Assembly (NCBI GenBank): GCA_010909165.1
Contig: MU008154.1
Location: 719,682-783,681, forward strand
Length of the DNA stretch: 64,000 nt
Direction of reading: 5' to 3'
From: Anthoceros angustus
Lineage: Eukaryota > Plantae > Anthocerotophyta
A model generated the notes under the pieces. That model did no database searches and was not told the origin of the DNA. It was given only the letters and a program-made list of their open reading frames with translations. Positions within the stretch are counted from its first letter, which is position 1. The number at the start of each line of letters is the position of its first letter. Below are positions 1-64,000 of this stretch, one piece after another. The translations under genes were made by a program, and so were the position numbers.

Positions 1-59
1 CAATTTGGGGTTTATGGCAAGTGCAAAAGGTTTCGGAGAAACCCTTTCTACCCGACGCT

Positions 60-330
60 ATTCTGGTAGAAACCCATGGGAGTTAATGATATCGATCCCC
101 TTGCTCCTTCTTGTCACTGGTAACACAATATCAGCGGACGATTCGCCGTGCATTGAACTTGAGAATTTATGGTCTTGGTAATGACATTGTTGCACCACTT
201 GTGGCTGCAAAGGAGTTTCTCAATAGGCTAGAGGTCGATGTGGTCGCTGCTCGAGCCGCTTGGAAAGGATGGTAGAGACCGCATATTGATTATGACTTTT
301 CACTCCATGGATGATCGCCTCCAGTTATGA
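60..330 (+). pseudogene. RRM-like ORF remnant resembling non-LTR retrotransposon ORF1 RRM (also 4255-4526, ~8400-8654, 14465-14720 minus)
   Basis: Consensus peptide IYGLGNDIVAPLVAAKEFLNRLEVDVVAAR.LGKDGRDRILIMTFHSMDDRLQL* follows the IxGL..(A)RxLG..R.ILxxF pattern of LINE ORF1 RRM. Recognised by eye only. Confidence 0.3.
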
Positions 331-628
331 AGGCTAGGTCTATGTTACAGACTAGGTTATATATCAATCGATCTTACACCATTGCAATGGAAGATTAAGA
401 AGGAGAAGTTACCGCCGAGCTGCTGCAAGTCAACGGCTTTCTTTCATGGGGATGAATTTGTGGTGTTTAGCCCTCGCTCATGCATTTCATTAACATTATT
501 GATTGATTGAAGATTATTTGTCTTGTTTGAATTTTACCTTTGCATTCGTCTAGACCATTTTACCGCAATCTATGTAGTTGCCATATTTCAATCCTATGAA
601 AGATCCGTCCTTAGTGGACTTGAATAAA

Positions 629-706
629 TTTCTTCTTCTTCTTCTTCATCTTCTTCTTCTTGTTCTTCTTGTTCTTCTTCTCTTCTTCTTCTTCCTCTTC
701 TTCTTG

Positions 707-751
<45 letters not shown>

Positions 752-791
752 ATCTTCTTCTTCTCTTCTTCTTCTTCCTCTTCTTCTTCTT
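629..791. repeat. Compound (CTT/CAT/GTT/CCT)n microsatellite of the cassette (also 4824-4973, 8956-9105, 9441-9500; GAA form 14034-14168)
   Basis: Directly visible trinucleotide tract. Confidence 0.98.
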
Positions 792-994
792 ACAGTTATT
801 AATTGTATTTAGAAAACTATGAAACTTCTTCACCTCTAGGTATTGTATGTATACATGTTTAGTATAGTGATTATTTTTCACTAGCATAGTAAATAAAAAT
901 TATTTATTTAATTATTTATGTATGCTATTCTTTGCAACAACAAAGAAACATACAACCATATTACATACATATCAGGCCCTTCTTGTTTCCACCT

Positions 995-2089
995 TTAAAT
1001 TTGCATACTAAATTGTGCTAACATGAAGTCTTGCGATATGCAATCTCGCATCACTTGACCATGGTACACATCTAGCTCCGCATCCAAGACCTCTGCACTT
1101 TTGACTATGGCGGGTGGTTGGCTACCTCCTCTTCCTATAACATGTGCCGCCACACTCCCATTTGGGGGTCGTTGGTTTGCCGCTTGTATTATCATTCGCA
1201 TATCAATTGCCTCAATGGTCATTGGTTTGCCATCAAGATCCAAGTGGTTGTTTGGCTTAGTGGTTCGGAGCTTTTGAGAGAACCACAATAAGTAGGGTTG
1301 CAACAAAGTCGTGGCTCAAGTATCACAAAGTTAGAGACTTCAACTTAAACCGTGAGACAAGATCAAACAACAAAATCCAAATGTAAAATTGAAGTTCAAA
1401 ACCGCCCAATCATATATCGACAAGCTAGGCACAAGTAACACTAAATATGCACAAGTTCCACTAAGTACTTAAGCATCTAACTGCACACCAAAGTGTGTAG
1501 TTACAAACCTTGGAGGTTAAGTAGGGTGCGATTCGTCTTGCTGCTTATCTAAGTCGTGTGTCAACACCTCCGAGCCCCGCCTCGAGAACCTCTCCTCTGC
1601 CAGATTCGTCCGCATTGGATGACGAGCACCGCCACGCCTTGCTTTCTTTTATTGAGCTTGATCAAGTCATCAAGACTCAATTTGCCTTCCTTAGCGCAAC
1701 GGTTCCATACATATGGTGACCGCCACCGTGGTCCTTTGCCTTAAGCTTGATCAAGTCATGCTTATTCTTTTATTGAGCTTGATCAAGTCATCAAGACTCA
1801 ATTTGCCTTCCTTAGCAGCAGCGGTTTCATGTGGTGACCGCCACCGTGGTCCTTTGCCTTAAGCTTGATCAAGTCATGCTTATTCTTTTATTGAGCTTGA
1901 TCAAGTCATCAAGACTCAATTGTTAGCCATGCATGTGGTGACCGCCACCGTGGTCCTTTGCCTTAAGCTTGATCAAGTCATCCACATTCTTTTATTGAGC
2001 TTGATCAAGTCATCAAGACTTAGATGACCACAACGTTGTCTTAGGTCCTCGAGCAACTCATAATTATTGCTTGGTCGCGAGGAATTCAT
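995..2089 (-). CDS. Cassette multi-SLDDLIK gene, copy A (4 LSLDD repeats)
   Basis: Exon B ORF 995-1306; exon A homologous to copy B with one extra 117-bp repeat. Confidence 0.45.
1645..2022. repeat. ~117-120 bp repeats containing the palindrome CTTGATCAAG twice per unit (4 units in copy A, 3 in B, C, D, F)
   Basis: GAGCTTGATCAAGTCATCAAGACT recurs near 1654, 1774, 1893 and 1996, alternating with AAGCTTGATCAAGTCAT. Confidence 0.95.
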
Positions 2090-2225
2090 TATTGCTTGGA
2101 TGTTTGTGCTCTATAATGTATTTAAAATTGGTCAATATGGATTATTTTTGTGAAAATATATTCAACCGTGGTGGTTGCTCTCAATATCCTAGGCAAATCA
2201 ATTGTTAACCGTTGCAAGGATGAGC

Positions 2226-2540
2226 AATTTTACCGACCACTTATTGTTTGATAGATGTTCAATTTTATAGACCACTTATTGTTTGATAGATGTTCAATTT
2301 TATAGACCACTTATTGTTTGATAGATGTTCAATTTTATAGACCACTTATTGTTTGATAGATGTTCAATTTTATAGACCACTTATTGTTTGATAGATGTTC
2401 AATTTTATAGACCACTTATTGTTTGATAGATGTTCAATTTTATAGACCACTTATTGTTTGATAGATGTTCAATTTTACCGAGCACTTATTGTTTGATAGA
2501 TGTTCAATTTTATACACCACTTATTGTTTGATAGATGTTC
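2226..2540. repeat. 35-bp minisatellite GACCACTTATTGTTTGATAGATGTTCAATTTTATA, 9 copies (11 at 6322-6693, 9 at 10826-11140, ~11 inverted at 12337-12718, ~9 at 40147-40459)
   Basis: Exact 35-bp periodicity (TTATT at 2241, 2276 ... 2521); no spacers. Confidence 0.98.
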
Positions 2541-2690
2541 CTGAGGTGGAACGTAGCGAGGATGAGCAACTTAACAAACCACTTCTTGTTAGGCTTTCCT
2601 AAGGTGCAACGTTGCGAAGGTGGGCAACTCAACCAACCACTTAGATGATGGCTCCTTTATAGATGACCTTGAATACTAGATACTATACAG

Positions 2691-2880
2691 GGATATTTGA
2701 TATTTCCTTTCTAGCATCTTCAAATTGTTTTTTCTTGTGATAGGTACTATAAATGGATATTTGATATTTCCTTTATGGCACGTTCAAGTTGTTTTTCTTG
2801 TAATACATACTATTAATGGATATATGATATTTCCTTTCCAAAGATGTTCTAATTGTTTTTCTTGTGGTAGCGATATTATA
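2691..2880. repeat. Three degenerate ~64-bp repeats (GGATATTTGATATTTCCTTT...TTGTTTTTCTTGT) in each cassette copy
   Basis: Motif at ~2691, 2755 and 2819. Confidence 0.85.
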
Positions 2881-4942
2881 TTTATATTTGGTATTTTCTT
2901 TTGTGGTATCTTTGAATTTCTTTCACGCTCGTATTGGTCCATCTTAGTAACAAAATGGCATGGTTGTGCAACTTAATAATTAAGTCTCCTCACTTGCCTT
3001 CTTAATGTACAACATGTCAATTGGAGAACTAAACTACACCAAATGTAGGAATAGAAGTTGATGTGGAATAGTTACCACACGTGATTAGACAAAGGCATTT
3101 GTTTCGTTCCTTGATGAACTTTGTGACGTGAACTAAGCAATGTCATGCCTAACACTTCAGCCCAAATGTGGTAACATGGTCATAGTTTTAACCTTATTAA
3201 TGTTATGAATTGCGCTAAACTTACGTCAACTTAAGGCTGGCCTTGATTGCCACGAACCTTTATGTTGAAGCTCACGATGGCCTCCCAAAGCTTCTTACTA
3301 AGGGCTGTCCATGGCATTCAAACCTTCATCAAAAGGAGCCATTCAGATATCTAGTTTGTGACCGAAATCTTTATCAAGGTGCCCAATATTGCAAGGCAAG
3401 CGGCAATTAGGAGACCCCAATACTTTAGTGTAGATGAGACCATCCAATTTGTACACTTTACATAAAGAACTACTCATCATATTATGATTTCAAGGATGAT
3501 TTCAAGGACTATCAAACAAAACAAAACAAAACCTAGACTTGTAGGATAAGAGGTTAGTCGAGAGACTTTGCGTTGTGGAATAGCAGGTTTGACCTACTTT
3601 GGGCTTTTCTTGTGAATACATAAGCATTGGGATTCTCATCTTATCTCCATTTTCAAATTTCATGGCCAAACGGAAAAAACATTACTACAATAATATAAAT
3701 TAAACCACTAGCACAACAAAATTAAGGCATAATAAAGCAAAAAAGAATAAAACATAAAACATAAAACAAAACAAAACCTCAAACAACGGCAAAACAATAG
3801 AGAGAACCTTGTGCATCTTTTGAATCTTTAGACATTTGGCTTGGGCTCCAAGTGCACACCATACCACTTATTGTTTTTCTTGTGAATCAAGAAGAGCATC
3901 GGTCAAGGAAGATATTATTGTGCCAAATGTCTAAGAAACAAAGTCTTGTAGGATTCCAAAAAAGAGTATAGTCTTAGGATTGGTGATGCAGTGAAAGGTT
4001 GATAAAACAAGTTTGCACACCAAAATCACAGCAAGCCCTAAACACTCTAAATGTTTGTACGTCGGATTGTGAGAATGACCTTCTTTAGGAAGGCTCAAAA
4101 TTGGATAAAAATTGAAAATCATGCGTTGTGCACACGTAAACAAGACCTAAACTATTCAAAATGGTCTTTTTAGTGCGGATTTTTAGCATGCAATTTGGGG
4201 TTTGCGCCTCCGTGTGCAAAATTCGAGAAACCCCTACCCACGACGTAGAAACCCATGGAGTTAATGATATCGATCCCCGCTCCTTCTTGTCCCGGTGGTA
4301 ACACAATATCGGCGAAGGTTCGCCGTGCATTGAACTTGAGAATTTATGGTCTTGGTAATGACATTGTTGCACCACTTGTGGCTGCAAAGGAGTTTCTCAA
4401 TAGGCTAGAGGTCGATGTGGTTTGCCATCAAGATCCAAGTGGTTGTTTGGCTTGGAAAGGATCTTTGGTAGAGACCGCATATTGATTATGACTTTTCACT
4501 CCATGGATGATCGCCTCCAGTTATGAAGGCTAGGTCTATGTTACGACCTTTTATATATCAATACCGATCTTACACCATTGCAATGGAAGATTAAGAAGGT
4601 TACACCTTTTCATCGTCTGCAAGTCAACGGCTTTTCTTTCATGGGGATGAATTTGTGGTGTTTAGCCCTCGTTCATGCATTTCATTAACATTATTGATTG
4701 ATTGAAGATTATTTGTCTTGTTTGAATTTTACCTTTGCATTCGTCTAGACCATTTTACCGCAATCTATGTAGTTGCCATATTTCAATCCTATGAAAGATC
4801 CGTCCTTAGTGGACTTGAATAAATTTCTTCTTCTCTTCATCTTCTTCTTCTTGTTGTTCTTGTTGTTGTTGTTCTTCTTCTTCTTCCTCTTCATCTTCTT
4901 GTTCTTCTTCTTCCTTCTTCTTCTTCTTCTTCTTCTTCTTCA

Positions 4943-4973
<31 letters not shown>

Positions 4974-5175
4974 ACAGTTATTAATTGTATTTAGAAAACT
5001 ATGAAACTTCTTCACCTCTAGGTATTGTATGTATACATGTTTAGTATAGTGATTATTTTTCACTAGCATAGTAAATAAAAATTATTTATTTAATTATTTA
5101 TGTATGCTATTCTTTGCAACAACAAAGAAACATACAACCATATTACATACATATCAGCCCTTCTTGTTTCCACCT

Positions 5176-6186
5176 TTAAATTTGCATACTAAATTGTGCT
5201 AACATGAAGTCTTGCGATATGCAATCTCGCATCACTTGACCATGGTACACATCTAGCTCCGCATCCAAGACCTCTGCACTTTTGACTATGGCAGGAGGTC
5301 GTTGGCTACCTCCTCTTCCTATAACATGTGCCGCCACACTCCCATTTGGGGGTCGTTGGTTTGCCGCTTGTATTATCATTCGCATATCAATTGCCTCAAT
5401 GGTCATTGGTTTGCCATCAAGATCCAAGTGGTTGTTTGGCTTAGTGGTTCGACGAGCTTTCTGCAGTAAGAGAACCACAATAACCGTTAGGGTTGCAACA
5501 AAGTCAGGGCTCAAGTATCACAAAGTTAGAGACTTCAACTTAAACTGTGAGACAAGATCAAACAACAAAATCCAAATGTAAAAATTGAAGTTCAAAACCG
5601 CCCAATCATATATCGACAAGCTAGGGCACAAGTAACACTAAATATGCACAAGTTCCACTAAGTACTTAAGCATCTAACCTGGCACACCAAAGTGTGTAGT
5701 TACAAACCTTGGAGGTTAAGTAGGGTGCATTCGTCTTGCTACACGGTTATCTCAGAAGTCGTGTCAACACCTCCGAGCCCCGAGAACCTCTCGTCCTGGC
5801 AACAATTGCGTCCGCATTGGATGACGAGCACCGCCACGCCTTGCTTTCTTTTATTGAGCTTGATCAAGTCATCAAGACTCAATTGCCTTCCTTAGCGCAA
5901 CGGTTCCATACATATGGTGACCGCCACCGTGGTCCTTTGCCTTAAGCTTGATCAAGTCATGCTTATTCTTTTATTGAGCTTGATCAAGTCATCAAGACTC
6001 AATTGCCTTCCTTAGCAGCGGTTTCATGCATGTGGTGACCGCCACCGTGGTCCTTTGCCTTAAGCTTGATCAAGTCATCCACATTCTTTTATTGAGCTTG
6101 ATCAAGTCATCAAGACTTAGATGACCACAACGTTGTCTTAGGTCCTCGAGCAACTCATAATTATTGCTTGGTCGCGAGGAATTCAT
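5176..6186 (-). CDS. Putative 2-exon cassette gene (exon A 6186-5708, intron 5707-5461, exon B 5460-5176), ~250 aa, with repeated LSLDDLIKLNKK motifs (copy B)
   Basis: ATG AAT TCC start; donor AAG|GTTTGT; T-rich intron ending TTCTCTTACTGCAG|; exon B KARRTTKPNNHLDLDGKPMTIEAIDMRMII...QFSMQI* in phase 0. U-rich 3' region with AATAAA follows. Homopolymer indels interrupt exon A in this copy. Confidence 0.5.
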
Positions 6187-9100
6187 TATTGCTTGGATGT
6201 TTGTGCTCTATAATGTATTTAAAATTGGTCAATATGGATTATTTTTGTGAAAATATATTCAACCGTGGTGGTTGCTCTCAATATCCTAGGCAAATCAATT
6301 GTTAACCGTTGCAAGGATGAGCAATTTTACCACTTATTGTTTGATAGATGTTCAATTTTACCGACCACTTATTGTTTGATAGATGTTCAATTTTATAGAC
6401 CACTTATTGTTTGATAGATGTTCAATTTTATGGACCACTTATTGTTTGATAGATGTTCAATTTTATAGACCACTTATTGTTTGATAGATGTTCAATTTTA
6501 TGACCACTTATTGTTTGATAGATGTTCAATTTTACCACTTATTGTTTGATAGATGTTCAATTTTACCACTTATTGTTTGATAGATGTTCAATTTTATACA
6601 CCACTTATTGTTTGATAGATGTTCAATTTTACGAGCACTTATTGTTTGATAGATGTTCAATTTTATACACCACTTATTGTTTGATAGATGTTCACGAGGT
6701 GGAGCGTGGCGAGGATGAGCAACTTAACAAACCACTTCTTGTTAGGCTTTCCTAAGGTGCAACGCGTTGAAGGTGGGCAACTCAACCAACCACTTAGATG
6801 ATGGCTCCTTTATAGATGACCTTGAATACTAGATACTATACAGGATATTTGATATTTCCTTTCTAGCATCTTCAAATTGTTTTCTTGTGATAGGTACTAT
6901 AAATGGATATTTGATATTTCCTTTATGGCACGTTCAAGTTGTTTTCTTGTAATACATACTATTAATGGATATATGATATTTCCTTTCCAAAGATGTTCTA
7001 ATTGTTTTCTTGTGGTAGCGATATTATATTTATATTTGGTATTTTCTTTTGTGGTATCTTTGAATTTCTTTCACGCTCGTATTGGTCCATCTTAGTAACA
7101 AAATGGCATGGTTGTGCAACTTAATAATTAAGTCTCCTCACCTTGCCTTCTTAATGTACAACATGTCAATTGGAGAACTAAACTACACCAAATCTTTGTA
7201 GGAATAGAAGTTGATGTGGGAAATAGTTACCACACGTGATTAGACAAAGGCATTTGTTTCGTTCCTTGATGAACTTTGTGACGTGAACTAAGCAATGTCA
7301 TGCCTAACACTTCAGCCCAAATGTGGTAACATGGTCATAGTTTTAACCTTATTAATGTTATGAATTGCGTGCTAAACTTACGTCAACTTAAGGCTGGCCT
7401 TGATTGCCACGAACCTTTATGTTGAAGCTCACGATGGCCTCCCAAAACTGCTTCTTACTAAGGGCTGTCCATGGCATTCAAACCTTCATCAAAAGGAGCC
7501 ATTCGTATATCTAGTTTGCGCACGAAATCTTTATCAAGGTGCCCAATATTGCAAGGCAAGCGGCAATTAGGAGACCCCAATACTTTAGTGTAGATGAGAC
7601 CATCCAATTTGTACACTTTACATAAAGAACTACTCATCATATTATGATTTCAAGGATGATTTCAAGGACTATCAAACTACGTGAGCGGAAAAACAAACCT
7701 AGACTTGTAGGATAAGAGGTTAGTCGAGAGAGACTTTGCGTTGTGGAATAGGTGGTTTGACCTACTTTGGGCTTTTCTTGTGAATACATAAGCATTGGGA
7801 TTCTCATCTTATCTCCATTTTCAAATTTCATGGCCAAACGGAAAAAACATTACTACAATAATATAAATTAAACCACTAGCACAACAAAATTAAGGCATAA
7901 TAAAGCAAAAAGAATAAAACATAAAACATAAAACAAAACAAACCTCAAACAACGGCAAAACAATAGAGAGAACCTTGTGCATCTTTTGAATCTTTAGACA
8001 TTTGGCTTGGGCTCCAAGTGCACACCATACCACTTTGTTGTTCTTCTTCTTGTGAATCAAGAAGAGCATCGGTCAAGGAAGATATTATTGTGCCAAATGT
8101 CTAAGAAACAAAGTCTTGTAGGATTAGCGAGTATAGTCTTAGGATTGAACAGTGAAAGGTTGATAAAACAAGTTTGCACACCAAAATCACAGAAGCCCTA
8201 AACACTCTAAATGTTTGTACAGGCATTGTGAGAATGACCTTCTTTAGGAAGGCTCAAAATTGGATAAAAATTGAAAATCAAAACACGTAAACAAGACCTA
8301 AACTATTCAAAATGGTCTTTTTAGTGCGGATTTTTAGCATGCAATTTGGGGTTTCGCAAGTTATGAAGTTCTGGAGAAACCCTTTCTACCCAGACGTAGA
8401 AACCCATGGGAGTTAATGATATCGATCCCCGCTCCTTCTTGTCCCGGTGGTAACACAATATCGGAGATTGCTTACATTATTGAGAATTTATGGTCTTGGT
8501 AATGACATTGTTGCACCACTTGTGGCTGCAAAGGAGTTTCTCAATAGGCTAGAGGTCGATGTGGTCGTTGCTCGAGCCTTGGCTTGGAAAGGATGGTAGA
8601 GACCGCATATTGATTATGACTTTTCACTCCATGGATGATCGCCTCCAGTTATGAAGGCTAGGTCTATGTTACGACGACTCTTATATATCAATCGATCTTA
8701 CACCATTGCAATGGAAGATTAAGAAGGAGAAGTTACTTTCGAGTCTGCTGCAAGTCAACGGCTTTCTTTCATGGGGATGAATTTGTGGTGTTTAGCCCTC
8801 GTTCATGCATTTCATTAACATTATTGATTGATTGAAGATTATTTGTCTTGTTTGAATTTTACCTTTGCATTCGTCTAGACCATTTTACCGCAATCTATGT
8901 AGTTGCCATATTTCAATCCTATGACGAAGATCCGTCCTTAGTGGACTTGAATAAATTTCTTCTTCCTCTTCATCTTCTTCATTTGTTGTTGTTGTTGTTG
9001 TTCTTCTTCTTCTTCCTCTTCATCTTCTTGTTCTTCTTCTTCCTTCTTCTTCTTCTTCTTCTTCTTCTCTCTTCTTCTTCTTCTTCTTCTTCATCTTCTT

Positions 9101-9463
9101 CTTCTTACAGTTATTAATTGTATTTAGAAAACTATGAAACTTCTTCACCTCTAGGTATTGTATGTATACATGTTTAGTATAGTGATTATTTTTCACTAGC
9201 ATAGTAAATAAAAATTATTTATTTAATTATTTATGTATGCTATTCTTTGCAACAACAAAGAAACATACAACCATATTACATACATATCAGGCCCTTCTTG
9301 TTTCCACCTTTAAATTTGCATACTAAATTGTGCTAACATGAAGTCTTGCGATATGCAATCTCGCATCACTTGACCATGGTACACATCTAGCTCCGCATCC
9401 AAGACCTCTGCACTTTTGACTATGGCGGAGGTGGCTACCTCCTCTTCTTCTTCTTCTTCTTCA

Positions 9464-9498
<35 letters not shown>

Positions 9499-9703
9499 TT
9501 ACAGTTATTAATTGTATTTAGAAAACTATGAAACTTCTTCACCTCTAGGTATTGTATGTATACATGTTTAGTATAGTGATTATTTTTCACTAGCATAGTA
9601 AATAAAAATTATTTATTTAATTATTTATGTATGCTATTCTTTGCAACAACAAAGAAACATACAACCATATTACATACATATCAGGCCCTTCTTGTTTCCA
9701 CCT

Positions 9704-10690
9704 TTAAATTTGCATACTAAATTGTGCTAACATGAAGTCTTGCGATATGCAATCTCGCATCACTTGACCATGGTACACATCTAGCTCCGCATCCAAGACC
9801 TCTGCACTTTTGACTATGGCGGAGGTGGCTACCTCCTCTTCCTATAACATGTGCCGCCACACTCCCATTTGGGGTCGTTGGTTTGCCGCTTGTATTATCA
9901 TTCGCATATCAATTGCCTCAATGGTCATTGGTTTGCCATCAAGATCAAGTGGTTGTTTGGCTTAGTGGTTCGAGCTTTCGCAGAAGAGAACCACAATAAG
10001 TAGGGTTGCAACAAAGTCGGGCTCAAGTATCACAAAGTTAGAGACTTCAACTTAAACTGTGAGACAAGATCAAACAACAAAATCCAAATGTAAAATTGAA
10101 GTTCAAAACCGCCCAATCATATATCGACAAGCTAGGCACAAGTAACACTAAATATGCACAAGTTCCACTAAGTACTTAAGCATCTAACTGCACACCAAAG
10201 TGTGTAGTTACAAACCTTGGAGGTTAAGTAGGGTGCGATTCGTCTTGCTACGGTTATCAGTCGTGTGTCAACACCTCCGAGCCCCGCCGAGAACCTCTCG
10301 TCCTTGGCAGCGATTCGTCCGCATTGGATGACGAGCACCGCCACGCCTTGCTTTCTTTTATTGAGCTTGATCAAGTCATCAAGACTCAATTGCCTTCCTT
10401 AGCGCAACGGTTCCATACATATGGTGACCGCCACCGTGGTCCTTTGCCTTAAGCTTGATCAAGTCATGCTTATTCTTTTATTGAGCTTGATCAAGTCATC
10501 AAGACTCAATTGCCTTCCTTAGCGGTTTCATGCATGTGGTGACCGCCACCGTGGTCCTTTGCCTTAAGCTTGATCAAGTCATCCACATTCTTTTATTGAG
10601 CTTGATCAAGTCATCAAGACTTAGATGACCACAACGTTGTCTTAGGTCCTCGAGCAACTCATAATTATTGCTTGGTCGCGAGGAATTCAT
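9704..10690 (-). CDS. Cassette multi-SLDDLIK gene, copy C
   Basis: ORF 10168-10389 reads SLDDLIKLNKRK...RIAPYLTSK|V up to the putative donor at 10216. Confidence 0.45.
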
Positions 10691-12113
10691 TATTGCTTGG
10701 ATGTTTGTGCTCTATAATGTATTTAAAATTGGTCAATATGGATTATTTTTGTGAAAATATATTCAACCGTGGTGGTTGCTCTCAATATCCTAGGCAAATC
10801 AATTGTTAACCGTTGCAAGGATGAGCAATTTTACCGACCACTTATTGTTTGATAGATGTTCAATTTTATAGACCACTTATTGTTTGATAGATGTTCAATT
10901 TTATAGACCACTTATTGTTTGATAGATGTTCAATTTTATAGACCACTTATTGTTTGATAGATGTTCAATTTTACTGACCACTTATTGTTTGATAGATGTT
11001 CAATTTTACCGAGCACTTATTGTTTGATAGATGTTCAATTTTATAGACCACTTATTGTTTGATAGATGTTCAATTTTACCGAGCACTTATTGTTTGATAG
11101 ATGTTCAATTTTATACACCACTTATTGTTTGATAGATGTTCCTGAGGTGGAACGTAGCGAGGATGAGCAACTTAACAAACCACTTCTTGTTAGGCTTTCC
11201 TAAGGTGCAACGCGTTGAAGGTGGGCAACTCAACCAACCACTTAGATGATGGCTCCTTTATAGATGACCTTGAATACTAGATACTATACAGGATATTTGA
11301 TATTTCCTTTCTAGCATCTTCAAATTGTTTTTCTTGTGATAGGTACTATAAATGGATATTTGATATTTCCTTTATGGCACGTTCAAGTTGTTTTTCTTGT
11401 AATACATACTATTAATGGATATATGATATTTCCTTTCCAAAGATGTTCTAATTGTTTTCTTGTGGTAGCGATATTATATTTATATTTGGTATTTTCTTTT
11501 GTGGTATCTTTGAATTTCTTTCACGCTCGTATTGGTCCATCTTAGTAACAAAATGGCATGGTTGTGCAACTTAATAATTAAGTCTCCTCACCTTGCCTTC
11601 TTAATGTACAACATGTCAATTGAGAACTAAACTACACCAAATGCTGTAGGAATAGAAGTTGATGTGGGAAATAGTTACCACACGTGATTAGACAAAGGCA
11701 TTTGTTTCGTTCCTTGATGAACTTTGTGACGTGAACTAAGCAATGTCATGCCTAACACTTCAGCCCAAATGTGGTAACATGGTCATAGTTTTAACCTTAT
11801 TAATGTTATGAATTGCGTGCTAAACTTACGTCAACTTAAGGCTGGCCTTGATTGCCACGAACCTTTTATGTTGAAGCTCACGATGGCCTCCCAAAACTGC
11901 TTCTTACTAAGGGCTGTCCATGGCATTCAAACCTTCATCAAAAGGAGCCATTCGTATATCTAGTTTCGCGGCACCGAAATCTTTATCAAGGTGCCCAATA
12001 TTGCAAGGCGCAAGCGGCAATTAGGAGACCCCAATACTTTAGTGTAGATGAGACCATCCAATTTGTACACTTTACATAAAGAACTACTCATCATATTATG
12101 ATTTCAAGGACTG

Positions 12114-14720
12114 AAGGAAATATCAAATATCCATTTATAGTACCTATCACAAGAAAAAACAATTTGAAGATGCTAGAAAGGAAATATCAAATATCCCTGT
12201 ATAGTATCTAGTATTCAAGGTCATCTATAAAGGAGCCATCATCTAAGTGGTTGGTTGAGTTGCCCACCTTAGTTGCACCTTAGGAAAGCCTAACAAGAAG
12301 TGGTTTGTTAAGTTGCTCATCCTCGCTCCACCTCGTGAACATCTATCAAACAATAAGTGGTGTATAAAATTGAACATCTATCAAACAATAAGTGGTGTAT
12401 AAAATTGAACATCTATCAAACAATAAGTGCTCGTAAAATTGAACATCTATCAAACAATAAGTGGTCTATAAAATTGAACATCTATCAAACAATAAGTGGT
12501 CTATAAAATTGAACATCTATCAAACAATAAGTGGTCTATAAAATTGAACATCTATCAAACAATAAGTGGTCTATAAAATTGAACATCTATCAAACAATAA
12601 GTGGTCATAAAATTGAACATCTATCAAACAATAAGTGGTCTATAAAATTGAACATCTATCAAACAATAAGTGCTCGTAAAATTGAACATCTATCAAACAA
12701 TAAGTGGTCGGTAAAATTGCTCATCGCAAGGTTCCACCGAGAACTCCTAACAATTGATTGCCTAGGATATTGAGAGCAACCACCACGGTTGAATATATTT
12801 TCACAAAAATAATCCATATTGACCAATTTTAAATACATTATAGAGCACAAACATCCAAGCAATAATGAATTCCTCGCGACCAAGCAATAATTATGAGTTG
12901 CTCGAGGACCTAAGACAACGTTGTGGTCATCTAAGTCTTGACTTGATCAAGCTCAATAAAAGAATGTGGATGACTTGATCAAGCTTAAGGCAAAGGCCAC
13001 GGTCACCACATGCAAACCGCTGCTAAGGAAGGCAAATTGAGTCTTGATGACTTGATCAAGCTCAATAAAAGAATAAGCATGACTTGATCAAGCTTAAGGC
13101 AAAGGACCACGGTGGCGGTCACCATATGTATGGAACCGTTGCCGCTAAGGCAAATTGAGTCTTGATGACTTGATCAAGCTCAATAAAAGAAAGCAAGGCG
13201 TGGCGGTGCTCGTCATCCAATGCGGGGAAGCTGTTGCCAAGGCGAGAGGTTCTCGAGGCTCGGAGGTGTTGACACACGACTTACGAGATAAGTAGCAAGA
13301 CAGCGCACCCTACTTAACCTCCAAGGTTTGTAACTACACACTTTGGTGTGTGTTAGATGCTTAAGTACTTAGTGGAACTTGTGCATATTTAGTGTTACTT
13401 GTGCCCTAGCTTGTCGATATATGATTGCGGTTTTGAACTTCAATTTTACATTTGATTTTTGTTGTGATCTTGTCTCACAGTTTAAGTTGAAGTCTCTAAC
13501 TTTGTGATACTTGAGCCCCGACTTTGTTGCAACCCTAACGGATTGTGGTTCTCTTCGCGGTAAAGCTCGAACCACTAAGCCAAACAACCACTTGGATCTT
13601 GATGGCAAACCAATGACCATTGAGGCAATTGATATGCGAATGATAATACAAGCAAAACCAACGACCCCAAATGGGAGTGTGACATGTTATAGGAAGAGGA
13701 GGTAGCCGACCTCCGCCATAGTCAAAAGTGCAGAGGTCTTGGATGCGGAGCTAGATGTGTACCATGGTCAAGTGATGCGAGATTGCATATCGCAAGACTT
13801 CATGTTAGCACAATTTAGTATGCAAATTTAAAGGTGGAAACAAGAAGGGCCCGATATGTATGTAATATGGTTGTATGTTTCTTTGTTGTTGCAAAGAATA
13901 GCATACATAAATAATTAAATAAATAATTTTATTTACTATGCTAGTGAAAAATAATCACTATACTAAACATGTATACATACAATACCTAGAGGTGAAGAAG
14001 TTTCATAGTTTTCTAAATACAATTAATAACTGTAAGAAGGAAGAAGAAGAAGAAGAAGAAGATGATGAAGAAGAAGAAGAAGAAGAGGAGGAGGAAGAAG
14101 AAGAACAAGAAGATGAAGAGGAAGAAGAAGAAGAAGAACAACAACAACAACAACAAGATGAAGAAGAAACTTGTTCAAGTCCACTAAAGACGGATCTTCG
14201 TCATAGGATTGAAATATGGCAACTACATAGATTGCGGTAAAATGGTCTAGACGAATGCAAAGGTAAAATTCAAACAAGACAAATAATCTTCAATCAATCA
14301 ATAATGTTAATGAAATGCATGAGAGGGCTAAACACCACAAATTCATCCCCATGAAAGAAAGCTTGACTTGCAAGAGCAGCTCAAAAGTGTAACTTCTCCT
14401 TCTTAATCTTCCATTGCAATGGTGTAAGATTGATATATAACGAGTCGTAACATAGACCTAGCCTTCATAACTGGAGGCGATCATCCATGGAGTGAAAAGT
14501 CATAATCAATATGCGGTGCCGGCTCCTTTCGCAAGGCTCGAGCAAGCGTACATCGACCTCTAGCCTATTGAGAAACTCCTCCACAAGTGGTGCAACAATG
14601 TCATTACCAAGACCATAAATTTCAAGTTCAATGCACGGCAGCACCGTCGCCTTCGATATTGTGTTACCACCGTGACAAGAAGGAGCAGGGGGATCGATAT
14701 CATTAACTCCATGGGTTTCC
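12114..14720 (-). repeat. Inverted partial copy (D) of the cassette, unit positions ~2770 back to ~65
   Basis: AAGGAAATATCAAATATCCATTTATAG at 12114 is the reverse complement of unit ~2745-2772. The 35-bp array, 117-bp repeats and a (GAA)n tract follow in reverse order. Confidence 0.95.
12865..13831 (+). CDS. Cassette multi-SLDDLIK gene, inverted copy D
   Basis: ATGAATTCC at 12865; exon B peptide TTKPNNHLDLDGKPMTIEAIDMRMIIQ in ORF 13511-13705; stop at 13829-13831. Confidence 0.45.
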
Positions 14721-14965
14721 ACTTGCAGCCTAAATTGTGCTAACATGAAGTCTTGCGATGCAATCTGCATCACTTGACCATGGTACACATCTAGCTCGCA
14801 TCCAAGACCTCCTTTGACTATGGCGGAGGTGGTGGCTACCTCCTCTTCCTATAACATGTGCCGCCACACTCCCATTTGGGGGTCATTGGTTTGCCGCTTG
14901 TATTATCATTCGCATATCAATTGCCTCAATGGTCATTGGTTTGCCATCAAGATCCAAGTGGTTGT
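14715..14965 (+). repeat. Short direct-orientation cassette fragment (unit ~985-1250)
   Basis: TAAATTGTGCTAACATGAAGTCTTGCG...GATCCAAGTGGTTGT matches unit A 1010-1250. Confidence 0.9.
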
Positions 14966-15120
14966 GGAATGGCATTGGCACGCGGGGTGCCTTTGATGAC
15001 ATGTTTCCGGCATGTCGGGGGGAATAAAATGTTTGTATTTTTAAATGGGCTAACCCAGTGTGGGAACTAACTCACTTCCTTTCTAAGCGGTTGATCTGTG
15101 TTTAGCATATGTATATCAGA

Positions 15121-15547
15121 CGCTTTAAATAAACATCGAATACGGTTGATGAACTAGAGGAAGAAGTTGATGAAGCATCGCACTAAAGCTCCAATTGTCC
15201 CTCGAAATACATATTACTATGCATTGTGGGATGGATCAAGAAGACGGAGTTGCCGCATATTTTGAGATGGCCAAGGACTCAAGGAGGATCGCATAGCGAT
15301 CCAAGTGGTGGCATGGTACATAATTATACTTTGAAAGCCGGTGTACGCACTTTGGTCGAGGAATGATGCAAACTTGACTATTGCTATTATTCGTGACGTT
15401 ATCCACACGTATAATGGGTTCCTTCCAAAATTTATATTTGCAATGGATAACACATGCCGAGAATAAGAACGATTGCTTTTGCGTACCTCAATATGCTTGT
15501 TGAGGTGGGCACCTTTGAAAAGGTGAAGGTCGGTTCTCGTAGGGCAT
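15121..15547 (+). pseudogene. DDE transposase, DUF7869/Sola-like, 5' part
   Basis: Frameshifted motifs (D)GMDQxKTELPH, NDANLTIAII, LYLQMDNTCRENKN, LFAYLNMLVEVGTFEKVKVG..VGH; ends exactly at the gypsy TSD. Confidence 0.75.
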
Positions 15548-16176
15548 TGTGATTCGGACTTCTGGGGGTTAGAAATTAGGTAGGGCTTTGTTTTTTGTAG
15601 GAGTAAAGGATAAATGGCGGAAAAGGGAAATAAGCATGGGCACTCGGACGGCACTGGAGTATACTCCGGACTCCGGAGTGAGGAAGCGTACAGGGACCTA
15701 CTATGGTAGGCGCCACGATGCGGATAAGTCCGACCCACTCCAAGACCGAGGCGGGATAAATGCAGAAAATGCTGAGAGTTGGGCCGTGGGAGGCGGACCG
15801 GGCGCCGCCACGTGGGCAACTCAGGTGGAAGCAGCATCTGTGGCGGGGAAGTAACCTTGCCGAGGCCGTTATGGCGGTATTCACGCCGCGGACCGCGCGG
15901 CACAGAAGACCGAGTACGCGCAAGGCTGAGGGCGCGGGACGTAATAAGCCGCGCACTGCGCGCTACGGATGTGTGGAAGAGGCGCCCGCCTGCCGTTACT
16001 CCCACGAGCGGGCGGGGAAGGTCACGCAGCCGAGACACCGCGATCTCGCCCGCACCGCTCGGGCGGTATCTCGTGGACACAGACGCTCGCTCACCGCTGA
16101 GGTCGGAGCACAACGCGAAGAAGGCGCAACGTGCTGCCAGCCCGGCTGCGCCATGCAACCAAGGGAGGAGAAGGCG

Positions 16177-19100
16177 ATGGCACCCAAAAGCCCGCGAAGT
16201 TTGGGAGCCATGGAACCTTGTGGAGCGCAACATTGTGACCCGCGCTATCCGGACTTTGGGCCTGGCTCCGAGCGGGAGAATTGGTGCAGGAGTGGCATTT
16301 GGATGTGTTCCGGATAGTGCGGACATTTGTGTCTCTGGTCGGGAGTTCGCCCAAGATGCCGGGCGGTCAATAAGGAGGTGCGGTCCAAGAACCTCCGGAG
16401 GACCCAAGGCGATGGACCTTGAGGTCCCGAGGCGGCCTACAACCGCCCAAAGGAGGAAGAGGGGAGGGTGCCGAGCCCCTCAAGGCGGGGAAGATAGGGC
16501 CCGGCCACAGCGATGCTAAGGCTCGACGCAACGACCACCAACGGTTGGTCGATATCCGACTGTTGGACGGTCGAGTAAGGGCGGTGGCGGATCATTGTCC
16601 ATCGAACCTACTCACCAAGGTGGATCACCTTGGTGATAATCTGATAGTATTCACCTTGCGGCCGGGAAGAAGGCGGTGAGGAAGGATTATCTTCGCCGGT
16701 TTAGCGAGGCTTAGCTCGGCCGAAGCCTTAGCCATCAATACGATCCATGTATGGGGGCATTTCGAGCTCCTCAAGGAAGGAGAGCTTGAGCGAGCCCGAA
16801 AGGACCGAGGCCCCGCCAAGTGGAGGGCAAGGGCGCCGAGGGGAGGAGGCCGTCAAAGCCAAACGGACTCGGAGGAGGACGATCGAGGATTCCTGACTCC
16901 ATACGTCTGAACGGACCCCTCACCACCTGTGGAAGTATGGAAGAAATTCCCCGCCTCCCTCCTTCCGTGCCCCAACCAGCAGCCCAGAAGCGGCCCCGAC
17001 CCCAGCAGCCGCCACGGCCATCACTCCTACCGAGGAGCCCCACGACTGTGAGGGAGCCAAGAGACGCAAGACCACGGCTGGCGGCACCCGGTCGGTGCAG
17101 TTTCCCCCTTGCAGGTGAGGCGGAGGAAGCGGAGGACCCAAGGCGATGGACCTTGAGGTCCCGAGGCGGAGGACAGCGCAGCCACGAGCAGTCACATCGC
17201 CCGGCGGAAGGGCAAAAGGCTTGCTCCCGACTCTCACCTCCTCCGAGCCCTGTGGAGGAAAAGGGCGAGAAGGAGCTCGCGCCAAAAGGGCCAAGGAGGA
17301 AGCTCGGGCTCGGCCTCGGGGACCTAAGGGTCCCGATTAGGTCCGAGAACCCACCGACTTACTCAGGGTATGGAGGTCCTTGCGGACCGTGAGATCACGG
17401 CTCCACTACGGACTTTGTGGGAGCCTCACGTGACGTGGAAGAAACAGGGTCAGCTACCGTCATGGGCGGTATGCTCACAGTCTGCGGGATGGCCGAGAAG
17501 ACCTGGAGGTAGAAGCCACCCGCATGGTACTCCTCCGAGGCGGTTGGAGGAGCCCAGAGGCGAGAAGGAAGGCCAAGCCTCGGCCGATTGAGGAAGGCGG
17601 AGGCGAGAGGGAGGTCCGTCCATCCGCAAGGACCGGACCAAATTCCATTGGAGGAGCCCAGAGGCGAGAAGGAAGGCCAAGGAGGCGGAGGACCTCTGCA
17701 GGCGGAGGCGGAGGCGAGAAGGAGCTCGCGCCAAAAGGGCCAAGGAGGCGGAGGCGGAGGCGGCCGAGAGCCACGCCAATCAAGGCCGAGCAAGTGGAGG
17801 CTCGGTGAAGGTGGCCAAGGAGGCGGAGGCCACGGCCGATCGCGATCACTATCGGCGTGATCGGGCCGGTGGAGGGAGGCGGCCGAGAGCCACGCCAATC
17901 AAGGCCGAGCAGTGGCAAGAAGCGGAGGAAGAAGAAGGAGGAGGAGGCCGGAAATCGGGGACCTCGGTGCAGTGCAGAGGTAGAAGGGAGGCGGCAGGAG
18001 TTGGAGGACAGTAAGGACACCTTGGAATTACAACTCCAAGATGCGTCGGAGCAGCAAGGAATTCTCAATGGGAGAATCCAGGACTTCGAGCAGGAGATAG
18101 AGCGCCTCCAGCTCTGCCTGAAGATGGAGCAGGAGGTGGCGGAGCAAGCGCGGACCAACCAGGCCCAAGAAGCTCGCCACAAGGAGGTAGAGGATCTCCG
18201 GACTCAGCTCCGGGAGGTGGAGCAGCAGCGGCAGGAGATGGAGGACCGCAAGGAGACTTTGGAGCTGCAGCTCCAAACTATCATTGAGAGGAATGGTAGT
18301 CTGCAGGACATGGTCGCGGAGCAGGCGAAATAAAGCTCCATTGGCGCGGAGTCGGAGGCGATGGAGCAGGGGAGGCGTCGAGATGGAAAAGGGCACAGGT
18401 GAAGCCCGCGATCAGCGTGTTGCCGCTCGGAGGCGGGAGATGGCGGAGTTAACGGGAATGGACAAGGAGGCGGAGGAGGACAAGAAGCTGCGGTCGGTGA
18501 GGAAGTCGGAAGGGGAGCAGCTGCTATGGCGGGCAAGGCGCGGAGCAGGCGGAGGAGTTGGAGCAAGTGGAGCAGCGGCGGGAGGTGAGGCGACCTGGCA
18601 GCCTCGCGGCAACCCGGCTCGGCTATCAACAGCGGGAGGTGGAGCAACAAGCGGGGCTCGGCTCCGGGCATCTATGGCGAAGAGTATCGGTGCTCCGGCA
18701 CGTGGAAGAGGCAATCCAGAAGTGGATTCGGACTTTGCCTATTACCACGAGCTCAGGAGAGGCCTCTCGGCCACGCATAGGCGGACCTGGAAGGCTCGGA
18801 GGAAGAAGGGCACGAGAGACAGGACCCTAGGGGCCTGCTTGGAGACGACAAGGAGGGAGCCCAAGAGGAGCGGGACGCAGGACCCCAAGGTAAGTTCACC
18901 ACCACCCGATCCGGAGGGGGGTGAGGGGCAGTGCAGAGAGCCAACCCACCAAGACAAGGGTCGGGGTAAGGAGGAGGACCTAGCATCTGAGGTCCACAGG
19001 AAGTCCGGAGTTGGAGATCGGACCCGAGGTCCGGACTCGAGGTCCGGACTCGAGGTCCGGACTCGAGGTCCGGACTCGAGGTCCGGACCTTGGAGTTCGG

Positions 19101-19365
19101 GGCTCGGGTCGACCGGACTCGAGGTCGGGACTCCCGATGAGGAGCCCCTTCGACTTCGCTAGGGGAGCGGTGGCCGGAGGACCCAGGAGGCCGAGGGGAG
19201 GATGACGTTGTGTAGCGCGTTGTCGAGCCGCCACCGGTAACTGGGATTCGGGAAAGGAGGGGTCCGCCTCGCGGATCATCCGATTAGGCGCCTTGTGTCG
19301 GGAGATTGGACCACCAATCCCAAGGCGGAACCCGGACCTTCCATTACCGTGGCGAAGGAGATAGG
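16177..19365 (+). CDS. LTR-embedded extra ORF (MAPK... start; 'putative plant transposon protein'-like N-terminal domain plus long coiled coil), frameshifted; second copy ~26124-29367
   Basis: MAPKSPEVWEPWNLVERNIVTRAIRTLGLAP.RELVQEW; RIIVHWNLLTKVDHLGDNLIV...LGRIIxAGLARL; heptad-rich RRQELEDSKDTLELQLQDASEQQGILNGRIQDFEQEIERLQ (ORF 17857-18333). End position approximate. Confidence 0.6.
19026..19135. repeat. 13-bp quasi-palindromic tandem repeat GAGGTCCGGACTC in the gypsy LTR
   Basis: At least 4 perfect units 19026-19077 plus degenerate ones; degenerate at 29020-29160. Confidence 0.9.
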
Positions 19366-19452
19366 AGGAAGAGGATGGTAGGCGGCCGATTAGGGCATCT
19401 TGGTGGCCGTCGGCTCGGAATAGGGGTGTAATAAAGACGCCGACCGGCGTAG

Positions 19453-19482
19453 TATAAGAGGGCCGGGCTGCCACAGATAAAT
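19453..19482 (+). promoter_or_regulatory. Candidate LTR TATA box (TATAAG) and downstream ATAAA signal; same motif at ~29459
   Basis: The only AT-rich motif in a GC-rich LTR, conserved in both LTRs, ~550 bp before the LTR end. Confidence 0.45.
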
Positions 19483-20013
19483 CATCTTTCTTGGTGTTGA
19501 TGCGTTCTTGCGCACCTTGTGTGTCTTCCTAACGTGAGTCCCGAGTCACCGAAAGGTGCACGGCCCGGAGGGATTGATCGTGGTCCCGTGACGGACCTAA
19601 CGTGTTGTGGTGTGTGCGGGGAAGGGTGGCGGGGACCCGTGCTCGTCGAGCGCGACCGAGCGGAGCGTGTGAGCCGGAGGGACTCGGAGGCGTCTCGGCG
19701 CCGGACGAGAGGCCCGGTGGAGCAGCGGAGGAGGTCCGACTGTAACCCGCGCCTTCTAAGACCGATAAGTGTAGTGAGAGAGGAGGACGAGAGGTGTGAG
19801 AGACGGAGCAGGCACTGACAGGTCCTTAAACGCTTGGCCATACCGGCTGTGCGGTGTTGTTGCGAGTAGTTACGTGAACTAAGGGTGTGCGTTAGGGCGG
19901 TGGACGTAAAGTAAAGGCGAGAAAGCGCTGAAGCAGCCTATCATTCCTTTGGGAACGGACTTCTTCCTACAACGACACGGATTGTCGCGGTGGCCGTCGG
20001 TAGTCGCGCCACA

Positions 20014-20030
20014 TTTTGGCCGTTCTTGGA
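20014..20030 (+). promoter_or_regulatory. Gypsy primer-binding site (TTTTGGCCGTTCTTGGA, TGGCGCCGTT-like)
   Basis: Immediately after the LTR CA; resembles the Athila/Tat-type PBS with a deletion. The primer tRNA cannot be assigned. Confidence 0.55.
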
Positions 20031-21950
20031 ATGAAATCGTTCCGTAGCGTGGATGCGTGGAGGACGGAGGTAGTTAAGGGCAATTCGAGAGAGGACGTTG
20101 TGACCGGCGCTCGCACGAGCCGCGTGAGAGACGACGAGCTCGAGGCGAGACACGATAGCGGTGGTGGGTTGTCGGATCGAGAGGAGGACGCAGACCAAGT
20201 CAGCGGCGGTTCCTCATCCCTTGATCGCGATGGCAACAACGCCGACCAAGCAAGCGATTCTCTTTGGAGGTAAGAAGGAGAGGCCGAAACCTTCGTGGAG
20301 GATTTCGTGTCACGGGCAAACTTCAACGGAGAAGGTTCGGATCGCGACTCATTCATTGTTCCAAGGTGTCTAGGGGCGGCTCGGTGGTACCGGAGGAAAT
20401 ACCACCGCCTCGAGCACCCCACCGCAAACTTGAGCATTGAAGGATGCCTTCAGAAAGATTCCATGAATCGATCAAGAAGGCTACGCCTTGTCCAAACTCG
20501 AGAACAAGCGAGGAAAGACGGAGAAGTTGGGATCGTACATCGAACGGTTCTACGCTACCGGGACCGGCACCCCACTCACACTACCATGCAGGCGGTACGT
20601 TGGTTCGGAGCTGGCTTATCCAAGCCAATGGCTAAGCATGCTCGTTGGCGAAGAAAGATGTGAGCAAGGCGGTCCGGGGCGAGAACTATGAAGAATCGAT
20701 GCACCAACGACGGCCGAGGACTCCTCCGGAGGAAAGAAGAAAAAGAAGCGGGGTCGGACTCGAAGATGAAGAACCCTGACGAGGAGGATGATGAGACCGA
20801 GGCACGGAGGAAGAGGAAGAGGACTCAAGAAGAATCCGAGGTCATGGAAGAAGAAGAACCCGCCAAAAAATAAAGAAGAAGCCCGTAGTCGCGGAGGGTG
20901 GAAAAGAAGGAGGTCATGATGCCGCACGTGCAGGTCCACCAGCTCCTTTTGAAGGAAGTAGCGGGCCGAGGGAAGATCTAGAGCGGGTAATGAAGAGGGT
21001 GGAGGAGTTGACGATCAACCGTGAAGGATAAAGAACGGTAAGGTGGCCACCACGGTCCGACTCATTTGTGGTGTGCGGTGTGTCACCAACATGGGCATTC
21101 AAGGCCAACCGCCTCCGCCCGTGAACCGTGTGGAGTATGACTACGGGAAGAGTCAGGAAAGTGGGAGGATGCATACCAAGTGCAAGAAGCAGGACCACGG
21201 TATCCCGACGATGTACCCCATGCAGCTGGTCCGTCTGCATCGACCTCCGATGCAAAGACCGCATGGGAGCCCTCCAGAATTCTCGGCGGTGGTGCACTGT
21301 GGAACCCGGGCACTACTCCAACGCCCATACCCCACCGCAAGGTAACGGGACTTTGAACGCCTGTGGAGATGGCGGGGGCACATGGCGGGTACCTTGTGTC
21401 GAAACCTCGCTCGGACGGTGCGCTCGCCACCCGGCGAGAGCCCCGCCTCGCCTCCCTCCTAAGGCGGCGCATGCAAATTGAAGACGACAACCGGGCGGAG
21501 GGGAGGAGGCACCGAGGAGCTCGAACGAGGTGGTACGGGCAAGTTCGCCAAGGAGAAGAAGGCGGACACAGTCTTGGAAGTGTCAACCCGAGTCGCCGAG
21601 AAAAGGAAGGAAGAGGCAGTTTAAGAGGAAGAAAAATGGGGATAGTCCCACGGATACGGAGGACGGAACACCTGCGAAGGAAGCCGAACCCGCCAAAGAG
21701 GACGAGTTAAACCGGGCAGCTCTGCCAGAAGAAGAAACCTCCCAAAAGCCACCGGGAGTCTCCGGAGAAGCGGACTCACCTACGGCAACGCCGCAGTTTC
21801 CACCGGATGTGGTCCGAGAAGTGACCGAGATGCTTCAGGAAGAACTCCGACAGGACCCAGAAGTGGTCCGACCACCACAGCGCAGTGGCCAAACGCTGGA
21901 GGAGTCAAGGCGGTGGCGCGGCAGGAGAACCACCCGCCCTTTCAAGGTGG
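20030..21950 (+). pseudogene. gag: Gypsy gag (retrotransposon gag domain, Cys/His knuckles), frameshifted
   Basis: FVEDFVSRANFNGE, LGAARWYRRK, LSKLE..EKLGSYIERF, LWCAVCHQHGH (~21066), WCTV.EPGHYSNA. Confidence 0.7.
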
Positions 21951-22139
21951 CCGACTTGATGATGGACCAACAACACTTGGTGTCCCTTAGTTGTTAAAAG
22001 ACAACCAGTATCGGCGAAGTCCGGCCATCGAGCACAACCACGCCGGAACTCCTTGGTGGGAAGCAAACGTGGAGGTAAGGGTCGATCTCATACGGACCAC
22101 AGGCGCCGATGGTGCGGTGGAAATTGCGGGTGTGTAATT

Positions 22140-25100
22140 AAAACGTGCCTCTAGACACGGGTCGAGTGAACCTCATCACCGAGGCCACCGCAAGGCAGGG
22201 GGGTTCACCACCTTCGAGCCATCCACCAAAACCCTCGTGATGGCGGACATGTCGCGGCGCCCGGGAGTTGTCCGAGTCCAAGCCACCATAGCGGAGCCCC
22301 TATACATTAGATTTCGTCATCGGACCGGGACCTCCAGGGTATGAGGTCCTTAGACCTTGGCTGAGCCTCGCTCGAGACAAAACTACACTTGGACGGAAGG
22401 AAATACACTTCAAGCCGTGGACTGGGATCCAAGGTGAGGGAAGGACGGTAGCGATTACAGGTAAGGACACATCTGTGGTGGCACCGGCCTGCGAGGGTAC
22501 ACCTCCGCAGAAAAGTGGGGACGATGAGCGCGAGGATACGAATGAGGACTACCCTTTCCCAAAATCACGTGGTCAAGAAGAAATGGACTATCGAGGGACA
22601 CCTTTGGAGCGGAGGTGATCATTGCTTAGTGGAAGTCGCGGGACGAATAACAAGAGGGGAATCCATGAGGAGGACCAAGAAGTAACTGCACCTCGGACGA
22701 ACTCTTCCGAGAATGGGGAATGCGTGAAGATGAACCTGGTGAGGATGATGGCTTGGAGTGAGCGGCGAGGAAAGAGAGACAACCCGACGATGTGGAAGGC
22801 GATGTGGAGGTTCGCCAGGAAATTCCTAAAATTCGCAAGGGTATGCCATCGAGTTAAACAAGACCTCACCATTGTTGGGGAATTCAGGTGTTGCTTTCAA
22901 GGTCACGGACATGAAGGGCATTCAAACAAGGCGAACACCGGATAGATTCGAAGCCGTGAGCGGTGCCTGCTCGGATTAGGCAAGATAAATCAATCCCAAG
23001 CACTCGCCAAGGTCAAGGAAGTCCCGGATAAGTATCCGAAGCGTACATCATCTTCCCAATCGTGAATAAAGGAGTGGGTGGCGCCCATTGTGGTCGTGCC
23101 GAAGAAGCGGCGGGGCGGGTCTCAGAGAGAAAGCTTAACGCCGCCACGAAAAGGACCATTTCCCATGCCCTTTGTGGGCGACATCTCTTGGACAAGGTGG
23201 CGGGCGGAGTACCTACTCCTTCTTGGGCGGCTACTCGGCTACAACCATTACACCTAAGGGTCGGTGGGATAAGACAACATTCACCACGGAGTGGGGACGC
23301 TTGCCTACAAACGGAGTGCCTTCGGATGACAGAGCACCCGGATCATTTATGCGGATGGTGACCAATGTCTTCCGGAATTCCCGAGGGACTTCATGGAGGT
23401 GTTCTTGGGCGACTTACATGCGAGAGGAGGACAAACACGTGGACATTTGCGGAAGTGTTTGGAACGATGTAGGAGACTCAACTGCTCGCATCCCGAGAAA
23501 TGCTACTGCATGACAGAGGGAATCTTGTTGGGGCTGTCGGCAAGAGGGATAGAGGTGGACCAAGACAAGGTGAAAGTCATCCGATCCCTGCGGCCCGAAC
23601 TTGAAGGAGTTACGGGATTCCCGGCATGGTGGGTTACTATAGGCGCATACAAGATTTTGCAAAGAGGGCCTCCAGCTAGAGCTACTCAGAAGGAGGAGGA
23701 ATGGACCGGACGCCGAGAGGAGGCGGCATTCAGACCTCCAGACCACTCAGTCGGTGCCCGTACTCAAGGACGGGGAGCGATTCCATGTGTGGATGTGTCA
23801 GCCATCGGGTAGTGCTCACCAAAAGATGATAAACGGAGGGATCACCCAATCTACTACGCTGGAAGACAGCTCACGAACGCGGAACGGAGGTACACTACTA
23901 CGGAGCGAGAGGCATTGGGAATGGTATACGCTAAGAAATTCGCACTACCTTCCCGCCCAATGAGTTTGTGTTCTATGTTGATCACTGCCAAGCACTTTGG
24001 TGAACAAGGCCGAGACTTGTCGGACGGTGCGAGGTGGATTCTGCTGTGGAGTTCACATTTGAGGTGGAGACTAGGCAAGGAAGCAACACCGGACTTCTTG
24101 TCCAGTTAAAGGCAGACATCTGCGGATCGAGGAGGGCCTTCCGGATGAGGAATTGGTGGCGCGATAGAGGAGGATAGAGGAGGAGGACAAACCCTAAAAG
24201 GGGCAGCGGACCTGGCGAAGCGGAGAAGGGAGGCGGGCCGGGCGGCCCTCTTATGCGGAGAGCAGTACCTATGGGAGATGGAGCTACCAAGCGAACAGGT
24301 CAGTGGCGAGCCTTTGTGCACTACGCCGCCTTTCTTGTATAACGGTTGCATCTTTAAGGTGGGGCCGGATGGCGTGGAACGAAGGTACCTCCAACAGGTG
24401 GTAATAAAGGGGATGCACGAAGGACTAGGTGGTGGACATTATGCAGCGCAGGTCACCACCAAGAAAATCTTGGAGGCTGGGTACTGGTGGCCCACCATGT
24501 ATGGGGAAACACACCAATTCGTGAAGAAGTGTGATGCTTGTCAGCGGATCGGGAAGCCGACTGCCACAACCCAATGGCCGTTAGTGCCCATACTAGCACT
24601 AGCGCCTTTTGAGAAGTGGGGCATCGACTTCGTTGGACCTATACAGCCAACGACGAGGCACACACAAAAGCGGTACATTTTGGTGGCAACGGACTACTGC
24701 ACCAGGTGGGTGGAAGCAGTCGCTACTAGAACGGACTCTGCGAGCACGGTGGCCAAATTCCTCTACGAAAACATCATCACAAGGTACGGGTGTCCGTTGC
24801 AGCTAGTAAGCGATCGGGGAACCCATTTCCTCAATGATGTGATAACTGCAATGACGGACTATTTCGGCATCACACATCGTAAAACGGCCCCCTGTCCAAA
24901 TAGCGGGTGGAGAAGACCAATGGACTTATCCGCCGATCCTCAATAAGCGACGGTTAACTATGCGCACGATCGATACAAAGCCGCCATCGCGCTATGGGCG
25001 CTCGTAACGGCAGAAGGTAACCACGCAACGAACTCCGAGACATTCGACCTATGGGCACTCACCCGTTATGCCGGTCGAGTTTGAGGTGCCAACACTCGGG

Positions 25101-25445
25101 TCATGATGGAAAGGCGCTTAACGGATGAAGAGAGCCAAGCTGGAGGCGGTTGCTAGGGTTTGTGCAAAGATACGGAGGACCGGAAGAGGCGCAATCTGAG
25201 TACGAATCAGCAAACTATGGCATGATAGGCGCCTTAGGAATCAGGAGTATGTGAAGGAGGGAGATCTGGCCCTCCTTTACGACAGCCGACATATGCACTT
25301 CCCGGGTAAACTCCACCTACGATGGATGGGACCTTACCAAGTCGTACGGGTATACACCAATGGGTCCGTTCAGCTTCGGCAGTTGGATGGTGAATTGCTG
25401 CCCACTCGGGTGAACGGGTGGCGGGTGAAAAAGTACCACGCTTAG
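22140..25445 (+). pseudogene. pol: Gypsy pol: protease, RT, RNase H, integrase (frameshifted)
   Basis: LDTG..VNLITEAT (~22150); EWVxPIVVVPKK, RKLNAATK, FMEVFL.D (~23391); FHV..DVS; GGHYA..TTKKILEAGYWWPTMY..CDACQ, PFEKWGIDFVGP, ILVATDYCTRWVEA; GKLHLRWMGPY..VNGWRVKKY. Confidence 0.93.
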
Positions 25446-25468
25446 TGTTGGCGGAGACGCCAACAGGT

Positions 25469-25481
25469 GAGAAGGGGAGTA
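25469..25481 (+). promoter_or_regulatory. Gypsy polypurine tract GAGAAGGGGAG
   Basis: Lies just after the IN stop and directly before the TG of the 3' LTR. Confidence 0.85.
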
Positions 25482-28400
25482 TGTGGACTACGGACTTCCC
25501 AGGGGTTAGAAAATAGGTAGGGTTTTGTTTTTTTTGTAGGAGTAAAGGATAAAATGAGGCGGAAAAGGGGAAATAAGCATGGGTAGCACTCGGACTCGGA
25601 GTATACTCCGACCGGAGTGAGGAACGCATCAGACCTACTATGGCGGCGCCAGTAGCAGGATAAGTCCGGACCACCTGTGACCAGGTGATAAGTACGCCAA
25701 AGTAACTTAGAGTTGAGCCGTGGACGACCAGGCGACGCCACGTGGGCGACACGAGTGGAGCGGGCATGCAGCGGACGTAACCTTGCGAGGCCGTTATAGC
25801 AGTATTCACGCCGCTGCCGGCGGCGTAAGCCAGTGCAGCGGCGTAAGGCCGAGTAAGCGGAGGCGTAAGGGCGAATAAGCCATGGAACCTTGTGGAGCGG
25901 AGGAAGAGGCGCCTCCCGCCCGAGTTACTCCCGGCGTGGCGGCGAAGAAGGTCATTTTGCGACCTCGAGACAATTCGCGATCTCTTGCGCTCCATGATCC
26001 GGCTCTCTGGCGGTATCTCGTGGACACTCGACGTCTTGGCGGCTCACCGCTGAGGTCGGTGCAGCGAAGAGCGCCGTGCCGGCGGTCTCGACAAGCGGCC
26101 TGACAACCAAGGAGGAGAAGGCGATGGCACCCAAAAGCCCGGAAGTTTGGGAGCCATGGAACCTTGTGGAGCGCAACATTGTGACCCGCGCTATCCGGAC
26201 TTTGGGCCTGGCTCCGGGAAGAGAATTGGTGCAGGAGTGGCATTTGGATGTGTTCCATGGTCCGACATTTGAGTGTCACTCTGGGAGTTGGGAAGATCTT
26301 GGCGGCGGTCAATAAGGAGGTGCGGTCCAAGAACCTCCGGAGGACCCAAGGCGATGGACCTTGGAGGTCCTGAGGGCGGCCTACAACCGCCCCAAGGAGG
26401 AAGAGGGGGGGGTGCCGAGCCCCTCAAGGCGAAGGGGAAGATAGGGCCAGCCACGGCGATGCTAAGGCACAGGGCCGGACCCTGTGGTTGGTGATATCCA
26501 GGACTGTTGGACAGTCGAGTAAGGGCGGTGGCCCGGATCATTGTCCACTGGAACCTACTCACCAAGGTGGATCACCTTGGTGATAATCTGATAGTATTAT
26601 TCACGCACGCTGCGGAGGAAGAGGGCGGACTGGGAAGGATTATCTTAGCCGGTTTAGCGAGGCTCGCAAGCTCAGACCGAGAAGCCTCGCCATCTGGGCC
26701 GCCCCATACCGATCCATGTATGGGGGCATTTCGAGCTCCTCAAGGAAGGAGAGCTTGAGCGAGCGCCCGGAAAGGACTGAGGCCCGCCAAGTGGAGCGGG
26801 CAAGGGCGCCGAGGGGAGGAGGCCGACCAAAAGCCAAACGGACGGAGGAGGACGATCGAGGATTCCGACTCCATACTGAACGGACCCCTCACCACCCAGT
26901 ATGGGAAGAAATTCCCGCCTCCTCCTCCGAGCCCCTCAAGGCGAAGGAAGGCCAAGGAGGCCCAGCCCCGCCGCCATCACTCCTACCGAGGAGCCCCGCC
27001 GACTGTGAGGGAGCCAAGAGACGCAAGACCACTTACCAACGCTGCACCCTGGGCCGGTGCCAAGACTTCCCCGCCACCTGAGTGGCAAGAAGCGGAGGAA
27101 GCAGAAGGAGGGCAAAGGACGCCTGTGGAGCGGAGGACACTGCAACAGCATCCGAGCCGGGTCCTGCGCCGACTGTGAAGGGGCAAAGGCTTGCTCCTGA
27201 CCTCACCTCCGAGCCCTGTGAGGAAAAGGGCGAGAAGGAGCTCGCGCCAAAAGGGCCAAGGAGCTCGGGAGCTCGGCCTCGGGGACCTAAGGGTCCCGAT
27301 TAGGTCCGAGAACCCAGTCGGACTTACTCGGGCTGTATGGAGGTCCTTGGCGGACCGTGAGATGCCGGCCCCGCCACGGACTTTGTGGGAGCCTCACGGC
27401 GGCGGCCGTGGAAGAAACACGGTCACAGCTACCGTCATGGACGGTATGCCTGGGGTCTCTGCGGGATGGCCGAGAAGACCCAGGAGGTAGAAGCCACCCG
27501 GAGGCGCATGGTACTCCTCCAGGAGCAGTTGGAGGGAGCCCAGGAGGCAAGAAGGAAGGCCGAAGCTCTCGGCCGGATTGAGGAGGGGAAACGCCGGGAG
27601 GCTGAGAGGGAGGTCTGGTCCATCCGCAAGGACCGGACCAAATTCCTTCAGCTGGAGGAGCAGCTGAAGCAGGCCAAGGAGGCCCAAGCGCGGGCGGAGG
27701 ACCTCTGCAGGGGGGCGTGGCCGAGGCGAGAAGGAAGGCCAAGGAGGCGAGGGCGCGGATCCGCGGAGGCAGCCTGACGACCAGCCAAGCCGAGAGGCTC
27801 GGTGAAGGTGGCCAAGGAGGCGGAGGCCACGGCGAAGGCCGATCGCGATCACTATCGGCGTGATCGGAACCGGTGGAGGGAGGCGGCCGAGAGAGCCACG
27901 CCAATCAAGGCCGAGCAAGTGGAGCAAGTGGAGCAAGGAGGCGGAGGCCAAGACCGGAAATCGGGGACCTCAGGCGCGGAGGTAGAAGGGAGGCGAGTTG
28001 GAGGACAAGAAGGACACCTTGGAGTTACAACTCCAAGGCGTCAGGCGACAAGGAATTCTCAATGGGAGAATCCAGACTTCGAGCAGAGATAGAGCGCCCA
28101 GCCTCCCTCAAGATGGAGGAGGTGGCGAGCAAGCGCGACCAACCAGCCCAAGAAGTCGCCAAGGAGGTGGAGGATCTCCTGCCCGGAGGTGGAGCAAAGA
28201 AGCAGGAGATGGAGGACCGCAAGGAGACTTTGAGCCGCAGCCCAAACTATCATTGAGAGGAATGGTAGTGCGGGACATGGTCGCGAACGCGACCGGAAAT
28301 AAACCGACCTTGGAGTTACAACCCAAGATGGAGCAGGAGCGGGGCGTCGCGAGATGGAAAAGGGCGAGAAGACCTGTGGAGGTAGAAGGGAGGCGGAGAT

Positions 28401-30016
28401 GGCGAGTTAATGTAATGGACAAGGAGGCGAGAAGGAAGGCCAAGCTCGGCCGGATTGAGGAAGTCGGAAGGCTGCGTTATGGCGGCAAGGAGGGAGCCCC
28501 AAGAGGAGCGGGAGATGGAGCAAGTGGAGCACGGCGGCAGCTGCGGGAGGTGGAGCAAGCGCGACCAACCAGCCCAAGAAGTCGCCACAAGGAGGCGGCC
28601 GGCTCGGCTATCAAACTGGCGGGAGGTGGAGCAACAAGCGCAGGCTCGGCTCCGGAGCATCTATGGCGAAGGGAGTACGGTGCTCCGCACACGTGGAAGA
28701 GGCAATCCAGCAAGTGGATTCGGACTTTGCCTATTACCACGAGCTCTGAGGCGGTAGGGCCTCTCGGAGATAGGAGGAGGGGACCCGGAAGGCCTGAGGG
28801 GAAGAAGGGCACGGGAGCACAGGACCCTAGGGGCCCTGCTTGGAGACGACGGCACAAGGAGGGAGCCCCAAGAGGAGCGGGACGCAGGACCCCAAGGTAA
28901 GTTCACCACCACCCGATCCGGAGGTGAGGCTGCGGGGGTGCAACAGCCAACCCGACCAAGACAAGGGTCGGGGTAAGGAGGAGGACCTAGCAAGACGAGG
29001 TCCAGTGAAGGGGTCCGGAGTTTGAGATCGGACCTGCACGGACCCCGAGGTCCGAACCCGGAGGGACCCACGGACCGGAAATAAACCGACCTTGGAGTTC
29101 AGCCCGAGTCGAGACCGACCTCGAGGTCCGGACTCGCAAGAAGGAGGAGCCCCTCGACTTACGCTAGGGAGGGACGGCGGTGGCCCGGAGAGGACCAGGA
29201 AGGCCGAGGAGGATGGCGTTGTGTGCGGTCGTCGAGGCCGCCGTGTAACTGGAGTTCGAAGGAGGGGTCCGCCTCGCGGATCATCCGATTGGCGCCTTGT
29301 GATTATCGAGATTGGACCACCAATCCCAAGGCGGAACCGGACCTTCCCACCGTGGCGAAGGAGATAGGAGGAGGAAATAGGATGGTAGGCGGCGATTAGG
29401 CATCTTGGTGGCCGTCGGCTCGAATAGGGGTGTAATAAAGACGCCGACCTGGGCGTAGTATAAGAGGGCTCTGCCACTGAATAAATCATCTTTCCTTGGT
29501 GTTGATGCGCGTTCTTGCGACCTGTGTGTCTTCGATAACGTGAGTCTGAGTCAGGCGAGCCACGGCTCGGAGGATCGATCGGTCAGTAGCGGACCTAACG
29601 TGTTGTGGTGTGTGCGAGTGGTGGCGGGACCCGTGCTGCGTCGAGCGCGACCAGCGCGCGGACGGCGTGTGAGCCGGAGGACTTGGGAGGCGTCAGGCGC
29701 GGACGGAGGCCAGTGGGCAGCGGAGGAGGTCCGGATCGTAACCCGCGCCTTCCTTAAGACCGATAAGTGTAGTGTGAGAGAGAGGAGGACGAGAGGTGTG
29801 AGACGAACGAACGGACGCGAACGGGTCCTTAAACGCTTGGCCATAGCTGCGGTGTTGTTGCGAGTAGAGAGGCGTGAACTAAAATGTGTGCGTTGGGAGC
29901 GAGTGGGCGTAGTAAAGCGAAACACTTTGGCAAAATGTCATTCCCTTGGGAACGAACTCCTTCCTACAACGACACGGATTGTGCGCGGCTGGCCGTTAGC
30001 AAAAAGTTGCGCCACG
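25482..30016 (+). repeat. 3' LTR of gypsy element (~4.53 kb)
   Basis: Follows the PPT; starts TGTGGACTACGGACTTCCCAGGGGTTAGAAA, ends GTTGCGCCAC. Confidence 0.88.
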
Positions 30017-30676
30017 GGCATACACGACCAAGTGGACGGATGTCTCTTGCTTTTCTAAACATCGCACAAGGAGGTGAAAACCCTACCGGCTATGGAAACC
30101 TTGATAAGCAGATATCGTAACCGGAGGTTCAGTGTTGACCGAGGTTCCGGATTCGAGCGTATGTCGCTATAACAAAGGCGCAGGATATCAAGAGTTGGTG
30201 CGGTGAAACAATTGAACAATCTATCGCTTCAACATCGTTTCAAAATCACACGAGAGAAACAATCGTGGGAAAGTACTTGATTATCCGGAAATAGCGGATT
30301 CAACCTCCTCGGGAGTCAAGATGGCTTGAGTTCTGGCGTTGTTGACGATATAGCCCGGCACCTTTGATGGCGCTCAAGCCAAGGACAAAAGAGGTGGTGT
30401 TGGATGAGCGCTATTCGGGGGTTGCTGCGGAAAGGAATGCTAAATCTACCAACATATGTCAATGACGAAGAAGAACAATGGTGGACAATGTTCTGGAAGG
30501 ATCAGGAGGAGATTGCATATATCGTAGACAACAATATTGGTCTTGTGCTGGAAAAACCATGGAAGTGGTACGACAGAGCAACAGCCGATGCAATTCACTG
30601 TCCACCTCCAGTGGCAGGGGTTGTTGTTCTAGATGAAGCATTGTTGCGGGAGATTCCCCAAAGGGACATGTACTTA
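30017..30676 (+). pseudogene. DUF7869/Sola-like transposase, middle part
   Basis: Resumes at GH-T-(H)DQVD.MFSCFSKH, then EEEQWWTMFWKDQEE...IPQRDMYL up to the copia TSD. Confidence 0.75.
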
Positions 30677-30982
30677 TGTTGGAAATAAAGCCAACATTAG
30701 GATAAAGAACTTAGGGTTTCATTAAGTGAACCGTTTCAGAGTTTAGTATTTAAACAGTATACACATACAATTTTGTATTCAATTTATTGTTTTGTATCAA
30801 GTTTTGTTGCACCAAACTACTCTCCGTAAATTCTCATGGTATCGAGCTCCAAATGCTCTCTACTTGTCTCAAGGCATAATGCACGGGGTAGACCTCGTGC
30901 GATCGATGTCAACAAAGGAGGCAGCGTTGTGGTAGTACTAGTAGGCTACATAACACAAACCAAGTTCCTATAGACTGCTCGG

Positions 30983-31500
30983 ATGCATGACGAGACTAAC
31001 TACCCCGACATACGGCTAAGACAGTGGGTTGCTAGAAATGAGGGCACAGCAAGTTCCAGAGCGCGTGCCATCAGGCTGCAGCAGTTGAGAACCTCTGAAG
31101 TAGATTCCCTCTACCGAGCCCGGTGCATAGCTAGGAACCAGCCTGATCCTCGTTCTCAACCATTCGTCAAGCGTGCCGAGGAGGAATCCACAATTTCAGC
31201 CTTATTCCCCAACACACCTAAATTCTGTCCTATTGCTGACTGGGAATTACAAACTTTTGATGAAGTCTGCAATCATCCAAATCACAGGACAATTAGGTGG
31301 GCGGGAGAAACATCTGCGTGACAGCCCATTGCTGGAAAATCTACTTCCTACAAGAAGCAAGTTGTGAGATTGGTCGAAGACAAGCCAATTTCGGTGGAGG
31401 TTCCCTTAGGGACTTCCCTTGAGAAACTCCTCTTCAATCAGCACATCTTGAGAGACGGTGTCGCCGCCAATCTGCGCCGACACTCAAATTTCCAGGTGTG
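30983..31500 (+). CDS. Extra ORF in the 1.3-kb leader between PBS and gag of copia-1 (unknown function)
   Basis: 112-aa ORF 30983-31321 with non-low-complexity sequence; coding-like continuation after one stop. Confidence 0.3.
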
Positions 31501-32179
31501 ACATCTCAGTTACTGGAATGATGCGTCGATGGATCTTGGCCAAGGATTTTCCACGAATTCTTGCCCGAGCGGAGATTCCATCCGACCACACTTCGGGCGG
31601 GAGAGCCGAAGTGCATCGTCGTGGCTCTTGGCGTAGATTCAAAGCGCCACAATTGCATTCTTGACTCTTGGCCCGCTTGCATCTCTTTGCTTTTGTTTGG
31701 TCCATCAAGCGGCGTATACATTCACAAGACTAAGAAGTGTCGGTTGAAACCCTAACTAAAGAACTCAAACGATACTTTTGAAAAGTTGTGTCTTTTCTCA
31801 CTCACACCTTTTCGCATCCAGAAGTCGAGATTAGCCTGGGGGAATTTGAATACATCGGTGTCCATCCCTCCCGGCTCCCCTCAACTAGCCCCCTGGACAC
31901 GCATCGTTAGTATCACATGAGTATCATTTAGGATTAAATACATCGGAGCATAGCTAACCTAGTTATTTTTCCTTTCAAGCCATAGTTTTGAAAGGGACTT
32001 AGCCATTTTACGCATGTCCGATACCTATAACGCACATAGTGCATCTGACATCAGCTTAGGTGCGGCCTTAGATCCCTCCGATCATACCTCCACTTCATTG
32101 AGGGGGAGGGGAAGAAGACTGCGTGCCGATATACCTATTTCGGAATTATCTCGCCACTGCTACCACAAGTAGACAAACC

Positions 32180-35100
32180 ATGGCTACAGTCCTTCTTTCA
32201 CATCGAATTGAAAGAAAAGGATAGGTTCAGCAGGCTACCATGTGTGGAAAGTACGCATGAAAGCTCTCCAGCCCGAGGAGTCCGGAGGTTGTGGGTGGAA
32301 GTTTTGCGAACGACCCTCAAGCTGGCGACCAAGGATAAAGATGGGTGACTCTCAGCAGTAGTTGTAGCTACCATCATCAATGGCTTGATTCACTCCTTGT
32401 TCACGGCGTTGAGCACGACAAAGGGTATAGAGATCCGAATCACCGGCAAAACCTATCGTTACTAACATCATGACCAAGTGTCTTTGTGTAGAATTTTACG
32501 CTCTAAGGATGAAAGACGGAGATAAAGTGGGAGGTTTTACCAGCAAATTTCGCCACCTCCGTGCTCAGCTTGCTTCCTACAATTATAAGATTGAGGAGGA
32601 ACACGCTGTGGTCCAGCTGTTGAGCAGTTTGCTAGCATCACTTCAACAATTTGTCAGCTCGTACAACGGACCTCTGTGTACATCACAGGCTGCTGTTGCC
32701 GCTGGAAATGCAAGCATCCTCACTGTCGATGACATAGTGGCTGCTCTGCATCAGGAGGAACAAAGCCGATTGTTTACAACAGGAAACACAAAGTCCAAAG
32801 CTGACAAAGTGTTGGCAGTAAAATTCAAGCCCACTAAAACAAAAGGCAAGTACATTTCAATCACTCGATCTGTTCCTTCAAGCACAAAGAAACAGAAGCG
32901 CAATTGGTGTGGAGCACACAGCCAGCCTTGTTGCCGCAAGAAGAAGGCGGGAGCCCCAGTGAGACCACAGACAGTCGATAGCATGAAGGACAAGGGAGAT
33001 ACTGGAAAAGCAACATTGAAGATCTTAACAGTGTGCCTCACAAGCACCGTTCATGATGTTGGTGACTGGTATCTCGATTCGGGAGCTACCACCCACATAT
33101 GCAACGACAGAACTCTGTTCTCCACGTTGGCCCTGCGCCACATGAAGGACAAAGTCTTGTTAGGAGATGAGCGAAGTGACACAAGCTTGCAAGTTGAAGG
33201 ATATGGTACCTGCACTTTCCTCCTCAATGATGGGTCCATGCAGGACATCGATGGCGTTCGGTACGTACCAGACATGGCGAAAAATCTTCTGTTGATGAGT
33301 AAGATCATGCAGATGCGCACGTATGAGATACGTGTAATTGATGATGCTTGCTTCTACGAATCTCTCGATTCATTCGAGGCGTTCTAGACCATGGCTTGTA
33401 TAGGCTTGAGATAAGATGTCTCCCACAGTCTGCTCACCATGCAGTGTTCACAGTTAATATGAAATCCAGCCAGTTGGCTACACTGCACGCTAGGCTAGGG
33501 CATGCCAGCGAAATAAGCTCATTGATATGTCTAATCTTGGTTGTCATGGAACCCTTACCTAGTTGTTTCAAGGATCTTCCCATTTGTGAGTCCATACTTG
33601 CAAAGAAGGAACTTCCATTCCCTAAGAGCATAGGGCTACCAAGGTGTTAGAGCTTGTGCATGCTGATATCTCTGGGAAGATACACACCCCTTCCCTAGGG
33701 GGTGCTCTCTATTACCTGACATTGACAGATGATTTCAGCCGGTACTCCTGGACGTATCCGATGCACCTGAAAAGTGAAACACTGAGTTATTTCAAGGACT
33801 GGCTTCTCATAGTGCAGCATGTTTCTGCTCAAGATCCTGGACAATGGAGCGAGTTCGTCAATCAAGCTTTGACGATTACTTATCGAGCGGGGCATTAGCG
33901 GCGGATTGTCCCTTATACTCAACAACGAATGGCGTGGCGGCGCAAAAATCAAACCTTGCTTGGTATGACCGAGTATGTTCTGTGGGCGGCTTGCCTCAAG
34001 CATATTAGGCGGTGTCATCGCTCACGTACATCTTGAACAGGGTCCTTACCAGCTCGGTTAAAGGGAAAACTCCTTTTGAAGTGTTTTGGAACAGGAAGCC
34101 TAGTTTACTTCACTTACGAGTGTTCGGCTCCAAGGCTTTTGCTTTTGTCCTGACAAGCGCAAAAAGTTAGATAACCGATCGCGAAGTCTCATCTTTGTGG
34201 GCTATAGCGAGCATGTCAAAGCGTATAAACTATATGACCCTGACACGCAGGCACTGGTCTTAGCACGCAGTGTTACTTTTGTGGAATCTATAGCTGGCTC
34301 TCCACATGCCGTCCCTACGAGGAGCATCATTGGATGAGGACACGGATGCGAATCGTTACCTTTCCTTGATGTTGCCCCACAGTATTCTTCTGCGAGATCC
34401 ATCGGACTGCGCAAAATGATGCGACTGTCATTAGATCGGGCCCGGTGATGCGATCGGATGCGGCTTGGAGGATCACTACGGGCGGAGGTGGCTGGAGATC
34501 AACCTCTGATCAAGATGCCGATCGGGATTTTGTTCTTCACGACCGAGTTTTGTTGATTGTTCGGATCGGCCCAGGCTCGACTGAAACCGAGCCCCTCGAC
34601 CGTGGAGGAGCCCCATATCAGTCCGTGGATTTCGGACATCCTCTGCAGTTTATGGTGCTACCGTTGACATCCTTCCAGCTGTGGAACCCAGTTCTTATAG
34701 GCAGGCCATGCAAGGACCTGATGCTTCCAAGTGGCAAATTGCAGTGGAGGACGAGTACCAATCCTTGCTTAAGAACAAGAGTTGGGATCTTGTCGATCTG
34801 CCCCCTGGACGCAAGCCTATCTCCTGCAAGTGGGTTTTTAAGTTAAAACTGAATGCACAAGGAGAAATTGCACATTATAAAGCAAGACTTGTGGCCAGGG
34901 GATTTACCCAAATCGAAGGCTTGGACTATCAGGAGACCTTTTCTCCTGTGGTTCGTTCACAATCTATCAGGATCATCCTTGCCCTTGCGTGAATTGGACC
35001 TGGATCTACAACAAATGGACGTTTGCACGGCATTCCTCTATGGTGCTCTTGATGAGGACGTATATGATCGAGAGGATATGAGGATCCCGCACACCCCACC

Positions 35101-36183
35101 AAAGTTCAAGCTACTAAAATGCATTTATGGTTTAAAAGCGAGTGGTAGGGTTTGGTATACAACCATGCACGTTTACCTCATACATATCTCTTTCGTCGAA
35201 CCCACTCCAATGTGTATAGGCTGAGCAGAGGTGAGGACTTCGTGGTTTTGGCGTTGTATGTAGATGACATCATCCTCGCAACAAACAGCCAATCTCTGTT
35301 AGCTGAAGTAAAACACATGTTGAGCTCCAAGTTTGAGATGAAGGACATTGGAGAGCTTAAATATTGCCTTGGGGTTCAGATCCTAAGGATACGAGAGGAA
35401 GGCCTGATTATTGTTCACCAACACAAGTACATGAACGACATTCTTCGGAAATTCAAACTTGATGAGGCTAGGCCTGCTACCACTCCCTATTCTACAGGGG
35501 TCAAGCTTACCAGTTTACAGTGCCCGCAGACTCCAGAAGAGGTCCAGGATATGTACGATGTACCCTACAGGCACGCTGTAGGTAGCTTAATTTTTGTTGC
35601 TAACTGGACCAGGCCGGATATTGATACTCCGTTAATGATGCTCGCGATTCTTGGAGAAACACGCGAACTGTGGAGATTAAGAGGATTTTAGGTACCTAAA
35701 GGGTACCCATACATATGGACTTTTCTGGAAGTGGCAAGGAAACTTACACTTCGGTTTTACGGATCGATTGGGCATCGACGATTCGGAAAAGCCTTCGACT
35801 TATTGTTTCCTGCTCTCATCCTCAGCCGTGAATTGGTCTTGCAAAAAGCAGTCCTCAATAGCCATGTCATCAACATAAGCAGTATAAATCCCTAACAGAT
35901 GCTTCAAAGGAAGCCGAATGGGAAAGAACTTTTCTGCATGACTTAGGGCAAACTCAGAAAGCACCTACCTCAATTCTCTGTGATAATATGTCTGCACTTG
36001 CCCTCGTAGCCAATCCCAGTTCCAGCACATTGAATACAAAGACCACTACATCGAGATGTTGTGGAGCGTGGGCTGAAGGTTGGTTACATAGGCCTGAGAG
36101 GACAACGTGGCGTATGTGTTAACAAAGGGTTTGGTGAAGTATAAACACTATAAGCATCTGTCAGGCTTGGGCCTGGCTGACTA
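32180..36183 (+). pseudogene. gag-pol: Copia-1 gag-pol (gag, PR, IN, RT, RNase H), frameshifted
   Basis: KEKDRF..YHVWKVRMKAL; WYLDSGATTHIC; LHARLGH; LELVHADISG; ISCKWVFKLK..YKARLVARGFTQ; LYVDD (35257); CDNMSA. Confidence 0.93.
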
Positions 36184-37165
36184 TTCTATGCACATGGACA
36201 GGCAGTGACTTATCTGAAGGTTGGGGTGGGAACCCGAAGGTTCCCTAGGTGTTGTTGATTGGTGCCTTCGACATCTTCGCAGACACATATAACTGCACAT
36301 GCCCCACGCACACACAGTTAGGTCAGATGCGGTGTCAGTCCATGAGGAAACAGAGGGAGCAACAATGCTGTGCTGCACGAAGGATGAAGCTTACCTTAGT
36401 ATTTAATCTTCCTGCAGTACGGTGCCCCCTACAAAGATGGCTTCACATCCTGCTCTTCGTCATCAACTGGCGCAGGCCCTTCTCCAAAGAAGGATATGCT
36501 CCGGCTCACGATCCACCGGTAGCTAAGCGCAAGCTGCGACTAGGCGGCGCAAACTCCAGCGGAAGTCAGCTGAGTGCGGGTCCCTCTTCTCGAGGTGCTT
36601 GGGCCCCTAGAGCAGTCCGAGGTTGATTGGCTGTTCATGTATGCAAGCTCCTCCAATGACCCACATTTGAGCCATCGCAGTTTTCCCTGGATCTCCTCCT
36701 CTCCCGATCTTGCTCGGCGGCCGTGCCCTATTTCTCCGTGGCGTCTTCTCCGTCGACATAGACTTTGCCATCGCGTGCATCTGCAGCGAGGCGATGGCGT
36801 GAGAAGCATCGCAGCGGTAGGCGAGGGAGATGTTGGCGGCGGCAGACACTTGCGCGAGGACGTAGTCCGTCGTTTGCGTAAGGGGTTTTACGCTTGGGTT
36901 TGGGTTACGCCGTTCTGTGTGGAGGGATCCTGTTCCGTGATGGGTTTGAATACACGTGTCGTCGTGGAAATGCACGTTAAATGCCTAAAGTTGCTTTAGA
37001 GGGAGTGTTGGAAATAAAGCCAACATTAGGATAAAGAACTTAGGGTTTCATTAAGTGAACCGTTTCAGAGTTTAGTATTTAAACAGTATACACATACAAT
37101 TTTGTATTCAATTTATTGTTTTGTATCAAGTTTTGTTGCACCAAACTACTCTCCGTAAATTCTCA

Positions 37166-37620
37166 ACTTAGGACCCCACCAGGGTGCTGATCGTCAAGGA
37201 CAAGAGTGTGAAAGGATGAATGGGGATATCATGGAGATAGAGAAAGGCATGTTCATTATAACGCCTTGTGAGGGTGAAATACACAACAGAGCTTTCTGGC
37301 TCGCAAAGGTTGTGGAAGTCCATTTCACCGCACCTGATCCTTACTTACTTGTGCATTGGTGGAGGCAGACCAACGACGCATCTGGAAGTATATGGCGGAA
37401 GTCATCCTCGAGTTGAGAGCGAAGGCCGTCACCGAAAGGAAGAGGGGCAAACAACACAATCCACCTAATATCTGAAGTTATTCGTTCGAAAAGCAGTTAT
37501 CGTTATTATGGGTTCAGTGAACGTAAGGAAACATCTCATGCAGACAAGAAAGCGATCAAAGAGAAGATGAGTGCTCTGAGCCCACCTCAAGCGCAACCCG
37601 GATGGTGTAATGGGCGATGA
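37166..37620 (+). pseudogene. DUF7869/Sola-like transposase, 3' part
   Basis: Removing the copia and one TSD copy restores the frame: IPQRDMYL-GPHQGADRQ...RAFWLAKVVEVHF...LLVHWW. Confidence 0.75.
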
Positions 37621-38285
37621 ATCGACGGCCGACATATATCGCGAGGGACTCGAGTCAGCGAGGAATGATCGGAATATGTGCCTTGTTAGTAACGGGTTTG
37701 CAAGGTGCCTTGTCCTGACCACTCGGAGGAAGCAACTTTGGTTCATTTTGTAGGTTCGCGTCCATGATCGTGTGCCCGTCGGCAAATGACTAGTCCTCTA
37801 AGGCCGGATCGCTGATTGTTTGAAGAAGTGAGTCCTGATTGGCATCGAAAGTCATTCACCGTTGGCGCCACGTAGCTGCCTGGACAAGTCCCTTCGGGCG
37901 GACGTGGGCGCCGGCATGCGGCGCCCGGATCGGTGATTCTTCCGTCGGCCGTCCTTTTAACCCTATCGTTGTTCAAAACCTCGTCACCATGTGCATATAT
38001 GGGTGTATAGCAAGAGTATACATATGTTACGCATTCCCTCAAAAGGGGCCCAGTGTCGTTGCCGGTCATTAACGGATCCTAATCGTATCGCATGGTCTAA
38101 GGACATGGGCATCGTTTCTAGCAAAACAATGCTCGTGCGATTTGGCGGACCTTCTTGCATGTGTCGTCATAGCATGTGGTGATGGCCGACACACTTATTA
38201 CATGCCATCTTGTATGCTCAAATATGGCCTGTCGATACCCATCGAAAACCCTGTTTGCCGTATATTCAACTGAAAAGCCGCTTCA

Positions 38286-38318
38286 TGTATATTCAGCCGC
38301 TTCAAATATTATGGTGTT
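38286..38318. repeat. 33-bp direct repeat TGTATATTCAGCCGCTTCAAATATTATGGTGTT (second copy 41995-42027); possible transposon terminus
   Basis: Exact match at two junctions between unrelated sequences; sub-motifs GTATATTCA and GCCGCTTCA are repeated just upstream at 38260-38285. Confidence 0.8.
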
Positions 38319-38820
38319 TTCTTCTTCTTCTTCTTCTTCTTCTTCTTCTTCTTCTTCTTCTTCTTCTTCTTCTTCTTCTTCTTCTTCTTCTTCTTCTTCT
38401 TCTTCTTCTTCTTCTTCTTCTTCTTCTTCTTCTTCTTCTTCTTCTTCTTCTTCTTCTTCTTCTTCTTCTTCTTCTTCTTCTTCTTCTTCTTCTTCTTCTT
38501 CTTCTTCTTCTTCTTCTTCTTCTTCTTCTTCTTCTTCTTCTTCTTCTTCTTCTTCTTCTTCTTCTTCTTCTTCTTCTTCCTTCTTCTTCTTCTTCTTCTT
38601 CTTCTTCTTCTTCTTCTTCTTCTTCTTCTTCTTCTTCTTCTTCTTCTTCTTCTTCTTCTTCTTCTTCTTCTTCTTCTTCTTCTTCCTTCTTCTTCTTCTT
38701 CTTCTTCTTCTTCTTCTTCTTCTTCTTCTTCTTCTTCTTCTTCTTCTTCTTCTTCTTCTTCTTCTTCTTCTTCTTCTTCTTCTTCTTCTTCTTCTTCTTC
38801 TTCTTCTTCTTCTTCTTCCT
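38318..38820. repeat. Nearly pure (TTC)n tract of ~500 bp
   Basis: Directly visible; two single-base phase shifts near 38580 and 38686. Confidence 0.99.
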
Positions 38821-39021
38821 CAAGTTATTAATTGTATTTAGAAAACTATGAAACTTCTTCACCTCTAGGTATTGTATGTATACATGTTTAGTATAGTGAT
38901 TATTTTTCACTAGCATAGTAAATAAAAATATTTATTTAATTATTTATGTATGCTATTCTTTGCAACAACAAAGAAACATACAACCATATTACATACATAT
39001 CAGCCCTTCTTGTTTCCACCT

Positions 39022-39996
39022 TTAAATTTGCATACTAAATTGTGCTAACATGAAGTCTTGCGATATGCAATCTCGCATCACTTGACCATGGTACACATCT
39101 AGCTCCGCATCCAAGACCTCTGCACTTTTGACTATGGCAGGTCGTTGGCTACCTCCTCTTCCTACATGTGCCGCCACACTCCCATTTGGGGGTCGTTGGT
39201 TTGCCGCTTGTATTATCATTCGCATATCAATTGCCTCAATGGTCATTGGTTTGCCATCAAGATCCAAGTGGTTGTTTGGCTTAGTGGTTCGACGAGCTTT
39301 CGCGATGAAGAGAACCACAATAATAGGGTTGCAACAAAGTCGGGGCTCAAGTATCACAAAGTTAGAGACTTCAACTTAAACTGAGACAAGATCGACAACA
39401 AAATCCAAATGTAAAATTGAAGTTCAAAACCGCCCAATCATATATCGACAAGCTAGGGCACAAGTAACACTAAATATGCACAAGTTCCACTAAGTACTTA
39501 AGCATCTAACTGCACACCAAAGTGTGTAGTTACAAACCTTGAGGTTAAGTAGTGCGATTGTCTTGCTACAGTTATCCAGAAGTCGTGTGTCAACACCTCC
39601 GGAGCCCCGCCTCGAGAACCTCTCGTCCTTGGCAACAGTTGCGTCCCGCATTGGATGACGAGCACCGCCACGCCTTGCTTTCTTTTTATTGAGCTTGATC
39701 AAGTCATCAAGACTCAATTTGCCTTCCTTAGCGGCAGCGGTTCCATACATATGGTGACCGCCACCGTGGTCCTTTGCCTTAAGCTTGATCAAGTCATGCT
39801 TATTCTTTTTATTGAGCTTGATCAAGTCATCAAGACTCAATTTGCCTTCCTTAGCAGCAGCGGTTTCATGCATGTGGTGACCTGGCTTTGCGTGCATTTT
39901 TTTGAGCTTGATCAAGTCATCAAGACTTAGATGACCACAACGTTGTCTTAGGTCCTCGAGCAACTCATAATTATTGCTTGGTCGCGAGGAATTCAT
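39022..39996 (-). CDS. Cassette multi-SLDDLIK gene, copy F (exon A is the open ORF 39490-39996)
   Basis: ORF MNSSRPSNNYELLEDLRQRCGHLSLDDLIKL...KLSLDDLIKLNKK...KLSLDDLIKLNKKKARRGG; exon B ORF 39022-39357. Confidence 0.5.
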
Positions 39997-41696
39997 TATT
40001 GCTTGGATGTTTGTGCTCTATAATGTATTTAAAATTGGTCAATATGGATTATTTTGTGAAAATATATTCAACCGTGGTGGTTGCTCTCAATATCCTAGGC
40101 AAATCAATTGTTAGGAGTTCTCGAGGTGGAACCCTTGCAAGGATGAGCAATTTTACCGACCACTTATTGTTTGATAGATGTTCAATTTTACCGACCACTT
40201 ATTGTTTGATAGATGTTCAATTTTATAGACCACTTATTGTTTGATAGATGTTCAATTTTATAGACCACTTATTGTTTGATAGATGTTCAATTTTATAGAC
40301 CACTTATTGTTTGATAGATGTTCAATTTTAGACCACTTATTGTTTGATAGATGTTCAATTTTATGACCATTTATTGTTTGATAGATGTTCAATTTTACCG
40401 AGCACTTATTGTTTGATAGATGTTCAATTTTATAGACCACTTATTGTTTGATAGATGTTCACGAGGTGGAACGTGAGGATGAGCAACTTAACAAACCACT
40501 TCTTGTTAGGCTTTCCTAAGGTGCAACGCTGCAGGTGGGCAACTCAACCAACCACTTAGATGATGGCTCCTTTATAGATGACCTTGAATACTAGATACTA
40601 TATGTGATATTTGATATTTCCTTTCTAGCATCTTCAAATTGTTTTTCTTGTGATAGGTACTATAAATGGATATTTGATATTTCCTTTATGGCTCAAGTTG
40701 TTTTTCTTGTAATACATACTATTAATGGATATATGATATTTCCTTTCCAAAGATGTTCTAATTGTTTTCTTGTGGTAGCGATATTATATTTATATTTGGT
40801 ATTTTCTTTTGTGGTATCTTTGAATTTCTTTTTCGTATTGGTCCATCTTAGTAACAAAATGGCATGGTTGTGCAACTTAATAATTAAGTCTCCTCACCTT
40901 GCCTTCTTAATGTACAACATGTCAATTGGAGAACTAAACTACACCAAATCAGGAATAGAAGTTGATGTGGGAAATAGTTACCACACGTGATTAGACAAAG
41001 GCATTTGTTTCGTTGATGAACTTTGTGACGTGAACTAAGCAATGTCATGCCTAACACTTCAGCCCAAATGTGGTAACATGGTCATAGTTTTAACCTTATC
41101 AATGTTATGAATTGCGTACTAAACTTACGTCAACTTAAGGCTGGCCTTGATTGCCACGAACCTTTTATGTTGAAGCTCACGATGGCCTCCCAAAACCTTC
41201 TTACTAAGGGCTGTCCATGGCATTCAAACCTTCATCAAAAGGAGCCATTCAGATATCTAGTTTCGGCACCGAATCTTTATCAAGGTGCCCAATATTGCAA
41301 GGCGCAGCAATTAGGAGACCCCAATACTTTAGTGTAGATGAGACCATCCAATTTGTACACTTTACATAAAGAACTACTCATCATATTATGATTTCAAGGA
41401 CTATCAAACTCATGAGAGCGTAAAACAAACCTAGACTTGTAGGATAAGAGGTTAGTCGTAGAGACTTTGCGTTGTGGAATAGCAGGTTTGACCTACTTTG
41501 GGCTTTTCTTGTGAATACATAAGCATTGGGATTCTCATCTTATCTCCATTTTCAAATTTCATGGCCAAACGGAAAAAAACATGACTACAATAATATAAAT
41601 TAAACCACTAGCACAACAAAATTAAGGCATAATAAAGCAAAAAAGAATAAAACATAAAACATAAAACAAAACAAAACCTCAAACAACGGCAAAACN

Positions 41697-41697
41697 G
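41697..41697. other. Assembly gap (single N)
   Basis: n in the sequence; the cassette copy stops abruptly here. Confidence 0.99.
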
Positions 41698-42027
41698 AGT
41701 CCCAGCCTTGTTTTGATCGTGCAGTAGGTACGCTTTGTCAGCTGGGTTGAAAGTTTTATGTAACGATTTGTTGACGGCGGGCGGCATGCGCCTTCACCTT
41801 CAAAAGCCTTTAACGGCTTACGCCCAAAACGCCTATTTCAAGGCAACCACCATAACTAGAGGCGATTTCTAACTAATGGAAATTGCATTGAGATGACATA
41901 ACACCCATCCCTTAGAATCAAATCATGCTTAATCATGCATTATAGGTACTGTCAAGATTTGAACATGAGGGTTTCTGATTTGCGGAAGAGGGTTTGTATA
42001 TTCAGCCGCTTCAAATATTATGGTGTT

Positions 42028-42532
42028 AGACCTTTGTGCGTCTTCTTGCTAACGTGAGTCTGAGTCCGAGCGTGCACGCTCCGGAGAGATTGATCGGGGT
42101 CCCGCGACGGACCTAGCGTGTTGTGGTGTGTGTGTGGGAGGAGGATCGGGGATCGTGCTCGCCCGCAGCCGAGGCCCGATGAACGGACCGGAGCGAGCGA
42201 AGGGACTGGAGTCAGAGCCCTGGACGAGAGGCCCTAGAACGACCAGGAGGTCCCGGGGCAGGTAACCCGACGTCTTTCCTAAGACCGATAAGTGTAGTGT
42301 GAGTGAGAGAGGAGACGAGAGGTGAGTGTGACGTGGAACGAAAGCGACAACGTCAACGCTGGGCCATACCGGCCTGCAAGGTGATTGTTGCGTAGTTAGA
42401 CGTGAACGATGAATGTGCGTTGGAACTAAAAGTGACGAGAATCGCTTTGAACGCAACGAAAGCTGTCATTCCCTTTGGGAACTGACTCCTACAACGACAC
42501 GGGGGCGCTACCGTCACCAAAGTCGCGCCACA
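42028..42532 (+). mobile_element. Fragment of the gypsy LTR (last ~500 bp, R/U5 part)
   Basis: Homologous to 19514-20013, ends AGTCGCGCCACA, no PBS following. Confidence 0.88.
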
Positions 42533-42628
42533 ATCCTCCTCGTACTCTAGAGACCATCCATGAGACTTTCATGTTGGAGTTTGAGAGGTTAGGGTTCGCC
42601 CGGTGATGCTGAGTTAGGTATAGGTCAT

Positions 42629-45600
42629 TGAAGAATAATTATTGTTTATGTGTTGACTCATGCTAGGGTTAGTTACCTTAGTTTAGTTAACCTATCTGAT
42701 GTGTAAACTAGGTCTAGTCACCTAGTACCCTTTCGGTAGGGTTGTGACTCTTACGAGTAGACGTAACACTTGGTATCTTAATTAGGTTGTTTTAAGCATA
42801 AGCAAGTTACTCTTTATTTGATCTTTCAATTCAATCAACAATGTAATTGTGTTTTATATAATTTAGTTATCCAATTCACATAAAATCTTCATGGTATCAG
42901 AGCAGGGATAGATGGAGATGCATCTAGTATGCACACACAAATTTTCTGCATTAGAAGATGTGCAGAAAGATGTGTTTTATTATTGTTTTGAATAATAACA
43001 TGTTCTTGAAAAGGAACTTTTAAAGAAACATCAAGAAATGAATTTTGTGTTGTTTTCTTTAAAAATCTATACAAATTCTGCTAGGTAGGTAGCCATTCTA
43101 GCGCATTCATTGAATTGCTCCTTGAGCAATTGCAATGAACATACACTAGAACAATGCCCAATGGGCAAAATTATATATAGAAAACAAAAGAAATATAAGA
43201 TGCACTGCACTTATAAAACACAATCGCTCGCACATGGCCAATTTAGATGCGCACCAGCACAGAACACCGCTACTCGTAATCATCCTAGGCAAAATAGGTC
43301 AAGAATGGGCACACAATTGCTTCTCGCATTCGCATCCTACAATGGAGCCAACAAAACCAAAATAGACCTATGCAAATTGCTGATCCGAGACGATTTAATA
43401 CTATTGTGGAATTTCTCTATCCTCAAGAGCGTAATCCGGTGTTTACTCTTCCTCCAAGAAATCCACTAAATTTGCGGCGCGTGTACAAAGAGCTTTTGAT
43501 GGAAACGCAGCCCCGTGGTTTCATCACAACTCGTCGCCACAAACACGTGTCGCAATAATTAATCGCATCAAGCAAAATGTGATAGTGACGCACACAATTA
43601 ATGGACACTTGTCTACGCAAGCGACTGGATCCGAAGGAGCAAGTTGCACACTTGGACTACAAGTCGTTATGCCGCCCGAGATGCTCAAAAATCCAGTGTT
43701 AAACACTCGTAAACACGCAAGTAAGACAAATCGTGAGCGAAGCTTTAGCTCACTTAACTCGTGTCCATCTTGCTCCACGATGCCTACAATAGGTTCGAGA
43801 TGAGGAGCTCCAAAATTGCACGAGGAGGATCTCGATCAAAACCGCAACGCCGTAATCAACAAGCGTTATGAGCGTGTCCGATCGATTTTGGGGATATATT
43901 CAATAATGAATTTGAACCCGAGGTCGAACAACAAGCCATAAACATGGCGACGCAATTTCAACTCCAAACTATGGAGGTAACAAATCCTTCAAGGAGAAGG
44001 ATCGGTTCAATGGCAATGACTTTGACATATGGCAGATCCGGATGGAGGGCGTCCTTGAAATGAGGGGCCTGCTAAAACATGCAACCGGAAAGGTAGTGAA
44101 ACCAGACGAGGGATCTTCAGGAGAAGAAGAATGGTTAGCTAAGGATAGCGGAGCCAAGTACCTCATTCGCAGTGGCCTGACAACTGAAATGTTGAGGCAT
44201 GGGGTGGAAACTTCAGAAATCATGAATCGCCTAAAGGAACTCTACGCAGCGTAACATGGTCGCTGACATGCTTTAAGAAATTTCAGAACTTGAGAATGAA
44301 GGATGGGGACTGGAGAAGCACGTGAGTACCTTTAGGACCCTAGCCTCCCGCCTGTGGTGCCTCTAAAGTTGCCATCAAGGATGATGAGATGGTGATGAGG
44401 CTCCTTCTTCGCCTCGAGTCTTGGTCACACTGTGACCTCCCACATGCCGACACAAGCTACACCGCAAGCAATAGAGATGCGAGATGTCATTCTCACAACT
44501 TGTGAGTTCCATGTCGCAAGAAGAGGCGTAACTAATCACAAGAAAGGTGGAAACAACTGCCCTCAACACACCTCAAATCAAGGCGAGGAGGCAAGAAATC
44601 CTTCTCCAAAGGAGGTGGTGGAAATCCTTCCAAGGGGAGGTAGCGTGCGGATCCTCATCTCGAAGAAGATTAAAGCTGTGCACCCGCAATCTGCAAGCCG
44701 CCTCGACATTGGGAAAAAGAGTGTCGCAAGGATGACAACCGATTTGTCACCTATATCCTCGAAGAACAAAAGCGAATGTTTCTCCTACTTCAAGGAATAC
44801 ATCAAATTAGAATGACAGAAAAACTCAAGACACGAGATCCGATAATGGCGGGAATTTACATCTAATGAATTCCAGTATCAGAAAGATGAAGGCATTGACG
44901 CCAACTCACCGTCGTATACACTCCACAGCAGAATGGAGTGGCAGAGCGCTTGAACCTCACATTGCAGGAGATGGTCTCCTCATTGTTACATGATGCTCAT
45001 TTGCCACTTTGGGGTGAGGCTTTGATGACTTCAACTTTTCTCTGAATAGGTTACCACCAGCTTGAAGGCAAAACTCCTTATGAGGCTTTACGGAAGCCCT
45101 ATTCAACACTTGAGGACCTTGGTGTCTCGCATGCCTTCATCCCTAAGCGAAACGCGATAAGTGCCGATAAGTCATAAGCGCTTATCTGGGGTATCTGGAG
45201 GATTAAAGCTTACAAGCTATATGATGTCCCACAATAGAGTCATCTATGCTGAGTGTTACATTTGATGAAACGACTTGGGCGTCTGGGAGCACACACTCAT
45301 GTTCCCACTCAAGTGGAGGAAACCTATGAACTCTCTCACTATGACTGACAGATCATGGCACTCATACTCCACCTTGAGGAACATGCTCCCAGGAGGGCAA
45401 TCAGCGATGTTAGGAGAAGAACAACTCGACATTCAAATGCAATGCCGATCTACAGGATCACATTCCTCAACCAGGTATAGCGATCGATGATGCAACGATG
45501 CTGATCAGGATGCTCGACGAGGAATTAGAGGAAGTTAATGATGTACTTCTCAACGAGAGCGAGCCGCGACATTACCCTACACGTGAAGCCTCCTCCGACT

Positions 45601-48447
45601 ACTATCATGCACGACGTGATTACTCTTCTCATGTGAAGGCTTATGCCGCCACAAGATTAGATCCCATAGAGCCACTTATGAGGAAGCTCTCGCAGCGATC
45701 ACAAGGAATGGAGAAAGGCAATCCAGTCAGAATATGATTCTCTTATCGAGAATGGAACTTGGGAACTAGCAAAGTTGCCCAAGGGCAGAAAACTGGTGTC
45801 ATGTAAATGGGTCTTTAAATTGAAGGTCAAGGCGGATGGATCGTTTGATAGATACAAGGCCAGATTTGTTGCTAGAGGTTTCACACAAATTCCAGGTTTA
45901 GATTACCTCGAAACCTTTGCTCGTCGTCAAGCTACTTTTCGGACCATGTGTGCGATTGTCACGACAAGGACTACGAGGATGTTTGATGTGAAGACGGCTT
46001 TCTTGCATGGAATCCTTGATGAGATCTACATGCATACACCGTTATGAGGTTAACAAGGAGGATTATGCTTGCAAACTAATTAAGTGCCTCTATGGACTTA
46101 AGCAGCAATGAAATGGAATCTTTGGACAAGGAGTTGCGAGCTCTAGGTTTTACAAAAAGTAAGGAATGACTTATACGTATACATCAAGAATGATGTAATC
46201 TACTTAGTTATGTCGATGACCTCATCCTTGCAAGCAACATGGATTTTATCTCTCGATCACGAATGTGGCACAAAAATTCAAGATGTCGGACCTTGGACCT
46301 TTGCAAAGTTGCTTAGGAATACACATTCGAATAGAGAAAAAGGATCCTTACCATGACTCACCGATATCTGGAAAGTGCAGGCTTAGGACTCAAAGATGCC
46401 AAACTGTGCAACACCTCTTCCAAGTGGTCTCAAGTTGAGCAAAGATATGTCGCCACATTACCCGAGAAGGACGATATGAGAAATGTGCCATACGGGCAAG
46501 GTGTGGGCAAACTCATATATGCTGCCAACACATACACCAGAGGTATACTCGACAAGTGCTCGTCCAAGATCTCGAAAACCACAGGCGACACATTGGACTT
46601 GTGTTAAGAGAGTTTTCCAGATCCGAAAGGCACACCAAAGGGGTATTGTGTATACTCACAAAGATGGTGTGCACTGACGTACACCGATTCGATTATGCAT
46701 AGATACGAGGAGGTCGGGGAGTTATGTGGTGAGCTCTTTGGAGGACCTATTTGTTGGTCAAGCAAAAGCAACCAGTTGCACTCTCAAGCACGAGGCGAAT
46801 AAGAGTACTTACAGCGAAGGAGGTTATTTGGCTAAAGCTGCTGGAGCTTGGCATTGAGTTGCTTGCACAAAATCGAACCGACAACCGAGGGTCAATTTCA
46901 CTAGCTGAAAATCCCGTCTTCCACTCCAGGACAAAAGCACGTGGCAATGGAATACCACTGGATTAGAGAGCTACTAGCTGCAAGCACAATATCTCTGGAA
47001 TACATAGCAACTCAAGAAAACCCAGTTGATATTTTCACAAAGGCTCTAGGCAGGGATCTACATGAGAAGCATGTAAAGTTTTTAGGCCTAGGTGACTCCT
47101 CGGAGTCCCTAGGTACTAGTGCATAAAGTCAAGTCATTACGGCATTCTAGCTACTACCACGAAGAAGAGCATTCGTCGGTGTAGTCGTTGAAGTTTGTCT
47201 CATCACGAGACTTCAAAGAATAGGAATCCCCATCGGACTCGATTCTCCGGCTGCAGCGTGACTCTCCTCCTCATCTTGAAGGATCGGGCTGCTATAGGAG
47301 CGGTGGTTTTCCTCCACTCTCTTGCCCGGCCCGAAATCGTCTTGATTGGAGGCTCGATTCTTCCAGCGTATGTTGGATCCCGCCATGACGGTGGGAGCTT
47401 AGCATCTCACATGCACAAGAAAAGATTGCAACGAGTATTGAAGCTGGGATCTTACTATAAGTGCGACCACATGAAATGGGTAAGCCAGCTTTCGACCTTG
47501 ACACGTCTCATCACGGCTTTGTCGCCCATAAACCCTGACCACGAGGTGCGCGGATGCTTGATGGAGCCATAAGAGACGATCTGAGTCTCCTTGAACAGTC
47601 TGCAGGCTTAGGAAAGCTAGGCTCTTCACAGGGGTTAGTCTCATTCTCAGAAAAGCCGAAATCAGGATTAACAGCATGGGCTTTTACTCTTGTCGCTGCT
47701 TTGGGTCTGGATGAGGCGGCGCGTGCTGCTGCAGGCCCGCCCATGGGCTCACTTGCTGCTGGAGTGGCGGCTCGCCTTGCTAGGACCTCCTTGGTCGTCC
47801 GGCCTTCCAAGGGCGCCACTGGTACCCTTGGAGTGCTCACATCGTGAGGAACCCGAGCATTCTTCTAGTGGTAAACCCGCCCATGCGGTCCCTAGGCTGA
47901 TTTCTACGCGCTTGGAGTCTCGGGCGTGAGGCGAAGACATGATGCTCCGCTCGCACTCCTTAGCCGGATAATGAGAACTACACTGCCACGTATGCTATTG
48001 TTGAGCACCGTGCACCACTTCACACCGGGTGTCTCCATGCTTTTATTCGCCAAGGAGGGGGCGTAAGCTCGCCTATGGTACTCGCGTGCGAACTAGGGCG
48101 TAAAATCCGCCGACAAAGCATCAAAGGGACAACACAAGGAACCCAAAAGAGAAGACCGTAGTCATGATCAACAAGTGGGAGTGAAGGAATAATTATTGTT
48201 TATGTGTTGACTCATGCTAGGGTTATGTTACCTTAGTTTAGTTAACCTATCGATGTGTAAACTAGGTCTAGTCACCTAGTACCCTTTCGGTAGGGTTGTG
48301 ACTCTTAGTAGACGTAACACTTGGTATCTTAATTAGGTTGTTTTAAGCATAAGCAAGTTACTCTTTATTTTGATCTTTTCAATTCAATCAACAATGTAAT
48401 TGTGTTTTATATAATTTATTAATTATCCAATTCACATAAAATCTTCA
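42629..48447 (+). mobile_element. Ty1/copia element 2, ~5.8 kb, LTRs 42629-42891 and 48182-48447, internally deleted, no matching TSD
   Basis: ~265-bp TG..CA LTRs nearly identical; perfect PBS TGGTATCAGAGC 42892-42903; PPT AAGTGGGAG; gag KEKDRFNGNDFDIWQIRM; RT LVSCKWVFKLK, YVDD (46209); RNase H ENPVDIFTKAL. Confidence 0.93.
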
Positions 48448-48620
48448 CCGGTGGCGCTGGGATTTGATTTGTCTAGGTTTTATCCTAGCTAATTATGTTA
48501 GAAAAGGCTTAGATGCAAGAGTGGCACGAGCCGTTTCCTTGGGTTCGAACCAACGACTACATCGGCAAGGGTTATAACTGTGCACCCTGCTAGCCCCTCA
48601 AGCAAAAGTATCCCCACATG

Positions 48621-49015
48621 AATTGATAGTGAAACAAGCTACTATACTTAGTGTGTTTTGTATACGATTGATAGTGAAACAAGCTGCTATACTTAGTGTG
48701 TTTTGTATACGATTGATATTGAAACGAGCTACTATACTTAGTATGTTTGGTAAACAAGCTGCTATACTTAGCGTGTTTTGTATACGATTGATATTGAAAC
48801 GAGCTACTATACTTAGTATGTTTGGTATCAGATTGATAGTGATATAAGCTGCTACACTGAGTCTGTTTGGTATAGGATTGTAATTGTAATCCATTGATAG
48901 TGATACAAGCTGCTATACTTAGTGTGCTTGATATGGGATTGTAATAGTAAACTATTGATAGTGATACAAGCCACTATATTTAACTTTGATGATGACACAA
49001 GCTGGTATACTTAAC
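48621..49015. repeat. 45-bp minisatellite GATTGATAGTGAAACAAGCTGCTATACTTAGTGTGTTTTGTATAC, ~8 copies degenerating to the right
   Basis: Directly visible periodicity. Confidence 0.92.
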
Positions 49016-49677
49016 TTTACTTGGAGGTTATCATAGATAGGAAATCTGATTATATAGAGAGCCTAAAATAAATAAGAATGTTAGGATATAACAAGTTGGG
49101 ACGTCCAATGGGACGCCTAGAATGTCTTTACATACTTTAGTGTGTCCACTTAAGTTACGGAAAATCAAGGCATACAAGGAAATTGGGAAGGCGAATGTGC
49201 GTGAGTGAAGGCCGAGAACCGTGGAGCATGCATACGTATTATTAGGAAATTCCCATTGTCAAGCTCCCGAAATTTTGAGGCAAATCCCGAAGGGAAAATG
49301 CCACTCTAAAACTATCCTCACTTCCAAAAAGGATGTACCGCATGTCCAAATGACTTCCATGATCAATTCCGGAATCAGGGCTCACCAGAATAGGCATCTC
49401 AATAGATACAAATACTCTTCTGAGTCTTTAAGTACCTAATGAACGTGCACACCCCCAACTCTCCCCACTAATTCTACATATGCTGTTCTCAGTACAAACG
49501 GGATATTCACAAGGGACGATAATCCCGCTTCGATGGGAGATTGCAAACGAGAGTGAAAAATTAAGCCCAAAACGACACTATGCAAGTAACAGGCTTATTA
49601 ATAAAACCAAATTCTGAAGTCACGATGTCTAAGGCTAACAAACTAACATCAAACACTGATGCAAAATTTGAGCCTGC

Positions 49678-52600
49678 TTATTTGAGGGCAGCCACATCAA
49701 ACGCCAACAATTGTTTAAGTGCCATGTTCACTCGATCCTGAATGCCATGCCGTCATACAATCAGATTAGGGGGACAAGTATCAAAAGATTCTAGACCGTG
49801 TGCCCAGTCCACACTAAATCAAGGAAGACAGTTCTGCAGTCCTTTGCAAGAAGGACAAGTACCAACCTGCACATCAAAGCATGGGTCATGCATCATCACT
49901 CGCAACTGCAGGTCTATGCCACCATCTTGAAGCCTCATCACATAGTTCTCAATATCTGAGGTACCTGGATATGTAAGATTAATGACGCACCAAAGTGCAA
50001 CGATCCTCAAGTCTGGGTTGCTTGTATCTTGCAGATAATTCATGAGAATTGATGAGTCACTGCTATAACTGCTGGTCAATATGTTGAGAACTGCCTCCTT
50101 TTGGTACGCATTGCCTGAAGCCAAGTTGCTTAGCACATACAGTGCCTGCAGAAACGAGCCAAGGTTTGTCAGGAGAATGAGCACCTTCTCCTGTAAGGGT
50201 TGGTCACCCTTAAATGAACCACTTGCTGCAACACTGCCATGACGCACCTTTGCACCAGCTTCAGAACCCTATCGTGTCATACAAAGGCATATAACATGAC
50301 CTAGGAGGCTTTTAAAAATGATGCAGAGCTTCAGCATGACAGAACCCAAGACAAGGCAACAAGACATGACAACAGTTTGAAGGCAAGAGGCACAACATGA
50401 CCCACTATTAACCTGCAAACAGATCTCAGGTCGTCCAGCAGGACAAAGGTGCCTTTTCACTGCTGATAGGAGCGGGCCATCACGAACAAAAATCTGCTGC
50501 CAAGAATCTGTGATATCACAAGCTAGATTGCGAAAAAGAGCCATTGCCTGTTCCTGCACTGCCTCACAGGAATCTGCAGAGAAGATGAGATGAGCAGCTT
50601 GAGAAAAATACAGACTTATTGACCTCAGCAGACCTCTATCAAGTCAGATCCAGAGAACACAGGAAGTCACAGTACCACAGAGTAGACTGCTCAATGTGTG
50701 AACAGAGAGCTCCACCAGGATGGTATCTTTCACTTCCCGTTGAGCCAAGTAAGACACATTTTTGAGAGCCCACACAGCATCGCATCTGGTGGCTGAGTCA
50801 TTCGATTGAGCCAACTGAGCAAGTTGACTGATTCCCCTGCTGTAAACAAGTGCAGCTTTTTTTGGTGTGACATCAAGGACCATGTTGCCTAAAGCTTTTA
50901 GCGCCGAGGCCTGCAAACCAGTCACCCTCCCTCAGCACAGCATGATCTTAGTAGTTCGCTTATACTCATGCTTCTGTTACAAAGTATCGTGGAACGTTGT
51001 GCACCTGGACTGTTGGAGAGGGATCACTCAGCAGACCCAAAAGAGTAACCACCAGACTCTCTTCTGCAAGGCCACTATGAAGGTTCTGCAGTTGGCAAAG
51101 AATCCAGTAACCACACATTTCCTCAACCAGGTTGAACAAAATCAATCATCTAGGCTCATGTTGGAGATTACCTGCACAGATCGTGTGAGGCTTCTCAGAC
51201 ACCCACAGGCTGCAGCTCGGACTTTTGCACAGGAATGTGCTAGTGCAGCGATCACGGTGGTTGTAGCCTGAATTGACGGAGTCCAATCACTACAAACTTC
51301 AGTTTTGTTGATCACTGTGAGCATGTATCTCATAATTGTGTACATGCTGACAAGGCTTGAGATGTTACATGTACATTTGTCATATGGACCACTGTGCTAC
51401 CATTGCAGATCTCTGCCCTAACTAGAAGAGTGCGCGTGCACGTTTCTTTTTTTAACGAATGTGCTATGGAAGCAAGACCAGGCCTTTCTCATTACCCCGC
51501 ATGGATTTGGATACATGCTGATGAGAGTAGCTAATGATTTTAAGGAACACAAATGTTATTGACAAGAGAATAGGTTTGATACAGGATGAGAAGGACATGG
51601 ACATTTTACCTGTATCTCCATCAATTGCCTTCTGCAATCCTCTCTGCCTGAGCATAATTCTGCTGAGGCCCGCAGAAGACCTTCCAGGTGGTTAGCAGAC
51701 ATAGTTCCACTGATAATAGCTAGAGCAAGTTTCTCAATAGCATTCATACTAAATGCAGCATTCTGAAGTTCCTGGCAATCCTGGATCAAGTCTGCAAGTA
51801 TACTGGGGGCCTCCTCTCGAATCGAACTGGGTTCGTCTAACAACTTTACAAGAGTTGCAACCATGCTGATCCTCAGTTCCCAGTCCACATCATTTGGGTA
51901 TGATGACTTTCTGGTATTTGCCAGGCACTTGCATGATAACAACCTTGTCCTAGAAGACTTGTCTTTGACAAGTCTCCTCAAAGCCGCATAAGCTCTGCCA
52001 TTGTCCATAGAGACCAGCGTTTGTGATACCTGTTTGTTATCCCGTGTAAGAGCAGCTAAAGCATCCAGACCTGCCTCTCGTTTCTGAACAGACCCATCAA
52101 GCAGATTGACCAGTCTTTCCAACCCGCCCGCATTTGCGAGAACTCTTTGATGCTCAGGAGTTTCACAGCATCTGGCTAGAACACACGCTGCAACTTCTGA
52201 GACACAGTCGTTTCTTTTATCTAGAAGCTGGAGAAGAAATTCCACTCGGCTCCCACGAATTATGTCACTTCTGGGGGCATGTGCAGATCGAAAAATCATC
52301 TTCAACGTGCGAGCCCCAGCCTCGACAACCTACCAAACATTCCGCGGAAGGTCGATGTTAACAAGAAAAGCCATGAAATGGGGCAGAGGTAAACCTAGAT
52401 CGAACCGCTCTGTCATCCATCGCAAACTCATGTGCGATAGAAATGGTCAGGTCTGGCAAAGTCTTCACCTTAACATCTTCATTGGAGAGCATTCTCAAGA
52501 GATGCGGAAGAACGCCACATTCAACGACCGCATTCACGCCAGCATCAATTCCACAAGCAAAACTGCCAACAGCTGCCGCTGACTGGACCAGCAACGGGAT

Positions 52601-52792
52601 CTCCGATACGGTGGCCAAGATTTCGACAATCCTAGGCACAGCGCCAAGTTTGATATACGACAACTTTTTCGATCTGTTTCCAATAATCTGATTCTTCACC
52701 TCGCGCAATGCTTTCAGTCTAGCAGCCGTGTCTGGCGAGCCTAGACTCTCCACCAGGTCTTCCGGTTGAGAACATGCCGCCGACGAGGGCAT
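49678..52792 (-). CDS. ARMC8: Armadillo repeat-containing protein 8 (CTLH/GID E3 ligase subunit GID5), 651 aa. Exons 52792-52469, 52329-51610, 51267-51172, 51085-51005, 50910-50676, 50573-50413, 50145-49867, 49737-49678
   Basis: LKALREVKNQIIGNRSKKLSYIKLGAVP is characteristic of plant ARMC8. All 7 introns are GT-AG and splice in frame (1956 bp). An upstream in-frame ATG lies at 52810. Confidence 0.95.
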
Positions 52793-54864
52793 TTCAACGG
52801 CTGATTTCATACGGCTGGAAGAACAAGCTTACATGCTCGATCGCTGGTAGACAAGCACGTTTCTACTGACCAATATTGTTCGCGAAGCTCGGACCTAGCT
52901 GCAACGCTTACAGTCAGTCATGCCTAATTGTAAATTCTCCAAATGGATGCCCCCCTTATTCGGACCTCGGATCCCACACCCTTCAATGTAATGTATAGTT
53001 TAAAGAATGGGACTTCTCTCTAAATGGATTAATAGGATGAATTGAAAGATAAAGATTAAAATATTCAACACAGTTGTACCTCCTTAAATAAGATTATCAA
53101 TTTTTTTCTTGTAAGAAATTAATAAAAAATAGAGAATAGAAATCGAATAGATATCATATAGGTATGGAATAGGCTTCCTACCTTGACTCACTGAGGAGGA
53201 TGCCATCAAAGGTGTGGAGACAACAATGAGTAAGGACTTACTTGATATACATGCTGCACAACTTTGAAGTTGCTTAATGTCTTTGAGAAGCACCTGATTA
53301 GTCATCATCTCAAAGCATCGCGGGTGCAAAGGCATCTTGTTGATCATCTTACAGCACAATAGACTCTTAAGTGTGATTTGAAGACTCCTACGCTTAGCTT
53401 TTTCCTTCATGATAGGTAGAGGTTTTTTAATACCGCTTAGAGAGAGTGCTAGCTCTAAATCAGCTAGGTAGAGAATTAGTAAAAATTATTTTTACTACTT
53501 CCTATTAATTAAGCTTTGATTTTTTTTCTTATTTCTTGGGATTTTTTAATTTATAAATTGGATTCTATTTTTTTAATTGGAAAAAAATCTAATTGGGACA
53601 CCTCTCTGAATGGGACCTCGAAAGCCACACCCACATAGTCCCAATTAGAGAGGGCCAGCTGTACTCTACACGCGAGACTTGATGGCAGCACTAGTAAATA
53701 GTCGTGGAACCTGGTATTAAGCTATTAACCTTCATCCGTTGAACCCCAGAATGCTTGGCCCTATTTTTGGGTCTGCCCGCGTCAGAAAAACATGGCCATC
53801 GCCCGTACCTACATCCAAACCCACTAGCGGCATCCCATCCACACTCCATGGCAACACGCTTGGCTCAATAGTCCGGAGAGCTTGTCTGCCTTGCAAGCTC
53901 CATAAAACATGAAACTCCCTACCTGACATCCACTGTCAACGGATGCATCAGGCTCTACAGCGGAAACAGAAACACATGCAAACTTTCGGCCACCAGGCCA
54001 TAAACCTTGCGCCCGCCCATAGTGTGACAAGCCCTCACAATTACATCACAAGCTTCCAAGACTTGAAAAATTGAGGTGGCACCTAAAGTGCTCCACTCAA
54101 TTGTACATAATTAGCAACCTCCGGTGGCAGCCAAAAAAAATTGCATTCTCCATATCTAGCTGGACAATGCACATGTTCACAATAGGCAGAAGAGGTCGAC
54201 ACAAATATGATGAAGGGCCTTACCGGCCACCATCACATACACAAATGTTGCCTCTCCCACTAAGGCCCAATGCTTCAAATTGACAATTTCGTCCCCCATG
54301 GACCCCCATCACGCTACTCCATCTCCTCGATGTTGCTTTCCATAAGTTTCCAAATTCACCACGCTGCTCCTCAACTGCAGGCATATGGAAACTCATTGCA
54401 TCCCATTGCCCCTTTTGGTAGACCAATGTTCAAAAGATGAGCCTAAACAAGGATGGCGCAAACTGCATGGTTAGCTTGCGAGTCCTTGGACTCCTTCGCA
54501 ATCGCAAGTGGAAGCCGGGCCGAAAATTGACCAAAATTCGATCACAACAGCGTGCGCATCGATAAAGTGAATTTGATTTGTCATTGTCCCTCCCCGTTTG
54601 CAGCCCCAATTCTGGTCAATCTCAACCTTATTATTAAAGTCTCCACACCACTAACCCCTCCAGTTGGCTAGGGGTTTAGTAAACGGAGTTCACGACCTCG
54701 GCTCATTGCAGGAGACCCCTTAGCCTGTTGATGGGCTTTAAAGCTCATTCTCCGGCATCACCACCACCTCTTGGTGATGTCGAGGAGGCATGTCCATCAT
54801 CCTCCCATGCAAATACAAGTGGGTCGACCTCCACGTGCTCTACTCCTGGGTACAACGATGCAGA

Positions 54865-55023
54865 TGTGAAAGTCTGACTAGTTAGGGTTATTTAGTCAAA
54901 CGTTATTAGGGTTACATATAAAAACGACAGCATGAGCAGTTTTGATTAGTTTTTCAATTAATTGTTTTTTGCATTTTTGCTGCTTCCCTCCTCGCTCCTC
55001 GCAAATCAACATGGTATCAAAGC
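54865..55023 (+). mobile_element. Orphan LTR (~54865-55011, ending TCAACA) followed by a tRNA-iMet PBS TGGTATCAAAGC
   Basis: CA|TGGTATCAAAGC at 55010-55023; AT-rich TG-starting block upstream; LTR start uncertain. Confidence 0.6.
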
Positions 55024-57426
55024 TCTGCTCTGGCTCCCATCTCTCTTGAATGATGCCGAGTTGTCGCAGCCCCCGTAGGTGGTATGGTTGAGGGGGTCAT
55101 GGTCATCGGGGAGGAATTCCTCCACCCCAACTACAAGGCCCCTCTCCAGAGACTATTCTGGACTTATATGAAGAAGACTACCCCTACATTTGGCTTAAGG
55201 ATTTTGAGACGGGCACTTTCGGGACCGGGCGAGATCACACCCGCTGCGACTGGCCCAGAATCGCCTGATTGATCGTCATGTCAGGAAAGACTTGCAGAAG
55301 CAGAACCAAAATTTGTCCTACAAACAGTTAGAAGTTGTTCCACGCACATCTCTTTCCTCAGGACAACCAAGCGACATATGTGTAGCTATAGGCAGTGATC
55401 GATTTCTCAGGATCCGACCGTTCCACAAGTCTCATAGGACGAAATCCAACGTACGAAACGATAGTGGGATAAGTGTGGCCGCTAGAGGGTGCATCTCAGA
55501 AGCCCCGGGATCTGCCTCCCATAGCGGTATAGTCACACGTATGGGGCTGCACCACCGCTGCATTGGCATCATATGGGAACTGTAGTTTTGAAACGATTCT
55601 GTGGCCAGAGCTATGGCCGGTTGAGGACTCTGCGAAGGAAGAGGAGGGAGTCTTTATATGATTAAGTAGAGGGGATTTATGGTTACTTGGAGAGAGTACC
55701 ACCACGGCCGCCTGAAGGATGTAGCCTTCTACAAAAGCAAGGCCTGTGATATGAACTTTCTTGATAAATGTTCGGGAAACAGTGTAAGAAGGAGCTCAAG
55801 GGAAGGCATGTAGATCCATGTGCCATAGAAAACTTAGAGCTAGAATATGGTAAGGTAGCGAAGATTTTTAAGTGTAGAGGAGATGGTAGAGTTTAAGAAG
55901 TTAAGGAGCATGTGAATGTGGGTTTTATTTTTGTTGGCGGGTGAGCGGTTGTGGGCTGGCACATGACGATTTCTGACGAGGAGTTGGTAGCAGTAGCACG
56001 GTTGGAAGGAGAGGAACGTGGGCAGAGTACAGGTGTGATTAAGGCTATGCAGCAAGAGGTGTTGCAAGCAGAAGGGCCAAGTGTCCATGGAAGGGGGGTT
56101 TTACGTGCGAGGTTTCATGGAGGTCAATCTAAGAGTTGAGATGAAGAAAGAAGTGACAGCATGTGTACAAGGAGAACGAGTGCTCTAAGGGTGAGCAGTC
56201 AAGAGAGGCTGCAAGTGGAGGCCACGGTGGTGGCAGAAGCGTGAAGAGATTGCGCGAAATGTAATTTGGAGGAAGGAGGCGGCACACAAAATGGTGTCTT
56301 TGAGAAGGTGTGTGGCTAGAGCCTAGAGGTGAGGATGGCTCTATGCTGACGTGTATGAAGGAGGATTGTGGAGAATTACACCTCAAAATTGTGCTTGCGG
56401 TGGAATTGCAAGAGGGTTTCGTGGATTCTTGGTCGTGCGGAAATTGCTGCCGAGAAGCGCAGCAAGGTGAGGGAAGATCAACTGCTAGGCCGATCTGGGG
56501 CTGAAATCATGAGACTAGGGAGCATGGAGATGAAGGGGGTGCGATGATGCCAATAGATGCCCAGTCGGCAGTGCACGCGAGCATGCCGGATACTGTGACA
56601 TCGCTTGAGGAAGCTGATTTTATGAGCCGAGTTGGAGGCGGGGCTGTGGCCACAACCGCATTCAACCCCGATAAACAAGCTAGAAAGCGGTGGGGTGTAC
56701 ATGGGAAGGAGGTTAGAACAGGACTCCCATGTCCACGTTTTTGTTGAACTTGTCTTGCATAGCAGTTAGCTTCATCCACTTAGGCATTTTCATGAGTGCT
56801 CCAGCCACCATCGCATCAGCATGGCCATGGGAGGGCATATGTTCTTTGGTAGCTTGTTGCGTGTGTGCTTGCTTGCAAGCATGGGCGTGTGGAGGTTGAC
56901 GGGTGGACTTGGGAGATCTCACCTCGGCTCCTTGGGAAGCGAAGGTCATTGTGGAAGGTCTTGAAGCAATGAAGGTGCGAAGTAGCAAATTTTCAAGACT
57001 CGTCAAGACACCTGATCACGATCATCCACGCCCGGTCATGTTGGCGGTCTGCGAAGGTCAAGAAGGGGTTGTAGCAGCTGGAAGTGTGAGCAAGCGCTAT
57101 GTCATCAGGGGCATGTCACTCAATGTGGGCGTTAGGAGTTCCGATGGAGACAGTGTTGTGTTCCATATACGCTCTAGCAGACTCCTCAAAAAATGTTCGG
57201 TCAAGAAAGATCTTGTCTGCGTACTTGGTGCATGCTTTCACGGTGAAAGCAGGTATCCACTCTGGATATGTTCTTACTCAACCACATCTTGGCGAATGCC
57301 CATACACTTCTCGCATGCAGAAGTTACAAGAAGCGATGGATGTGTTCATCGTCGCCTTCATGTGGTCTTCCATAATCTCTGCACATAGTAGACACGAGCA
57401 AGACAAGCAGGCCATATAACTATATC

Positions 57427-57516
57427 ATTAGTTGCGCAGGTCTAGTGCCAATCCAGATGGCCATGTATTGGATTAGTTGCGCAGGTCTAGTGCCAATCCA
57501 GATGGCCATGTATTGG
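57427..57516. repeat. Perfect 45-bp tandem duplication
   Basis: ATTAGTTGCGCAGGTCTAGTGCCAATCCAGATGGCCATGTATTGG x2. Confidence 0.97.
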
Positions 57517-59760
57517 TGGCAGCACTTCAAGCTTGTGCAAAGGGAGGAGACTTACAAAGCGGATGATTTGCATCTTGATGTGTTGGCTAGTGGCGTTGAG
57601 CCTGGCTACTTTTTGTCTCTAGTTCCTTGGGGACATGTATGCAAGTGTGGCGGACGTTAGTGAGCCTTTCGGCGTGTTGAGGGACTTGGCCAAAAATGGT
57701 GACATGGAATGCCATTATTGCTTTGAGTATTGCAGCGTGAGGGCATGGGCCAAAGCCCTTTGTCTTTATAGCTCTATGCAAGGCAGCCTTCGTGCATTTG
57801 CTCCCAATTCCTTGACTTTTGTGTGCCTCCTGCAGGCATGTGGAAGTTTGGGCTCTTTAGCACTGGAGAAGGGGGCATAAGTTCATGCACAAATTACAAA
57901 CCGAGGATATGCGACTGATGTATTTGTAGGCAAAAACTTGGTTACTATGTATGCAAAGGGTGGCAGCTTGGAAACCGCTCCCAGAGTGTCTGACAAACTT
58001 GGTAGGAAGGATGTGGTGGCATCAAGAGAGCACCAGTTTGGGGATCTCTTTCAAGCGGAAGATTACACTCGAGAAAAGAACACCTTGATTTGTTACCTTT
58101 CGGAAGCAAACATGAAGTCCACACATGACTTGCATGTGTGGGAAGTCTTACTTTCAATTTGTGCTCAACTACAATGCCTTCCGCGTGTTGCGGGGAGTGA
58201 GCAGTAGCATGTGTTGCATTAGACAGACAGGTTATTTTACATCAATATTAGACTAGATGTCTTTGATGCTCGTTGTGGCAAAGCAACAAGTGATTCAAAA
58301 TATGTGGGCGGATTAGGGCTTGTTCCATTGCGACAACAGCAGACGATGAGAATTACTGCAACCGCTTCTTGCACGATTCCGGGGATTAGGAAAGATCAAT
58401 GAAAGTCGCGATGCCAAGCAAGCAAGGTGAGGAGAGGTGCCACAATGAGCCTCCCGATTGAAACTGTGCCGCAATGTGCCTGGAAATTACTGGCATCTCC
58501 CAAAAGCGAGACAAGGATGCGTGGAAAATAACGAGGCCAAAGGTGAGACAAGGTCGTGCGTAGTCACATGGCTCCCTCGGCCATGGGCTCATCGCCAATC
58601 TTTGCTGGGTAAGCACCATGAGCACAATGACAAAGAGTGGCAGCCAAGGCTGGCTCACGGGGCCCGCTTAACGTCCGCCATGAAGTAGCCTTGCTCTTTG
58701 AGAGGGAGTCCCATCACTCTACCCCCACCTGTCACGCTTTTGCTTCCTTCTACCAAAGCTCATCATCGGGCTGCAAAAGTGAAGAGAACCTGCATCATTT
58801 TCTTTTGCGTAACTCGTATTTGGTTTATCAACGAATTTCATCCATTGGGCAATGGCTCACAAAGTCACGGTGAGAGCAGCTGACTGAGGAAAAGTTTTTG
58901 GGAGCTCTTGCTCTCATGGGTGCAAGTTGCAGCCGGTGGTGGAGCTATGGTTTGCTTGGCCAGCCACTTGATGTTGCGATTGGATTTGGGACATATGTAT
59001 GTGCCGAGGCAATAGCAGGGCTTTTTAGAACTTTATCGCTCAGGCGTGTGAAACACGGACAATTTGCATGATAGCGGTATTCTCGACGCCTCATCCGAGC
59101 TCTCCGTCTTCTCGATTACGATGCACAAGGGCGTGGCAGCAAGGTGGCACGTGATCTTTGTGACATTTGTGTACCTCCTGGGGCAAAGTGCTGTGAGATG
59201 TGGCGGCTTTGCATCACTGGGAAGGCAGCGGCTACATGCATGACAGTTCAAGGACAACGGCTTCAAGCCGATGTACTTGGTAATGTGATATTGATAAAGC
59301 ATGTATGCGGAGAGTCCGGGAGCATGGGATTGATGCCTGGCCAGTGATGTCGAGGTATTGAAGAAAGAGAAAGGCCCGTGTCACTTGGAGATGCACCTTG
59401 AATTGCGAGGATACACGCAGACAAGGAGACAGTGACGGAGGCCATGAGCAACCACTATTGTAAGTAGCACTACACACATGGACTGTGGATCTCTGAGTGT
59501 CGCCAGACCCATTAGTGAGACGAGTCACCGACTCACAGTAGGTACATACCATAGCACACCTGCCTGTGATTTGGCACACTTTATTGGGCGCTTGTCGAGA
59601 AAGTGGAACAACGTGGAGGTGGCACACCATGCCTTCCATGAGCGGTGAAATAGTTGGACAAGCGGGATGCGGCCGCAGTTTATTATGTGTTGATGTCGAA
59701 CCTATACACCGAAGCACACATGGAAGCGGAGCACGAGGAGATGCAAAGTAGGCGAGGTGA
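57440..59760 (+). pseudogene. Degenerate PLS-class pentatricopeptide repeat gene with E domain
   Basis: PDGHVLVAALQACAKGGDL; PNSLTFVCLLQACGSLG..VHAQITNRGYATDVFVGKNLVTMYAKGGSLETAPRV; WHTLLGACR...AAVYYVLMSNLY. Many stops and frameshifts. Confidence 0.8.
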
Positions 59761-59824
59761 ATAGGAATCAAAGCATGGAAGCGGCCCGGAGCTGCCGGAA
59801 GAGCAAGCTAAGATGGCTACCGTA

Positions 59825-61434
59825 CACCTTATCGACATGCATGCCGTTGGTAGTCTTGTTTGTAGGCAAATTGGACTCGACTGGATGTTGATTCTCCGTC
59901 AATTACTGCTTATGTCACAATTTCTCAAGAAACCAGGCAGAGCACATTGGGTTGCAACAACTGCGATAAGCAAGGTTTCGAGATATCTAAAGGAGCTCAC
60001 GCATCATGGGCTTTTCTATAGATGCACAGGACAAGCCAAGCTCATGCTAAGTGGGTTTCTGAATCTTTGATTGGGCATCGACAATGATCTACAAGGAGCT
60101 TGTCGACCTCATTTTCTACTTTCGGTACACCGTAAAATTTGTTAGCAGACATCTGTGAGCCACCATCTTACGTAAGTGACTGACAAAACAGAGCCCACTT
60201 CTCTTTTCTGCGACAATATGTCAGCGTTAGCATTAGTGGCCAATCCCCGTTTTCATGCAAGGACAAAACACATCGAGATACAGCATCACTATATTCGAGA
60301 TGTAGTTGAACGAGGAGTAGTCAAGGTTGGTTATGTGCCGACAGATGAAAACACGGCAGATATCTTGACAAAGGCACTTCTCAAGCACAAGCACTATGGT
60401 CACATGGCAAGGCTTGGACTGGCAGACTTCTCATCTTATTTTGACAGTGCAACGTGAGACTTATTTGATGGGGGGGGAGGGGGTTGAAAGCCTGAGCTTT
60501 CAAGTTTTTTGATGAAGCGAGATGACTGAGGATCCTTCCCGAGAAAGGCCTAAACCTACAGTCTCGCAGTTTTTTTGTCTGCACATGTTACACAGTCTGC
60601 CGTAAGTGGGACAGTAAAAGAAGAAACAAGAAGGCAACAGGTGGATGAAGCATAAAGATAACCTAATCACCTGATGTTTCTCTAGTTGTCTCCTCTCACC
60701 CTTTTCAACTTCTCAAGCAACTGGATTGTTTTGACTAAGCGGCTTGAGGAGGTTGTTTGAACCCAATGGTTTTCCTCCACGGTTTCTCTGTCGCCGCTAC
60801 TGCAACACAAATTTATGTTTAGACCAATACTGTAGCCTCCCAAACAAACGTATGCTCCCATGCAGTGTTTTTCCTCCAGTCCTCGAGGTATCGTGCTCTC
60901 CTTGGCACAAGTTACATTTCCTCCTCTTGACCGGGTTTCTACTCGCCAAGTCTCCTTTGCCGTCGGATTCGAGCTCTCACATATTGAGGCCATACGGGTC
61001 TTCATGTGAGATATCTGAGGAAGAATAAGAGTGTAAAGGCGTCACCGTTTACCTCTGAGAGGTAAGAAGAAGGCGGCCATGATGATGTGAAGGACGAAGG
61101 CAGTTGGGCGTAATTGAGAGAGGGTGGGCGTACGCCTCACAGCACTTTTTCGATCACGCGATTCACGAAGGCGAAATCTTGGAGTTCACGCTTGAAAGGG
61201 GAACACGTCAACGATTTGACGTAGGGTTTAGATTAAGAGGGAGTGTTAGAATGATGAGGGTTAGTGAATCCTTATCCGTATATATATAATCTACCCCTAC
61301 GTAAGTTGTGATATCTTAAGGGTAAATATGAACCGTCACTATACATTGTATTTAAACAGTTTTGATCTTTTATCTAAATCAGTTCGTACTAGCACGTTTA
61401 ATGAGCCTCAATGTGCTTTTAGGCTCTCTCAACA
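59825..61434 (+). mobile_element. 3' half of Ty1/copia element 3 (RT C-terminus, RNase H to 60457, ~0.8-kb 3' region, PPT, 191-bp LTR 61244-61434)
   Basis: HAVGSL, HWVA..RYLK; CDNMSALALVANPRFHARTKHIEIQHHYIRD...TADILTKAL; AAGAGGGAG|TGTTAG...CTCAACA. Confidence 0.85.
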
Positions 61435-64000
61435 AACTTATTACTTTGGCTCCCCTGTGTGCCCCTACTGGCACTCCACCATCTCTCCTCGGACTTCTAG
61501 ATCGCCCAACTGCCGCTGCTCTTGTTCATTTCCCTCAACACTCGTCGTGGCGACCAGTTCTTTGTCAGGAAACCGGTCATCAGTGGCCTCAAGCCATTCT
61601 CCGGTTTTCAGACGAGAAATGAAGTCTACATTCAGATGTTGCTTCCTTGGCCTGGTCTCCACCTTGAAATCGAATTCTTGCAGCAGTAATACCCACCTGG
61701 CTATCCTTCCTGATAAATCTGGCTTGTTCTCAAGGTACTTCAACGCGAAATGATCGACATGAAATGTCACCACTGCAAAGAACAATGTCTAAATTTCTTA
61801 CGAGTAGATGATACCAAGGCCCTCTCTGTGTAGTGATGGTTCCTTCTGACTTCAAGATCCGTGAGTCGCCTCCCGGATAAAAAATCGGGTGATCTCGTCT
61901 CTTTTCATCCTTTTGACTCAAGATGGTCCCAATGGCATAAGCGGACACATCCACATATACATGAAACGGCTTCTCCCAATCTGGAGGTTGTAACGTTGGA
62001 GCGCTCACCAAATTGTCCTTCAACTGCTGAAACAGTCCTGATGCAGTTTCCTTTTCCCAAACACGCAGAAATCATCCATGAATACCTCCATGAACTTCCG
62101 CAAGAAATCTCGGAATATAGCGTTCACCACACGGCAAAATTGGCGGGCGCATTACACAACCAAGGGAGCTTGAATAAAGCGAGGTGCCCCAATGCTGTAG
62201 ATATGGGTCTTGTCCTCGGTCCTCCTTCCTCGACCAAAATCTTATTGTACCAGTGCTCAATCCAAGATACTATACCATCTCATGTCCAAGCTACGTGTCG
62301 GCTACCCGCCCATGAAGGGCAGGGTGGTGATCCTTCATGCTTAAACCGTTGGGCTTCACGAAATCTTGCGACGCTTTCCTAACTTTGGGTAGATGCATCA
62401 CAGTAAGACAACCCACTCACTAGTGAGTACCAGATGAATGCTCACTTCCAAATATTGGTGAAAGTTGATCCTTAATGACCATGGAATACTTGGGGTTCAG
62501 TCTGTACTGCTTGATCCTCACCGGAGTGCTGCCCTCCTTCAAATCAATCCGATGTATACCCAACTCCTCCGGAATTCCTGTCATGTCAGTGATGTTGAAG
62601 GCAAACATATCAACGTACTCCCTAAGCACACTACGGAACTCCTCTTTCTCTACCTGTCCTAGATACTTAGAAACCTTGACTACCTTGCTAGGCTCTAACT
62701 CTAAGAAGTCTTCAGTGGGATCGATATCGCCCCTCCCAGGACCCTCACTAGTTCTAGATCCCTCCTCAGGAAAATCATGATCATAGGCCTTACCCCTCCA
62801 AAAGGCTACTCCTTCCCTATGTGCCTCATCCTCTGACTCCTCTACGACATCTTCTACGTCAATTGAGGGTCCCCGGTAGGCTCGGTCACTGCCCGAAGAA
62901 CTCACCCCCGTACTTCCTGAGGTGTAAACACCATAAACCTTCAAGAGGGGGAATTTACATGATGGGGGTTTTCTTGAAAATATGCGCCAAAGGGGGTTAC
63001 ACATGGGTCTCAAAGCAGCCAATAGCATGTTTTGGTGAAAGAACCACAAAAAACAGGTGTCCCATACCGTTGTCCCCTTTTACAATATGGGTACCTGGTG
63101 GAAGGGTGCTCGAAATCCTTTACCCATATGATGAAGGCAAATTAAGACCCACCGTCTTGACTTAATGGGGAAAGGATGCCGATGAACCTAGATTTGGGTC
63201 TCACGGAAGAAATACGGTTGGCATGCAAAACCCATAGTCTTCGCAAATTCGTTTTGATGTCAAGGGTTTGGCAAAGGGTAGAGGTCATGCGGTGGTCAGC
63301 GTATGCTTGGCGGCCTTGCCGGTGGAGCAGGCAAGATCGTTCCCGACAGTTTCGATCACTGCGACGCGAAAACTCTTCAGGGTCTTCGTGCTGTCAGGTT
63401 CGTTCCTCATCCAGTGAAAGTGAATTTCCGCCGCTCCGTCGTTGCGTACGGAGTAGGAGAACCCGACGCGGGCGCAGTCCAGGCGGTAGCCGACGGATCC
63501 GAAGTCTCACTCACGCTCAGCCCGAACAGCCGGACTTCCTCGATCGGCTCGTTAGGCAAATCAGCTATCAGCGTCACCGGTGAATACTGGGAGACGTCGA
63601 ATCTTACTTCCGGCAGTTCGACCGCGCTGTGCGAGGTTCCGGCGGAGCGGGCGGTTCCATTGAAGGAGGCGGCGTTGTGGGATTCGCCTCAGCAAGTGGA
63701 TCGGGCGTAGTTTCCGCAACCGCATCCTGAGCGTCGCGCCGGCATCAGACACCGGAGTCGCGGGTAAATCTTGGACGACTGGTGCAGACGGCTTAGTCGC
63801 GAATGCGTCCGGCGGCGGGACCGATACTGGCGGCCTAGGCTCAACGACTTGGGGAATCACGGGCGGCGGGCGGGTTCGGGATCCGGCTTCGGGGACATCA
63901 TCGCTGGCGGGAAGCTTCCGATGCTCCCGATCACGATGAGCGCCAGCACTACGGCGACGCCGACGGCTGCGATCAACATCCACTTGCCGCCCGATTCCTC
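61435..64000 (-). mobile_element. pol: Ty3/gypsy element 2: gag C-terminus, protease, RT (internally deleted), RNase H; continues beyond the window
   Basis: HRIDLKEGSTPVRIKQYRLNP; FMEVFMDDFCVF (~62070); LVSAPTLQPPDWEKPFHVYVDVSAYAIG; DHFALKYL...GRIARWVLLLQEFDF. Confidence 0.92.

Follow-up and report, generated by a model that had tools for sequence, protein, structure and literature searches.

The 64,000-nucleotide stretch of Anthoceros angustus contig MU008154.1 that we analyzed (the window) contains a unit of ~4.18 kb that self-BLAST found repeated head to tail, with copies 92 to 97% identical as assembled and a period of 4181 nt between the starts at 995 and 5176. By its size and arrangement (a unit of ≥1 kb, head to tail), represented by three units in direct orientation plus an inverted and a distant one, the repeat is a macrosatellite, with the following components.

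995..5175, minus strand: repeat unit 1, a macrosatellite unit of ~4.18 kb (self-BLAST: 995-5300 matches 5176-9432 and other copies at 92-97%)
5176..9703, minus strand: repeat unit 2, with extra length from a 394-bp tandem duplication (9048-9841) in which the end of exon 2 recurs
9704..12114, minus strand: repeat unit 3, ending at an inversion junction at 12114 (self-BLAST)
12114..14719, plus strand: repeat unit 4, inverted, with the gene on the plus strand (self-BLAST)
14723-14965: exon-2 fragment after unit 4
38671..41695, minus strand: repeat unit 5, a partial unit with a complete gene, bordered on the left by (TTC)166 at 38319-38818
1644..2020, minus strand: internal tandem repeat of 104-123 bp multiplying the motif, unit 1 (TRF periods 104-118, 90-96% matches)
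5846-6117, 10353-10621, 12934-13191 and 39680-39930: the motif-multiplying array in the other units
2225..2540, no strand: 35-bp minisatellite found within each unit; also 6329-6694, 10826-11141, 12336-12719 and 40148-40461
4825..4973, no strand: (TTC)n microsatellite found within each unit, 3' of the gene in reading direction
630-791, 8957-9106 and 14034-14168: further (TTC)n sites, in addition to the 166 copies at 38319-38818

On the gene strand, each unit carries three to four identical LSLDDLIKLNK cores and one to three DLIKLK half-repeats (16 full cores and 10 half-repeats in the five units), followed downstream by a KARRGG-coding stretch, a conserved CAAG/GTTTGT donor and a 94-aa exon. 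The motif counts and the self-BLAST bear out the earlier note, which had described an amplified ~4.2-kb cassette with copies of an SLDDLIK motif. Since the motif repeats are duplicates of one another, chance is not an issue for their recurrence. The window is also rich in transposons, among them one gypsy (15.5-30 kb) and one copia element (30-38 kb).

The gene copies are made up as follows.

39538..39996, minus strand: exon 1, unit 5, 153 aa, the sole copy with a continuous frame (ORF 39490-39996)
39304..39537, minus strand: putative intron, unit 5, with the GT donor kept and an acceptor reading CGCG instead of GCAG as assembled
39025..39303, minus strand: exon 2, unit 5, open, 93 aa (stop codon 39022-39024)
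5708..6186, minus strand: exon 1, unit 2, with an ATG at 6186-6184 and, as assembled, three full motifs and two half-repeats over three frames
5461..5707, minus strand: putative 247-nt GT-AG intron, unit 2 (GT 5707-5706, AG 5462-5461, both sides phase 0)
5179..5460, minus strand: exon 2, unit 2, open, 94 aa (stop codon 5176-5178)
998..2089, minus strand: gene copy, unit 1, with four full motifs (one extra 118-bp unit) and three half-repeats

The ORF at 39490-39996 in unit 5 runs uninterrupted for 168 aa and contains three motifs. Within it, exon 1 comprises three motifs of the form LSLDDLIKL(N/K)KK, a single HDLIKLK half-repeat and KARRGGAR, the motifs being spaced 90 and 123 nt apart, both divisible by 3. 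Single-sequence AlphaFold predicted a short helix at each exon-1 motif, with low confidence (pLDDT 43.6). In units 1 to 4 (1-14.7 kb), the motifs as assembled are spread across three frames with stops between them, and exon 1 carries 9 to 12 frameshifting indels per copy relative to the intact unit-5 copy; these gene copies cannot, as assembled, make a multi-motif protein. The minus-strand frame holding three to four motifs that had been read into each cassette is thus broken in units 1 to 4 and continuous only at 39490-39996. The 94-aa exon, described earlier as conserved in five copies, is present in each unit; it is fully open in two of them (5179-5460 and 39025-39303), open apart from its first codons at 998-1270, where unit 1 reads from the third codon behind a frame-broken exon 1, and broken in the other two. 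Similarly, the proposed GT-AG intron is found with its GT, AG and phase 0 at 5707-5461, and only this 5.2-kb copy has a canonical CAG acceptor, so that the two-exon model is a putative one. The exon 2 of unit 2 holds a remnant of the last RRM strand (LDGKPM), a GRGG sequence and a C-terminal UAP56-binding motif (SAEVLDAELDVYH..M).

The copies in the window differ mainly by indels, which are as frequent in the exons as in the intron. This equal density, the frameshifts in four of the five copies and an acceptor site that is not conserved as assembled would all be expected if the array were a dead satellite, i.e., an ALY pseudogene or fragment that never functioned in this form, in which the motif was tripled by a minisatellite expansion blind to coding and the open frames are leftovers of a young amplification. 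The richness of the unit in other simple tandem repeats points the same way. Against this stands the intact copy, with 153 plus 93 open codons and repeat spacings that are in frame. Since the assembly is noisy and error-prone, every statement on reading frames is weakened.

Public reads provide a second view of these frames. In the DNA run X1, 567 short contigs map to the 1.15-kb gene region, where summed word depth is 600 to 20,000 per bin and gives copy number in relative terms only; single variant contigs have a depth of 3 to 24, and depth rises ~2- to 3-fold over the motif segments that are repeated internally. With values in the thousands, the summed depth resembles that typical of satellite DNA more than that of a gene family. 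At two A5 runs in exon 1, however, the in-frame state accounts for 86 to 90% of X1 depth and the 1-nt deletion of units 1 to 4 for only 10 to 14%, and this majority state, which keeps the exon-1 frame, speaks against an array that was dead from the start. At the C5 run of exon 2, a frameshifting 1-nt deletion is carried by ~40% of X1 depth, a point in favor of a dead satellite, and many genomic copies are therefore pseudogenes. The single run presumed to be an RNA run of this sample yielded no contig on the gene, which also fits a dead satellite but is not proof that a transcript is absent; among the runs listed as containing the gene, none is on record as RNA. The exact exon-1 ORF was looked up in public assemblies and not found.

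Profile comparison against 28 plant ALYs (hhalign) aligned the 94-aa exon 2 with the C-terminal third of plant ALY/THO4 at a probability of 98.2% (E 2.7e-14), in an alignment that takes in the final strand of the RRM (LDGKPM), a short run of RGG and the C-terminal UAP56-binding motif. Exon 2 retains LDGKPM, and its C-terminal motif is unchanged at each of the six invariant columns (L, D, L, Y, H, M). The ~125 alignments obtained to 120 plant ALY-family proteins all lie within the C-terminal ~95 aa, and the identity of exon 2 to every ALY is ~33 to 37%. In an exhaustive HMMER search of 1.84 billion representatives, the only nonrepeat match was P0003, an ALY-like protein from Diphasiastrum (E 7e-4), with which exon 2 is 33% identical and colinear from the end of the RRM to the C terminus (BLASTP, E 7e-10). 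The top two matches of the exhaustive search, P0001 and P0002, were set aside as additive repeat artefacts, both being long proteins with internal repeats. Exon 1 aligned with columns 7 to 21 of the plant ALY profile (hhalign, E 8.8e-5), and of the five columns that are invariant in the N-terminal motif, each exon-1 motif retains four (L, D, I, K), with L in place of M. A search of PDB sequences gave weak matches only, to REF2 at the motif (E 0.75) and to THO4 at the RRM end (E 5.7), along with matches to ribosomal protein S7 that are due to chance.

One could argue that a short motif merely resembles that of ALYREF by chance or convergence, in a gene unrelated to ALY: exon 1 alone aligns over just 15 residues, at a probability of 60%, and word-based protein searches with either exon returned no relatives, although for exon 2 the length window excluded full-length ALYs. 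However, the separate exon 2 matches the ALY C terminus, colinearly with the match of exon 1 to the N terminus. Since the two exons match the C terminus and the N-terminal motif, respectively, chance or convergence is very unlikely, and we consider this explanation barely credible; the exon-2 match refutes it unless exons 1 and 2 are parts of different genes. Judged by sequence, the cassette gene does descend from plant ALY/THO4, and the likeness is one of homology. The earlier interpretation of the SLDDLIK repeats as ALYREF-type UAP56-binding motifs is thereby supported and, by the profile matches of both exons, strengthened at the level of sequence. Among families containing such motifs, the nearest in Pfam are FoP_duplication (PF13865; 19.9 bits, below the threshold of 24.6) and FYTT (PF07078; 17.1 bits, below the cutoff of 21, and over profile positions 21 to 45 only, which correspond to the binding motif). 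Atlas searches agree with the same UAP56-binding-motif families.

A further possibility is that an ALY fragment was captured by an element of the Pack-MULE, Helitron or CACTA type, or within a retroelement, and that the copies arose through transposition. The gypsy and copia elements of the window would suit such an origin, but the copies adjoin head to tail at a constant period of ~4.18 kb with nothing between them, and no transposase, RT or integrase domain was found in the unit, the ORFs searched giving no Pfam match, nor was any Pfam domain, Rfam family or tRNA found elsewhere in it. We regard this origin as very improbable. A parasite-type hijack of TREX, as the earlier note had envisaged, likewise finds no support so far, since the unit yielded no transposon or viral feature.

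The central RRM is absent save for its last strand (NN..LDGKPM.IE) at the start of exon 2. A profile search for the RRM core in the middle region, in three frames of the five copies, scored ≤3.4 bits, no better than shuffled sequence, and Pfam RRM_1 gave no match. As for the EJC-contacting WxHD motif, exon 1 does not align to the ALY profile outside the UAP56-binding motif, and a W..CIF string within the putative intron is no more than chance would give. A decayed RRM running across the putative intron (tblastn read-through, W..IF, LDF.V) was considered and rejected, as two different frames of one DNA were "aligned" in different copies; it also fails by the same comparison with shuffled sequence. 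The ALY genes of Riccia and Calypogeia have an intron before the last exon which the cassette gene does not, and the absence of this last canonical ALY intron is compatible with a processed pseudogene, a further point for a dead satellite. Conversely, exon 2 is open at an identity of ~33 to 37%, with the family-invariant residues of both binding motifs kept, and simulated neutral drift to the observed identity left ~100 codons, i.e., an open exon 2 alone, stop-free in only 6 to 13% of trials. Taken with the intact copy and the majority in-frame state, these findings lead us to regard a satellite that never coded as a serious possibility, though not as the probable one.

Rather, we propose, at somewhat better than even probability, that the array is a macrosatellite whose monomer carries an ALY-derived mini-gene, an RRM-less paralogue with multiple UAP56-binding motifs, which had a coding history followed by decay and whose product would have acted by binding UAP56. 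First, a divergent ALY paralogue would have shed its mRNP-recognition module while remaining protein-coding. The motif module would then have been tripled in frame through an internal tandem duplication of ~120 bp, and the gene, together with ~3 kb of flank containing the 35-bp minisatellite and (TTC)n, may have been amplified by unequal exchange, after which the copies would have started to decay.

A single ALYREF motif binds UAP56 weakly (KD ~2.9 uM), and stable THO-UAP56 binding needs many motifs, which are gathered by EJC-bound ALYREF oligomers (PMC7614608). Since single motifs are weak and multivalency is required, a product of the mini-gene, if translated, might bind the UAP56 molecules of a THO tetramer very avidly and without need of the EJC, through four motifs per chain and without WxHD or RRM. 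Such a protein could be a decoy titrating UAP56 or, through its RGG stretches, a splicing-independent adaptor. That some units are in fact expressed, perhaps in gametangia, to make this RRM-less ALY, which would bind TREX with high avidity and either export unspliced or repeat RNA or act as a dosage-dependent UAP56 decoy, and that the amplification was driven by genetic conflict (sex-limited, B-chromosome or drive-type), appears improbable.

Compared with ALY/THO4 of land plants (Arabidopsis ALY1-4) and their counterparts human ALYREF and yeast Yra1, the cassette gene shares the N-terminal motif (plant consensus LDMSLDDLIKxNK) and, with plant ALY, the Arg/Gly stretches, LDGKPM and the C-terminal motif SAEDLDAELExYHAEAM, in identical order. 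Unlike ALY, it has neither the RRM core nor WxHD, carries the N-terminal motif three to four times instead of once, lies in a 4.2-kb tandem unit of apparently high copy number, without the last intron of the liverwort genes and is only ~33 to 37% identical to ALYs, where plant ALYs resemble each other far more. No protein with three or four UAP56-binding motifs in tandem is known to us, and literature searches found none; nor did they find an amplified or ampliconic ALY. The predicted product resembles UIF/FYTTD1, plant UIEF1/UIEF2 and CHTOP in being RRM-less and mostly disordered, with UAP56-binding motifs and Arg-rich stretches, although the C terminus and RRM remnant make the gene an ALY by descent. 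The Arabidopsis UIEFs bind both RNA and UAP56 (PMC8421220).

On the current view, ALY-type adaptors act by gathering many weak UAP56-binding motifs on the spliced mRNP. The cassette gene represents a natural variant in which the mRNP-recognition part has been discarded and the motif multiplied within one chain, and, if expressed, it would provide a direct test of the avidity model. It would also add a plant case to the gene-bearing macrosatellites, for which good descriptions come mainly from humans. Even dead, it would show how a housekeeping export gene is able to seed a major satellite. Apparent gene arrays, of which this noisy assembly has many, call for accurate reads ahead of functional claims.

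Head-to-tail units of kilobase size are known from the human macrosatellites D4Z4/DUX4 (3.3 kb), RS447/USP17 (4.7 kb), TAF11-like and CT47, whose gene-bearing units each have an ORF that derives from an ordinary gene, competence being limited to some of the copies (PMC5687341). Whereas the human arrays comprise tens to ~150 units, the cassette array lies in a land plant, its depth suggests, in relative terms, far more units, and its gene is a truncated export adaptor. The Marchantia sex chromosome has a repeat-embedded, male-specific gene family that is ampliconic and multicopy. Like the ampliconic genes of sex-limited chromosomes, the cassette gene is embedded in a repeat and apparently present in many copies, as a mixture of intact and decayed forms.

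Our searches bore out the likeness of the SLDDLIK repeats to human ALYREF that the earlier note had proposed. The two putative exons of the cassette gene were searched separately. Compared by hhalign with an alignment of 28 plant ALYs, exon 2 matched with a probability of 98.2% (E 2.7e-14) over a region comprising the final strand of the RRM (NN..LDGKPM.IE), an arginine/glycine linker of reduced length, and a C-terminal motif of plant type, which retains 6 of the 6 invariant columns (L, D, L, Y, H, and M). Exon 1 aligned by hhalign with the ALY profile at the N-terminal motif only (15 columns, E 8.8e-5), and every one of its repeats retains L, D, I, and K, i.e., four of the five invariant columns of that motif. 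Together, the profile matches of both exons argue that the similarity to ALYREF reflects descent and not chance.

A word-based protein search with the exons returned no relatives. An exhaustive HMMER search of 1.84 billion proteins with exon 2 retrieved P0003, an ALY-like protein of the lycophyte Diphasiastrum (E 7e-4); the other two matches were set aside as repeat artefacts. By pairwise BLASTP, exon 2 is colinear with residues 134 to 225 of P0003 at 33% identity (E 7e-10), and against a panel of 120 plant THO4/ALY proteins gathered with it, exon 2 produced about 125 alignments, all of them in the last ~95 residues and at 30% to 37% identity. The Pfam matches were sub-threshold, exon 1 pointing to FYTT (UIF family, motif part only) and exon 2 to FoP_duplication, both of one functional class, with which the atlas searches agreed.

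The cassette gene is thus ALY by descent, but it lacks two defining ALY features. Neither the RRM core nor the WxHD motif was found when, in the five copies, all three frames of the stretch separating the motif module from exon 2 were searched with a profile; scores there reached at most 3.4 bits, similar to shuffled DNA. A colinear tblastn read-through alignment failed the shuffled-DNA profile control and was rejected. In the ALY genes of the liverworts Riccia (L001) and Calypogeia (L002), an intron precedes the last exon; cassette exon 2 reads through the position of this intron, and comparison with the Riccia gene places the putative cassette acceptor within canonical exon 4. These two observations indicate that the gene has been rearranged; an origin as a processed copy would account for this, and so would an internal deletion.

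The gene is carried by a unit of ~4.18 kb that, arranged head to tail, occupies the leftmost 15 kb of the window, with an extra piece at 38.7 to 41.7 kb. As assembled, the copies are 92% to 97% identical, and each has, besides its minus-strand gene-like stretch, repeats of ~63 bp, a 35-bp minisatellite, and a (TTC)n tract. The unit copies and the elements between them are as follows:

Starts at 995, 5176, and 9704: direct unit copies, the third cut at 12114
12114-14719: inverted unit copy, then a fragment at 14723-14965
15555-29996: gypsy-type LTR retrotransposon (integrase at 24149-24943; LTRs of ~4.4 kb, 60% GC)
About 30100-38200: copia-type element (gag/Pol_BBD at 32431-33384; RVT_2 at 35149-35688)
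38671-41695: further unit copy (unit 5), beyond the gypsy and copia elements

The copia-type element parts unit 5 from the remaining array and carries an identical 19-bp repeat at 30771 and 37100, the two copies probably sitting in its LTRs. Two inversion junctions are seen in the array, at 12114, where direct unit position ~3499 joins inverted ~2773, and at about 14720, with direct orientation resumed at 14723; these could reflect either genuine rearrangement or fold-backs of the assembly. At 9048-9841, a 394-bp tandem duplication (99% identical) takes in the edge of (TTC)n together with the final ~40 codons of exon 2, so that the C-terminal motif occurs once more at 9376-9411. A (TTC)166 tract (38319-38818, 99% pure) sits precisely at the left boundary of unit 5; as the microsatellite has ~50 copies within every unit, one copy has grown about threefold.

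Pattern searches of the window recovered 16 identical cores coding for LSLDDLIKL and 10 DLIKLK half-repeats. Conserved starts, conserved CAAG|GTTTGT donors, and KARRGG-coding stretches number five each, and the C-terminal exon end occurs six times. The minus-strand frame with repeated motifs that had been claimed for each cassette stood only in part: motifs, half-repeats, and KARRGG are present, but in units 1 to 4 the motifs are scattered among three frames and separated by stops, exon 1 carrying 9 to 12 frameshifting indels per unit relative to the intact copy. Unit 5 alone has a single open frame (39490-39996, 168 aa), which contains three complete motifs, spaced in frame by 90 and 123 nt, and one half-repeat, and then KARRGGAR. 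In units 2 and 5, the 94-aa exon, described as conserved in five copies, is open throughout; it is open from the third codon in unit 1 and broken in units 3 and 4. The GT-AG intron proposed for unit 2 is present, with GT at 5707-5706 and AG at 5462-5461, both in phase 0; a canonical CAG acceptor occurs in unit 2 only.

Identity between the two LTRs of the neighboring gypsy element is only 79.9%, and gap openings (403) outnumber mismatches (377), a pattern more in keeping with read noise than with age. This excess of gaps points to a very noisy assembly of GC-rich DNA. The cassette copies, too, differ by many small indels that cluster at CG-rich spots, and the reading frames of the assembly are therefore not reliable at face value. 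Among the short contigs of a public DNA run (X1), 567 align with the gene region of unit 5 (1.15 kb), 330 of them at least 99% alike; their summed word depth of 600 to 20,000 per bin gives relative copy number only, and depth on the internally repeated motif segments is roughly 2 to 3 times that on exon 2. The 1-nt losses that break exon 1 in units 1 to 4, at the A5 runs at 39806 and 39683, make up only 14% and 10% of X1 depth, so that units 1 to 4 look like a local minority subfamily. At the C5 run of exon 2 (39188), a 1-nt loss accounts for about 40% of the depth. Depth at the A5 and C5 runs thus indicates that the family truly mixes frame-keeping and broken copies. A DNA run of a second organism (X2) holds one low-depth (3.1) contig of 257 nt, 90% to 95% alike, over 39079-39323 in exon 2 only, and might represent a relative of the gene present at low copy number in a different species or strain.

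Exon 2 is open and keeps its invariant motif residues despite about one-third identity to every ALY. In a simple neutral-drift simulation ignoring indels, in which the Riccia sequence drifted to 39% to 55% identity, ~100 codons stayed stop-free in only 6% to 13% of trials. Taken together with the 153 open codons of exon 1, the frame-preserving spacing of its repeats, and the state seen in most of the read depth, this result favors a gene that coded for protein in the past. Counting against present function are the broken copies, an indel density equal in exons and intron, the noncanonical acceptors, and the RNA result: no listed run holding the stretch is recorded as RNA, and one guessed same-sample RNA run had no contigs on the gene. 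The finding would be far more interesting if expression were shown.

In human TREX, ALYREF contacts UAP56 solely via two motifs, each weak (KD about 2.9 uM); for the THO-UAP56 tetramer to be bound stably, many motifs are needed, gathered by ALYREF oligomerisation on exon-junction complexes via WxHD and RRM parts (PMC7614608). The UAP56-binding adaptors of Arabidopsis comprise ALY1 to ALY4 and the RRM-less UIEF1 and UIEF2 (PMC8421220). A chain of three N-terminal motifs and one C-terminal motif, free of WxHD and RRM, would have built-in avidity and no dependence on splicing marks. In this scenario, the cassette protein may act as a UAP56 decoy or, via its short RGG stretches, as a splicing-independent adaptor. 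A low-confidence single-sequence fold of exon 1, in which most of the chain is disordered and short helices form at each of the motifs, is compatible with such a multi-motif mechanism and is no evidence for it.

The cassette gene resembles UIF/UIEF-type adaptors by design, and by genomic setting the cassette resembles both the human gene-bearing macrosatellites D4Z4/DUX4 and RS447/USP17 (PMC5687341) and ampliconic sex-chromosome genes. Literature searches yielded no description of an ALY that is amplified or has multiple motifs.

The sole ordinary gene seen in the window is the following:

49822-52828 (minus strand): host gene with armadillo repeats, seen as exons, which matches Pfam Arm (E 2.8e-7) and, weakly, ARMC5 and plant U-box ARM

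Adjoining this gene, tandem repeats of 45, 61, and 75 bp form a block at 48622-49018.
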